The notes beneath the pieces are model-generated. The model had not been told where the DNA came from. It saw nothing but the letters and a program-made list of their open reading frames with translations, and ran no database searches. From NCBI GenBank assembly GCA_016793565.1, contig JAEUMA010000569.1, positions 1 through 32,756 on the forward strand: a DNA stretch of 32,756 nt. Reading direction: 5' to 3'. Source of the stretch: Rhizobiaceae bacterium. GTDB taxonomy: Bacteria > Pseudomonadota > Alphaproteobacteria > Rhizobiales > Rhizobiaceae. This document shows, in pieces, positions 1-32,756 of the stretch (position 1 is the first letter of the stretch; every line of letters starts with the position of its first letter). Made by a program: the position numbers and the translations under genes.

Positions 1-477
1 GTCGAGACATTGGGCGAGATTCTTGCCCGCGGCCAGAGCGTTGCCGGCCGCCTCGGCGGCCGGGGCCCAGGCGTCCACCATCGTCTTTTCGCCGATCTCG
101 GCCTTGCCGCGATCCTGGATGCCTTTCGCCATCGCCTGAAGCATGGCGACCGCGTCGAGATCGCCGAGCGTTGGCTTGCCTTTGACAGCCGCGCCGGCAC
201 GCATGAACGCTGTCGCGTAAAGCGGGCCGGATGAGGCCCCGACGGCGTTCAGGAAGGATTTCGCAGCGGTATTCAGCACCAAGGTAGGATCGGCTGCGGA
301 AAGGTCGAGCTTGGCCAGCGCATCGCGCACGGCCCCGAAGCCGAGCGACATCGCTATGCCATGGTCGGCATCGCCGATAACGCCGTCCAGTTCGCACAGG
401 CGCTCCTTCTGCCGCTCGATCTCCTCGGCGATCGTACCGAACATGGCGGTGAGGCGGGCGGCGTCGATGTCGGCCAT
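1..477 (-). CDS. dhaL: Dihydroxyacetone kinase ADP-binding subunit DhaL, 3' end cut by window edge
   Basis: Absent from the ORF track because it runs off the edge. Minus-strand translation from the ATG at 477-475 gives MADIDAARLTAMFGTIAEEIERQKERLCELDGVIGDADHGIAMSLGFGAV..., with the DhaL-type DGxIGDxDHG motif. It starts 20 nt after the dhaK stop. Confidence 0.85.
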   Translation of the reverse strand, partial: MADIDAARLTAMFGTIAEEIERQKERLCELDGVIGDADHGIAMSLGFGAVRDALAKLDLSAADPTLVLNTAAKSFLNAVGASSGPLYATAFMRAGAAVKGKPTLGDLDAVAMLQAMAKGIQDRGKAEIGEKTMVDAWAPAAEAAGNALAAGKNLAQCLD

Positions 478-497
478 TGCTTGTCTCCTTTGCAGAA

Positions 498-1505
498 TCA
501 GCCGGCGCGGAACATCGCGCAGTCGCAAGGGTGGTCGAGCATCGCCTGCAGTTCGCCGTCGAGGAGATGGAGCGTGATCGAGGCGCCGGCCATTTCGAGC
601 GAGGTGCAGTAGTTGCCGACCCAGGTGGCGTGGACCGCGACGCCGAGGTCGTCCAGCCGCTGCTTCAGGCGTCGGTTCATGATGTAGAGCTCCATCAGTG
701 GCGTGGAGCCCAGCGAATTCACCAGCACGGCCACGCGGTCGCCGCGCGACGGCGCCATCTCGTCCAGAATGCGGTCCATCATGGCGTCGGTGATCGTGTC
801 GGCGCTCGCCAGGGTGCCGCGTGCGATGCCGGGTTCGCCATGAATGCCCATGCCGATCTCCATCTCGTCGTCGCCGATCGAAAAATTCGGCTTGCGGGTC
901 TGCGGAAGCGAGCAGGGGGACAGCGCCACGCCCATGGTGAAGGTTTGGTCGTTTGCCTTGCGGGCGATGCGCTCGCACTCATCGAAAGAAAGCATGCGGT
1001 CGCAGGCCGCGCCCGCCGCCTTGAAGATGAAGAAATTGCCGGCGACGCCGCGCCGCTTGTGGCGCTGGTCGACCGGGGCAGACGCGACATCGTCGGTGGA
1101 CAGCACGGTGCGTACCTCGATCTCGTCCATGGCCACCATTTCGGCTGCCATGTCGAAATTCATCACATCGCCGGCATAGTTGCCGTACATGAACAGCACG
1201 CCGGCGCCGCCGCTGACGGCCTTGGCGCATTCGATGATCGGGTCGGGCGGCGGCGAGGCGAAGACATTGCCCACGGCAGCCGCGTCGGCAAGCCCCTTGC
1301 CGACGAAGCCGAGGAAGCTCGGCTCGTGGCCCGATCCGCCCCCGATGACCAGCCCGACCTTGCCCGGGCGCGGGCCGTGAAGCGCCACGATCGAGCGTGG
1401 ACTGCCCTCCAACGCGCGCAGATGCGCCGGATGGGCCGCCAGAATGCCCTCCAGCATCTCGTCGACGGCGCGATTGCCGTCGTTGATGATCTTTTTGGTC
1501 TGCAC
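498..1505 (-). CDS. dhaK: Dihydroxyacetone kinase dihydroxyacetone-binding subunit DhaK
   Basis: 335-aa ORF from the track. GTG start at 1505 is preceded by GGGAGGA. Carries the GGGSGHEP motif and reads as DhaK along its full length. Confidence 0.9.
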   Translation of the reverse strand: MQTKKIINDGNRAVDEMLEGILAAHPAHLRALEGSPRSIVALHGPRPGKVGLVIGGGSGHEPSFLGFVGKGLADAAAVGNVFASPPPDPIIECAKAVSGGAGVLFMYGNYAGDVMNFDMAAEMVAMDEIEVRTVLSTDDVASAPVDQRHKRRGVAGNFFIFKAAGAACDRMLSFDECERIARKANDQTFTMGVALSPCSLPQTRKPNFSIGDDEMEIGMGIHGEPGIARGTLASADTITDAMMDRILDEMAPSRGDRVAVLVNSLGSTPLMELYIMNRRLKQRLDDLGVAVHATWVGNYCTSLEMAGASITLHLLDGELQAMLDHPCDCAMFRAG

Positions 1506-1575
1506 GGTCTGTCCTCCCTAGGCTGCCCCGCCGATATGGCAGTCGCGTGCGCTGGATGCCATCAGAATCGCAGTC

Positions 1576-2285
<710 letters not shown>

Positions 2286-2326
2286 ACTTTTGTCCGCGGA
2301 GCGCTTTCCTGTCAACGCCCTTGCGC

Positions 2327-3262
2327 TCAGGTCCACCAATAGCGGACGATGTGAAAGAAGATCGGGGCGGCGAAGACGAGGCTGTCGGTGCGGTCCAGCA
2401 TGCCGCCATGCCCCTCGATCATGGCGCCCCAGTCCTTGATGCCGCGGTCGCGCTTGATAGCCGAGGCTACGAGGCCGCCGAACACGCCCATGACGCAGCA
2501 GACAGCCGCGATCACCCCGGCCTGCAGCGGCGAAAAGGGCGTCAGCCAGTTGAGCGCCGCTCCCAGCAGACTCGCGCTGACCACGCCGCCGGCAAGGCCC
2601 TCCCAGGTTTTGGACGGGGAGACGTTGGGCGCCATGCGGTGCTTTCCGAACAGCTTGCCGAATACATACTGCAGCACGTCGCTTCCCTGCACGGTGATGA
2701 TCAGGAAGGCGATCAGCAGCATCTCGCGGCCGCCGAAGCCGGTCACCGGTAAGGTCAGCAGCGCCGGCACGTGGCTGATGCAGTAGACAGCCAGCATGAT
2801 GCCCCATTGCTGCAGCGAAACACGTTCCAGGAAGCGCTGGGTATCGCCGCGCGTGACCGCGAAGGCAGGCAGGATGAGGAAGCAGTAGACCGGGATGAAG
2901 ATCGAGTAGAGCCCGTACCAGTCGATCCAGATCAGATAGTACTGGACCGGCAGCACCAGCAGAAAGATCGCCAAAAGCACGCGGTGGTCGCTGCGGCGCG
3001 AATAGGTGATGGTGACGAACTCACGCAGCGCGGCGAAGGAGACGAGCGCGAACAGCAGGATCACGGCCGTCTTGCCGGCGATCATCGCCAGGCCGATGAT
3101 CGCCACCATTACCCACCACGCCTTGATGCGTGCTTCGAGGTTGTCGAGGGTCGCCGAAGCCGCACCGCCATTTCGAAAGCGCAGGACGGCGGCGATCAGT
3201 GTGGCGGTCACCAAGACGCCGAGGAGGCCGCAGAGGAGCCAGCGGGTCTCCCAGATCATCAT
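2327..3262 (-). CDS. cdsA: Phosphatidate cytidylyltransferase (CDP-diglyceride synthase) family membrane protein
   Basis: The track ORF 2327..3442 has an Arg/Ala-rich N-terminal extension that I discard. The start MMIWETRW at 3262 overlaps the upstream stop (ATGA). Multi-TM protein with the CdsA signature SAIKRDRGIKDWGAMIEGHGGMLDRTD. Confidence 0.85.
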   Translation of the reverse strand: MMIWETRWLLCGLLGVLVTATLIAAVLRFRNGGAASATLDNLEARIKAWWVMVAIIGLAMIAGKTAVILLFALVSFAALREFVTITYSRRSDHRVLLAIFLLVLPVQYYLIWIDWYGLYSIFIPVYCFLILPAFAVTRGDTQRFLERVSLQQWGIMLAVYCISHVPALLTLPVTGFGGREMLLIAFLIITVQGSDVLQYVFGKLFGKHRMAPNVSPSKTWEGLAGGVVSASLLGAALNWLTPFSPLQAGVIAAVCCVMGVFGGLVASAIKRDRGIKDWGAMIEGHGGMLDRTDSLVFAAPIFFHIVRYWWT

Positions 3263-3927
3263 GCCGCCTTTTCCGGACGGGGCGCTAGCGCCAGCAGCGA
3301 CTGACGGGCGCGCTCGAGGAAGGCATGGCGGTCCTCGCCGGGCTGCAATGCCACCGGCGCGCCGAAGATGACGCGGCAGAGCAGCGGCACCGGCAGGATC
3401 TCGCCCTTCGGCAGTACCCGCGACATGTTTTCCAGCCAGCACGGCACCAGTTCGACGTCCGGGCGGGCGAGCGCGAGGTTGTAGAGCCCCGACTTGAAAG
3501 GCAATACCGGCTCCTCGGTCATATTGCGCAGGCCTTCCGGGAACAGGATCAGCGAATGGCCCTGGTCGAGCACTGCGATCATTTCTGCCAAAGGATCGCC
3601 TTTGCGCTCTTCACGGTTGCGCTCGATCAGCACGGCGCCGAGCAGCGTGTCGGCGACGAAGCGGCGAAGCGCCGTGTTGCCCCAATAGTCCGCGGCCGCG
3701 ACCGGGCGCGTCGCCACGCGATGGTTGCGCGGCAGGCTGGCCGACAGGATGATGAAATCGCCGTGGCTGGAGTGGTTGGCGAAATAGATGCGCTGCCGAT
3801 CGGACGGCGCGCTGCCCTGCCATATGCCGCGCACTCCGGTGATGGCGCGCGCCAGCGCAGCAACGCCTGAGGCGGCAGCCAGCCGCAGCATGGATCGGGA
3901 TCCGGAAGGGGGTTGGTCAGGCGGCAT
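3259..3927 (-). CDS. PlsC-family 1-acyl-sn-glycerol-3-phosphate / lysophospholipid acyltransferase
   Basis: Acyltransferase blocks HSSHGD (HxxxxD) and FPEG are present. The track ORF reaches 4077 but would overlap patD. I use the ATG at 3927 (MPPDQPP...); the ATG at 3891 is an alternative. Confidence 0.75.
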   Translation of the reverse strand: MPPDQPPSGSRSMLRLAAASGVAALARAITGVRGIWQGSAPSDRQRIYFANHSSHGDFIILSASLPRNHRVATRPVAAADYWGNTALRRFVADTLLGAVLIERNREERKGDPLAEMIAVLDQGHSLILFPEGLRNMTEEPVLPFKSGLYNLALARPDVELVPCWLENMSRVLPKGEILPVPLLCRVIFGAPVALQPGEDRHAFLERARQSLLALAPRPEKAA

Positions 3928-4030
3928 GCTCTCAGGCGAATCCTCAGCCCGGAAAGCGCTTCTTATCGACGCGAACCGGGCGCAGGGCAAGCGCGTCGGC
4001 CAACGACGCGCCCGTGCTGCCGGCGATCTC

Positions 4031-5458
4031 TTAGCCGTGCGCGACCATGACGTGGCGGACGGCCGTGTAGTCCTCAAGCGCGTATAGCGACATGTCCTTG
4101 CCGTAGCCCGACTGCTTCAGGCCGCCATGCGGCATCTCGTTGGTCAGCATGAAGTGCGTGTTGATCCAGGTGCAGCCATATTGCAGCCGTGCCGCCGTGG
4201 CCATGGCGCGGGATACGTCTCTGGTCCAGACCGACGAGGCGAGGCCGTAGTCGCTATCGTTGGCCCAGGCGACGGCGTCGTCGACATTCGAGAATCGCGT
4301 GACGGACACGACCGGCCCGAAGACCTCCCGGCGGACGATCTCGTCCTGCTGGAGGGCGCCGGCCACCACGGTCGGCTGGTAGTAGAAGCCCTTGCCGTCG
4401 CCCGGCTTGCCGCCGGTGGTGATCTCGATGTGCTTCAGTTCCGAGGCGCGCTCCACGAAGGACGCGACACGGTCGCGTTGGCGCCGGGAAATCAGCGGGC
4501 CGATCTCGTTGTCGGTGTCGTCGGCCTTGTCGTAACGAATGGTCGCAACGGCGGAGGTGAGGTCTGCGACCAGCCTGTCGTAGATCTTGTCGCCGGCGTA
4601 GATCCGGCAGGCGGCGGTGCAATCCTGGCCGGCATTGTAGTAGCCGAAAGCGCGTAGCCCGTTCACCACTGCATCGAGATCGGCGTCGTCGAAGACGATG
4701 ACGGGTGCCTTGCCGCCCAGTTCCAGATGCGTGCGCTTGACGGTCTTGGCGGCCGCCTGCAGCACCTTCTTGCCGGTGGCGACGTCGCCGGTGATGGAGA
4801 TCATGTTGACCTTGGGGTGGTTGATCAGTGTGTTGCCCACCGTCTCGCCGCGGCCGAGCACTAAGTTGACCACGCCTTCCGGCAGTACATCGGCGAGAAT
4901 CTTCGCCAGTTTCAGCGCCGTCAGCGGCGTCTGCTCGGAGGGTTTGAACACGACCGTGTTGCCGCCGCCGATGGCAGGCGCCAGCTTCCAGGCCATCATC
5001 ATCAGGGGATAGTTCCAGGGCGCGATCGAAGCGACGACGCCGATCGGGTCACGCCGGATCATCGATGTGTGGCCGGGCAAGTATTCGCCCGCGACCTGGC
5101 CGGGCATGGTGCGAACCGCGCCGGCGAAGAAGCGGTAGCAGTCGACGATCGCCGGAATCTCGTCGTTGAGCACGGCGTTGATCGGCTTGCCGCAGTTCTG
5201 GGCCTCCAGCGCCGCGAACTCGGCGGCTTCCGCTTCGATGCGCTCGGCGATCTTCAGAAGATAGACTGAACGTTGCGCCGGTGTCGTGCGTGACCAGCTC
5301 GCATACGCCGTTTCGGCGGCTGCGACGGCTGCGTCGATCTGCGCCGGGCTGGCCTCCGGCAGGTTGAGGATCGTGGCGCCCGTCCTGGGGTTCAGGACGG
5401 TCTCCTCGGCCTCCGTCCCTGCCTCGAACTTCGAGCCGATCAGCATCGCGGTGTTCAT
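4031..5458 (-). CDS. patD: Gamma-aminobutyraldehyde dehydrogenase (NAD-dependent aldehyde dehydrogenase)
   Basis: 475 aa with a GGAGGA SD. Long blocks are identical to E. coli PatD/YdcW as I remember it: [74 protein letters not shown]. Confidence 0.85.
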
Positions 5459-5492
5459 CGCTTGTCCTCCAAACGCAGACTTCGTGTTTGCA

Positions 5493-6308
5493 TCATTTTC
5501 CGGAGCCGGCGACCTGGTCGCCGTCGCGGGTCAGGTAATAGGCAGCCAGGATCGGCAGGAAGGTGGCCAGGAACACCACCATGGCTACGACGTTTGTCAC
5601 CGGGCGCTGGCGCGGGCGAACCAGTTCTTCCAGCATCCAGATCGGAAGCGTCTGCTGCTGGCCGGCGGTGAAGGTCGTCACGATCACCTCGTCGAAGGAC
5701 AGCGCGAAGGCCAGCATGCCGCCGGCGAGCAGGGCGGTGCCGATGTTGGGCAGGATCACGTAGCGAAAGGTCTGGAAGCCGTCGGCGCCGAGGTCCATCG
5801 AGGCTTCCACCATCGAGCCCGAGGTGCGGCGGAAGCGGGCGACGGCATTGTTGTAGACGACGACGACGCAGAAGGTGGCGTGGCCGAGCACGATCGTCCA
5901 GAACGAGAACGGGATTTCGGCAAGGCTGAAGGCCGAGCGCAGGGCAATGCCGGTGATGATGCCGGGAAGCGCGATCGGCAAGATGACCAGCAACGAAATG
6001 GTCTCGCGTCCGAAGAAATTCGAGCCGGACACGGCCGCCGCGCATAGCGTGCCGAGCATGAGCGCGATTGCCGTTGAGATGGCTGCCACCTGCAGCGAGA
6101 GCGTCAGCGCTTGCCACACGTCGGGGCGGTTCCAGGTGACCGCGAACCATTGGGTGGTGAAGCCCGGCGGAGGCCACTGATAGCTCTTTTCCTCGGTCGT
6201 GAAAGCGTAGACGAAGATCAGCAGGATCGGCAGGTGCAGGAAGAGCAGCCCCGCCGCCGCCGCGACCTTGAGGCCGAGTGGCGCGGATTGGTTGCGGTCA
6301 GAGCGCAT
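5493..6308 (-). CDS. ydcV: ABC transporter permease (PotC/YdcV type)
   Basis: 271-aa multi-TM protein with the EAA-like loop [20 protein letters not shown]. Its position matches E. coli ydcV. Confidence 0.8.
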
Positions 6309-7254
6309 CGAACGCCCCCAGCCGCTTCGCGCCCCACAGGTAAAATCCCATCACGACGATCGGCACTACGGTAAAGGCGGCGGCCAAAGGTATGTTGCCG
6401 GCCGTTCCCTGCTGCGCGTAGACCGCCTGTCCGATGAACAGGCGCGACGTGCCGATGATCTGGGGGATGATGTAGTCGCCGAGGGTCAGCGAGAAGGTGA
6501 AGATCGAGCCGGCTACGAGGCCCGGCAACGCCAGCGGAAAAAGCACGCTGCGGAACGTCTGGCGCGGCGTTGCGCCGAGATCGGCTGAGGCTTCTATCAG
6601 GTTGCCGGGAACCCGTTCGAGCGCCGCCTGCAACGGCAGCACCATGAACGGCAGCCAGACATAGACGAAGACGATGAAGGTGCCGGTGGCGCTCACGGAG
6701 AGCGAATTGCCGCCGACGATGGGTAGCGACAGCCAGGCGTCGAGGATGAAGGTCAGGTGCAGCTTGGCGAACAGCCAGCCGAGGATGCCTTCCTTGGCGA
6801 GGATCAGCTTCCAGGCGTAGACCTTGACCAGGTAGCTGGACCACAAAGGCAGCATGATACCGAGATAAAACAGCGCCTTCCATTTGCCCTGTGCATAGCG
6901 GGCGGCATAGTAGGCGATCGGAAAGGCCACCAGCGCCGCGCCGATGGTGACGAGCGCCGCCATCACCACCGTGCGGACGATGATGTCGAGGTTCGACGGG
7001 TTGAGCAGTTCGCCGTAGGTCTTGAGCGTGAATTCACGGTTGATCAGGCCGGAGAATTCGTCGATCGAGAAGAAGCTCTGCAGCAGGAGCGCGAAGAGCG
7101 AACCGAGATAGATGATGCCGAGCCAGAGCACCGGCGGCAGCAGCATCAGCACCAGGAGCAACCCTGGCCGGCGCCAGAACAGATCGGACAGCGCGCCGCG
7201 CACCCCGCCGCTCGACGGCAGGATGGCCGGGGCGCCGATGGAGGCCGTGCTCAC
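6298..7254 (-). CDS. ydcU: ABC transporter permease (PotB/YdcU type)
   Basis: Only the C-terminal 319 codons of track ORF 6298..8115 look like a membrane protein. The GTG start at 7254 overlaps the ATPase stop (GTGA). EAA loop [20 protein letters not shown]. Confidence 0.8.
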
Positions 7255-8249
7255 GCGCCGTCCTCCATCAGATGGAGCTGGTCGCGGTTGAAGGTGAGCA
7301 CGACGGTCTCGCCTTCGCCCGGCAGCGGTGCGCCCGCCGGCACGGTGACGTTCAGCCTCAGCCCGTCGGCCTCGACGGCAACCCGCGTCGAGGAGCCGTG
7401 ATAGGCGGTGGAAACAACTCGCGCCGTCACGCCGTCGCCGCTGGTCTCGCGTGCGATGCGGATCGCCTCCGGCCTCAACGACCCCCAACGGCGCTGGCCG
7501 CAGTAGCGCTGCACGAAATCCGGCGGCACGACGTTGGACGAGCCCACGAAATCGGCGACGAAGCGCGAACGCGGATGCTGATAGATGTCGTTGGGGGTGC
7601 CCACCTGCACGATCCGGCCTTCGTTGAAGACAGCGACGCGGTCGGCCATCGACAGCGCCTCGCCCTGGTCGTGGGTGACAAAGACGAAAGTGATGCCCAG
7701 CGCCTTCTGGAGCGTCTTCAGCTCCTCCTGCATGTTTTCGCGCAGTTTGAGGTCGAGTGCGCCGAGCGGTTCGTCCAGCAGAAGCACCTTGGGCCGGTTG
7801 ACCAGCGCTCGGGCCAGCGCGACCCGTTGCCGCTGGCCCCCGGAAAGCTGCCCGGGGCGGCGGCCGCCATAGCCTGGCAGTTGCACCAGCTTGAGCGCCT
7901 CCTCGGCGGCGGCCAGGCGCTCGGCCTTGCCCGCGCCCTTCACCATCAGCCCGTAGGCGACGTTGTCCAGCACGTTGAGATGCGGGAACAGCGCGTAGTC
8001 CTGGAAGACGGTGTTGACGTTGCGCCGGTAGGGCGGCACGCCGTCGGCACTCTCGCCGAAGATCTCGATATGGCCGGCCGTCGGCTGCTCGAAGCCCGCG
8101 ATGAGGCGCAGGCAAGTCGTCTTGCCCGAACCGGAAGGGCCCAGCATGGCGAAGAACTCGCTCGGCGCGATCTCTAGGTCGACCGCGTCGACCGCCCGCA
8201 CGCTGCCGAAATGGCGCGACACCTTTTGAAAGGACACGGCTGGGGTCAT
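7251..8249 (-). CDS. ydcT: ABC transporter ATP-binding protein (PotA/YdcT type)
   Basis: Walker A GPSGSGKTT, signature LSGGQRQRVALARAL, Walker B LLLDEPL. Confidence 0.9.
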   Translation of the reverse strand: MTPAVSFQKVSRHFGSVRAVDAVDLEIAPSEFFAMLGPSGSGKTTCLRLIAGFEQPTAGHIEIFGESADGVPPYRRNVNTVFQDYALFPHLNVLDNVAYGLMVKGAGKAERLAAAEEALKLVQLPGYGGRRPGQLSGGQRQRVALARALVNRPKVLLLDEPLGALDLKLRENMQEELKTLQKALGITFVFVTHDQGEALSMADRVAVFNEGRIVQVGTPNDIYQHPRSRFVADFVGSSNVVPPDFVQRYCGQRRWGSLRPEAIRIARETSGDGVTARVVSTAYHGSSTRVAVEADGLRLNVTVPAGAPLPGEGETVVLTFNRDQLHLMEDGA

Positions 8250-8387
8250 GGACCGGTAAGGTCTCCGTCAGATCTGGCCATAGGCCGCTCTTCCGCCTCG
8301 GCGCTGCGCGCCGAACAGCCTTCTCCTCTTAAGGAGGACACGCCCTGCCGCCGCCGAGCGAAAGTAAAAGAGCGGTGCAAGGGCGAA

Positions 8388-8409
8388 GGGGGCGGGGCAG
8401 GCCGCCCCC
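8388..8409 (-). other. GC-only 8-bp hairpin about 10 nt downstream of the ydcS stop, inside a 169-nt intercistronic gap
   Basis: 8388-8395 (GGGGGCGG) pairs perfectly with 8402-8409 (CCGCCCCC) around a 6-nt loop. No U tract follows on the minus strand. Confidence 0.5.
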
Positions 8410-8418
8410 CCGCGCGGT

Positions 8419-9576
8419 TCAGCGTCCGCCGATCACGCCGATGTAGTCCGACACCCAGCGGTAGTACGGCACGCACTGGTCGTTCTGGCTGGCGCATTTG
8501 GTGGTCGGCGTGGTCCAGAACTGCACCTTATCGAAATTGTCGAAACCGTTGGTGGTGCAGGTTTCCGCAGTCATCATGCCGCGCTTGTCGGTGCAGGCGG
8601 CCGGAACCGAGGGATTGGCGCCGAACCACACGCCGAGGTCGCTCTGCAGGTTGGAGGACAGCGAGTGTTCCATCCACATATAGGCGCAGTTGGGGTTGGC
8701 CGCGTCGACATGCAGCATGGTGGTGTCGGCCCAGCCGGTAACGCCCTCATCCGGGAAGACGGAGGCGACAGGCTGGTTCTCGCCCTTCAGCAGATTGACC
8801 TGGAACGGCCAGGAGCCGGAGGCGACCACGCCCTCGTTCTTGAAGTCGTCGATCTGGATGAAGGCGTCGTGCCAGTAGCGGCCGACGAGGGTGCGCTGCT
8901 GGCGCAGCAGGTCGAGCGCGGCCTTGTACTGGTCCTCGTTGAGCTCGTAGGGGCTCTTGATGCCGAGTTCGGGCTTGTGCGTCATCAGGTACAGCGCGGC
9001 ATCGGCGATGTGGATTGGGCCGTCATAGGCCTGCACGCGACCTTTGTTGGACTTGCCGTCGTCCAGCGTCATCTCCTCGAACACCACCTTCCAGGAGGTT
9101 GGGGCAGTCTTGATGGCGTTGGTATTGTACATCAGCACGTTCGGCCCCCACATATAGGGCACGCCGTAATGCACGCCGTCGACCGTGTGCCAGCGGGCGT
9201 CCTTGAGACGGTCGTCGACGGTGGACCAGCTCTTGATCAGGTCGACATTGATGGGCTGTACGCGCTTGCCCGCGATCAGGCGCAGCGAGGCGTCGCCCGA
9301 CGCCGTGACGAGATCGAACCCGCCCTCGTTCATCAGCGCGACCATTTCGTCGGAAGTGTTGGCGGTCTTGACGTTGACCTTGCAGCCGGTCGCCTGCTCG
9401 AACTTGGTCACCCAGTCGAAATTCTTGTCCGTCTCGCCGCGCTCGATGTAGCCGGCCCAGGCGACGATGTTCACCTGGCCTTCGCCCGCACCGATTTCCT
9501 TGACCTGCGCGATCGCCTGGCCGCCGAAGGCCAGCGCCAGCGTCATGGCGGTACATGCCTTGAGGATCGATTTCAT
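8419..9576 (-). CDS. ydcS: Periplasmic substrate-binding protein of polyamine-type ABC transporter
   Basis: I use the ATG at 9576 (MKSILKACTAMTLALAFGGQAIAQ, a Sec signal) with a GGGAG SD. Long blocks are shared with E. coli YdcS as remembered: DLVTASGDASLRLI, GKRVQPIN, GKSNKGRVQAYDGPI, DFKNEGVVAS, EGVTGWADTTMLH. Confidence 0.9.
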   Translation of the reverse strand: MKSILKACTAMTLALAFGGQAIAQVKEIGAGEGQVNIVAWAGYIERGETDKNFDWVTKFEQATGCKVNVKTANTSDEMVALMNEGGFDLVTASGDASLRLIAGKRVQPINVDLIKSWSTVDDRLKDARWHTVDGVHYGVPYMWGPNVLMYNTNAIKTAPTSWKVVFEEMTLDDGKSNKGRVQAYDGPIHIADAALYLMTHKPELGIKSPYELNEDQYKAALDLLRQQRTLVGRYWHDAFIQIDDFKNEGVVASGSWPFQVNLLKGENQPVASVFPDEGVTGWADTTMLHVDAANPNCAYMWMEHSLSSNLQSDLGVWFGANPSVPAACTDKRGMMTAETCTTNGFDNFDKVQFWTTPTTKCASQNDQCVPYYRWVSDYIGVIGGR

Positions 9577-9683
9577 CTGACAACTCCCATTGGTGAAAAG
9601 GGGCCGCTCTGGCGGCGGCAAGCTTCCCTGTATGCAGGTTGCAGTGAAACCGTTGCGTTCGCAAATTCATTTATGAGAAAGAC

Positions 9684-9704
9684 GATATCGGATTTTCCGA
9701 TATC
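9684..9704. promoter_or_regulatory. Perfect 8-bp-arm palindrome GATATCGG-ATTTT-CCGATATC, candidate lysR terminator and/or LysR-type T-N11-A box
   Basis: 9684-9691 pairs with 9697-9704. The inner TCGGATTTTCCGA is T-N11-A. It overlaps the LysR stop codon (9703-9705) and lies about 110 nt upstream of the ydcS start. The minus strand downstream is U-rich (GUCUUUCUCAUAAAU). Confidence 0.4.
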
Positions 9705-10617
9705 ACGACAGCCGCTGACGGATCGGCCTTTGCGCCTGCGCGATGCCGATGAAGTCGCGGGCCGTCTGCGTCAGGCCCGAGCCGCGGCGCCAGACCATGC
9801 CGACCTGCACGACAGGCAAGGCGCCGGAAATATCGCGCGACTCGATCCGATCGCCTTCCAGCGACCACGGGCGGTAGACGAGGTCCGGCAGCAGCGCCAC
9901 GCCGGCGCCGGTGGCAACCAGGCTGCGAACCGCTTCGACCGAGCGCGTGCGAAAGGCGACCTGCGGCCTGGCGCCGAGCGCCGTCAGCAGCTTGCCCGTA
10001 TTCTCCTCGATCTCGTCGATGGTGAGCATGATCAGCGGCTGGCCGATGATGTCGGCCGGCGCGATGATGTCGGCGCTGGCCAGCGGATGGCCGAGCGGCA
10101 GCCACAGCCGGTAGGGCGAGACTTCCAGGATTTCGGCCTGCAGCGCCATGCGGTCCCGCAGGTTGGAAATGACCATGACGGCAACATCGAGTTCGCCGCC
10201 GACCAGCAGATGCTCCAGATAGTCGCCATTATCCTCGATGGCGCTGACCTCGACGGCCGGATAGGCGCGACGGTAGCGTGCGAGCAGGTCGGACAGCACG
10301 TAGCCCGCCACCATCGACGTCACGCCGAGCTGCAGCCGGCCAGCACCGGCCTCTCCGTCGCCGTAGAGAGCGCGGCGTGCGTCCGAAACGTCGGCGAGGA
10401 TCTTGGTCGCATGGCGCAGGACCTGATGGCCTTTCTGCGTGATTGTCCGCCCGCGCGGATGGCGTTCAAACAGCGACACTCCAAGATCGGTCTCAAGCTC
10501 CTTGATCGCCTCGGTCACCGACGATTGCGAAATCGACAGGTTCTGCGCCGCGCCGGACACCGAACCGCGTTCCGCCGCGGCGACGAAGTACTGGAGCTGG
10601 CGGATGGTGAAGGCCAT
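9703..10617 (-). CDS. LysR-family transcriptional regulator
   Basis: The track ORF starts at a TTG (10626). I prefer the ATG at 10617 (MAFTIRQLQYFVAAAERGSVSGAAQNLSISQSSVTEAIKELE), a typical LTTR N-terminal wHTH. Confidence 0.9.
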   Translation of the reverse strand: MAFTIRQLQYFVAAAERGSVSGAAQNLSISQSSVTEAIKELETDLGVSLFERHPRGRTITQKGHQVLRHATKILADVSDARRALYGDGEAGAGRLQLGVTSMVAGYVLSDLLARYRRAYPAVEVSAIEDNGDYLEHLLVGGELDVAVMVISNLRDRMALQAEILEVSPYRLWLPLGHPLASADIIAPADIIGQPLIMLTIDEIEENTGKLLTALGARPQVAFRTRSVEAVRSLVATGAGVALLPDLVYRPWSLEGDRIESRDISGALPVVQVGMVWRRGSGLTQTARDFIGIAQAQRPIRQRLS

Positions 10618-10681
10618 GGACGCCAATAAGCACGGGCTGGCCTTGCCGGGAAAGGGGAGGCGGCGTGCGACCGCCCGCGGC

Positions 10682-11602
10682 CTAACCGGCGGGCCGGAAA
10701 GGCTTGGCCAGCGACGCCGGGAAATGCAGCGCCAGCATCTGCCGGTTCTGCGAGATGATCACCAGCACGACGATGGTGGCGAGATAGGGTAGGGCGGAGA
10801 GCAGTTCGGACGGCACCGCGAGCCCAATCGCCTGCCCCTGCAGCTGCAAAATCGTCATGCCGCCGAACAGCCACGCGCCGAGCAGTACGCGCTGAGGCCG
10901 CCAGGTGGCGAAGACGACGAGCGCCAGCGCGATCCAACCCTTGCCAGCGGTCATGTTCTCGACCCAGAGCGGCGTGTATGCGACCGAGAGATAGGCTCCG
11001 CCGAGGCCTGCCATCAGGCCGCCGAACAGCACGGCGAGATACCGGATTTTTATCACAGGATAGCCGATGGCGTGCGCCGTTTGCGGCGACTCGCCGATGG
11101 TGCGCAGCACCAGGCCCGACTTGGTGCGGTACAGGAACCAGGAGATGGCCACGAACATCGCCAGCGCGAGATACACCATCGGGTCGAAGCGAAAGAGCAT
11201 CGGTCCGACCAGCGGGATGTCCGACAGGCCCGGAATATGGATGCGGTCGAGGGCGTCGATCGGCGCGCTGCCGAAGCCGCGGCCCAGGAAAGCCGAGACG
11301 CCCGAGCCGAAGATGGCGAGCGCCAGTCCTGCCGCATACTGGTTGGTCAGGAAGGTCAGCGCCAGCACGCCGAAAAGAAGCGATGTGGCGGCACCCGCGA
11401 GGCCGCCAGCCAGTATCGCCACCGGCATGGAATAGCCGGCGACGACTGCGCCGAAGGCGATGGCCGCGCCCATCAGCATCATGCCTTCGATGCCGAGGTT
11501 GAGCACGCCGGATTTCTCCACCACCAGCTCGCCCAAGGCGGCAAAGACCAGCGGCGTTGCGGCGATGACTGTGCCGGCGAAGATGGCGACGAACAGATCC
11601 AT
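10682..11602 (-). CDS. ABC transporter permease, BMP/nucleoside (CUT2-like) family, second permease
   Basis: Only the last 306 aa of track ORF 10682..12181 are membrane-like (MDLFVAIFAGTVIAATPLVFAALGELVVEKSGVLNLGIEGMM...). The ATG at 11602 overlaps the upstream stop by 1 nt. Confidence 0.85.
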   Translation of the reverse strand: MDLFVAIFAGTVIAATPLVFAALGELVVEKSGVLNLGIEGMMLMGAAIAFGAVVAGYSMPVAILAGGLAGAATSLLFGVLALTFLTNQYAAGLALAIFGSGVSAFLGRGFGSAPIDALDRIHIPGLSDIPLVGPMLFRFDPMVYLALAMFVAISWFLYRTKSGLVLRTIGESPQTAHAIGYPVIKIRYLAVLFGGLMAGLGGAYLSVAYTPLWVENMTAGKGWIALALVVFATWRPQRVLLGAWLFGGMTILQLQGQAIGLAVPSELLSALPYLATIVVLVIISQNRQMLALHFPASLAKPFRPAG

Positions 11603-12663
11603 CAATGGCCCCCGGACCGGCGCAGCCGGTAGAAGATGAAGAAGTCGCAGGCAAGCAGGAAGAAGAGCAGGATGCCCTGGAAGATGCGCGTCAGCGCCGA
11701 GGGCAGGCCAAGCGTCATCTGCACCTGTTCGCCGCCGAGGAAGAGCAGCGACATCAGCAGTCCGCCGAGCACGATGCCGAAGGCGTTCAGCCGGCCGATG
11801 AAGGCCACGATGATGGCCGCGAAGCCGTAGCCGGGCGAGATCTGCGGCGAGAGCTGGCCGAGGGGGCCGGCAGCCTCGGCCACTCCGGCAAAACCGGCCG
11901 CCGCACCGCCGGCAAGCAGGCCGATCCAGATCGCGGACGATTCGCGAAATCCGGCGTAGCGGGCGGCGAGCGGTGCGGCGCCCGAGACCGACATCTTGTA
12001 GCCGAGGAAGGAGCGGTCGGTGAACAGCCACATGGCGACCACCGCGATGACCGTGGCGACGATCGAGGTGTTGAGCCGGTAGGCGGGATCGAAATAGGAG
12101 AACATCGCGGCGGGAGGCAGCAGCGCTGTCTGCGGATAGTTGAAGCCGGCCGGATCGCGCCACGGACCGTGCACGAGCCACGAGAGCAACAGCGTCGCCA
12201 CATAGGTCAGCATCAGCGTGACCAGCACCTCGTTGGTGTTCATGCGCGCGCGCAGGAAAGCCGGAACCGCCGCCCAGGCCATTCCGGCGACGATGCCGGC
12301 CAGGATCATCAGCGGCAGGAGCAACGCGTCAGGCGCCGGCCAGTAGAGGCCGACGCCGGTCGCCGCGATCGCGCCGGCGATCAGCTGGCCTTCCGCGCCA
12401 ATGTTCCAAACGTTGCCGCGGAAACCGACGGCGAGCCCGCAGCCGATCAGGATCAGCGGCGAGGCCTTGAGCAGCCACTCGGAAAGCCCATTGGCCGAAG
12501 ACAGCGGCTGGATGAAGAAGGCGTGCAGCGCGGCCAGCGGAGCGTAGCCGAGCGCCGCGAAGAAGGCGGAGCCCACCGCGAGCGTCAGAAGCGTGGCGAT
12601 GATCGGTGCGGCGACGCGCATCGCCGCCGAGGGCTGGGGCCGCTGCTCAATGGTGAAGTGCAC
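11602..12663 (-). CDS. ABC transporter permease, BMP/nucleoside family, first permease
   Basis: 353-aa multi-TM protein. GTG start at 12663 has an AAGGGGAG SD and overlaps the ATPase 3' end by 17 nt. The NIGAEGQ motif is shared with 29946..31007. Confidence 0.85.
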   Translation of the reverse strand: MHFTIEQRPQPSAAMRVAAPIIATLLTLAVGSAFFAALGYAPLAALHAFFIQPLSSANGLSEWLLKASPLILIGCGLAVGFRGNVWNIGAEGQLIAGAIAATGVGLYWPAPDALLLPLMILAGIVAGMAWAAVPAFLRARMNTNEVLVTLMLTYVATLLLSWLVHGPWRDPAGFNYPQTALLPPAAMFSYFDPAYRLNTSIVATVIAVVAMWLFTDRSFLGYKMSVSGAAPLAARYAGFRESSAIWIGLLAGGAAAGFAGVAEAAGPLGQLSPQISPGYGFAAIIVAFIGRLNAFGIVLGGLLMSLLFLGGEQVQMTLGLPSALTRIFQGILLFFLLACDFFIFYRLRRSGGH

Positions 12664-14185
12664 CGGCGCTCCCCTTGTGCGTGCTGCTTTCGGTTCCCCC
12701 AGTCATCAGCAGGCCGATCTCCTCGCGATCGGTCTTCCTGCGGTCGAGCGAGGATGAAAGCCGTCCCTGGCAGATGACTAGGAGGCGGTCGCAAATCTCG
12801 AAGAGTTCGTCCAATTCCTCGGACACAACGATAATGGCGGCGCCGGCCCGGCTGAGGTCTACCAGCGTCTGCCGAAGAAAGGCGGATGCGCCGACATCGA
12901 CGCCCCAGGTCGGCTGCGAGACCAAAAGGACCTTCGGAGCCAGTTCCATCTCGCGACCGACGATGAATTTCTGCAGGTTGCCACCCGAAAGGCTCTGCGC
13001 GGCGGCGCCCGAGCCATTCGCCTTGACCTTGAATCGCGAAATGACCCTGTCGGCGAAGGCGGCCGCGCGACCCCGGTCGACCATGCCGCCCCGCACGAGC
13101 CCCGCGCGGTGCGCGGTCAGCACCGCATTGTCGCGCAGCGAATGGCCGGGCACGGCCCCGCGGCCCAGGCGCTCCTCCGGGACGAAAGCAAGGCCTCGGC
13201 GGCGGCGCTCGCCGGCGTCGAGGCGGCCTACAGGCTGGCCCTCGAGCCGAATCGCCTCGGCGTGGCGGTGGCGCAGTTCGCCCGAAAGATGGGCGATCAG
13301 CTCGGCCTGCCCGTTGCCGGAAACGCCGGCGATGCCGACGATCTCACCTCCGTGGACGGAGAGCGAGACGTCGCGCAAGGCAGTGCCGAAGGCGTGCGGC
13401 GGGTCCGCGGACAGGTTTTTCACTTCCAGAATCGGGGCGGGGGAGGGGCGGGCTGGCTCGATATGCATTTCCGGCAGGTTCGCGCCGACCATCATCCGCG
13501 CGAGTTCCAGCGAGGTGGTTTTGCGGGGTTCGGCGGTGCCGGTAACACGGCCGCCGCGCAGCACCGTGGCGCTGTCGCAAAGCGCCTGAACCTCGTCCAA
13601 CTTGTGGCTGATGTAGACGATCGAGCAGCCTTCCGCGGAAAGCTGGCGCAGCGTCTCGAACAGCTTTTCCACCGCCTGCGGCGTCAGAACCGAGGTCGGC
13701 TCGTCGAGGATCAGCAGTTTCGGCCGCTGCAACAGGCAGCGCACGATCTCGACGCGCTGGCGCTCGCCGACCGACAGATCGTGGACGATGCGGCGCGGGT
13801 CGACCGGCATTCCGTAGCGCTCGGAAAGTTCCACCACCTGGCGGGAAAGCGCGTCGAGGTCGAACGGCATACGCGCCGAGAGCGCGATGTTCTCGACCAC
13901 GGAGACGGATTCGAACAGGGCGAAATGCTGGTAGACCATCTCGATGCCCAGCGCGCGCGAGGTCGCCGGATCGTGCCGCTCGATGCGATTGCCGTCGCAG
14001 ACGATTTCGCCGGAATCGGCCTGCACCGCGCCGTAGATGATCTTCATCAGCGTCGACTTGCCGGCGCCGTTCTCACCCAGCACGGCGTGGATTTCGCCGG
14101 GCGCGATCGCCATCGAGATGTCGTCATTGGCGACGACGCCAGGATAGCGCTTCGAGATATTGCGCAGTTCGAGGCGGGGGGTCAT
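12647..14185 (-). CDS. ABC transporter ATP-binding protein with duplicated ATPase domains
   Basis: 512 aa. Walker A GENGAGKST, a second degenerate P-loop GVSGNGQ, LSGGNLQK, and two Walker B-like segments. Confidence 0.9.
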   Translation of the reverse strand: MTPRLELRNISKRYPGVVANDDISMAIAPGEIHAVLGENGAGKSTLMKIIYGAVQADSGEIVCDGNRIERHDPATSRALGIEMVYQHFALFESVSVVENIALSARMPFDLDALSRQVVELSERYGMPVDPRRIVHDLSVGERQRVEIVRCLLQRPKLLILDEPTSVLTPQAVEKLFETLRQLSAEGCSIVYISHKLDEVQALCDSATVLRGGRVTGTAEPRKTTSLELARMMVGANLPEMHIEPARPSPAPILEVKNLSADPPHAFGTALRDVSLSVHGGEIVGIAGVSGNGQAELIAHLSGELRHRHAEAIRLEGQPVGRLDAGERRRRGLAFVPEERLGRGAVPGHSLRDNAVLTAHRAGLVRGGMVDRGRAAAFADRVISRFKVKANGSGAAAQSLSGGNLQKFIVGREMELAPKVLLVSQPTWGVDVGASAFLRQTLVDLSRAGAAIIVVSEELDELFEICDRLLVICQGRLSSSLDRRKTDREEIGLLMTGGTESSTHKGSAGALHH

Positions 14186-14229
14186 GCGGCTATGGCTCAG
14201 GTCTCGATTGCTATGCAGCGGATACGCGC

Positions 14230-14270
14230 CACCCTGTCTCCGCTTTGCTAGGCGAAGCGGAGACAGGGTG
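14230..14270 (-). other. Perfect 16-bp-stem hairpin between the binding-protein gene and the ATPase gene
   Basis: 14230-14245 (CACCCTGTCTCCGCTT) is the exact reverse complement of 14255-14270 (AAGCGGAGACAGGGTG). No U tract follows on the minus strand. Confidence 0.6.
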
Positions 14271-14303
14271 AGGGCTGACCTTGTCGTCTCCCTCCCGCCG
14301 GCG

Positions 14304-15398
14304 CTAGGCCAGCTTGCCGATCATGCCGGCCACGAACCAGTTCATGCCGCGGATATCCGGATCGGCCAGAACCGATCCGGCCGCCACCTTGACGTTGCCG
14401 TCCTGGTCCTTCAGTTCGCCGGCATAGGGATGGACCTTGCCACTGCCGATATCGGTCTCGAGCTGCTTGAGCTTGGCCACAACGTCAGCCGGGATCTGCT
14501 CGTTGTAGGGCGCCATCTTGACGATGCCGGCTGCCAGCCCGTCCCAGCGAACCTCCGGTTTCCAGGTACCGGCGGCCACCGCCTTAGCCGGCTCGACATA
14601 GTCGCGCGACCAGTCCAGCGTGAAGGCGGTGAGCTGCTTGCCGGAGCCGAAAGCCGCCATGTCGCTGGCGTAGCCGATCGACCACGCGCCGCCTTCGCCG
14701 GCGGTCTGCACGCCGGTCGCCGTGTCGGTCATGGAGCAGATGACGTCGCAGCCCTGCGACAGCAGCGTGTTGGCCGCCTCCTTCTCCTTGCCGGGATCGA
14801 ACCAGGAATTGAGGAACACGACGTTGCAAGTGGTGTCCGGCCGGACGCTCTGGGCGCCGAGCAGAAGCGCGTTGGCAGGGCCGACGATGTCGGGAATCGG
14901 GAAGCCACCGATGAAGCCGATCTTGCCGGACTTGGTCATGTGCCCTGCCGCGGCGCCAGCCACGAAGGTTCCTTCGTAGTACTTCGCCTCGAAGGTGCCG
15001 AGATTGGCCAGGTGGACGATGCCCGAACAGTGTTCGAAGGCGATGTCGGGAAAGCGCGGCGCGACCTTCTGCATTGGCGTTCCGTGCGAGAAGCTGGTAC
15101 CGAAGATCAGCTTGTTGCCGCTGCTGGCGAGCTGCGTGAAGACCCGCTCGGCATCCTGCGGCATGAAAATGTTGTCGATGATGGTCATCTCGACCTTGTC
15201 ACCGAACGCATCCTTGATCGCCTGCGCGCCAAGGCTGTGCTGCTTGGTCCAGCCGATGTCGGCGACGGGCGAGACATATACGACGCCCACCTTCAGCACC
15301 TCCTGCGCATGCGCCAGGCCTGCAAAGCCGCCGGTGGCGGCAGCGGCGCCAAGCGCGCCGGAGTATTTCAGGAAATCGCGTCTGGTCGTGTCGGTCAT
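14304..15398 (-). CDS. BMP-family ABC transporter substrate-binding protein with twin-arginine signal
   Basis: MTDTTRRDFLKYSGALGAAAATGGFAGLAHA is a Tat-type signal. The rest resembles the BMP/PnrA fold family: GFIGGFPIPDIVG, FLNSWFDPGKEKEAA. Confidence 0.85.
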   Translation of the reverse strand: MTDTTRRDFLKYSGALGAAAATGGFAGLAHAQEVLKVGVVYVSPVADIGWTKQHSLGAQAIKDAFGDKVEMTIIDNIFMPQDAERVFTQLASSGNKLIFGTSFSHGTPMQKVAPRFPDIAFEHCSGIVHLANLGTFEAKYYEGTFVAGAAAGHMTKSGKIGFIGGFPIPDIVGPANALLLGAQSVRPDTTCNVVFLNSWFDPGKEKEAANTLLSQGCDVICSMTDTATGVQTAGEGGAWSIGYASDMAAFGSGKQLTAFTLDWSRDYVEPAKAVAAGTWKPEVRWDGLAAGIVKMAPYNEQIPADVVAKLKQLETDIGSGKVHPYAGELKDQDGNVKVAAGSVLADPDIRGMNWFVAGMIGKLA

Positions 15399-15410
15399 TG
15401 TTCCAAACCT

Positions 15411-16229
15411 CTAATGGTTGCCTTGGATTTCAGGCCCGTTCGCAAGCGCGGGCTCTTTTCTCTGTTTGTGGTCGTGGCGATGCGGCGCCGCGGTACTGCC
15501 ACGCGGCTGAGCCGTGGAATTCGTGGCGCCGTCCCGGGCGTCGGCAGGCGGCTCGGCGAGATAGGGCGCCAGCGCCTCGCGCGGCGTCATCTCCGGAAAC
15601 ACCTGCCGGTCCATGATGTAGCCTCGGACGACGGCGCGGTGATGCGTGTCGATCAGTTCCAGCGCCTTCTTGAGCCGGCCTTTCTCCAGCAGGTCGATCA
15701 GGCGTGCGTGGTCGTCCAAAAGGTTGCAGTAGTCAAAGTCGGCTGTGATCAGGGAGCGCAACAACGTCGTGCGCCGCGTTAGCTGCGCGTGAATCTCCTG
15801 CATCACCTTGTTGCGGGAGAGCCGCACGAAGACCGTATGAAACTCCTGCCCCAGGACATCGGCCAGTGCGTCGTTGTCCGCGGCTACCGCCTGGCGCTGG
15901 CGCTCCACATGCTGGCGCAGTTCCGCCCAGCCCGCAGGCCCGAGCCTGTCGGAGAGCTGCGCGGCCACGCCCTGTTCCACCAACGTCAGGGCGTCGTAGA
16001 TCTCGATCGCCTCCTGCATCCCCGGCCTGGCGACGAAGGCGCCGCGGTTGCGCTCGATCTGCGCCAGCCCATGGTCGGCCAGGCGAATGAGCGCCTGGCG
16101 GATGACGATGCGGCTGACGCCGAAAATCTCAGAAAGCTCGCGTTCGCCCAGCTTGCAGCCAGGCACCAGTCGATGATCGATGATGGCGCGCGTCAGCACG
16201 TCTGCGATCGCCTGGGAACGGTTGCTCAT
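15411..16229 (-). CDS. GntR-family (FadR/FCD-type) transcriptional regulator
   Basis: wHTH GERELSEIFGVSRIVIRQALIRLADHGLAQIERNRGAFV. I prefer the ATG at 16229 (MSNRSQAIADVL...) with GGAAGA upstream. The track start at 16328 has no SD. The stop lies 12 nt before the BMP binding-protein start. Confidence 0.8.
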   Translation of the reverse strand: MSNRSQAIADVLTRAIIDHRLVPGCKLGERELSEIFGVSRIVIRQALIRLADHGLAQIERNRGAFVARPGMQEAIEIYDALTLVEQGVAAQLSDRLGPAGWAELRQHVERQRQAVAADNDALADVLGQEFHTVFVRLSRNKVMQEIHAQLTRRTTLLRSLITADFDYCNLLDDHARLIDLLEKGRLKKALELIDTHHRAVVRGYIMDRQVFPEMTPREALAPYLAEPPADARDGATNSTAQPRGSTAAPHRHDHKQRKEPALANGPEIQGNH

Positions 16230-16391
16230 CGGTGCGGCGTCTTCCACCCGGACTGGCTTGATTTTATTCGGATTGCCCATGTTCAGGGCATCGTTGAACG
16301 TCGACATATCCCAGATTGCGACTTGCATATATCGGAATGCAACGTGCCAGTTCTGTCAATCAGGAAATAGAGTTTGTCCGGCAGAAAATCG

Positions 16392-16421
16392 TTGATTGGT
16401 ATCCAATCTTGTGTTTGCAAT
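16392..16421 (+). promoter_or_regulatory. Candidate promoter of module A (TTGATT-18 nt-TGCAAT) with overlapping palindromic operator GATTGG-TAT-CCAATC (16394-16408)
   Basis: AT-rich patch in the divergent GntR/oxygenase gap. The perfect 6-bp inverted repeat overlaps the -35 hexamer and spacer. The hexamers match the consensus only partly. Confidence 0.3.
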
Positions 16422-16474
16422 GACGCGAAGGGAACCAAGCAGACTCGTCCGAGAGCCGGCCAGGTAGGGAACAG

Positions 16475-17332
16475 ATGGCAGCGCCTTGCAGCGACCGCAT
16501 TCTCCTCGACGACTGGCATATCGTCGCCGATCGCGCCGTGCTGACCGAGGGCCGGCCCTTCGCATCGCGGCTGCTCGGCGTCGACCTCGAAGTGACAAGG
16601 CACGGCGACGACGCCGACGTTGTCTGCATTACGGGCGGGGCGCCGGTGCGAAGCCAGCAGCTCTACGGCTATATCTGGGCCTGCCTCGGCACGCCGGCGC
16701 GCGACATCGTACACCTGCCGGAAGCCTTCGAGGACGACCGCCACACGGTCACCGGCGGTTCGATCGCCGTAAAAGTGTCAGGCCTGCGCGCGGTCGAGAA
16801 CTTTCTCGACATGGGCCATTTCCCGTTCGTGCACACCGGCTGGCTGGGTGACGAGCCGCACACCGAGGTGCAGCCCTACAATGTCGAGATCACCGAGGCC
16901 GACGAGATTCTCGCCACCGACTGCAAGTTCTTCCAGCCGGTCGCTTCGCCGACGGCCAAGGGCGGGATGATGGTCGACTATATCTACAAGGTGATCCGGC
17001 CCTATACGGTGGCGCTCTACAAGAGCAATCCGCTGCAGCCCGGAAGGCTCGATTCCATAACGCTGTTCGTGCAGCCGGTGGACGAGGAGAACTGCATCGC
17101 CCATCCCTTCCTCTGCTACATCAAGGAAGGCATCGATGAGCCGACGATCCGCTGGTTCATGCAACTGATCTTCGCGCAGGACAAGCCGATCCTGGAGAAC
17201 CAGGTGCCCAAGCGCCTGCCGCTGGATCCTCGCGCGGAAACGCCGATCCGCGCCGACGCTGTCTCCGTCACCTACCGTCGCTGGCTGCGCGAGCGTGCCG
17301 TCACCTACGGCGCCATCCCCGCCGCCGCCTAA
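16475..17332 (+). CDS. Rieske-oxygenase-family catalytic (non-heme iron) subunit lacking Rieske cluster ligands, copy 1 (NdmC-like architecture)
   Basis: ATG with an AGGGA SD. Iron motif ENFLDMGHFPFVH (16796-16834) and the QDKPILENQ block are present. The N-terminal 72 aa have no CxH/CxxH pair. Confidence 0.8.
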   Translation: MAAPCSDRILLDDWHIVADRAVLTEGRPFASRLLGVDLEVTRHGDDADVVCITGGAPVRSQQLYGYIWACLGTPARDIVHLPEAFEDDRHTVTGGSIAVKVSGLRAVENFLDMGHFPFVHTGWLGDEPHTEVQPYNVEITEADEILATDCKFFQPVASPTAKGGMMVDYIYKVIRPYTVALYKSNPLQPGRLDSITLFVQPVDEENCIAHPFLCYIKEGIDEPTIRWFMQLIFAQDKPILENQVPKRLPLDPRAETPIRADAVSVTYRRWLRERAVTYGAIPAAA

Positions 17333-17371
17333 ATTGAGCAAAAAATCCTTCCAGCGAAGGAGGAGACAGCC

Positions 17372-18271
17372 ATGACCAAATGCACCGACCGCGTGGTCCT
17401 CGATCTCTGGCATCCGTTGCAGGCTATCGCCGAGATGCCGGCCGGCCGTGTGCATGAGACGGTGCTGCTGGAGGAGCGCCTCGGCTTTGCGCGGGATGAG
17501 GCGGGCAATGCCGCCGTCTGGCGCGCGCGGCCGGATTTGCGCGCCGACGATGCGGTCGACATCGCGGCGGTGAACGACCGGCTGCCGGCCAAGGTCGCAT
17601 ACGGCTATGTCTGGTCCTCGCTCGGCAATCCGCCCGCCGATATCTTCCCGATCCCGGAATTCGCCGAGCCCGACCGGCGCCGGCTGAACGCCGCCACGAT
17701 GGGCGTCAACGTCTCGGCGCCGCGTGCCATCGAGAATTTTCTGGATATGGGCCACTTCCCCTATGTCCACACCGACATCCTCGGCGCCGAGCCGCACACG
17801 GAGGTGAAGGAATACGACGTCGAGGTTTCCGCCGACCGCGACGAGATTCTCGCAACGCGCTGCCGCTTCTTCCAGCCGATGGCCTCGACGGTTTCGACGG
17901 GCGGCGCCGACGTCGAATATGTCTACCGCGTGCCGCACCCGTTCTGCTCGGTGCTCTACAAGTCTAGCCCGGCCGACGAGAAGCGCATGGACGTGATCGC
18001 CATCTTCATCCAGCCCGTCGACCAGGAGCATATCCGCGCCCACATGATGCTGTGCGTTCTGGACTTCGACAACGAGGACAAGATCATAAAGCGCTTTCAG
18101 CAGACGATCTTCGGCCAGGACAAGCCAATCCTGGAAAACCAGTTCCCGAAGCGTCTGCCTCTCGATCCGCGTGCCGAGACGCCGATCCGTGCAGACAAAT
18201 CGGCGATCGCCTACCGCCGCTGGCTGAGCCAGAAGGGGTTGACCTACGGCGTCATCCCGGCCGCCGCCTGA
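17372..18271 (+). CDS. Rieske-oxygenase-family catalytic subunit lacking Rieske cluster ligands, copy 2 (tandem paralog)
   Basis: Strong GAAGGAGGAG SD. Iron motif ENFLDMGHFPYVH (17732-17770). Shares the identical block PKRLPLDPRAETPIRAD and the C-terminus YG(A/V)IPAAA with copy 1. Only one Cys (C4) occurs in the N-terminal 85 aa. Confidence 0.8.
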   Translation: MTKCTDRVVLDLWHPLQAIAEMPAGRVHETVLLEERLGFARDEAGNAAVWRARPDLRADDAVDIAAVNDRLPAKVAYGYVWSSLGNPPADIFPIPEFAEPDRRRLNAATMGVNVSAPRAIENFLDMGHFPYVHTDILGAEPHTEVKEYDVEVSADRDEILATRCRFFQPMASTVSTGGADVEYVYRVPHPFCSVLYKSSPADEKRMDVIAIFIQPVDQEHIRAHMMLCVLDFDNEDKIIKRFQQTIFGQDKPILENQFPKRLPLDPRAETPIRADKSAIAYRRWLSQKGLTYGVIPAAA

Positions 18272-18276
18272 TTTTT

Positions 18277-18379
18277 CTAAAGCGTGTTGCGTGAAAAAGG
18301 ATTCACGCAACACGCTTTAGGTATTTGATTTTGCGCATGTCTTTGTCCCGAAACCGGTTCCCACTTTCGGGAGACATGC
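18277..18379. repeat. Double-palindrome intergenic element (RIME-like); the first hairpin resembles a terminator
   Basis: Hairpin 1 has perfect 19-bp arms (18277-18295 and 18302-18320) and a 6-nt loop, followed by GTATTTGATTTTG. Hairpin 2 has a 7-bp stem (18335-18341 with 18373-18379) plus an 8-bp stem (18346-18353 with 18365-18372), with a 4-nt bulge and an 11-nt loop. It ends 3 nt before the AGGAG SD of the next gene. Confidence 0.6.
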
Positions 18380-18393
18380 TTTAGGAGACGACG

Positions 18394-20160
18394 ATGCCTG
18401 AACCCGACCGGAGCCGGTGGCACCCGATCGCCGCCTCGCACGATTTGCCTTTTCGCCACGTCTATCATGCGCAGCTTCTCGGCCGCGAGTTCGCGGTCTG
18501 GCGGGCCGACGATGGCTACGTCAATGTATGGGAGAACCGCTGCCTGCACCGCGGCGTCCGGCTTTCCATCGGCATGAACGACGGGCGCGAGCTGAAATGC
18601 CAGTATCACGGCTGGCGCTACGCCAACCGCACCGCCGGCTGCACTTACATCCCTGCCCATCCGGCCGACGCGCCGGCGCGCACCATCACCAACCGCACCT
18701 TTCCGGCGGTCGAGCGCTACGGCCTGGTCTGGTCGGCCGAAGAGCCGGTCGGCGAGGTGCCGGCGCTGGCGGGCGTCACCGAGGGGCGCCAGCTCGTGCT
18801 GCGTGGCATCCCGGTCAATGCGGCGGCCGAGGACGTGGCGGAGAGGCTGAGATCCTACCGCTTCCAGCCGAACGGCGCACTCGACGGCAAGGACGCAGAA
18901 GTGGCGCTGGAGGCGGCGTCGGATACGTCCGTGGCGCTGCGCTCCCGCGAGGCCGGCGCCGACACGCTGGCGGTCTTCTTCGTGCAGCCGGTTGATGCCG
19001 GCCGCTCGGTGATTCGAGGCGTGCTGGATGACGATGCCGAAGGTCCGCAGCGTATCGCGGTGATGAGGCACCACAACCGGCTGCTGTCCAAGCTACGCGA
19101 CGAGGCGGAGCGCGAGGCTGCTGGAAAGCCTGCGCCAGCGTCCATCGAGCCGGTCTATGAGCGCGTGTCGGCCGAACTGGCGGAGATGCCGGAGGTTACC
19201 CCGCATGGCCGCAAGGCGGCGCTGCGCGTCGAGGTGGCAAGAAAGTTCGCGGCCGCCGACGGCATCGCCGGATTCGAACTGAGGCCGATCAAGGGCCTGC
19301 TGCCGACCTTCCAGCCCGGCGCGCATATCGACGTCCATATGCCCAATGGCGAGATCCGCCAGTATTCCATCACAAATGGGCCGGGCGAGAGCGCCAGCTA
19401 TGTCATCGGCGTCAAGCTGGAGCCGGACTCCAAGGGCGGCTCGAAATGCATGCACGAGACCGTCCGCGAGGGCGACGTGCTGGCGATCTCGGAGCCACGC
19501 AACAATTTTCCGCTGCGTCGCGACGCGCTGAAGACACTGTTCATCGCCGGCGGCATCGGCATCACGCCGCTGCTTGCCATGGCGCAGGCGCTGCAGAACC
19601 AGCGGCTTGCCTTCGAACTGCACTATTTCGCGCAGAACGAGAGCCAGATGGCATTTCGCGACCGCCTGGCCGCGCTCGGTTCGTCACTCCGGCCGCATCT
19701 CGGCCTCGATCCGGCAGCCACCGGCGCCGAGTTGCGCCGACTGCTCCACGGCTACGAGGCAGGCCGGCAGGTCTATCTTTGCGGACCGGGGCCGATGCTG
19801 GAGGCAGCGCGATCGATCGCTGCGGAACTCGGCTGGCCGGATTCTTCCGTGCACTTCGAGTATTTCAAGAACACCAACACGATCGACGACAGCTCGAGCT
19901 TCGAGGTAGCGCTGGCGCGTTCGGTCATGACGCTACAGGTGCCGGCCGGCCGCACTATCCTGGAGGTCATCCGCGAGAACGGCATCGAGATGCCGTCTTC
20001 GTGCGAGCAGGGCGCCTGCGGCACCTGCCTCTGCACCGTCATCGAGGGCGAGCCGGACCATCAGGACGTCTATCTCAACGACGCCGAGCGGCGCGCGGGG
20101 ACAAAGATCCTCACCTGCGTGTCGCGCTCCAAGTCGCCGCGCCTGGTGCTGGATCTGTGA
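18394..20160 (+). CDS. Fusion protein: N-terminal Rieske [2Fe-2S] domain, degenerate oxygenase-core remnant, and PDR/VanB-type reductase (FMN, NAD, plant-type [2Fe-2S]); NdmD-like architecture
   Basis: CLHRG-x14-CQYHGW at 18541-18609 (CxH-x16-CxxH spacing). RQYS, GGIGITPLLAM and YLCGPGPM motifs. CEQGACGTCLC...C at 20002-20118. AGGAG SD 6 nt upstream of the start. Confidence 0.85.
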   Translation: MPEPDRSRWHPIAASHDLPFRHVYHAQLLGREFAVWRADDGYVNVWENRCLHRGVRLSIGMNDGRELKCQYHGWRYANRTAGCTYIPAHPADAPARTITNRTFPAVERYGLVWSAEEPVGEVPALAGVTEGRQLVLRGIPVNAAAEDVAERLRSYRFQPNGALDGKDAEVALEAASDTSVALRSREAGADTLAVFFVQPVDAGRSVIRGVLDDDAEGPQRIAVMRHHNRLLSKLRDEAEREAAGKPAPASIEPVYERVSAELAEMPEVTPHGRKAALRVEVARKFAAADGIAGFELRPIKGLLPTFQPGAHIDVHMPNGEIRQYSITNGPGESASYVIGVKLEPDSKGGSKCMHETVREGDVLAISEPRNNFPLRRDALKTLFIAGGIGITPLLAMAQALQNQRLAFELHYFAQNESQMAFRDRLAALGSSLRPHLGLDPAATGAELRRLLHGYEAGRQVYLCGPGPMLEAARSIAAELGWPDSSVHFEYFKNTNTIDDSSSFEVALARSVMTLQVPAGRTILEVIRENGIEMPSSCEQGACGTCLCTVIEGEPDHQDVYLNDAERRAGTKILTCVSRSKSPRLVLDL

Positions 20161-20167
20161 GGGCTGC

Positions 20168-20815
20168 ATGATCACGCTCTACGACTACGAACTCTCCGGC
20201 AATTGCTATAAGCTGCGTCTGTTGATGAGCATGCTGGGCGTCAAGTACAAGGCGGTGCCGGTCGACTTCTATCCCGGCCGCGAGCACAAGTCGGAGTGGT
20301 TCCTGGCGATCAACCCGCTCGGCCAGCTGCCCGTCATCGAGGATGACGGCCTGATACTGCGCGACGCGCAGGCGATCCTCGTCTATCTGGCGGCCAGATA
20401 TGATCCGTCGAAAAAATGGTATCCCGTCGACGACCCGAAAATGCTGGGCGAGATCGGGCAGTGGCTGGCCTTCGCAGACGGTATCACCAGCACCTCCTCC
20501 GCCGCCCGCCTGCATGACGGCCTGTTCTATGATTTCGATGTCGACGCCGCGCGTGCAGGCGCGCACCGGCTCTTCCGCATCCTTGACGAACACCTTTGGT
20601 TCGGCGAGCAGGAAGGTCGCGAATGGATATGCTCCGCGCCGCACCCAACGGTCGCCGACATAGCCTGCTTCCCCTACATCATGCTATCGGAAGAAGGGGG
20701 TATCCCGAGACAGGACTATTCTGCCATCCGCCGCTGGTGCGACCGCGTCAAGCGCATCGATGGCTTCGTGGTAATGTCCGGCGTCTTCCCCGCGAGCCCC
20801 GCAAGGGCCGCCTGA
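20168..20815 (+). CDS. Glutathione S-transferase family protein (possible NdmE-like structural subunit)
   Basis: 215 aa. N-terminal thioredoxin-like GST fold (LSGNCYKLRLLMSMLGVKY, INPLGQLPVIEDDGLILRDAQAILVYLA). Starts 7 nt after the reductase stop. Confidence 0.85.
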   Translation: MITLYDYELSGNCYKLRLLMSMLGVKYKAVPVDFYPGREHKSEWFLAINPLGQLPVIEDDGLILRDAQAILVYLAARYDPSKKWYPVDDPKMLGEIGQWLAFADGITSTSSAARLHDGLFYDFDVDAARAGAHRLFRILDEHLWFGEQEGREWICSAPHPTVADIACFPYIMLSEEGGIPRQDYSAIRRWCDRVKRIDGFVVMSGVFPASPARAA

Positions 20816-20879
20816 ACATTGAAATCCAACGACCGGCCGGCCGCGGCCCGCCGGCAATCCGCATCTGGAGGTATTGCCC

Positions 20880-22007
20880 ATGAAGACCCGTGCCGCCGTC
20901 GCCGTCGCAGCCGGAAAACCGCTGGAAATCATGGAAGTCGACCTCGAAGGGCCGAAGGCCGGCGAGGTTCTCATCGAGGTGAAGGCGACAGGCATCTGCC
21001 ATACCGACGAGTTCACGCTGTCGGGTGCGGATCCGGAAGGGCTGTTCCCGGCTATCCTGGGTCATGAGGGCGCCGGCGTCGTGGTGGACGTCGGTCCAGG
21101 CGTGACCAGCGTCAAGAAGGGTGACCACGTCATCCCTCTCTACACGCCGGAATGCCGCCAGTGCCCGTCCTGCCTGTCGCGCAAGACAAACCTCTGCACG
21201 GCGATCCGCGCCACCCAGGGCCAGGGCTTGATGCCGGACGGCACCAGCCGCTTCTCCATCGGTAAGGACAAGATCTTCCACTATATGGGCTGCTCGACCT
21301 TCTCTAACTTCACCGTGCTGCCCGAGATCGCCGTCGCCAAGGTCAATCCCGACGCGCCCTTCGATACGATCTGCTACATCGGCTGCGGCGTCACCACGGG
21401 CGTCGGCGCCGTGTTCAACACCGCCAAGGTCGAGCAGGGCGCCACCGCCGTGGTGTTCGGCCTCGGCGGAATCGGCCTTAACGTCATCCAGGGCCTCAAG
21501 CTCGCCGGTGCCGACATGATCATCGGCGTCGACCTCAACAACGACAAGAAGGCTTGGGGCGAGAAGTTCGGGATGACGCATTTCGTCAACCCGAAGGAGA
21601 TCGACGGCGATATCGTTCCGCATCTTGTCAACATGACCAAGCGTGGCGCCGACCAGATCGGCGGCGCCGACTACACGTTCGACTGCACCGGCAACGTCAA
21701 GGTGATGCGCCAGGCGCTGGAGGCCAGCCATCGCGGCTGGGGCCAGTCGATCGTCATCGGCGTGGCCGGCGCCGGCCAGGAGATTTCCACCCGGCCGTTC
21801 CAACTGGTCACCGGCCGCGTCTGGAAGGGCACCGCCTTCGGCGGGGCGCGCGGCCGCACCGACGTGCCGCGCATCGTCGACTGGTATATGGACGGGAAGA
21901 TCCAGATCGACCCGATGATCACGCACCGGCTGACCCTTGACGAGATCAACAAGGGTTTCGACCTCATGCATGCGGGAGAGTCGATCCGCAGCGTGGTCGT
22001 CTACTAA
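20880..22007 (+). CDS. frmA: S-(hydroxymethyl)glutathione dehydrogenase / class III alcohol dehydrogenase
   Basis: The track start at 20874 is a TTG. The ATG at 20880 has a GGAGG SD 8 nt upstream. Near-collinear with E. coli FrmA as remembered: [54 protein letters not shown]. Confidence 0.92.
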
Positions 22008-22077
22008 CCGGCCGCGCCGCAAAAACTAGCGCATTCGACAAACGCGACTGAACGCCATTGGAAAGGGAGGAACTGCC

Positions 22078-22650
22078 ATGGCCAACGTCTCGATCCACCC
22101 CGCCGTCGACGGCGGGGTGAAGAAGGGCAGCGCAAGCTTCGCCGGCGGCACGCTGGTTTGCCTTTGCGCCAGCAAACCGGTGAAGGTCAAGGTCAAGGGC
22201 AACGTCGCCCACGACCATGCCTGCGGCTGCACCAAATGCTGGAAGCCGGAGGGGGCGATCTTCTCCGTGGTAGCGGTGGCGGCGACCGGCGATGTGACGG
22301 TGACCGAGAACGGCGACAAGCTGAAAGTGGTCGATCCGAGCGCTCTGATCCAGCGTTACGCCTGCACCGGCTGCGGCGTGCACATGCACGGGCCGGTCGA
22401 GCGCGACCATGCCTTCAAGGGCTTGACCTTCGTGCATCCGGAACGTTTCCAGGAATCCGGCTGGGCCGAGCCCGGCTTCGCGGCTTTCGTCTCCTCGGTG
22501 ATCGAGTCCGGCGTCGACCCGAGCCGCATGGACGGCATCCGTGCACGGCTGAAGGAACTGGGGCTGGAGCCTTATGACTGCCTCAACCCGCCGTTGATGG
22601 ATTATCTGGCGACCTTCGCGGCCAAAAAGTCCGGCGCGCTCAAGGCCTGA
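22078..22650 (+). CDS. gfa: S-(hydroxymethyl)glutathione synthase (glutathione-dependent formaldehyde-activating enzyme)
   Basis: 190 aa with an AAGGGAGGAA SD. Matches Paracoccus Gfa as remembered: [56 protein letters not shown]. Confidence 0.9.
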
Positions 22651-23527
22651 CCGTCGCCTTGTCGGGCGCTCCGTCCGACGCCGTCATTCCGTAGGCGGTG
22701 TCGGCGGCGCCTTCTGCAACGTCGCTCGGCACGCGATAACCCTTGTTGGCGCGCACCTCGCGTGGCGACATGCCGAACTGCTGCGCAATCTGCCGCGAGA
22801 AGTGGAACGGGTTCTTGTAGCCGCACTGATAGGCGATCTCGGAAAGCGTCAGGCCGGTCTGGAGAAGCAGCGTATGCCCGCGTGCGGCGCGGCGCTGCCA
22901 GAGGTAGCGCACCGGGGTGATGCCCAGATGCCGCCGGAAAGCCGAGACGAGATGCTGCGGCGTCACCCCGACAAGCCCGGCCAGCCGCTCGACTGTGATC
23001 TCCTTGTCGAAATTCTCCTCGATGTATAGGCGTGCGCGCAGCACCGAGCGCGGAATGAGCTTCTCCTGTTCGGAGAGCTGGGCGTCGTGGAAATAGGCGA
23101 GAAAGATCGACTGGCCGAGCGCGTTGCGCAGCGCATTGAGGTTGGAAGACGAGCCCGAGCCGAGTTCGACGCCCAGCCTCTGCAACGTCTCCACGCGGGC
23201 GGAAAGTGGCACCTGCGCCGGCAGCTCGGCGAGGCGAACGTTCGAACTCGTCACCGATGTTTCGTTCGAGGCTCCACCTTCGCACCAGCTCGCCCAGGTG
23301 CGCCTACCCTCAACGTAGTCGATCAGAAGATTTCGTTCGTTGCGGAAAAAGCCGCAGCTGCGACGCTCGATGATGGTTTCCACCCCGTCGCAGACGACGC
23401 GCGCGCGGCCTTCGTGGATGATCAGCAGCGTCAGGTAGCTGTTCTGCAGGGGGCCGTAGCGCCCACCATTGGGATAGATCGCCTCCCCGAAGGCGAAACC
23501 GCGCGCGGGGTCAAGCAGTGTGTGCAT
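22640..23527 (-). CDS. AraC-family transcriptional regulator
   Basis: C-terminal double HTH ([33 protein letters not shown]..., [32 protein letters not shown]) with an N-terminal cupin-like sensor region. Divergent from the Rieske gene at 23714. Confidence 0.9.
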
Positions 23528-23713
23528 CGCACAATCCGACGCCTGATCGGCGCCGCCCCTTGGAAAGGCCTCAGCCTAGCGCCATGCGATCTTAATTCAA
23601 GATATGCATTGAACCGATTGAGGCATTCCGTCGCCCGCCTGGTTGGACCACATTTCGCAGCGGGCCGGCATCACGCCGTCTAAGCCAGCATCGACCTCGT
23701 CGGGAGCCAGCGC

Positions 23714-24769
23714 GTGTTTTTGCCAACCGATCATTCCAAGGTCCGCACCGAACTGCCGCGCGGCTGCACCTTCGATGAACGGGACTGGCATATCCTGGCA
23801 GGCTTCTGGCATCCCGTCGCCTTCGCGCATGACATCGCCGACAGCCCGGTGAGGGCGCGTCTGCTGGACGTCGACCTGGTCATCTACCGCACGGCGCAAG
23901 GGATCACGGTTGCCCGTGACCTCTGCCCGCATCGCGGAACCCGCATCAGCGCCGGCTGGATAAAGGACGACAGCCTCGTCTGTCCCATGCACGGGCTGGA
24001 ATTCGGGCATGGCGGTACCTGCACAAAGATCCCGTCCGTTGCCAACTCACAAGGCCGCATACCGCCCAAGCTCCGGCTGCAGACCTGTCTGTCGCAACTG
24101 CGCTACGGAATCGTTTGGGCTTGCCTCAAGCCGGAGCCGATCTGGCAGCTTCCGGAGTGGGAGGGCATCGGCAACCCGGATCTGCGCAATGTCTACGTGC
24201 CGAACGGCACCTGGTATGCCTCGGCCAGCCGTCATGTCGAGAACTTCAACGACGTGGCGCACTTCCCCTTCGTGCACACGAAGAGCTTCGGCGGCAGCCC
24301 AGCGGAGCCCATACCGCCCTACGACGTCGAGCACACCGATTTCGGCCTTCGCTTCGCCTTCCCCTACCACGAGGGCTTCAACCGGTTCCCCGACGGCGTG
24401 CCGGGCACGGAGCGCGATGTCGTCTACACCTACGAACTGACCTTTCCGTTCTCGACGATCATCAAGATCGCTCCGGTGGGCTCCGACTACGTCAACTATT
24501 TCGCGGACACGGTGTGCCCCGTCTCGGCGCGAGAGACGCGCATCTTCCAGGTGATGACCGACACCACCGGCGATCCGGATGACGAGCACTGGATCAAGGA
24601 TGCCCTCCTCATCAACGACGAGGACAAGCCGATGGTGGAGGAGCAGCGGCCGGAGGAACTGCCGCTCGACCTGACCGAAGAAATCCATATCCCGTCCGAT
24701 CGGATGTCGCTCGAATATCGCCGCGCTCTTGCGAAGAAATTCGGCCTCGGCGCTCCAATTTCAAGCTAG
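23714..24769 (+). CDS. Rieske non-heme iron oxygenase alpha subunit with intact Rieske domain (VanA/NdmA-class monooxygenase/demethylase type)
   Basis: GTG start with a GGGAG SD 7 nt upstream. Rieske motif CPHRG-x14-CPMHG (23924-23992). Iron motif ENFNDVAHFPFVH. NDEDKPMVEEQ block. Confidence 0.85.
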   Translation: MFLPTDHSKVRTELPRGCTFDERDWHILAGFWHPVAFAHDIADSPVRARLLDVDLVIYRTAQGITVARDLCPHRGTRISAGWIKDDSLVCPMHGLEFGHGGTCTKIPSVANSQGRIPPKLRLQTCLSQLRYGIVWACLKPEPIWQLPEWEGIGNPDLRNVYVPNGTWYASASRHVENFNDVAHFPFVHTKSFGGSPAEPIPPYDVEHTDFGLRFAFPYHEGFNRFPDGVPGTERDVVYTYELTFPFSTIIKIAPVGSDYVNYFADTVCPVSARETRIFQVMTDTTGDPDDEHWIKDALLINDEDKPMVEEQRPEELPLDLTEEIHIPSDRMSLEYRRALAKKFGLGAPISS

Positions 24770-24790
24770 CCGCAACTGGGGATATTTGAG

Positions 24791-26059
24791 ATGTCGCTGA
24801 TGCCGACCGGTCTGAACCAGATGGCACCCGCGCCCGGTGCGCCGGCCGGCGCATTTTGGGGCACGCCATTCCATTCCGCTACCGCAGCGCACAACAAAAC
24901 GACCTGGTGGTACGCCTGGGACAAATACGTCATTCCCGACGCCTACACGGACATGCCCTCCGAGTTGCGCGCCATCCGCGGCGCCGCGGCGCTCATCGAC
25001 ATGTCTCCGTTGCCGAAGATGGAAATCGCCGGACCGGAGGCGCACCGCCTCGTCAACCGTCTGATGACCCGTGACCTGTCGGCCATCGCGGTCGGGCAGG
25101 CGATGTATGCGCCTTGGTGCAACGAGCACGGCCTGCTGATCGGCGACGGCTTGGTTTTCCGCAGCGAGGAGCAGCGCTTCATCATTTCAGGCGAGGCCAG
25201 CCATGCGTGGTTCGCGGCCAATGCCACCGGGCTCGACGTCCAAGTCCGCGACGTGTCGGACGAGTTCGGCGTGCTTTCGCTGCAAGGGCCACGCGCCTTC
25301 GACGTGCTGGCGGCGGCCACCGGGCGCGACTGGTCGGCGCTGAAGTTCTCGGCCATGGCCAGGGCGCGGATCGCCGATGTGGATCTGTTCGTTGCGCGGC
25401 AGGGGTTCACCGGCGAACGCGGCTTCGAACTATGGGTGCCGCGCGACGGCGGTGCGGCGGTGTGGAACGTGGTCTACGAGGCCGGCGAGAAGTTCGGCAT
25501 CAGGCCGGCAGGCGAGTATGCAGTGGACGTCGCGCGCGTCGAGGCCGGGTTAATCCTGGTCTCCGCCGACTATACCGGCGCCGGTCCCGATCAGCGTTGC
25601 GCCCACGTCCAGGTCGCTGCCGACCTGACTGTCACCCCCTATCAGGCAGGGCTGGGCAAATTCGTCGATCTCGGCCGCGATTTCGTCGGCCGCGACGCTC
25701 TGGCACGCGAGCAGGGCGGCCCGCAAAACGGCCGCCGCCTGGTCGGGCTGCGCTACGACGCCGCCGAGATCCTTCGGCTAGCCGCCGCCAACAGCGCGCT
25801 GGGTACGGCACTATCGCGCGTCTACTGGGGTTCCATGACGGCATGGAAGGACGGGGCTGTCGTCGGCCGGGCGTCCAGCCTGTGCTTCAGCCCGACGCTG
25901 CGCCGCGCCATCAGTTTCGGGTTCCTGCCGGGCGATCTGGCTGAGCCGGGCGCATCGGTCGACGTGGAGATGAAGGACGATAGCGGGACTGGCATCGGTC
26001 TGGTGTGCGCGGAGGTGACGCGTCTGCCCTTCGTGGAGCTCAAGCGATCGAGCGGATGA
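24791..26059 (+). CDS. GcvT-family aminomethyltransferase-like, folate-binding protein
   Basis: 422 aa. Family blocks ELRAIRGAAALIDMS, FGVLSLQGPRA, ARQGFTGERGFELW, VDVARVEAGL. Confidence 0.8.
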   Translation: MSLMPTGLNQMAPAPGAPAGAFWGTPFHSATAAHNKTTWWYAWDKYVIPDAYTDMPSELRAIRGAAALIDMSPLPKMEIAGPEAHRLVNRLMTRDLSAIAVGQAMYAPWCNEHGLLIGDGLVFRSEEQRFIISGEASHAWFAANATGLDVQVRDVSDEFGVLSLQGPRAFDVLAAATGRDWSALKFSAMARARIADVDLFVARQGFTGERGFELWVPRDGGAAVWNVVYEAGEKFGIRPAGEYAVDVARVEAGLILVSADYTGAGPDQRCAHVQVAADLTVTPYQAGLGKFVDLGRDFVGRDALAREQGGPQNGRRLVGLRYDAAEILRLAAANSALGTALSRVYWGSMTAWKDGAVVGRASSLCFSPTLRRAISFGFLPGDLAEPGASVDVEMKDDSGTGIGLVCAEVTRLPFVELKRSSG

Positions 26060-27060
26060 ACGCGCATAGTCCTTCCTCGGCGGGCACCGGGACGGCCGCG
26101 GAAGGGACATCCCAGCGCATGAGCTTGCGTCTTTCGGGCAAGACGGAATGCGCCGAGGGCATCGCCGCCTTCGAACTGGTCGATCCGTTGGGGCGCGATC
26201 TGCCAGTTTTCATGGCGGGCGCGCATCTCGACGTTCATCTGCCGAACGGGATGGTGCGCCAGTATTCGCTGCGCAATGCGCCCGCCGAACGCCACCGTTA
26301 CTGCCTCGGCGTGCTGCGCGAGCCGTATGGCCGCGGCGGCTCGGCCGCCATGCACGGCCTGGCCGCCGGCGATACGGTCGAGGTCGGCATGCCGCGCAAC
26401 AATTTTGTCCTGGAAGAGAACGCGCCGGTCTCGCTCCTCGTCGCCGGCGGCATCGGCGTGACGCCGCTCCTAGCCATGGCGCATCGGCTGACCGAACTAG
26501 GCCGCGACTTCACCTTCCACTACGCCGCGCGCAGCGCGGCGCGCATGGCGTTTCGCGAAGAGATCGAAGCCTCGGCCTTTGCGCATCGGGCACATTTCCA
26601 TCTCGACGACGGACCGGGAGACCAGCGTCTCGACCTTGAGGCGATCGCCTCCGCCGGGCGGCCCGGGGCCAGGCTCTATGTCTGCGGGCCGTCCGGCTTC
26701 ATGGACGCGGTGATCGACGCCGCACGTCGCGGTTGGCCGGAGGAGGCGATCCGGCGTGAATATTTTGCCGCCGCGCCGATCACGCGACGGGACGCAGATG
26801 ATGCCTTCCGCGTACGGCTGGCGCTGAGCGGGCGCAGCCTGGAGGTGCCGGCCGGCTGCACCATCGTCGAGGCGCTGGCGGCGATCGGCCTTGAGGTGCC
26901 GACCTCGTGCGAACAGGGCATCTGCGGCACTTGCGTGACGAAGGTGCTGTCGGGCACGCCGGATCATCGCGACCTGGTGCTGACCGATCGCGAGCGCGCC
27001 GATCGCATGACGCTCTGCTGTTCGCGCGCATTGAGCGACGAAATCGTGCTGGAGCTTTGA
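26056..27060 (+). CDS. PDR/VanB-family oxidoreductase (FMN, NAD, plant-type [2Fe-2S])
   Basis: The ATG at 26056 overlaps the GcvT-like stop (ATGA). A later ATG (MSLRLSG...) is possible. RQYSL, GGIGVTPLLAMA, YVCGPSGFM and CEQGICGTC...C motifs. Confidence 0.85.
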   Translation: MNAHSPSSAGTGTAAEGTSQRMSLRLSGKTECAEGIAAFELVDPLGRDLPVFMAGAHLDVHLPNGMVRQYSLRNAPAERHRYCLGVLREPYGRGGSAAMHGLAAGDTVEVGMPRNNFVLEENAPVSLLVAGGIGVTPLLAMAHRLTELGRDFTFHYAARSAARMAFREEIEASAFAHRAHFHLDDGPGDQRLDLEAIASAGRPGARLYVCGPSGFMDAVIDAARRGWPEEAIRREYFAAAPITRRDADDAFRVRLALSGRSLEVPAGCTIVEALAAIGLEVPTSCEQGICGTCVTKVLSGTPDHRDLVLTDRERADRMTLCCSRALSDEIVLEL

Positions 27061-27320
27061 TAGGATGGCGCTCGTGAGCATCGGAGCACGATGTTGGATA
27101 TGAGGCGCCTTCGAAGCCATGCAATGCAACCTGGCTCTCCCGTCGCTCCAGGCCGTGGGCTGGACGACACGGTCAAGCGCGCCCCGCGGGAGGCTCGGCG
27201 CGCCGATATGGATCGTCTCATCGCGGCAGGGGAGGCGGCTGGCTGAAAGGCGGCGGGAATAGCAGGCAAAACGACACAAGACGGGAAAACCCGATTGGAA
27301 CCAGAGGGAAAGGCACTTCA

Positions 27321-28358
27321 ATGCTATCGAAACTAATCTCGAAAGCCGCGGCCTTCGCCGCGGCCCTGCTGCTGGCCATGCTGGCGGCTTCACTGCCGGC
27401 GAAGGCGCAGAAGCCCGACCGGCTCAGCGTCGCCGTCATCCTGTCGGCGGGCATCGAAAACGGCTGGGACGGCACCTTCATCAAGGCGCTGGAACGGGCC
27501 AAGGAAGCGGCCCCCCACGGCCTCAACATCTCGTGGAAATATACGGAGCCGCTTTGGGGCGACGATGCGGGCGATGCCATGCGGCTCTTTGCCGAAAGCG
27601 GCGAATACGACATCATCTGGGCGCACAGCACCTATTCCGACCAGGTGAAGAAGCTCAAGGAGGAGTTTCCGGAAATCCTGTTCGTCGTGGTCGGCTCAGG
27701 CAACGAAGGCCTCGGCGGCAACCAGTATTGGGTCTACAAGCGGGTTCACGAGCCGGCCTACGTACTCGGCACGCTCGCCGGCAAGATGACCAAGACCGGC
27801 GTCGTCGGTGCGGTGGGCACCTATCCGGCGGACGACGTGAACGATGAGATCAACGCCTTCTTCGCCGGCGCCAAATCGGTGCGTCCGGACCTCAAGCACT
27901 CCGTGGCGTTCATCGAATCCTGGTACGATCCGGCAAAGGCCGCCGAGTACACCAAGGCGCAGATCGCCACCGGCGCCGATTTCATCCTCCAGCTGGCCAA
28001 CAATTTCCAGCCCTGCGAAGAAGCCAAGATCTACTGCTTCGGCAATTTCTCGGATCAGAACTCCTTCGCGCCGAAGACCGTGCTGAGCAGCACCGAGGCA
28101 GTGTGGGATCCGGACCTCAACTGGATCATCAACGAGTGGTACGCACACAAGACCGAGGGCAAGGCCTATGACGGGAACAAGGAAAAGCACTGGTTCCCGA
28201 TGGCCGAAGGCGGCTCCGCAGTGGCGCCCTTCCACGACCTGGAATCGGCCGTACCGGAGAATGTTCGCGCCGAGGTGAAGGCCGTGGAGGGCAAGATCAT
28301 GGACGGCAGCCTGGAAGTTCCGCTGGACGTCTCCGAGCCCAAGACGACGGCGAAGTGA
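27321..28358 (+). CDS. BMP-family ABC transporter substrate-binding protein with Sec signal
   Basis: MLSKLISKAAAFAAALLLAMLAASLPAKA signal peptide. BMP-like blocks GVVGAVGTYPADDVNDEINAFFAGAK and IESWYDPAKAAE. AGAGGGAAAGG SD region. Confidence 0.85.
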   Translation: MLSKLISKAAAFAAALLLAMLAASLPAKAQKPDRLSVAVILSAGIENGWDGTFIKALERAKEAAPHGLNISWKYTEPLWGDDAGDAMRLFAESGEYDIIWAHSTYSDQVKKLKEEFPEILFVVVGSGNEGLGGNQYWVYKRVHEPAYVLGTLAGKMTKTGVVGAVGTYPADDVNDEINAFFAGAKSVRPDLKHSVAFIESWYDPAKAAEYTKAQIATGADFILQLANNFQPCEEAKIYCFGNFSDQNSFAPKTVLSSTEAVWDPDLNWIINEWYAHKTEGKAYDGNKEKHWFPMAEGGSAVAPFHDLESAVPENVRAEVKAVEGKIMDGSLEVPLDVSEPKTTAK

Positions 28359-28372
28359 CCGCGCGCGGGTCA

Positions 28373-28401
28373 GCGGTCGCGGCGAGGACGTCCGCGACCG
28401 C
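28373..28401 (+). other. Perfect 10-bp-stem hairpin between the binding-protein gene and the ATPase gene
   Basis: 28373-28382 (GCGGTCGCGG) is the exact reverse complement of 28392-28401 (CCGCGACCGC). No U tract follows. Confidence 0.55.
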
Positions 28402-28437
28402 GAGGCCTTAACCAGCACGATCTGCGAGAGCATTGCG

Positions 28438-29945
<1,508 letters not shown>

Positions 29946-29949
<4 letters not shown>

Positions 29950-31007
29950 TCACCTTCGAGCGCCGCGTCGAACCGAACCTCGGATGGACCGTGGCCGCCT
30001 TTGCGCTCGCTGTCCTGGCGTGCCTGCTGGCGACTGCGCTTCTGCTGGCCACGACCGGCGCCGACATAGGCCAGGCCTTTTCGGCGCTGTGGAAGGGCGC
30101 GGCCGGTTCACGGCGCGCCTTGACCTCCACGCTGGTCAACGCAACGCCGCTCATTCTCACCGGCCTTGCGACCGTGGTGGCCTTTCGCGCGCAGATCTGG
30201 AGCATCGGGCAGGAGGGCCAGGTGTTTGCGGGCGCGATGGGCGGCTATCTCGGCGCGACGCTGCTGATGGGTCTGCCGCCGGTCCTGTTCTTTCCGGCCG
30301 TGCTCGCCTTCGGCGTCGCGGCCGGAGCGCTGCTGGGCGGCCTCTGCGGCTGGCTGCGCACGCGCTTCGGCGTGAACGAGATCATCTCTACCGTGATGAC
30401 CAATTACCTGATCGCCTATTTGATGTCGTGGATGCTATCCGGAGGGCCGTGGACCGAGGTGGGCACCGTCGCCTACCACCAGTCGCCGGAACTGCCGGCG
30501 GACGCCGTGCTGCCGATGCTGGCGGGAATCCCGCGGCTGCACGTCGGCGTGGTGCTGCCCTTCGTGGCGGCGCTGTTCTGTTCCGTGCTGCTCGCGCGCA
30601 TGCCGCTCGGCTACGAGATCCGCGGGCTCGGCTACAATCCGGAGGCTCTGCGCCACAAGGGCGTGGATATCGCGCGAACGGTGGTCGTGGTGATGATGAT
30701 TTCCGGCGGGCTGGCCGCGCTTGCCGGCGCCATCGAGTTGTTCGGCGTCAGCCACCGCCTGCGCGCCGACAACTTCGCCGGCCTCGGCTACTCGGGCATC
30801 ATCGTCGGCATGATCGGCGGCCTCAGCCCGCTGGGCACCGTGGTCGCCGGGCTGTTCTTCGGCGGGCTGGCCAGTGGTGCGGTTTCCATGCGCGTGCTTT
30901 CCGATACGCCGGCGGCACTGGTGCCGGCGATTCAGGGGCTGACGCTCTTCTTCTTTCTGTGCGCCGGCGTGCTGGCGCGCTACCGGATCGTCAGGAAGGC
31001 GCCATGA
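29946..31007 (+). CDS. ABC transporter permease, BMP/nucleoside family, first permease
   Basis: 353-aa multi-TM protein. ATGA overlap with the ATPase stop. The SIGQEGQ motif parallels NIGAEGQ in 11602..12663. Confidence 0.88.
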
Positions 31008-31936
31008 GCCAGCTGTTCCAGGAAGCGATCCTCATCAGCATCCTCGCTTCCACGCTGAGGATCATGACGCCGCTGCTCTTTTCGGCGATGGGCGAACTGG
31101 TGACCCAGCGCGCCGGCATCTGGAACATGGGTGTGGAAGGCACGATGCTGATGGGCGCCTTCGCGGCCTATATCGGCGTCACGGCCTCGGGCTCACTTTG
31201 GCTTGCCGTCCTGGCCGGCGTATTGGCCGGCGTGCTGATGGGCGTGGTCATCGCCTTCATGACAGCAACCATGCGCGTCGACCATTTCATTGCCGGCCTC
31301 GGCCTGAACCTGCTCGCCTCCGGCCTCACGCTTTACTGGTTCCAGAGCTACATCAAGAGACGCGAGCAGCCGACCTTCTCCGGCTTCCAGAACTGGCCGA
31401 TTCCGGGCCTTGCGGACATCCCCTTCATCGGCGAGGTGCTGTTCTCCCAGCGCCTGCTAACCTACCTCGCCCTGCTCTGCGTTCCGGCCATCTGGTTCCT
31501 GCTTTACCGAACCCGCTACGGGCTGGAGCTGCGCTGCCTCGGCGAGAACCCCAAGGCGCTCGACGTGAAAGGGCTCAGCGTGCCCGCGCGGCAATACGCG
31601 GCCGTCATTTTTGGCAGCGCCATGACCGCGCTGGGCGGAAGCTTTCTCATGCTCGGCTTTTCCGACCGCTTCCTGGCCGATTTCAGCGCTGGGCGTGGCT
31701 GGATCGTGATCGTCGCACTGATCGCAGGAAACTGGGCACCGAAAGGCGTTCTGGTGGCGATCGTCGCCTTCGCTTTCCTGGAAGCGCTGGCCACGCACAT
31801 GCAGGTGCTTGGCGCGCCCGTTCCGCATCAGCTGCTTCTGGCGCTGCCCTATCTGGCGTCGATCGTCATTTTGATGTTCGTTCGCTTCCGCTCCGGCCAG
31901 CCGGCGCGCCTCGGCGTCGCCTATATGCGCGAGTAG
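31004..31936 (+). CDS. ABC transporter permease, BMP/nucleoside family, second permease
   Basis: Membrane-like C-terminal part of track ORF 29984..31936. The ATG at 31004 (MSQLFQEAILISIL...) overlaps the upstream stop (ATGA). The AGIWNMGVEGTML motif parallels SGVLNLGIEGMML in 10682..11602. Confidence 0.88.
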   Translation: MSQLFQEAILISILASTLRIMTPLLFSAMGELVTQRAGIWNMGVEGTMLMGAFAAYIGVTASGSLWLAVLAGVLAGVLMGVVIAFMTATMRVDHFIAGLGLNLLASGLTLYWFQSYIKRREQPTFSGFQNWPIPGLADIPFIGEVLFSQRLLTYLALLCVPAIWFLLYRTRYGLELRCLGENPKALDVKGLSVPARQYAAVIFGSAMTALGGSFLMLGFSDRFLADFSAGRGWIVIVALIAGNWAPKGVLVAIVAFAFLEALATHMQVLGAPVPHQLLLALPYLASIVILMFVRFRSGQPARLGVAYMRE

Positions 31937-32030
31937 GCTGGCCCGCTTCCGATCGGGGTTCGCGGGATAATTCTCGACGTGCTGTCGGGAACGCCCTAAC
32001 TCATGCGTCCTCTGCTGGAAGGAACCGGAC

Positions 32031-32411
32031 ATGCTTTACGCTATCCTCTGTTACAATTCCGAAGACGTGGTCGGCTCCTGGTCGAAGGCGGAGGACGACG
32101 CCGTCATGGCGAGCCTCGGCAAGGTCACCGGCGCGCTGGCGAGCCAGGGGCGGCTGGGGCCGGTTGCGCGCCTGCTGCCGACGACAGCGGCGACCACGCT
32201 GCGCAAGGGACGCGACGAGCCCGTGGTGATCGACGGACCCTTTGCCGAGACCAAGGAGCAGTTGCTGGGCTTCTACCTGGTCGACTGCAACAACCTGGAC
32301 GACGCGCTCGACGTGGCGCGCGATCTCGCCGCCGCCAATCCCGGCAGCGGCTCTTACGAGGTGCGTCCGGTCGGTGTCTATTTCCCCGCGCCGGCGACGG
32401 CTCCCGCATGA
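32031..32411 (+). CDS. YciI-like (YCII/DGPF domain) protein
   Basis: 126 aa. MLYAILCY... and DGPFAETKEQLLGFYLVDC are typical of the YCII-related family found upstream of ECF sigma genes. GGAAGGAA SD. Confidence 0.8.
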   Translation: MLYAILCYNSEDVVGSWSKAEDDAVMASLGKVTGALASQGRLGPVARLLPTTAATTLRKGRDEPVVIDGPFAETKEQLLGFYLVDCNNLDDALDVARDLAAANPGSGSYEVRPVGVYFPAPATAPA

Positions 32412-32756
32412 CCGATCTCGGCTTCATAGACGCCGCGCTAAATGCGGCTCGGCCCAAGGTGGTCGGCGCCCTGTTGCGCTATTTTCGCGACCTCGACGCG
32501 GCCGAGGAAGCGTTTCAGGACGCGTGCCTGCGCGCGTTGAAGAACTGGCCGCGGAACGGACCGCCGCGGGATCCGGCCGCGTGGCTGATCTTGGTCGGCC
32601 GCAATTCTGGCATCGATGCCGTGCGCAAGCGTTCGCGGCAGCAACCCATGCCGCCGGAAGACCAGGTCTCCGACCTCGACGATGTCGAGACGCCTTTGGC
32701 CGACCGGCTGGACGGCGCCGACTATCGCGACGACATTCTGCGGCTGCTGTTCATCT
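32408..32756 (+). CDS. ECF-type RNA polymerase sigma factor, 3' end cut by window edge
   Basis: Absent from the track because no stop is reached. The ATG at 32408 overlaps the YciI-like stop (ATGA). Translation MTDLGFIDAALNAARPKVVGALLRYFRDLDAAEEAFQDACLRALKNWPRNGPPRDPAAWLILVGRNSGIDAVRKR is a sigma-70 region 2. Confidence 0.8.
   Translation, partial: MTDLGFIDAALNAARPKVVGALLRYFRDLDAAEEAFQDACLRALKNWPRNGPPRDPAAWLILVGRNSGIDAVRKRSRQQPMPPEDQVSDLDDVETPLADRLDGADYRDDILRLLFI

What the first reader, a model, noticed from the sequence alone, without database searches (positions are those of the whole stretch)
16475..20815. Split Rieske oxygenase: Rieske-less catalytic subunits, a reductase carrying the Rieske cluster, and a GST-fold partner (NdmCDE-like)
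Seen in sequence: (1) ORFs 16475-17332 and 17372-18271 keep the mononuclear-iron motif of Rieske oxygenase alpha subunits (ENFLDMGHFP(F/Y)VH) and the C-terminal QDKPILENQ block. (2) In both, the stretch between the N-terminal D(D/L)WH and the YGY(I/V)W motif is only about 55-70 aa, against about 110 aa in the intact neighbour at 23714. It contains no CxH or CxxH pair, so it cannot ligate a Rieske [2Fe-2S] cluster. (3) The next gene (18394-20160) opens with a complete Rieske motif (CLHRG-x14-CQYHGW, 18541-18609). It ends with a full phthalate-dioxygenase-reductase module (FMN RQYS, NAD GGIGITPLLAM, plant-type cluster CEQGACGTC...C). (4) A GST-fold gene follows after 7 nt. Established knowledge: the only characterised enzyme I know with this cofactor distribution is NdmCDE, the 7-methylxanthine N-demethylase of Pseudomonas putida CBB5. 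There NdmC lacks the Rieske domain, the NdmD reductase has an extra N-terminal Rieske cluster, and NdmE is a non-catalytic GST-like subunit. Inference: this is an NdmCDE-type multi-subunit demethylase in a rhizobial-type genome. It has a duplicated catalytic subunit, a different gene neighbourhood and an unknown substrate, and it may be an uncharacterised family member.
Basis: partly seen in the sequence, partly recalled or inferred. Interest (0 to 1): 0.85.

Follow-up and report, generated by a model that had tools for sequence, protein, structure and literature searches.

The report
NdmCDE-type split Rieske demethylase cluster
This is a real member of the rare "split" Rieske oxygenase family first seen in caffeine-eating Pseudomonas (NdmCDE); here it is wired to a purine-base importer and formaldehyde disposal genes, so it probably strips methyl groups from methylated purines, though rhizobial homologues were already noted in 2013.

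Summary
A1 (16475-17332) and A2 (17372-18271) have only the VanA_C catalytic domain. Their iron ligands are invariant and they have no Rieske ligands. D (18394-20160) carries Rieske, FMN/NAD and plant-type ferredoxin modules. E (20168-20815) is a GST. I recovered an authentic ndm cluster from a P. putida plasmid for direct comparison: A1 and A2 are 45% identical to NdmC and share its deletion, D is 37% identical to NdmD (both 588 aa), and E is 66% identical to NdmE. The NdmCDE interpretation is therefore supported. Novelty is limited, because a 2015 review reports that Summers 2013 already found ndmCDE-like clusters of unknown function mainly in Sinorhizobium and Mesorhizobium. New here: the family occurs in at least 593 species genomes and appears to have a single origin, with NdmC as a minor branch. 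The conserved divergent transporter is closest to the guanine-binding AtzT, with a distinct conserved pocket. Guanine deaminase and formaldehyde-detoxification genes recur nearby. D's "linker" folds like a vestigial, iron-less catalytic domain, which suggests reciprocal cofactor loss between two former alpha subunits. The likely substrates are N-methylpurine bases such as 7-methylxanthine or 7-methylguanine. This is untested.

The parts
16475..17332 (+). A1: Rieske-less non-haem-iron catalytic subunit (285 aa), a deep paralogue of A2 and NdmC
   Evidence: VanA_C only. 45% identical to the NdmC orthologue and 48% to A2. Iron ligands invariant in 34 A1-type homologues. Found only together with A2, in 36 of 85 sources. 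The helix before the Asp ligand reads FMQLIFAQD, unlike NdmC and A2.
17372..18271 (+). A2: Rieske-less catalytic subunit (299 aa), a member of the most widespread branch of the family
   Evidence: VanA_C only. 45% identical to the NdmC orthologue. Same deletion as NdmC. The helix before the Asp ligand, FQQTIFGQD, is identical to NdmC's. AF2 model: N-terminal residues 1-100 at pLDDT 91-95 form a small beta-domain. The whole protein matches RO alpha subunits at TM about 0.74.
18209..18392 (-). Inserted palindromic element or sRNA-family sequence in the A2-D spacer (side observation)
   Evidence: Rfam RF02600 BASRCI27, 69.7 bits against a gathering score of 59.8, full model. Perfect 19-nt inverted repeat at 18277-18295 / 18302-18320. 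RNA fold -55.1 kcal/mol, z -7.2. Absent from S. meliloti and L085, where the gap is 24 and 18 nt.
18394..20160 (+). D: NdmD-type reductase (588 aa) with four parts: Rieske domain (res 9-125, nt 18418-18768), vestigial iron-less alpha-subunit catalytic-type domain (res about 126-270, nt 18769-19203), PDR-type FMN/NAD module, and plant-type [2Fe-2S] ferredoxin (res 503-588, nt 19900-20157)
   Evidence: Pfam. 37% identical and co-linear with the NdmD orthologue. The C-terminal 314 residues match phthalate dioxygenase reductase 2pia at E 4e-64, and the N-terminus matches oxygenase-type Rieske domains of SxtT and NdmA. Rieske ligands invariant in 74 homologues. Middle domain: hhalign, AF2 pLDDT 89-96, and Foldseek matches to whole alpha subunits over 266-313 columns.
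20168..20815 (+). E: NdmE-type GST-fold subunit (215 aa)
   Evidence: GST_N and GST_C. 66% identical to the NdmE orthologue. S10, C13, R17 and D66 are invariant in 77 homologues. Gst9, 67% identical to NdmE, substitutes for it functionally (PMC13237722).
20874..22007 (+). S-(hydroxymethyl)glutathione dehydrogenase (class III ADH): disposal of formaldehyde
   Evidence: TIGR02818 at 598 bits against a cut-off of 544. A homologue lies downstream of E in 22 loci.
22078..22650 (+). Gfa, glutathione-dependent formaldehyde-activating enzyme
   Evidence: TIGR02820 at 315 bits against a cut-off of 235.
15411..16328 (-). Divergent GntR/FCD-family regulator (the true start is probably later; relatives are 257-277 aa)
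   Evidence: Pfam GntR and FCD. Conserved in this divergent position in 36 loci. The ndm cluster also has a GntR regulator, 38% identical.
14304..15398 (-). Periplasmic BMP/PnrA-family binding protein with a TAT signal, in the purine-base-binding clade
   Evidence: Pfam Bmp and TAT_signal. Closest PDB chains are AtzT (E 1e-93; guanine K_D 110 nM, PMC6834077) and the adenine-bound 3s99. Pocket: W50, S102, F103 and W199 are kept; AtzT E165 to D, N169 to P, N218 to M and N220 to D, conserved in 37-38 of 38 orthologues.
10682..14185 (-). ABC transporter: two BPD_transp_2 permeases (about 10682-11605 and 11602-12663) and a double ATPase (12647-14185)
   Evidence: Pfam. Conserved alongside the binding protein in S. 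meliloti, Mesorhizobium and about 38 loci.
22640..31936 (.). Adjacent, probably linked System II: AraC regulator (22640-23527, minus strand), intact Rieske VanA-type oxygenase RO2 (23714-24769), GcvT-like protein (24791-26059), ordinary PDR reductase (26005-27060; true start probably later), second BMP binding protein (27321-28358), ABC ATPase (28438-29949), and permeases (29946-31007 and about 31007-31936)
   Evidence: Pfam. RO2 is 31% identical to NdmA and 26% to NdmB. RO2, PDR2 and BMP2 lie next to A2-D-E again in Rhodobacterales loci L081-L084. In L085 the set is followed by an adenosine/adenine-deaminase-family gene.

Best explanation
This is a three-component, NdmCDE-type split Rieske monooxygenase that oxidatively N-demethylates an imported methylated purine base.

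Shown: the four proteins are homologues of NdmC (twice), NdmD and NdmE, with the same cofactor distribution and gene order.

Inferred mechanism: NADH reduces FMN in D. Electrons then pass through D's C-terminal plant-type [2Fe-2S] cluster to D's N-terminal Rieske cluster. That Rieske domain sits in a pseudo-alpha-subunit, meaning a Rieske domain plus an iron-less vestigial catalytic domain. This pseudo-subunit docks against A1 or A2 the way neighbouring protomers do in ordinary alpha3 Rieske oxygenases. It delivers electrons across the interface to the 2-His-1-Asp iron of the Rieske-less catalytic subunit, through the conserved bridging Asp (D125 in A2). The N-methyl group is hydroxylated and leaves as formaldehyde. 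Formaldehyde is handled by the adjacent Gfa and GSH-dependent formaldehyde dehydrogenase. E, the GST-fold protein, holds the complex together, as proposed for NdmE.

Inferred substrate: free N-methylpurine bases brought in by the AtzT-like ABC transporter under GntR control. A2 most likely works like NdmC, on an N7-methyl group as in 7-methylxanthine, possibly made from 7-methylguanine by guanine deaminase. A1 probably has a different positional or substrate specificity.

My confidence by layer: NdmCDE-type homology and electron path about 0.9; methylated purine base as substrate class about 0.55; specifically 7-methylxanthine or 7-methylguanine about 0.35.
For: Homology to an authentic ndm cluster, with the shared deletion. 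Invariant iron ligands in A1 and A2 and invariant Rieske ligands in D across 117 and 74 homologues. The A2-D-E triad is conserved in essentially all 85 sources examined, and the family occurs in at least 593 species genomes. Adjacent formaldehyde genes are found here and in 22 loci, as in the ndm clusters. The binding protein is closest to the guanine-binding AtzT and the adenine-bound 3s99, with a distinct, conserved pocket. guaD is adjacent in L002, L022, L032, L033, L060 and L078, and a nucleobase permease plus a guaD-like gene are adjacent in Nocardioides L041. A2's FQQTIFGQD helix is identical to NdmC's. D's middle domain: hhalign Prob 81% on its own and 99.4% for the co-linear match of D 3-264 to alpha 26-337; AF2 pLDDT 89-96; Foldseek matches to whole alpha subunits over 266-313 columns at TM about 0.6. 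Literature description of NdmCDE (PMC4408171; PMC13237722).
Against: No biochemical or genetic data exist for any homologue outside the caffeine degraders. The substrate is inferred from context only. guaD adjacency occurs in a minority of loci, about 7 of 85 and not all phylogenetically independent. Devosia loci carry A2-D-E with no purine-related neighbours. The binding-protein pocket differs from AtzT at three H-bonding residues, so its ligand is not plain guanine and need not be a purine; AtzT itself also binds s-triazines. The AF2 models rest on shallow MSAs of 24-30 sequences at 66-96% identity. The Rieske loops of D were modelled poorly (pLDDT below 50 for residues 51-99), and no multimer model was possible. 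The role of residues 282 and 286 in NdmA specificity is recalled from Kim et al. 2019, not read here. The NJ tree has no bootstrap support.
Confidence: 0.6

Rival explanations
1. It is a plant-methylxanthine (caffeine, theobromine) degradation pathway like that of Pseudomonas putida CBB5, acquired by a plant-associated bacterium.
For: All three NdmCDE components are homologous, and A2 shares NdmC's FQQTIFGQD helix. A GntR regulator and GSH-dependent formaldehyde genes accompany both clusters.
Against: There are no NdmA or NdmB orthologues: the only intact neighbour, RO2, is 31% and 26% identical to them. An ABC purine-base transporter replaces the NCS2 permease of the ndm clusters. The family is widespread in Devosia, marine Rhodobacterales and MAGs from habitats without caffeine. 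NdmC is a small side branch of the tree.
Confidence: 0.1
2. The substrate is not a purine but another N- or O-methylated (or N-alkylated) small heterocycle that resembles a purine base, such as an s-triazine, a pterin, a pyrimidine derivative or an alkaloid. The NdmC-like chemistry is kept but the metabolite class is different.
For: The closest solved binding protein, AtzT, also binds 2-hydroxyatrazine (2.2 uM) and ammeline (0.36 uM). The window's binding protein has three altered pocket residues, including Asn to Met. Catalytic-subunit identity to NdmC is only 45%. Many loci lack any purine gene nearby.
Against: Purine enzymes recur nearby: guaD in at least 6 loci, an XDH-like molybdoenzyme in L001 and L002, and an adenosine-deaminase-family gene in L085. 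Nocardioides pairs the triad with a nucleobase:cation symporter. The aromatic sandwich and Ser-Phe of the purine pocket are conserved 38 of 38.
Confidence: 0.2
3. A1 and A2 are not two independent enzymes but obligate partners in one hetero-oligomeric catalytic core, for example A1, A2 and D's pseudo-subunit in an alpha3-like ring.
For: A1 never occurs without A2 in 36 sources, always lies immediately upstream of it, and the two are only 48% identical. D's N-terminal half has a whole-alpha-subunit fold, so mixed rings are geometrically conceivable.
Against: A2-D-E alone is the commonest arrangement, as is C-D-E in Pseudomonas, so A2 does not need A1. Both A1 and A2 keep a complete iron site. 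Their substrate-helix motifs differ, which fits two specificities better.
Confidence: 0.2
4. The small ORFs are decaying, inactive remnants of Rieske oxygenase genes.
For: They lack a domain normally considered essential.
Against: They have coding GC3 of 0.84. Iron ligands are invariant in 117 homologues spanning several phyla. Identity of 60-96% is maintained across genera. The NdmC homologue is experimentally active (PMC4408171). The AF2 folds are confident and match alpha subunits.
Confidence: 0.02

Closest known systems
NdmCDE, the 7-methylxanthine N7-demethylase of Pseudomonas putida CBB5 (Summers et al. 2013; compared here through the orthologous cluster on P. putida MT178 plasmid pTmex-577K)
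   Same: Rieske-less VanA_C catalytic subunit with the identical deletion. A 588-aa reductase with N-terminal Rieske, FMN/NAD and plant-type ferredoxin. An adjacent GST-fold subunit (66% identical). Gene order C-D-E. A GntR regulator and GSH-dependent formaldehyde genes nearby. A2's FQQTIFGQD helix is identical to NdmC's.
   Different: Two catalytic paralogues instead of one. No NdmA or NdmB orthologues. An AtzT-like ABC purine-base transporter in place of an NCS2 permease. Only 45% (C) and 37% (D) identity. Substrate unknown. It belongs to a much larger, mostly alphaproteobacterial branch of the family.
ndmCDE-homologous clusters of unknown function in Sinorhizobium and Mesorhizobium (noted by Summers 2013, as cited in PMC4408171; for example S. 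meliloti pSymA, L001)
   Same: The same set of transporter, GntR, A1, A2, D and E, at 75-90% protein identity in S. meliloti pSymA. The window is a further member of this group.
   Different: The window adds FDH and Gfa and a second oxygenase/transporter system directly downstream. It also has an inserted BASRCI27-type element between A2 and D. Mesorhizobium sp. AR02 has a single catalytic subunit followed by guaD.
NdmA and NdmB (PDB 6ICK, 6ICL) and SxtT and GxtA (PDB 6WN3, 6WNC): conventional alpha3 VanA-type Rieske monooxygenases
   Same: The same catalytic fold and iron-ligand motif. These are the best structural matches for A2 (TM about 0.74) and for D's N-terminal half (TM about 0.6).
   Different: Those enzymes carry the Rieske cluster and the iron site in one polypeptide. 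Here the two cofactors are on separate polypeptides, each of which retains a vestige of the lost half.
Phthalate dioxygenase reductase (PDB 2PIA), a class IA Rieske-oxygenase reductase
   Same: D residues 275-588 align end to end with it (E 4e-64): FMN, NAD and plant-type [2Fe-2S].
   Different: D has an extra 270-residue N-terminal pseudo-alpha-subunit that carries a Rieske cluster.
AtzT (PDB 6PI5) and Brucella 3S99, purine-base-binding BMP-family proteins
   Same: E 1e-93 to the window's binding protein. TAT signal. The aromatic sandwich and Ser-Phe backbone contact are conserved.
   Different: Three H-bonding pocket residues are systematically changed (Glu to Asp, Asn to Met, Asn to Asp), which implies a different, possibly methylated, base.

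Membership tests
NdmCDE-type split Rieske oxygenase | Catalytic subunit has the non-haem-iron (VanA_C) domain with a 2-His-1-carboxylate site but no Rieske [2Fe-2S] ligands | tested here: met
   Pfam VanA_C only. D125, H128, H133 and D250 invariant, and 0 of 117 homologues have CxH plus CxxH. No upstream extension is possible.
NdmCDE-type split Rieske oxygenase | Catalytic subunit is homologous to NdmC and shares its deletion (common origin, not convergence) | tested here: met
   45% identity over the full length to the NdmC orthologue. The deletion is at the same alignment columns. Rieske-less proteins are monophyletic in an NJ tree without bootstrap.
NdmCDE-type split Rieske oxygenase | Reductase carries an extra N-terminal Rieske cluster in addition to FMN, NAD and plant-type [2Fe-2S] | tested here: met
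   Pfam Rieske, NAD_binding_1 and Fer2. 37% identical and co-linear with the 588-aa NdmD orthologue. C50, H52, C69 and H72 invariant in 74 homologues.
NdmCDE-type split Rieske oxygenase | GST-fold third subunit encoded immediately downstream and homologous to NdmE | tested here: met
   GST_N and GST_C. 66% identity to the NdmE orthologue. 7-nt gap after D. Present in 77 of 85 sources.
NdmCDE-type split Rieske oxygenase | The three proteins form a tight complex, and the GST-like subunit is required for solubility and activity | not testable with these tools
   Known for NdmCDE only from the literature. No multimer modelling or experiment was available.
NdmCDE-type split Rieske oxygenase | NADH-dependent N-demethylation with release of formaldehyde | not testable with these tools
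   Indirect support only: GSH-FDH and Gfa lie directly downstream, and FDH or fghA lies downstream in 22 or more loci.
7-methylxanthine N7-demethylase (NdmC function in the strict sense) | Substrate is 7-methylxanthine, with N7 specificity | tested here: inconclusive
   A2's helix before the Asp ligand is identical to NdmC's (FQQTIFGQD), while A1's differs. guaD and purine-base transporter context. No activity data.
Caffeine N-demethylation pathway (NdmABCDE) | Presence of NdmA (N1) and NdmB (N3) demethylase orthologues alongside NdmCDE | tested here: not met
   The only intact Rieske oxygenase in the window is 31% and 26% identical to NdmA and NdmB. No NdmA-type hits were found in the rhizobial loci.

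The most novel reading that the evidence does not exclude
The NdmCDE architecture is not a curiosity of caffeine degraders. It is the hallmark of a large, single-origin family found in at least 593 species genomes, mostly soil and marine Alphaproteobacteria. Its native job would be salvage and catabolism of ubiquitous N-methylpurine bases released from RNA and DNA turnover (such as 7-methylguanine converted to 7-methylxanthine and then xanthine), and caffeine degraders recruited one branch of it. Mechanistically, the enzyme would be a product of reciprocal degeneration. One former alpha subunit kept the iron site and lost the Rieske cluster (A/NdmC). The other kept the Rieske cluster, lost the iron site, retained a vestigial catalytic fold and fused to the reductase (D/NdmD). 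The two then rebuild a single inter-subunit Rieske-to-iron wire, with the GST-fold protein as clamp. Because its G-site-like residues are invariant, the GST-fold protein might also act as a glutathione-dependent formaldehyde trap.
Probability: 0.35. Interest if true: 0.65.

Novelty: new member of a known kind. Interest (0 to 1): 0.45.

Why it matters
NdmCDE remains, as far as the literature held here shows, the only characterised Rieske oxygenase whose Rieske cluster sits on the reductase. It is also the only one that needs a GST-fold subunit. Its complex structure is still unsolved (PMC13237722, 2026), and its homologues have had "unknown function" since 2013. This window and its relatives supply concrete, testable leads:

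- A candidate substrate class, methylated purine bases, with a dedicated binding protein whose pocket differs from guanine binders in a conserved way.
- Natural two- and three-paralogue versions that could reveal how positional specificity is set.
- A structural hypothesis for how the split enzyme assembles, with a pseudo-alpha-subunit inside the reductase.

If the methylpurine reading is right, it would define a widespread bacterial route for recycling methylated nucleobases. It would also explain where caffeine degraders obtained their N7-demethylase.

Tried and rejected
- **Finding NdmD by peptide:** searching the protein collection with the NdmD C-terminal peptide from PDB 6icm_D returned only stand-alone 84-aa ferredoxins, not NdmD. 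tblastn against plasmids then found the ndm cluster.
- **Primary paper:** the NdmCDE paper (Summers 2013) could not be read by DOI or PMC id, so its content is cited through reviews.
- **Literature searches:** searches for a 7-methylguanine or methylpurine Rieske demethylase, or for characterised rhizobial NdmC homologues, found nothing relevant. The 2025 Rieske oxygenase review does not mention NdmC or NdmE.
- **NCBIfam:** it has no model for A1 or A2.
- **Devosia neighbourhoods:** these and the unbiased neighbour-cluster census gave only lineage-specific synteny (SDR, Ldh_2, EF-P, Omp85 and others) and no substrate clue.
- **Operator search:** no inverted-repeat operator was detected in the GntR-A1 intergenic region.
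- **Window 3' end:** it holds a YciI-like gene and an ECF sigma factor, not a deaminase as in L085.
- **Pseudogene reading:** considered for the small ORFs and rejected on ligand invariance and broad conservation.
- **Plain linker reading:** considered for D residues 126-270 and rejected on the AF2 and Foldseek evidence.


Full report
**Observation.** The four ORFs are at the stated coordinates.
- A1 (16475-17332, 285 aa) and A2 (17372-18271, 299 aa) hit only VanA_C.
- D (18394-20160, 588 aa) hits Rieske (res 9-91), NAD-binding and Fer2 (res 512-578).
- E (20168-20815, 215 aa) hits GST_N and GST_C.

NCBIfam has no model for A1 or A2. All quoted motifs are present. The reading frames of A1 and A2 open only 17 and 13 codons upstream of their ATGs, so no hidden Rieske extension exists. 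The PDB alignment of A1 to SxtT matches residues 4-43 and then jumps to residue 107, skipping the cluster-binding segment. The contrast itself is real.

**Is it NdmCDE-like?** No tool gave the CBB5 sequences directly. I took the NdmD ferredoxin-domain sequence from the PDB 6icm_D alignment and ran tblastn against plasmids. This found a complete ndm cluster on P. putida MT178 plasmid pTmex-577K (L003). Its NdmA and NdmB products score 765 and 785 bits against the PDB NdmA and NdmB chains, so the cluster is authentic. Compared with it:
- A1 and A2 are each 45% identical to NdmC over the full length.
- D is 37% identical and co-linear with NdmD, both 588 aa.
- E is 66% identical to NdmE. That is the same distance as Gst9, which replaces NdmE functionally (PMC13237722).
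- A1 and A2 are 48% identical to each other.

A multiple alignment shows that A1, A2 and NdmC lack exactly the CxH...CxxH segment present in NdmA, NdmB and the window's intact oxygenase.

**Prior knowledge.** Review PMC4408171 summarises the defining features of NdmCDE. It also states that Summers et al. [quoted passage not shown] I confirmed the same gene set on S. meliloti pSymA and on a Mesorhizobium plasmid. The window is therefore a new member of a group that has been noted but not characterised. Searches found no later characterisation.

**Distribution and conservation.** They include Labrys, Aminobacter, Mesorhizobium, Sinorhizobium, many Devosia, Hoeflea, Rhodobacterales, an Arenicellales gammaproteobacterium and Nocardioides. 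In the 85 sources examined:
- A2-D-E is present wherever the contig is long enough (D in 78, E in 77).
- A1 is present in 36 and never without A2.

The iron ligands are invariant in 34 A1-type and 83 A2-type sequences, and none of the 117 has Rieske ligands. D's four Rieske ligands are invariant in 74 homologues. An NJ tree without bootstrap puts all Rieske-less subunits in one clade. A2 falls in the largest branch, NdmC in a small branch, A1 in a deep separate branch, and a further paralogue type appears in L029 and L030. This argues for a single loss of the Rieske cluster and for a family far larger than the caffeine pathway.

**Context and likely substrate.** Divergent from A1 are a GntR regulator and an ABC transporter, conserved in about 38 loci across three orders.
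- The binding protein is closest (E 1e-93) to AtzT and Brucella 3s99. AtzT binds guanine at 110 nM and adenine at 2.5 uM but not GTP. 3s99 was deposited with adenine (PMC6834077). This is therefore a free-purine-base clade.
- Mapping AtzT's contact residues shows the aromatic sandwich and Ser-Phe are conserved. Glu165 to Asp, Asn169 to Pro, Asn218 to Met and Asn220 to Asp are fixed in 37-38 of 38 orthologues. This is a distinct pocket, consistent with a modified purine base.
- Guanine deaminase is adjacent in L002, L022, L032, L033, L060 and L078. Nocardioides pairs the triad with a nucleobase permease and a guaD-like gene.
- Downstream lie S-(hydroxymethyl)glutathione dehydrogenase and Gfa. 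FDH or fghA follows the cluster in 22 or more loci and in the ndm clusters, which fits formaldehyde release.
- A2's helix preceding the Asp ligand (FQQTIFGQD) is identical to NdmC's. A1's differs (FMQLIFAQD), and NdmA and NdmB differ again. From my recollection of Kim et al. 2019, this is the position mutated in the NdmA "QL" specificity-switch variant listed in the PDB.

I infer N-methylpurine bases as substrates, with A2 most likely acting on an N7-methyl group. This is inference, not demonstration.

**Anatomy of D.** D's Rieske domain resembles oxygenase alpha-subunit Rieske domains (SxtT E 8e-22, NdmA), not Rieske ferredoxins. The 145 residues between it and the reductase have no Pfam hit. 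Several results show this stretch is not a plain linker:
- Profile-profile comparison aligns D 192-231 with A2 208-246 (Prob 81%, E 1.3e-5). D 3-264 aligns co-linearly with residues 26-337 of an intact alpha subunit (Prob 99.4%).
- In that alignment, the positions of the two His ligands read ERLRSYRFQP and the Asp ligand aligns to Leu234, so the iron site is gone.
- An AF2 model of D 1-280 gives pLDDT 89-96 for residues 100-250.
- Foldseek matches whole alpha subunits (GxtA, SxtT, KshA, NdmA, NdmB) over 266-313 columns with TM about 0.6.
- Conversely, A2's N-terminal 100 residues model as a confident small beta-domain (pLDDT 91-95), and A2 as a whole matches alpha subunits at TM about 0.74.

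The picture is reciprocal degeneration of two alpha-type protomers, one of them fused to the reductase. In ordinary alpha3 enzymes, electrons pass from the Rieske cluster of one protomer to the iron of its neighbour, so an A:D(N-terminal) pair would rebuild one such wire. Caveats: the MSAs are shallow, the Rieske loops are poorly modelled, and no multimer prediction was possible.

**E.** E is the most conserved component (66% to NdmE, against 45% for the catalytic subunits and 37% for D). Ser10, Cys13, Arg17 and Asp66 are invariant and Gln53 nearly so in 77 homologues. These positions correspond to GST G-site elements. This is compatible with the proposed structural role but leaves a glutathione-dependent role open.

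**Second system.** Immediately downstream are an AraC regulator, an intact Rieske VanA-type oxygenase (31% and 26% identical to NdmA and NdmB), a GcvT-like protein, an ordinary PDR reductase and a second BMP-type ABC transporter. The oxygenase, reductase and transporter lie next to A2-D-E again in Rhodobacterales (L081-L084). In the closest relative (L085, 96% A2 identity) an adenosine/adenine-deaminase-family gene follows. This suggests a multi-enzyme methylpurine island, but I did not pursue it further.

**Verdict.** Novelty: a new member of a known, uncharacterised homologue group. Interest is moderate (0.45). The architecture is rare and its structure is unsolved, and the comparative data make the native substrate and the assembly testable. 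The existence of rhizobial homologues, however, is not new.

Noticed in passing
window 18209-18392 (minus strand); hairpins at 18277-18320 and 18335-18379: The 122-nt AT-rich A2-D spacer is an inserted element that matches Rfam RF02600 (BASRCI27, a Brucella sRNA family) above its gathering score. It has a perfect 19-nt inverted repeat and a second hairpin (RNA fold -55 kcal/mol, z -7.2). On the plus strand it looks like a terminator inside the operon. Close relatives have only 18-24 nt at this position.
   Followed up: partly
window 22640-31936: A second demethylase-type system: AraC, an intact Rieske VanA-type oxygenase, a GcvT-like (folate-binding) protein, a PDR reductase and a second BMP-family ABC transporter. 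It co-localises with A2-D-E again in distant Rhodobacterales (L081-L084), which suggests a functional link.
   Followed up: partly
L085 20108-20900: In the closest relative (96% A2 identity, JGI metagenome 3300036376) an adenosine/adenine-deaminase-family gene (PF00962) directly follows the System II reductase. The window has the BMP2 binding-protein gene at that position instead.
   Followed up: no
L029, L030, L031 (upstream of A1-A2-D-E): A third Rieske-less paralogue (about 50% identical to A2) sits beside a BMP2-type ABC transporter. Some Rhizobium and Ensifer genomes therefore carry three Rieske-less catalytic subunits but apparently one D and one E.
   Followed up: no
window 18769-19203 (D residues about 126-270): The apparent linker in the reductase is a well-folded vestigial oxygenase catalytic-type domain without iron ligands. 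I found no mention of this for NdmD in the papers I could read.
   Followed up: yes
window 14304-15398 (minus strand): The binding protein has a conserved pocket signature relative to guanine-binding AtzT: Glu165 to Asp, Asn169 to Pro, Asn218 to Met and Asn220 to Asp in 37-38 of 38 orthologues. The Asn to Met change could accommodate a methyl group.
   Followed up: partly
window 20168-20815: The GST-fold subunit is the most conserved component. It keeps invariant Ser10, Cys13, Arg17 and Asp66 at G-site-like positions in 77 homologues, which is unexpected if its role is purely structural.
   Followed up: partly
L041 (Nocardioides immobilis): An actinobacterium carries A2-D-E at 67%, 60% and 58% identity to the window's proteins, next to a nucleobase:cation symporter and a guaD-like gene. 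This is probably horizontal transfer with a swapped uptake system.
   Followed up: no
window 26005-27060 versus 24791-26059: The listed GTG start of the System II reductase overlaps the GcvT-like gene by 55 nt. The L085 orthologue is 320 aa and starts after GcvT, so the true start in the window is probably later.
   Followed up: no
L004 7793-10261 (Paraburkholderia caffeinilytica plasmid p1): In this caffeine degrader the NdmC-like and NdmD-like genes are annotated shorter (227 and 464 aa) with a 390-nt gap between them. This may reflect mis-annotated starts or a disrupted Rieske region.
   Followed up: no

Follow-up and report, generated by a model that had tools for sequence, protein, structure and literature searches.

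A predicted NdmCDE-type split Rieske oxygenase cluster in a Rhizobiaceae bacterium, followed by GST, frmA and gfa genes

A close known counterpart of the locus analyzed here is the NdmCDE N7-demethylase of Pseudomonas putida CBB5 (Summers et al. 2013, as reviewed in PMC4408171), in which the catalytic subunit has no Rieske domain, the reductase carries an additional one at its N-terminus, and a GST-like protein is the third subunit. That third protein, NdmE, is required for the solubility and activity of NdmCDE (PMC4408171), and its role has been proposed to be non-catalytic (PMC4408171, PMC13237722). In CBB5, frmA and frmB flank the ndm genes (PMC4408171). The nearest group to the CBB5 genes is formed by Klebsiella clusters, and other ndmCDE homologues, of unknown function, are found mainly in Sinorhizobium and Mesorhizobium; the rhizobial members had been recognized by 2013 (PMC4408171). 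A second point of reference is the glutathione-dependent formaldehyde oxidation pathway of Paracoccus denitrificans, formed by Gfa, FlhA and FghA, which serves methylotrophic growth.

The window, by which we mean the whole 32,756-nt stretch of DNA, is contig C272, the longest of 769 in a fragmented 4.25-Mb assembly that is 92.7% complete. It appears to encode a caffeine-type split oxygenase of the NdmCDE design, of which rhizobial homologues are already known, and on its sequence the cluster would belong to the rhizobial ndmCDE homologue group of PMC4408171. The window shares with CBB5 the Rieske-less catalytic subunit, the reductase with its additional N-terminal Rieske domain, the GST-like third protein and the presence of glutathione-dependent formaldehyde genes beside the cluster, a likeness gauged only via the solved NdmD fragment and a homologous cluster on a Klebsiella plasmid, whose GST is 57.6% identical over 210 aa. 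Unlike CBB5, however, the window has two tandem catalytic paralogues, its importer is a Bmp-type ABC system accompanied by a GntR regulator, and frmA-gfa stand directly behind the GST gene, whereas frmA and frmB flank the cluster in CBB5. The three enzyme families of the Paracoccus pathway are all encoded in this genome, again with the gfa and dehydrogenase genes adjacent, but here these genes hang on a demethylase-type operon.

The split-oxygenase design, the frmA/frmB association in CBB5 and the existence of rhizobial homologues are thus already known in outline (PMC4408171), and the comparison below finds the arrangement again in many rhizobia. What the window adds is a frmA-gfa variant of the cluster, statistics on the linkage, evidence for homogenized frmA paralogues, and a hint from Acidimicrobiia on the GST. 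The reading that we consider likely is that the GST is a fixed, NdmE-type third subunit of a split Rieske monooxygenase, that frmA and gfa form an accessory formaldehyde module appended at the 3' end of the operon, and that all are probably carried on one transcript. Within this reading we infer the demethylase chemistry, the substrate class, the co-transcription and the non-catalytic role of the GST.

Gene content and layout of the cluster

The features of the cluster are collected in Table 1. The reading frames lie where the preliminary description placed them, with GST, frmA and gfa following the reductase gene on the same strand after gaps of 7, 64 and 70 nt.

Table 1. Features of the oxygenase cluster and its flanks, in window coordinates
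Feature	Coordinates	Strand	Basis or remark
Bmp/PnrA-family ABC substrate-binding protein, TAT signal	14304..15398	-	Pfam Bmp 2.8e-42 and TAT_signal
GntR/FCD-family regulator, divergent from oxygenase genes	15411..16328	-	Pfam GntR 9e-17, FCD 1.4e-14
Rieske-less oxygenase catalytic subunit 1, NdmC-like	16475..17332	+	VanA_C alone, 3.7e-19
Rieske-less oxygenase catalytic subunit 2, NdmC-like	17372..18271	+	VanA_C 3.1e-21
Inserted repeat element between catalytic genes and reductase gene	18272..18393	+	122 nt; terminator-like hairpin inside
NdmD-type reductase: N-terminal Rieske, FNR-like module, plant-type 2Fe-2S ferredoxin	18394..20160	+	Pfam Rieske 4e-17, NAD_binding_1, Fer2 9e-16
GST-fold protein, 215 aa	20168..20815	+	Pfam GST_N_3 9e-16, GST_C_2 3e-06
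GST-frmA spacer, 64 nt	20816..20879	+	sequence and folds
FrmA, S-(hydroxymethyl)glutathione dehydrogenase, class III ADH	20880..22007	+	TIGR02818 598.1 bits
Gfa, S-(hydroxymethyl)glutathione synthase family	22078..22650	+	TIGR02820 315.3 bits

For comparison, 80 related loci were collected through the reductase; they span Alphaproteobacteria and Acidimicrobiia. On the reductase tree the window protein falls among Phyllobacteriaceae such as Nitratireductor and Mesorhizobium, with about 80% protein identity. The Bmp gene, the first of a divergent ABC importer that reaches to about 10682, keeps its synteny with the cluster in the majority of the 80 loci (71-87% identity), and the position of the GntR/FCD regulator is kept in related loci as well.

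The two catalytic subunits are paralogues with 48% identity to each other, and they are 47.6% (subunit 1) and 47.4% (subunit 2) identical to a 281-aa NdmC-like protein encoded on the Klebsiella plasmid CP024507. The Klebsiella cluster comprises an NdmA/B-like Rieske oxygenase, this 281-aa Rieske-less subunit, a 585-aa Rieske-reductase and a 212-aa GST, and a purine permease and a GntR regulator are encoded nearby. To the 585-aa NdmD-like protein the window reductase is 36% identical over its full length; its PDB matches include phthalate dioxygenase reductase (4e-64) and the C-terminal fragment of NdmD (6icm_D, 7e-19). The best PDB matches of catalytic subunit 2 are SxtDIOX/SxtT (about 1e-28), followed by NdmA (1e-13).

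At the other end of the cluster, the 3' end of gfa and a convergent AraC-family gene overlap by 11 nt according to the ORF coordinates. Beyond the AraC-family gene lies a second module, consisting of an intact Rieske oxygenase (best PDB match NdmA, 1.7e-39), a GcvT-like protein, a VanB-type reductase and a second Bmp transporter.

Formaldehyde genes and their linkage to the oxygenase

Both formaldehyde genes of the window are canonical members of their families. FrmA aligns with positions 1-368 of its model and clears the NCBIfam curated equivalog cut-off of 543.95 bits, and Gfa clears those of TIGR02820 (234.55) and NF003829 (327.2 bits vs 249). They are the only copies above cut-off in the assembly. 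A candidate second FrmA on contigs C540 and C718 was rejected, as the matches are two halves of one divergent paralogue, with 52% and 43% identity, and stay below the cut-off. A TIGR02821 search bears out that the window holds no fghA, and across the assembly it returns a single match, on contig C565 (C565:1614-2435, 455 bits vs 281.7). The glutathione-dependent formaldehyde pathway is therefore complete in this genome, with the S-formylglutathione hydrolase gene located outside the window. We also considered whether the surroundings of fghA on C565 correspond to the Mesorhizobium region downstream of fghA, and rejected this, since fghA alone is held in common. It had been proposed that Gfa and FrmA together convert formaldehyde to S-formylglutathione. 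The membership of both proteins in the respective families stands by the cut-offs, but catalysis by Gfa itself is disputed (PMC4682968).

Linkage of frmA to the cluster recurs among the related loci. The gene lies directly behind the GST gene in 41 of the 75 loci with enough sequence, mostly after gaps of 54-68 nt, and the reductase tree requires no fewer than 10 changes to account for this distribution, six of them forced by well-supported branches, so the linkage has been gained or lost repeatedly. It occurs in independently assembled forms, as frmA-fghA, as frmA-gfa and as frmA alone: a complete frmA is followed by fghA in 15 loci, by gfa in one (L022, a MAG) and by something else in eight, and a contig end falls within frmA in 17. 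The frmA-gfa form of the cluster is seen only in the window and in L022. Identity of the window FrmA to GST-following copies is 87-94% in Phyllobacteriaceae/Rhizobiaceae relatives and 73-79% in more distant loci. The Primorskyibacter form, in which 3 nt separate frmA from an fghA that is 49% identical to that of the window's genome, looks independently built.

The closest arrangement is that of the GST-frmA-fghA clusters of Mesorhizobium and Aminobacter (e.g., L020, L028, L032, L045), where Bmp, GntR, oxyC1, oxyC2, reductase and GST genes occur in the same order with 74-89% identity, and where frmA begins 54-68 nt behind the GST gene, as it does here. In those clusters, however, frmA is followed by fghA, whereas the window has gfa in this place and fghA on another contig. 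Furthermore, the Mesorhizobium and Aminobacter genomes have one or two frmA genes in addition to that of the cluster, while the genome of the window has one canonical frmA.

Gene content had been taken as independent support for a demethylase role of the oxygenase, and the wider comparison bears this out. The recurrence of the frmA linkage, the several forms that it takes and the precedent of CBB5 (PMC4408171) together support a formaldehyde-releasing, that is, demethylase, reaction. Such support is of value here, since the closest relatives of the catalytic subunits with a solved structure, SxtT and SxtDIOX, are hydroxylases, not demethylases. Formaldehyde genes that have been attached repeatedly and in different forms constitute independent genomic evidence for a demethylase rather than a hydroxylase, and this evidence narrows the substrate search for rhizobial NdmCDE-like clusters.

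Complete genomes of relatives contain two or three frmA copies each, and in a DNA tree these copies group by genome and not by location, a pattern that indicates recent duplication or gene conversion. Because the paralogues group by genome, the tree cannot separate a closer affinity of the window frmA to gfa-linked copies from one to cluster-linked copies, and we do not retain either assignment.

Spacers, transcription signals and the housekeeping alternative

The spacing of the genes is tight. A GAGGG motif overlaps the stop codon of the reductase gene at 20160, the ATG of the GST gene follows at 20168, and the two genes are probably translationally coupled. Shine-Dalgarno sites precede GST, frmA and gfa alike; that of frmA is a GGAGG 7 nt upstream of its ATG at 20880. 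In a consensus scan the three gaps were free of plus-strand terminator-like sites, in agreement with the earlier impression that no convincing terminator separates these genes. The GST-frmA spacer does fold into a short GC-rich hairpin, which has no T tail and has comparable counterparts in related spacers. Between 20160 and 22650, the plus strand has a single terminator-like site, a weak 7-bp stem that falls within the coding sequence of gfa (22141-22157). Over the 12 kb scanned, 14 terminator-like sites were called vs 7.1 +/- 2.6 in shuffled sequence. No sigma-70-like promoter was called in the GST-frmA spacer by a scan restricted to an E. coli-type consensus.

A strong terminator-like site is present further upstream, within the 122-nt repeat element that separates the catalytic genes from the reductase gene. 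It consists of a 20-bp stem with a T-rich tail (18276-18321). The corresponding gap in relatives has a median of 25 nt, which identifies the element as an insertion, and further copies occur on C280 (97% identical) and, more weakly, on C139, C656 and C147. This hairpin could separate the catalytic genes from the reductase-GST-frmA-gfa genes.

The upstream regions of frmA copies in relatives provide a further comparison. With one mismatch allowed, AAACCTGAAA is found 38-58 nt upstream of the start codon in 5/5 stand-alone copies, but in none of 39 distinct cluster-linked GST-frmA spacers and not in the window. Nor was it found anywhere in the window's genome, so it provides no marker of a formaldehyde regulon here. 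The cluster-linked copies thus lie behind very short intergenic stretches and are without whatever signal the motif provides. Its absence favors read-through from the oxygenase operon and would fit the lack of a promoter of that type. Taken together, the spacers and motifs make co-transcription of the oxygenase genes, GST, frmA and gfa moderately probable, although transcription may also start from a promoter within the GST gene or the 64-nt spacer.

These data also bear on a different explanation, namely that frmA-gfa is a housekeeping locus for the detoxification of formaldehyde and S-nitrosoglutathione, driven by its own formaldehyde-responsive promoter and placed beside the oxygenase by an accident of rearrangement, in which case it would say little about the oxygenase reaction. 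Because it is the only canonical pair in the assembly, the frmA-gfa pair of the window must also serve general formaldehyde detoxification, and it may be regulated for that purpose. Its fghA is unlinked, stand-alone frmA-gfa pairs occur elsewhere in two relatives (G002 and G003), and gene conversion or recombination among paralogues that group by genome could reshuffle their flanks. An accident of position, however, is hard to square with a linkage that recurs in over half of the loci, in several families, and for which CBB5 offers a precedent (PMC4408171). In addition, Mesorhizobium L-8-3 (G004) carries a frmA-gfa pair 24 nt behind the reductase gene of another oxygenase, and the window lacks the motif seen upstream of stand-alone copies and has a spacer of just 64 nt. 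On balance, we regard a purely housekeeping locus as unlikely.

The GST-fold protein and a proposed reaction sequence

The product of the GST gene clearly has the GST fold, matching 158 GST chains in the PDB at E<=0.001 (best 3m3m, 4e-19), and its neighbors are Rieske-less catalytic subunits and a reductase that carries an additional Rieske domain. The title of the preliminary description implied a part for this protein in formaldehyde capture, and here our results point elsewhere. In 79 of the 80 related loci, with or without frmA, the GST gene stands directly behind the reductase gene, and the sequence of the one other locus breaks off there. The gap has a median of 10 nt and is no longer than 20 nt in 54 of 67 loci. 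The protein is also retained in Acidimicrobiia that show neither gshB nor GshF, as described below. An NdmE-type partner of the oxygenase fits this distribution better than a capture enzyme. The relationship to NdmE was gauged by proxy, through the GST of the Klebsiella plasmid Ndm-type cluster.

A large protein search with the GST was saturated by homologues of 79-93% identity, all named just "glutathione S-transferase", and a literature search for gst13 together with Sinorhizobium found nothing. Among the three proteins compared, mean column identity was highest for the GST (78%), followed by the catalytic subunit (75%) and the N-terminus of the reductase (68%). A complex prediction for the GST, catalytic subunit 2 and the reductase N-terminus counts on neither side, because the control run with the catalytic subunit replaced also scored high.

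The preliminary description had left two roles for the GST, catalytic or purely structural, and had pointed to a Ser retained in the LSGNCYK segment. This segment corresponds to residues 9-15, and Ser10 is indeed invariant in 75 homologues, as are Asn12, Cys13, Lys15, Arg17 and Pro55, the last at the cis-Pro position. Asp66 is invariant in an alignment of 41 rows, and the Klebsiella homologue has Glu at this place. The Glu-Ser pair that usually binds glutathione is retained in the Klebsiella protein and reads Asp-Ala in the family of the window GST, where Ala replaces the Ser in at least 90% of members. Most hallmarks of a glutathione site are thus kept, but by themselves these residues do not settle whether the role is catalytic or structural.

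Four Acidimicrobiia genomes with the cluster, of which three are complete chromosomes, offer a more telling comparison. Searches for the glutathione synthetase gshB (TIGR01380) and for GshF (TIGR01435) gave no match in any of the four, while the Mesorhizobium control matched at 416 bits; the same four genomes contain MshC-like genes scoring about 400-420 bits. Their GSTs keep Ser10, Pro55 and Asp66 unchanged, and no frmA follows the GST gene. The comparison leans toward a glutathione-independent role, and only moderately so because an absent match is not proof and the cells could take up glutathione from outside. That the GST persists where glutathione synthesis seems to be absent bears on the role of NdmE-type proteins in general. 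Neither this persistence nor the evidence for a demethylase alters the known picture in kind.

If the GST were catalytic, it would bind glutathione beside the oxygenase active site and trap the nascent formaldehyde, or hand S-hydroxymethylglutathione on to FrmA, so that GST, Gfa and FrmA would form a single capture line. The invariant residues listed above, the canonical Glu-Ser pair of the Klebsiella homologue and the position of frmA directly behind the GST gene in over half of the loci are in keeping with this, but the GST is equally conserved in the 34 of 75 loci where frmA is absent, the Ser of the pair is Ala in nearly the whole family, the protein is kept where no glutathione synthetase is detectable, and a non-catalytic role has been proposed for NdmE itself, all of which makes a catalytic GST improbable. 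A combined form, in which an NdmE-type subunit has a working thiol-binding pocket by the oxygenase active site, captures formaldehyde where it is released and hands it over to the FrmA encoded directly downstream, strikes us as similarly doubtful; were it true, the need of a Rieske oxygenase for a GST would have an explanation. Most likely, the GST has a scaffolding or solubilizing function, as proposed for NdmE, rather than one in glutathione chemistry.

With the GST as an NdmE-type subunit and frmA-gfa as an appended module, a reaction sequence can be proposed. Its genes and their arrangement are observed directly, and we infer the chemistry from the protein families and the CBB5 precedent. 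A methylated compound would be imported, perhaps a purine-like one, as the Bmp transporter, the NdmA-like neighbor and the Klebsiella purine permease suggest, and repression by the GntR regulator would be relieved. Electrons from NADH would pass through the flavin and the ferredoxin cluster to the Rieske cluster of the reductase, and from there to the mononuclear iron of the Rieske-less subunits, in an oxygenase complex that the GST-like protein would hold together. Hydroxylation of an N-methyl (or O-methyl) group would give a product that collapses with release of formaldehyde. Formaldehyde would then combine with glutathione, spontaneously or aided by Gfa, to form S-hydroxymethylglutathione, which FrmA would oxidize to S-formylglutathione, and the FghA encoded on C565 would finally convert the latter to formate and glutathione.

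Frma copies, their kinship and upstream regions

In a DNA tree of the frmA (S-(hydroxymethyl)glutathione dehydrogenase) paralogues of four related genomes (G001–G004), which covered the copies of loci L100–L105 as well as those of the GST-frmA-fghA loci of Mesorhizobium and Aminobacter (L028, L032 and L045), the sequences cluster by genome and not by location. In addition, the contig end falls inside frmA in 17 of the 41 related contigs. Both the tree and the contig ends indicate that the frmA copies evolve in concert or were duplicated recently, and such a process could drive the swapping of downstream partners, fghA versus gfa. In the window's own genome, the two halves of a divergent class III-like alcohol dehydrogenase lie at two contig ends; they share 52% (C540) and 43% (C718) identity with FrmA and score under the family cut-off.

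A conserved motif, AAACCTGAAA, is located 38–58 nt upstream of stand-alone frmA copies of Mesorhizobium and Aminobacter (L100, L102, L103, L104 and L105), often with a TTGA some 15–20 nt ahead of it. A search of all cluster-linked spacers and of the window's genome revealed no occurrence of AAACCTGAAA. The motif may be a control element, promoter or operator, through which cells respond to formaldehyde.

Repeated element and second oxygenase module of the window

A repeated element occupies the space that separates the gene for catalytic subunit 2 from the reductase gene, and it contains a perfect hairpin with a 20-bp stem and a T-rich tail; the median gap in relatives is 25 nt. Further copies are found in the same assembly on contigs C280 (97% identity), C139, C656 and C147. 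The element may act as an attenuator and lower transcription of the genes that follow it (reductase, GST, frmA and gfa).

Features located in the window and elsewhere in its assembly
Feature	Location	Strand
Repeated element with hairpin	window 18272-18393	+
Second copy of the element	C280:462-561	
Second module: NdmA-like Rieske oxygenase, GcvT-like folate-binding protein, reductase	window 23714-27060	
Divergent class III-like alcohol dehydrogenase, two halves	C540:6-662 and C718:5816-6283	

In the second module, the GcvT-like gene sits between the oxygenase gene and that of the oxygenase's reductase, and its product finds its top NCBIfam match in the C-terminal part of trimethylamine N-oxide demethylase. 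This placement and match suggest that the second module would capture formaldehyde via tetrahydrofolate, alongside the glutathione route of the first.

GST-fold partner and variant loci

The Rieske-reductase and GST pair is also present in four Acidimicrobiia genomes (those of L079, L085, L090 and L092), in which searches for glutathione synthetase and GshF gave no match and MshC-like genes are present. The GST-fold partner is therefore conserved in organisms that probably lack glutathione.

Several loci show other arrangements. In Mesorhizobium sp. L-8-3 (L101:7612-10289), another oxygenase cluster has a frmA-gfa pair that starts 24 nt behind its VanB-type reductase gene, which is the second instance of an oxygenase operon carrying an added formaldehyde module. 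In Kumtagia ephedrae (L030:9998-11806), GST is followed after 334 nt by fghA with no intervening frmA, which resembles a GST-frmA-fghA order that has lost its middle gene. Finally, the entire locus of Primorskyibacter marinus PX7 (Rieske oxygenase, reductase, Bmp protein, catalytic subunit, Rieske-reductase, GST, frmA and fghA) occurs on four different scaffolds (L086–L089) with identical frmA DNA; the island may exist in multiple copies, or the repetition may be an artefact of the assembly.

Follow-up and report, generated by a model that had tools for sequence, protein, structure and literature searches.

Folate-linked capture of C1 units is known for flavin- or zinc-dependent N-demethylases (DMGO, SoxA and Tdm), whose demethylase and folate domain are joined in one polypeptide. 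Among other GcvT-fold proteins, LigM and DesA, with SesA and BrdA, make up a group of tetrahydrofolate (THF)-dependent O-demethylases and demethylenases, of which SesA and BrdA act on O-CH2-O acetals. The C-terminal domain of Tdm has been shown experimentally to trap formaldehyde as methylene-THF, and such Tdm-type domains gather the C1 unit of oxidative N-demethylation in this form (PMC13619132). LigM-type enzymes form CH3-THF and are operon-linked to MTHFR, as in ligM-metF-ligH (PMC11868366), and GcvT-fold enzymes acting directly on aromatic substrates have been characterised (PMC5547118). NdmA and NdmB of Pseudomonas putida CBB5 (PDB 6ick and 6icl) are the N1- and N3-demethylases of methylxanthines such as caffeine, working with the reductase NdmD. 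The CBB5 cluster as described contains no GcvT-fold gene, and widespread non-Pseudomonas Ndm homologues have stayed unexplained since 2013 (PMC4408171). Our literature searches returned no description of folate-linked C1 capture for Rieske oxygenases, and those on sponge symbionts with caffeine or Rieske systems and on methylated-purine catabolism returned nothing relevant.

Here we analyse a stretch of 32,756 nucleotides from a Rhizobiaceae bacterium (the window), in which a three-gene locus, module B, encodes a Rieske oxygenase, a GcvT-like protein and a reductase. In our preferred explanation, whose chances we regard as evenly balanced, module B would carry out the oxidative N-demethylation of a methylated purine-like base, and the C1 unit would pass to THF via the GcvT-like protein. 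The three genes are co-directional on the + strand, and their open reading frames were confirmed at the coordinates of the initial annotation, whose gene identities and classical layout of an oxygenase with a PDR/VanB-type reductase hold on domain and PDB matches. Upstream, the gene of an AraC-family regulator (22640–23527, − strand; HTH_18 and HTH_AraC domains) is divergent from module B and lies between it and the NdmCDE-like split system (module A), which ends at 22650, about 1.06 kb away. The divergent intergenic region of 186 bp (23528–23713), read from the sequence as a putative control region, contains no match to the sigma-70 consensus. An orthologous AraC gene occupies the same place upstream of the oxygenase at L001–L004, L008 and most of the L120–L137 loci. 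The oxygenase stop and the GcvT-like start are 21 nt apart, a GGGGA precedes the ATG by 9 nt, and no terminator-like site was found on the + strand inside module B. AraC control of module B as one operon is part of the preferred explanation and may hold with the same middling confidence that we give to the whole.

The first gene (23714–24769, + strand) encodes a predicted Rieske non-haem-iron monooxygenase of the NdmA/NdmB family (351 aa, P0001), with Rieske and VanA_C domains (VanA_C E 9e-21). Its Rieske motif, C71-P-H73...C90-P-M-H93, and its 2-His-1-carboxylate iron motif, E176-N-F-N-D180-V-A-H183-F-P-F-V-H188, are both present. The ligands C71, H73, C90 and H93, together with E176, D180, H183, H188 and D304, do not vary among 42 orthologues. 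Of the solved structures, NdmA (139 bits, E 2e-39) and NdmB (114 bits, 6e-32) match the oxygenase best, followed by SxtT (111 bits) and DdmC (54 bits), although it shares only about 30% identity with NdmA. Judged by these matches, and by the 351-aa length class and the Rieske plus VanA_C architecture that it has in common with NdmA and NdmB, the oxygenase resembles NdmA and NdmB in particular. In the database, about 120 clusters of ~351 aa match it at 59–90% identity. Orthologues occur in two of 401 genomes of the class, and a homologue of the GcvT-like protein in one of 151 genomes of the order, so the system is rare and patchy; these evenly drawn samples are too sparse for co-occurrence statistics.

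The third gene (26056–27060, + strand) encodes a class IA PDR/VanB-type reductase, which aligns from end to end with phthalate dioxygenase reductase (2pia, residues 9–321, E 3e-71). Fer2 and NAD_binding_1 domains were identified, and the flavin part, the NAD part and a C-terminal plant-type 2Fe-2S part (Cys-x4-Cys-x2-Cys...Cys) follow each other in one chain, an order shared with phthalate dioxygenase reductase and VanB. The reductase differs from these in a low-complexity N-terminal extension of about 20 residues, conserved among orthologues in position but not in sequence. Homologous reductases that have no preceding GcvT gene keep the same extension and have no internal Met, so the ATG at 26056 is the likely start, giving 334 aa. 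The 4-nt overlap between this ATG and the stop of the GcvT-like gene, an ATGA exactly at 26056–26059, is therefore probably real, and the translational coupling proposed in the initial annotation is likely. An internal ATG at 26119 was ruled out as the start, since orthologues keep the extension and have no Met there, and the GTG at 26005, the start in the open reading frame list, has no support.

Between these two genes, a stand-alone GcvT-fold folate-type protein of 422 aa (P0002) is encoded at 24791–26059 on the + strand, with GCV_T (E 2e-56) and GCV_T_C domains. Its AF2 model (pLDDT 91.5) aligns to GcvT with a TM score of 0.79/0.91, and Foldseek gives 0.76–0.79 alike for GcvT, LigM, DmdA and DMGO, so the nearest fold is not separated. 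The initial annotation had named a lack of the folate-binding residues as grounds for refuting its reading, and these residues are present. D119 aligns to the catalytic Asp of Thermotoga maritima GcvT (D96; E. coli D97), and E209 and E213 fall in the folate Glu region, where E213 aligns to T. maritima E195. D119, E209, E213 and R249 are invariant in 57 aligned members of the subfamily, all of which are stand-alone proteins of ~400–470 aa in a search that covered sequences of about this length. On this conservation, the protein may be expected to bind THF.

The GcvT-like protein resembles the Tdm, DMGO, DMGDH and SoxA domains in its GcvT fold, in the conserved Asp and Glu of the folate site and, as predicted here, in its genetic coupling to a formaldehyde-releasing demethylase. 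It resembles Tdm further in the loss of the GcvT-specific Arg, and Tdm scores highest against the subfamily profile (205–226 bits for its C-terminal domain, 117–141 for LigM and 83–108 for GcvT). In contrast to these fused domains, it is a separate polypeptide, its candidate partner is a Rieske oxygenase rather than a zinc or flavin enzyme, it carries an insertion of about 20 residues (about 262–282) absent from them, and it falls in a clade apart. In our maximum-likelihood tree, which includes the families that the initial annotation had named for comparison, the subfamily separates from GcvT, DmdA, Tdm, SoxA and DMGDH with 99% SH-aLRT support for the split. On this tree and its profile scores, the GcvT-like protein is a member of a distinct, unnamed GcvT-fold clade. 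It reaches none of the NCBIfam cut-offs, that of the LigM family included (108 vs 580 bits).

The position of LigM bears on the strongest alternative, which we consider possible but rather doubtful. Here the GcvT-like protein would work by itself and without O2, as a THF-dependent group-transfer enzyme like LigM, DesA, SesA and BrdA. The group that it removes would be another methyl (or a methylene), such as an O-, S- or cationic N-methyl; its substrate would be the purine-type compound of the oxygenase or one related to it, and the oxygenase would act at other positions. Like LigM and DesA (and SesA and BrdA), it is a stand-alone GcvT-fold protein of catabolic clusters, and the insertion, which follows an 'ADY' motif, lies at the same site as in LigM and is accompanied by a common G-D-G motif. 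LigM falls inside the subfamily clade with 87% support, but its branch is very long (2.72) and the AU test (p 0.19) does not reject a tree that keeps LigM out; LigM/DesA are possibly a sister group, in a relation that is not significant. The subfamily also shows many invariant aromatic and charged residues of its own, including Trp, Tyr and Arg, consistent with such an enzyme, and GcvT-fold enzymes that act on aromatic compounds provide a precedent (PMC5547118). Against this alternative, LigM scores well under Tdm, the 'TGE' Glu kept in the GcvT-like protein is lost in LigM, and the column of the LigM active-site Tyr (LigM numbering inferred) holds V, I or L in the subfamily.

Genomic linkage cuts both ways. 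A conserved three-gene unit, as envisaged in the initial annotation, was not borne out: of 80 orthologous oxygenase loci, only 11 have the GcvT-like gene no more than 10 kb from the oxygenase, and the order oxygenase-GcvT-reductase is confined to the window and two close relatives. At other loci, the gene either stands at the cluster's far end under a separate AraC regulator or immediately precedes an NdmD-like reductase. The GcvT-like protein is thus an accessory and not part of a fixed unit, and it is dispensable for the oxygenase family, since 69 of the 80 loci have no such gene within 10 kb. Seen from the GcvT-like side, a VanA_C-type oxygenase lies within 10 kb at 28 of 54 subfamily loci. 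About half have none, and these loci carry A_deaminase, amidohydrolase or phosphoribosyltransferase genes instead; tandem paralogue pairs occur at L006 and L007. The LigM-like alternative would accommodate the loci without an oxygenase, the paralogues and the many oxygenase loci that lack the gene.

Other features of linkage argue against that alternative. The gene is repeatedly built into oxygenase/reductase operons, where codons overlap or almost overlap; at seven subfamily loci, Acidimicrobiia included, it lies directly upstream of an NdmD- or PDR-type reductase. By tblastn, no MTHFR was found within 10 kb at any of 88 loci, unlike the arrangement known for LigM. On the side of C1 capture, all five checked genomes with 'orphan' copies have NdmA-family oxygenases elsewhere, and an A_deaminase or Bmp gene is near 37 of the 54 subfamily loci. 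In Mesorhizobium (L003), serine-cycle genes, SHMT among them, come after the GcvT-like gene. SHMT is also near the gene at L019 and L024, and FTHFS and a formyltransferase are among the subfamily neighbours. The clade is found with Ndm-like and purine-salvage genes in Alphaproteobacteria (soil rhizobia), marine Gammaproteobacteria, Acidimicrobiia and sponge symbionts. A complex prediction for the oxygenase and the GcvT-like protein, both supplied as alignments, gave no answer (score 0.00, without controls) and is neutral on binding.

In the preferred explanation, NAD(P)H would supply electrons, which the reductase would hand on by way of its flavin and its plant-type 2Fe-2S cluster. The NdmA/B-like oxygenase would receive them at its Rieske cluster and hydroxylate an N-methyl group. 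The resulting N-hydroxymethyl (hemiaminal) intermediate would release formaldehyde. The co-translated GcvT-fold protein, with THF bound, would collect the C1 unit, yielding 5,10-methylene-THF; the source would be formaldehyde in its free form or the hemiaminal itself. The methylene-THF carbon may then be assimilated (serine hydroxymethyltransferase, serine cycle), and the neighbouring FrmA/Gfa glutathione route may oxidise the overflow. Methylene-THF is thus the presumed product, and any physical coupling of the oxygenase and the GcvT-like protein is likewise presumed.

For C1 capture we counted NdmA/NdmB as nearest relatives, the cluster content, the operon geometry, the folate residues, the Tdm score, the linkage, the C1-folate neighbours and the absence of MTHFR. 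Against it we counted the 69 oxygenase loci without the gene, the subfamily loci without an oxygenase, the insertion and G-D-G motif shared with LigM, the place of LigM in the clade and the low identity to NdmA. Tandem paralogues and subfamily-specific invariant residues would fit the recognition of a particular organic compound better than a trap for formaldehyde in general.

These two features would also be accounted for if the substrate were a hemiaminal. We therefore entertain, as an unlikely but specific proposal, that the P0002 subfamily represents a new class, a stand-alone 'hemiaminal:tetrahydrofolate methylene transferase' acting on the N-hydroxymethyl-purine of Ndm-type oxygenases. 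Such an enzyme would pass CH2 directly to THF, in parallel to SesA and BrdA on O-CH2-O acetals, and methylated-purine N-demethylation would then proceed without release of free formaldehyde. If true, a Rieske oxygenase would here be served by folate-coupled C1 capture for the first time. Knowledge of the reaction would provide a function for a large number of proteins that at present bear no annotation beyond 'aminomethyltransferase family protein', and would indicate how bacteria assimilate, and not merely detoxify, the methyl carbon of methylated nucleobases. It would also help in finding what the widespread Ndm homologues outside Pseudomonas act on in nature.

The surroundings speak to the substrate. 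In the window, the cluster holds two NdmC-like genes, NdmD-like and NdmE-like genes, FrmA, Gfa and two PnrA-type importers. Because of the NdmA/NdmB relatives and the NdmCDE-like, formaldehyde and purine-importer surroundings, the substrate is probably an imported methylated purine-like base. Module B resembles the CBB5 cluster in adjoining an NdmCDE-like split system and formaldehyde-oxidation genes. It differs in its own plain PDR-type reductase, where NdmA and NdmB share the Rieske-bearing NdmD, and in the linked PnrA-type importers, GcvT-fold protein and, in relatives, A_deaminase gene. The NdmA/B-like identity and the purine-type context were absent from the initial annotation. Its pairing of a glutathione with a folate route stands in part: the FrmA/Gfa route and the folate protein coexist in the locus, but the GST of module A is most likely an NdmE-type structural subunit and not part of the C1 route. 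By analogy with NdmA/B/C, removal of several methyl groups of one substrate in sequence is plausible.

It is very improbable that module B is an ordinary VanAB-type aromatic O-demethylase with the GcvT-like gene as a passenger. The Pfam name of the C-terminal domain (VanA_C), the VanB/PDR-type reductase and the generic database names of homologues ('vanillate O-demethylase monooxygenase subunit') would agree with it, but NdmA and NdmB are far ahead of DdmC and others among solved relatives, and the oxygenase orthologues at the 80 loci are flanked by NdmC-, NdmD- and NdmE-like, PnrA-type importer and A_deaminase genes, not by protocatechuate-pathway genes. That the GcvT-like gene is a true glycine-cleavage T protein (aminomethyltransferase) placed here by chance is hardly credible and was rejected: its Pfam domains and best PDB sequence and fold matches are those of GcvT, but it scores below every GcvT cut-off (NF001567, 191 vs 300 bits; TIGR00528, 143 vs 236; NF010093, 113 vs 459), the Arg of all canonical GcvT rows (T. 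maritima R227) is replaced by V, I or L at position 245, the clade is separate, GcvH and GcvP domains were not found among the window ORFs scanned, and the canonical gcvT of the genome lies elsewhere (C565, 323 bits to NF010093).

Downstream of module B, a 347-aa A_deaminase gene stands between the reductase and Bmp genes at L001 and L002, and the window has only a 260-bp spacer there. The middle of this spacer aligns ungapped, at ~68%, to the last ~100 nt of the L001/L002 deaminase gene, and deaminase residues 319–338 match at 27160–27219 by tblastn. The deaminase gene of the cluster has been lost in this genome, leaving a 3'-end remnant at 27140–27245 (+ strand) with the rest deleted. The remnant is followed by the gene of a Bmp/PnrA-type (purine/nucleoside-type) ABC substrate-binding protein (27321–28358, + strand; Pfam Bmp), the first of the downstream importer, and by the ABC ATPase (28438–29949) and permease (29946–31007, 31004–31936) genes. 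The importer order after the reductase or deaminase is the same at L001–L004 and L008, and at 38 of the 80 orthologous loci.

Module B adds a new member to the NdmA/B oxygenase family, combined with a classical reductase and an uncharacterised GcvT-fold subfamily. Its three ORFs locate on the forward strand at the positions reported in the initial annotation. The first (23714–24769) encodes the 351-aa oxygenase P0001, which matches the Rieske and VanA_C domains, and the second (24791–26059) encodes the 422-aa GcvT-like protein P0002, which matches GCV_T (E 2e-56) and GCV_T_C. The third, with a likely start at ATG 26056, encodes a phthalate-dioxygenase-reductase (PDR)-type reductase that matches 2pia from end to end (E 3e-71). 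The ATGA described earlier is indeed at 26056–26059. The window reductase and its orthologues directly behind the oxygenase in Mesorhizobium (L003), Aminobacter (L004) and Aquamicrobium (L008) share an N-terminal extension of about 20 residues, and at the site of the internal Met of the window reductase these three orthologues carry Leu. ATG 26056 is therefore the likely reductase start, and its overlap with the P0002 stop is probably functional. The oxygenase and P0002 genes are separated by 21 nt, with GGGGA 9 nt upstream of the P0002 ATG, and no terminator-like site was found on the + strand within module B.

The window (65% G+C) is the whole of contig C272 in an alphaproteobacterial MAG of 769 contigs (4.25 Mb, 93% complete). 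The regions 1–1505 and 4031–5458, on the left of the contig, code for a dihydroxyacetone kinase with Dak1 and Dak2 domains and for an aldehyde dehydrogenase. Dihydroxyacetone kinase can take part in formaldehyde assimilation in some organisms.

In P0001, the motifs C71-P-H73...C90-P-M-H93 and E176-NFND-VAH183-FPFVH188 are invariant across 42 orthologues. Its top matches among all solved structures are NdmA (N1-demethylase of methylxanthines, 139 bits) and NdmB (N3-demethylase, 114 bits). SxtT/SxtDIOX come next, and the scores of dicamba demethylase DdmC and of the KshA types are far lower. The database has about 120 clusters of ~351-aa proteins with 59–90% identity to P0001; many come from the Roseobacter group, Aminobacter, Devosia and marine gammaproteobacteria, and none of them carries a specific protein name. 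On the 5' side of module B, an NdmCDE-like split system consists of a pair of VanA_C proteins without a Rieske domain, a Rieske-reductase fusion of 588 aa and a protein with the GST fold; a class-III ADH (FrmA-like) and Gfa follow. PnrA/Bmp-type ABC importers locate on both flanks. According to a review of the caffeine pathway, Sinorhizobium and Mesorhizobium commonly carry ndmCDE homologues with no assigned function (PMC4408171).

We surveyed the neighbours within 10 kb at 80 genome loci holding P0001 orthologues (48–82% identity). An NdmC-like gene is present at 46 loci, a GST gene at 44, a PnrA-type binding protein at 38 and an A_deaminase at 13, and in 30 of the 80 a PDR-type reductase stands immediately 3' of the oxygenase. 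The nearest solved relatives and this neighbourhood therefore place module B in the Ndm family toolbox, and the context points to a methylated, purine-like substrate. In the close relatives L001 and L002, the gene order is that of the window (GcvT-like protein 81%, oxygenase 90% identical), and a 347-aa A_deaminase gene locates between the reductase and binding-protein genes. This gene is deleted at 27061–27320 of the window except for a 3'-terminal stretch of about 100 nt (27140–27245). The sole other A_deaminase homologue in the assembly, on contig C104, is 30% identical.

P0002 reaches the cut-off of no curated NCBIfam model. Its best scores are 199 bits for the C-terminal half of the TMAO demethylase Tdm and 191 bits for GcvT (cut-off 300), and the DmdA, LigM and DesA models give 103–121 bits. 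The AlphaFold model, built with 57 relatives in the alignment, is confident (pLDDT 91.5); it superimposes on GcvT with TM 0.79/0.91 and fits DMGDH, DMGO, DmdA and LigM about equally. D119 aligns with the catalytic D96, and E213 with E195, of T. maritima GcvT. Together with E209, R249 and E251 they are invariant throughout the subfamily, so the earlier claim of a folate protein is not refuted by its residues. The Arg at T. maritima R227, kept in every canonical GcvT row, is V/I/L in the subfamily, as in Tdm. Further invariants of the subfamily's own are W40, W43, D50, M71-S-P73, W109, Q204, E242-Y243, S258, Y261, R343, W346, R360 and F376. Behind 'ADY', about 20 residues are inserted in the subfamily. 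No such insertion is present in GcvT, Tdm, DmdA, SoxA or DMGDH, whereas in LigM an insertion occurs at this position.

For the phylogenetic placement, reference genes (DmdA, LigM, Tdm and canonical GcvT) and the fused paralogues of this genome were collected by family model. In the ML tree (63 rows), a branch with 99% SH-aLRT divides the subfamily from the DmdA, Tdm, GcvT, SoxA-like and DMGDH-like proteins. LigM joins inside the subfamily at 87% support on a branch of length 2.72; placing LigM outside costs only 2.85 lnL units (AU p 0.19). The subfamily profile scores the Tdm C-terminal domain highest (205–226 bits), then DmdA (142–165), LigM (117–141) and GcvT (83–108). The canonical gcvT of this genome is elsewhere in the assembly, and the genome's other 13 GcvT-fold matches are at most 36% identical. 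On contigs C597, C565 and C474, a Tdm gene is truncated at a contig end and the canonical gcvT is split across two contig ends, a sign of MAG fragmentation.

The context of the GcvT-like gene was compared at 54 genome loci (at least 39% identity to P0002). A VanA_C-type oxygenase lies within 10 kb in 28, an A_deaminase or PnrA-type protein occurs in 37, and in seven the gene is immediately 5' of an NdmD- or PDR-type reductase. In L003, L004 and L008, the oxygenase gene is followed by the reductase, A_deaminase and importer genes, and the cluster ends with a divergent AraC gene and then the GcvT-like gene. The genes 3' of it in Mesorhizobium sp. CO1-1-11 (L003:11481–15908) encode a 296-aa protein with no Pfam match, a class-V aminotransferase, a 2-hydroxyacid dehydrogenase and SHMT, and resemble a serine-cycle set for C1 assimilation. 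Ensifer (L019) and M. ciceri (L024) also have SHMT, 4–5 kb downstream. A Steroidobacteraceae locus (L006), a marine locus (L007) and a metagenome scaffold (L009) hold one or two GcvT-like genes with NdmA-, NdmC- and NdmD-like genes, GST genes and adenine/adenosine deaminases. Paralogue pairs, tandem or divergent, locate in the Ndm-like clusters at L006:8001–10565 and L007:6571–9236 (a Tara-type contig), and in the latter locus a 2OG-Fe(II) oxygenase gene adjoins the NdmC-like gene. In five loci from Acidimicrobiia and 'Aldehydirespirator' MAGs (L010, L011, L015, L044, L051) and in L009, the GcvT-like gene is immediately 5' of an NdmD-like Rieske-reductase fusion and a GST gene; the called GcvT-like and NdmD-like genes of L009 overlap by 4 nt. 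Seen from the oxygenase, a GcvT-like gene occurs within 10 kb at only 11 of the 80 orthologue loci; the GcvT-like protein is thus a recurrent yet optional component. The proposed three-gene unit is not general, and the oxygenase-GcvT-reductase order is confined to this lineage.

The best-supported reading, to which we give about an even chance, is that P0002 would capture the oxygenase-derived C1 unit on folate as methylene-THF. GcvT-like domains fused in DMGO, DMGDH, SoxA and Tdm provide a precedent for such capture. In Tdm, a tunnel and methylene-THF formation have been demonstrated (PMC13619132). LigM-type enzymes yield CH3-THF and show an operon link to metF (PMC11868366). No MTHFR was found within 10 kb in any of 88 loci, which together with the SHMT/serine-cycle neighbours fits a methylene-THF rather than a methyl-THF product. 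In parallel, FrmA and Gfa may oxidise the C1 unit in a glutathione-dependent manner. The observation of the initial annotation is confirmed and its interpretation supported in part: FrmA/Gfa agree with a glutathione route beside the folate route, but the GST is more likely an NdmE-type structural subunit. A GcvT-fold subfamily linked to Rieske N-demethylases may represent a new form of folate-coupled demethylation.

Alternatively, P0002 could be a stand-alone THF-dependent group-transfer enzyme that acts directly on a purine-type substrate. We consider this rather doubtful, though the LigM-like insertion, the tandem paralogues, the pocket-like residues specific to the subfamily and the many GcvT-like loci with no nearby oxygenase speak for it. 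Near the latter, amidohydrolases, A_deaminase, phosphoribosyltransferases, FTHFS and formyltransferase are enriched; all five checked genomes with an oxygenase-distant copy encode NdmA-family oxygenases elsewhere. If the CH2 unit were passed directly from an N-hydroxymethyl intermediate, in analogy to the demethylenases SesA/BrdA (PMC5547118), this would reconcile the observations behind folate capture and the stand-alone enzyme; such a transfer seems to us improbable.

The system is rare and patchy in distribution: an oxygenase orthologue turned up in 2 of the 401 genomes sampled from the class, and a GcvT-like homologue in 1 of 151 from the order. Primorskyibacter marinus PX7 has one oxygenase locus on four scaffolds with identical scores (L139–L142), which probably reflects either a duplication in the assembly or an element present in several copies. 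The 'Spongiisociaceae' genome G557, source of L023 and L040, encodes ten paralogues of the NdmA-family oxygenase. Nine of these, along with two or more GcvT-like genes, lie within ~140 kb (contig C2, 2.12–2.26 Mb).
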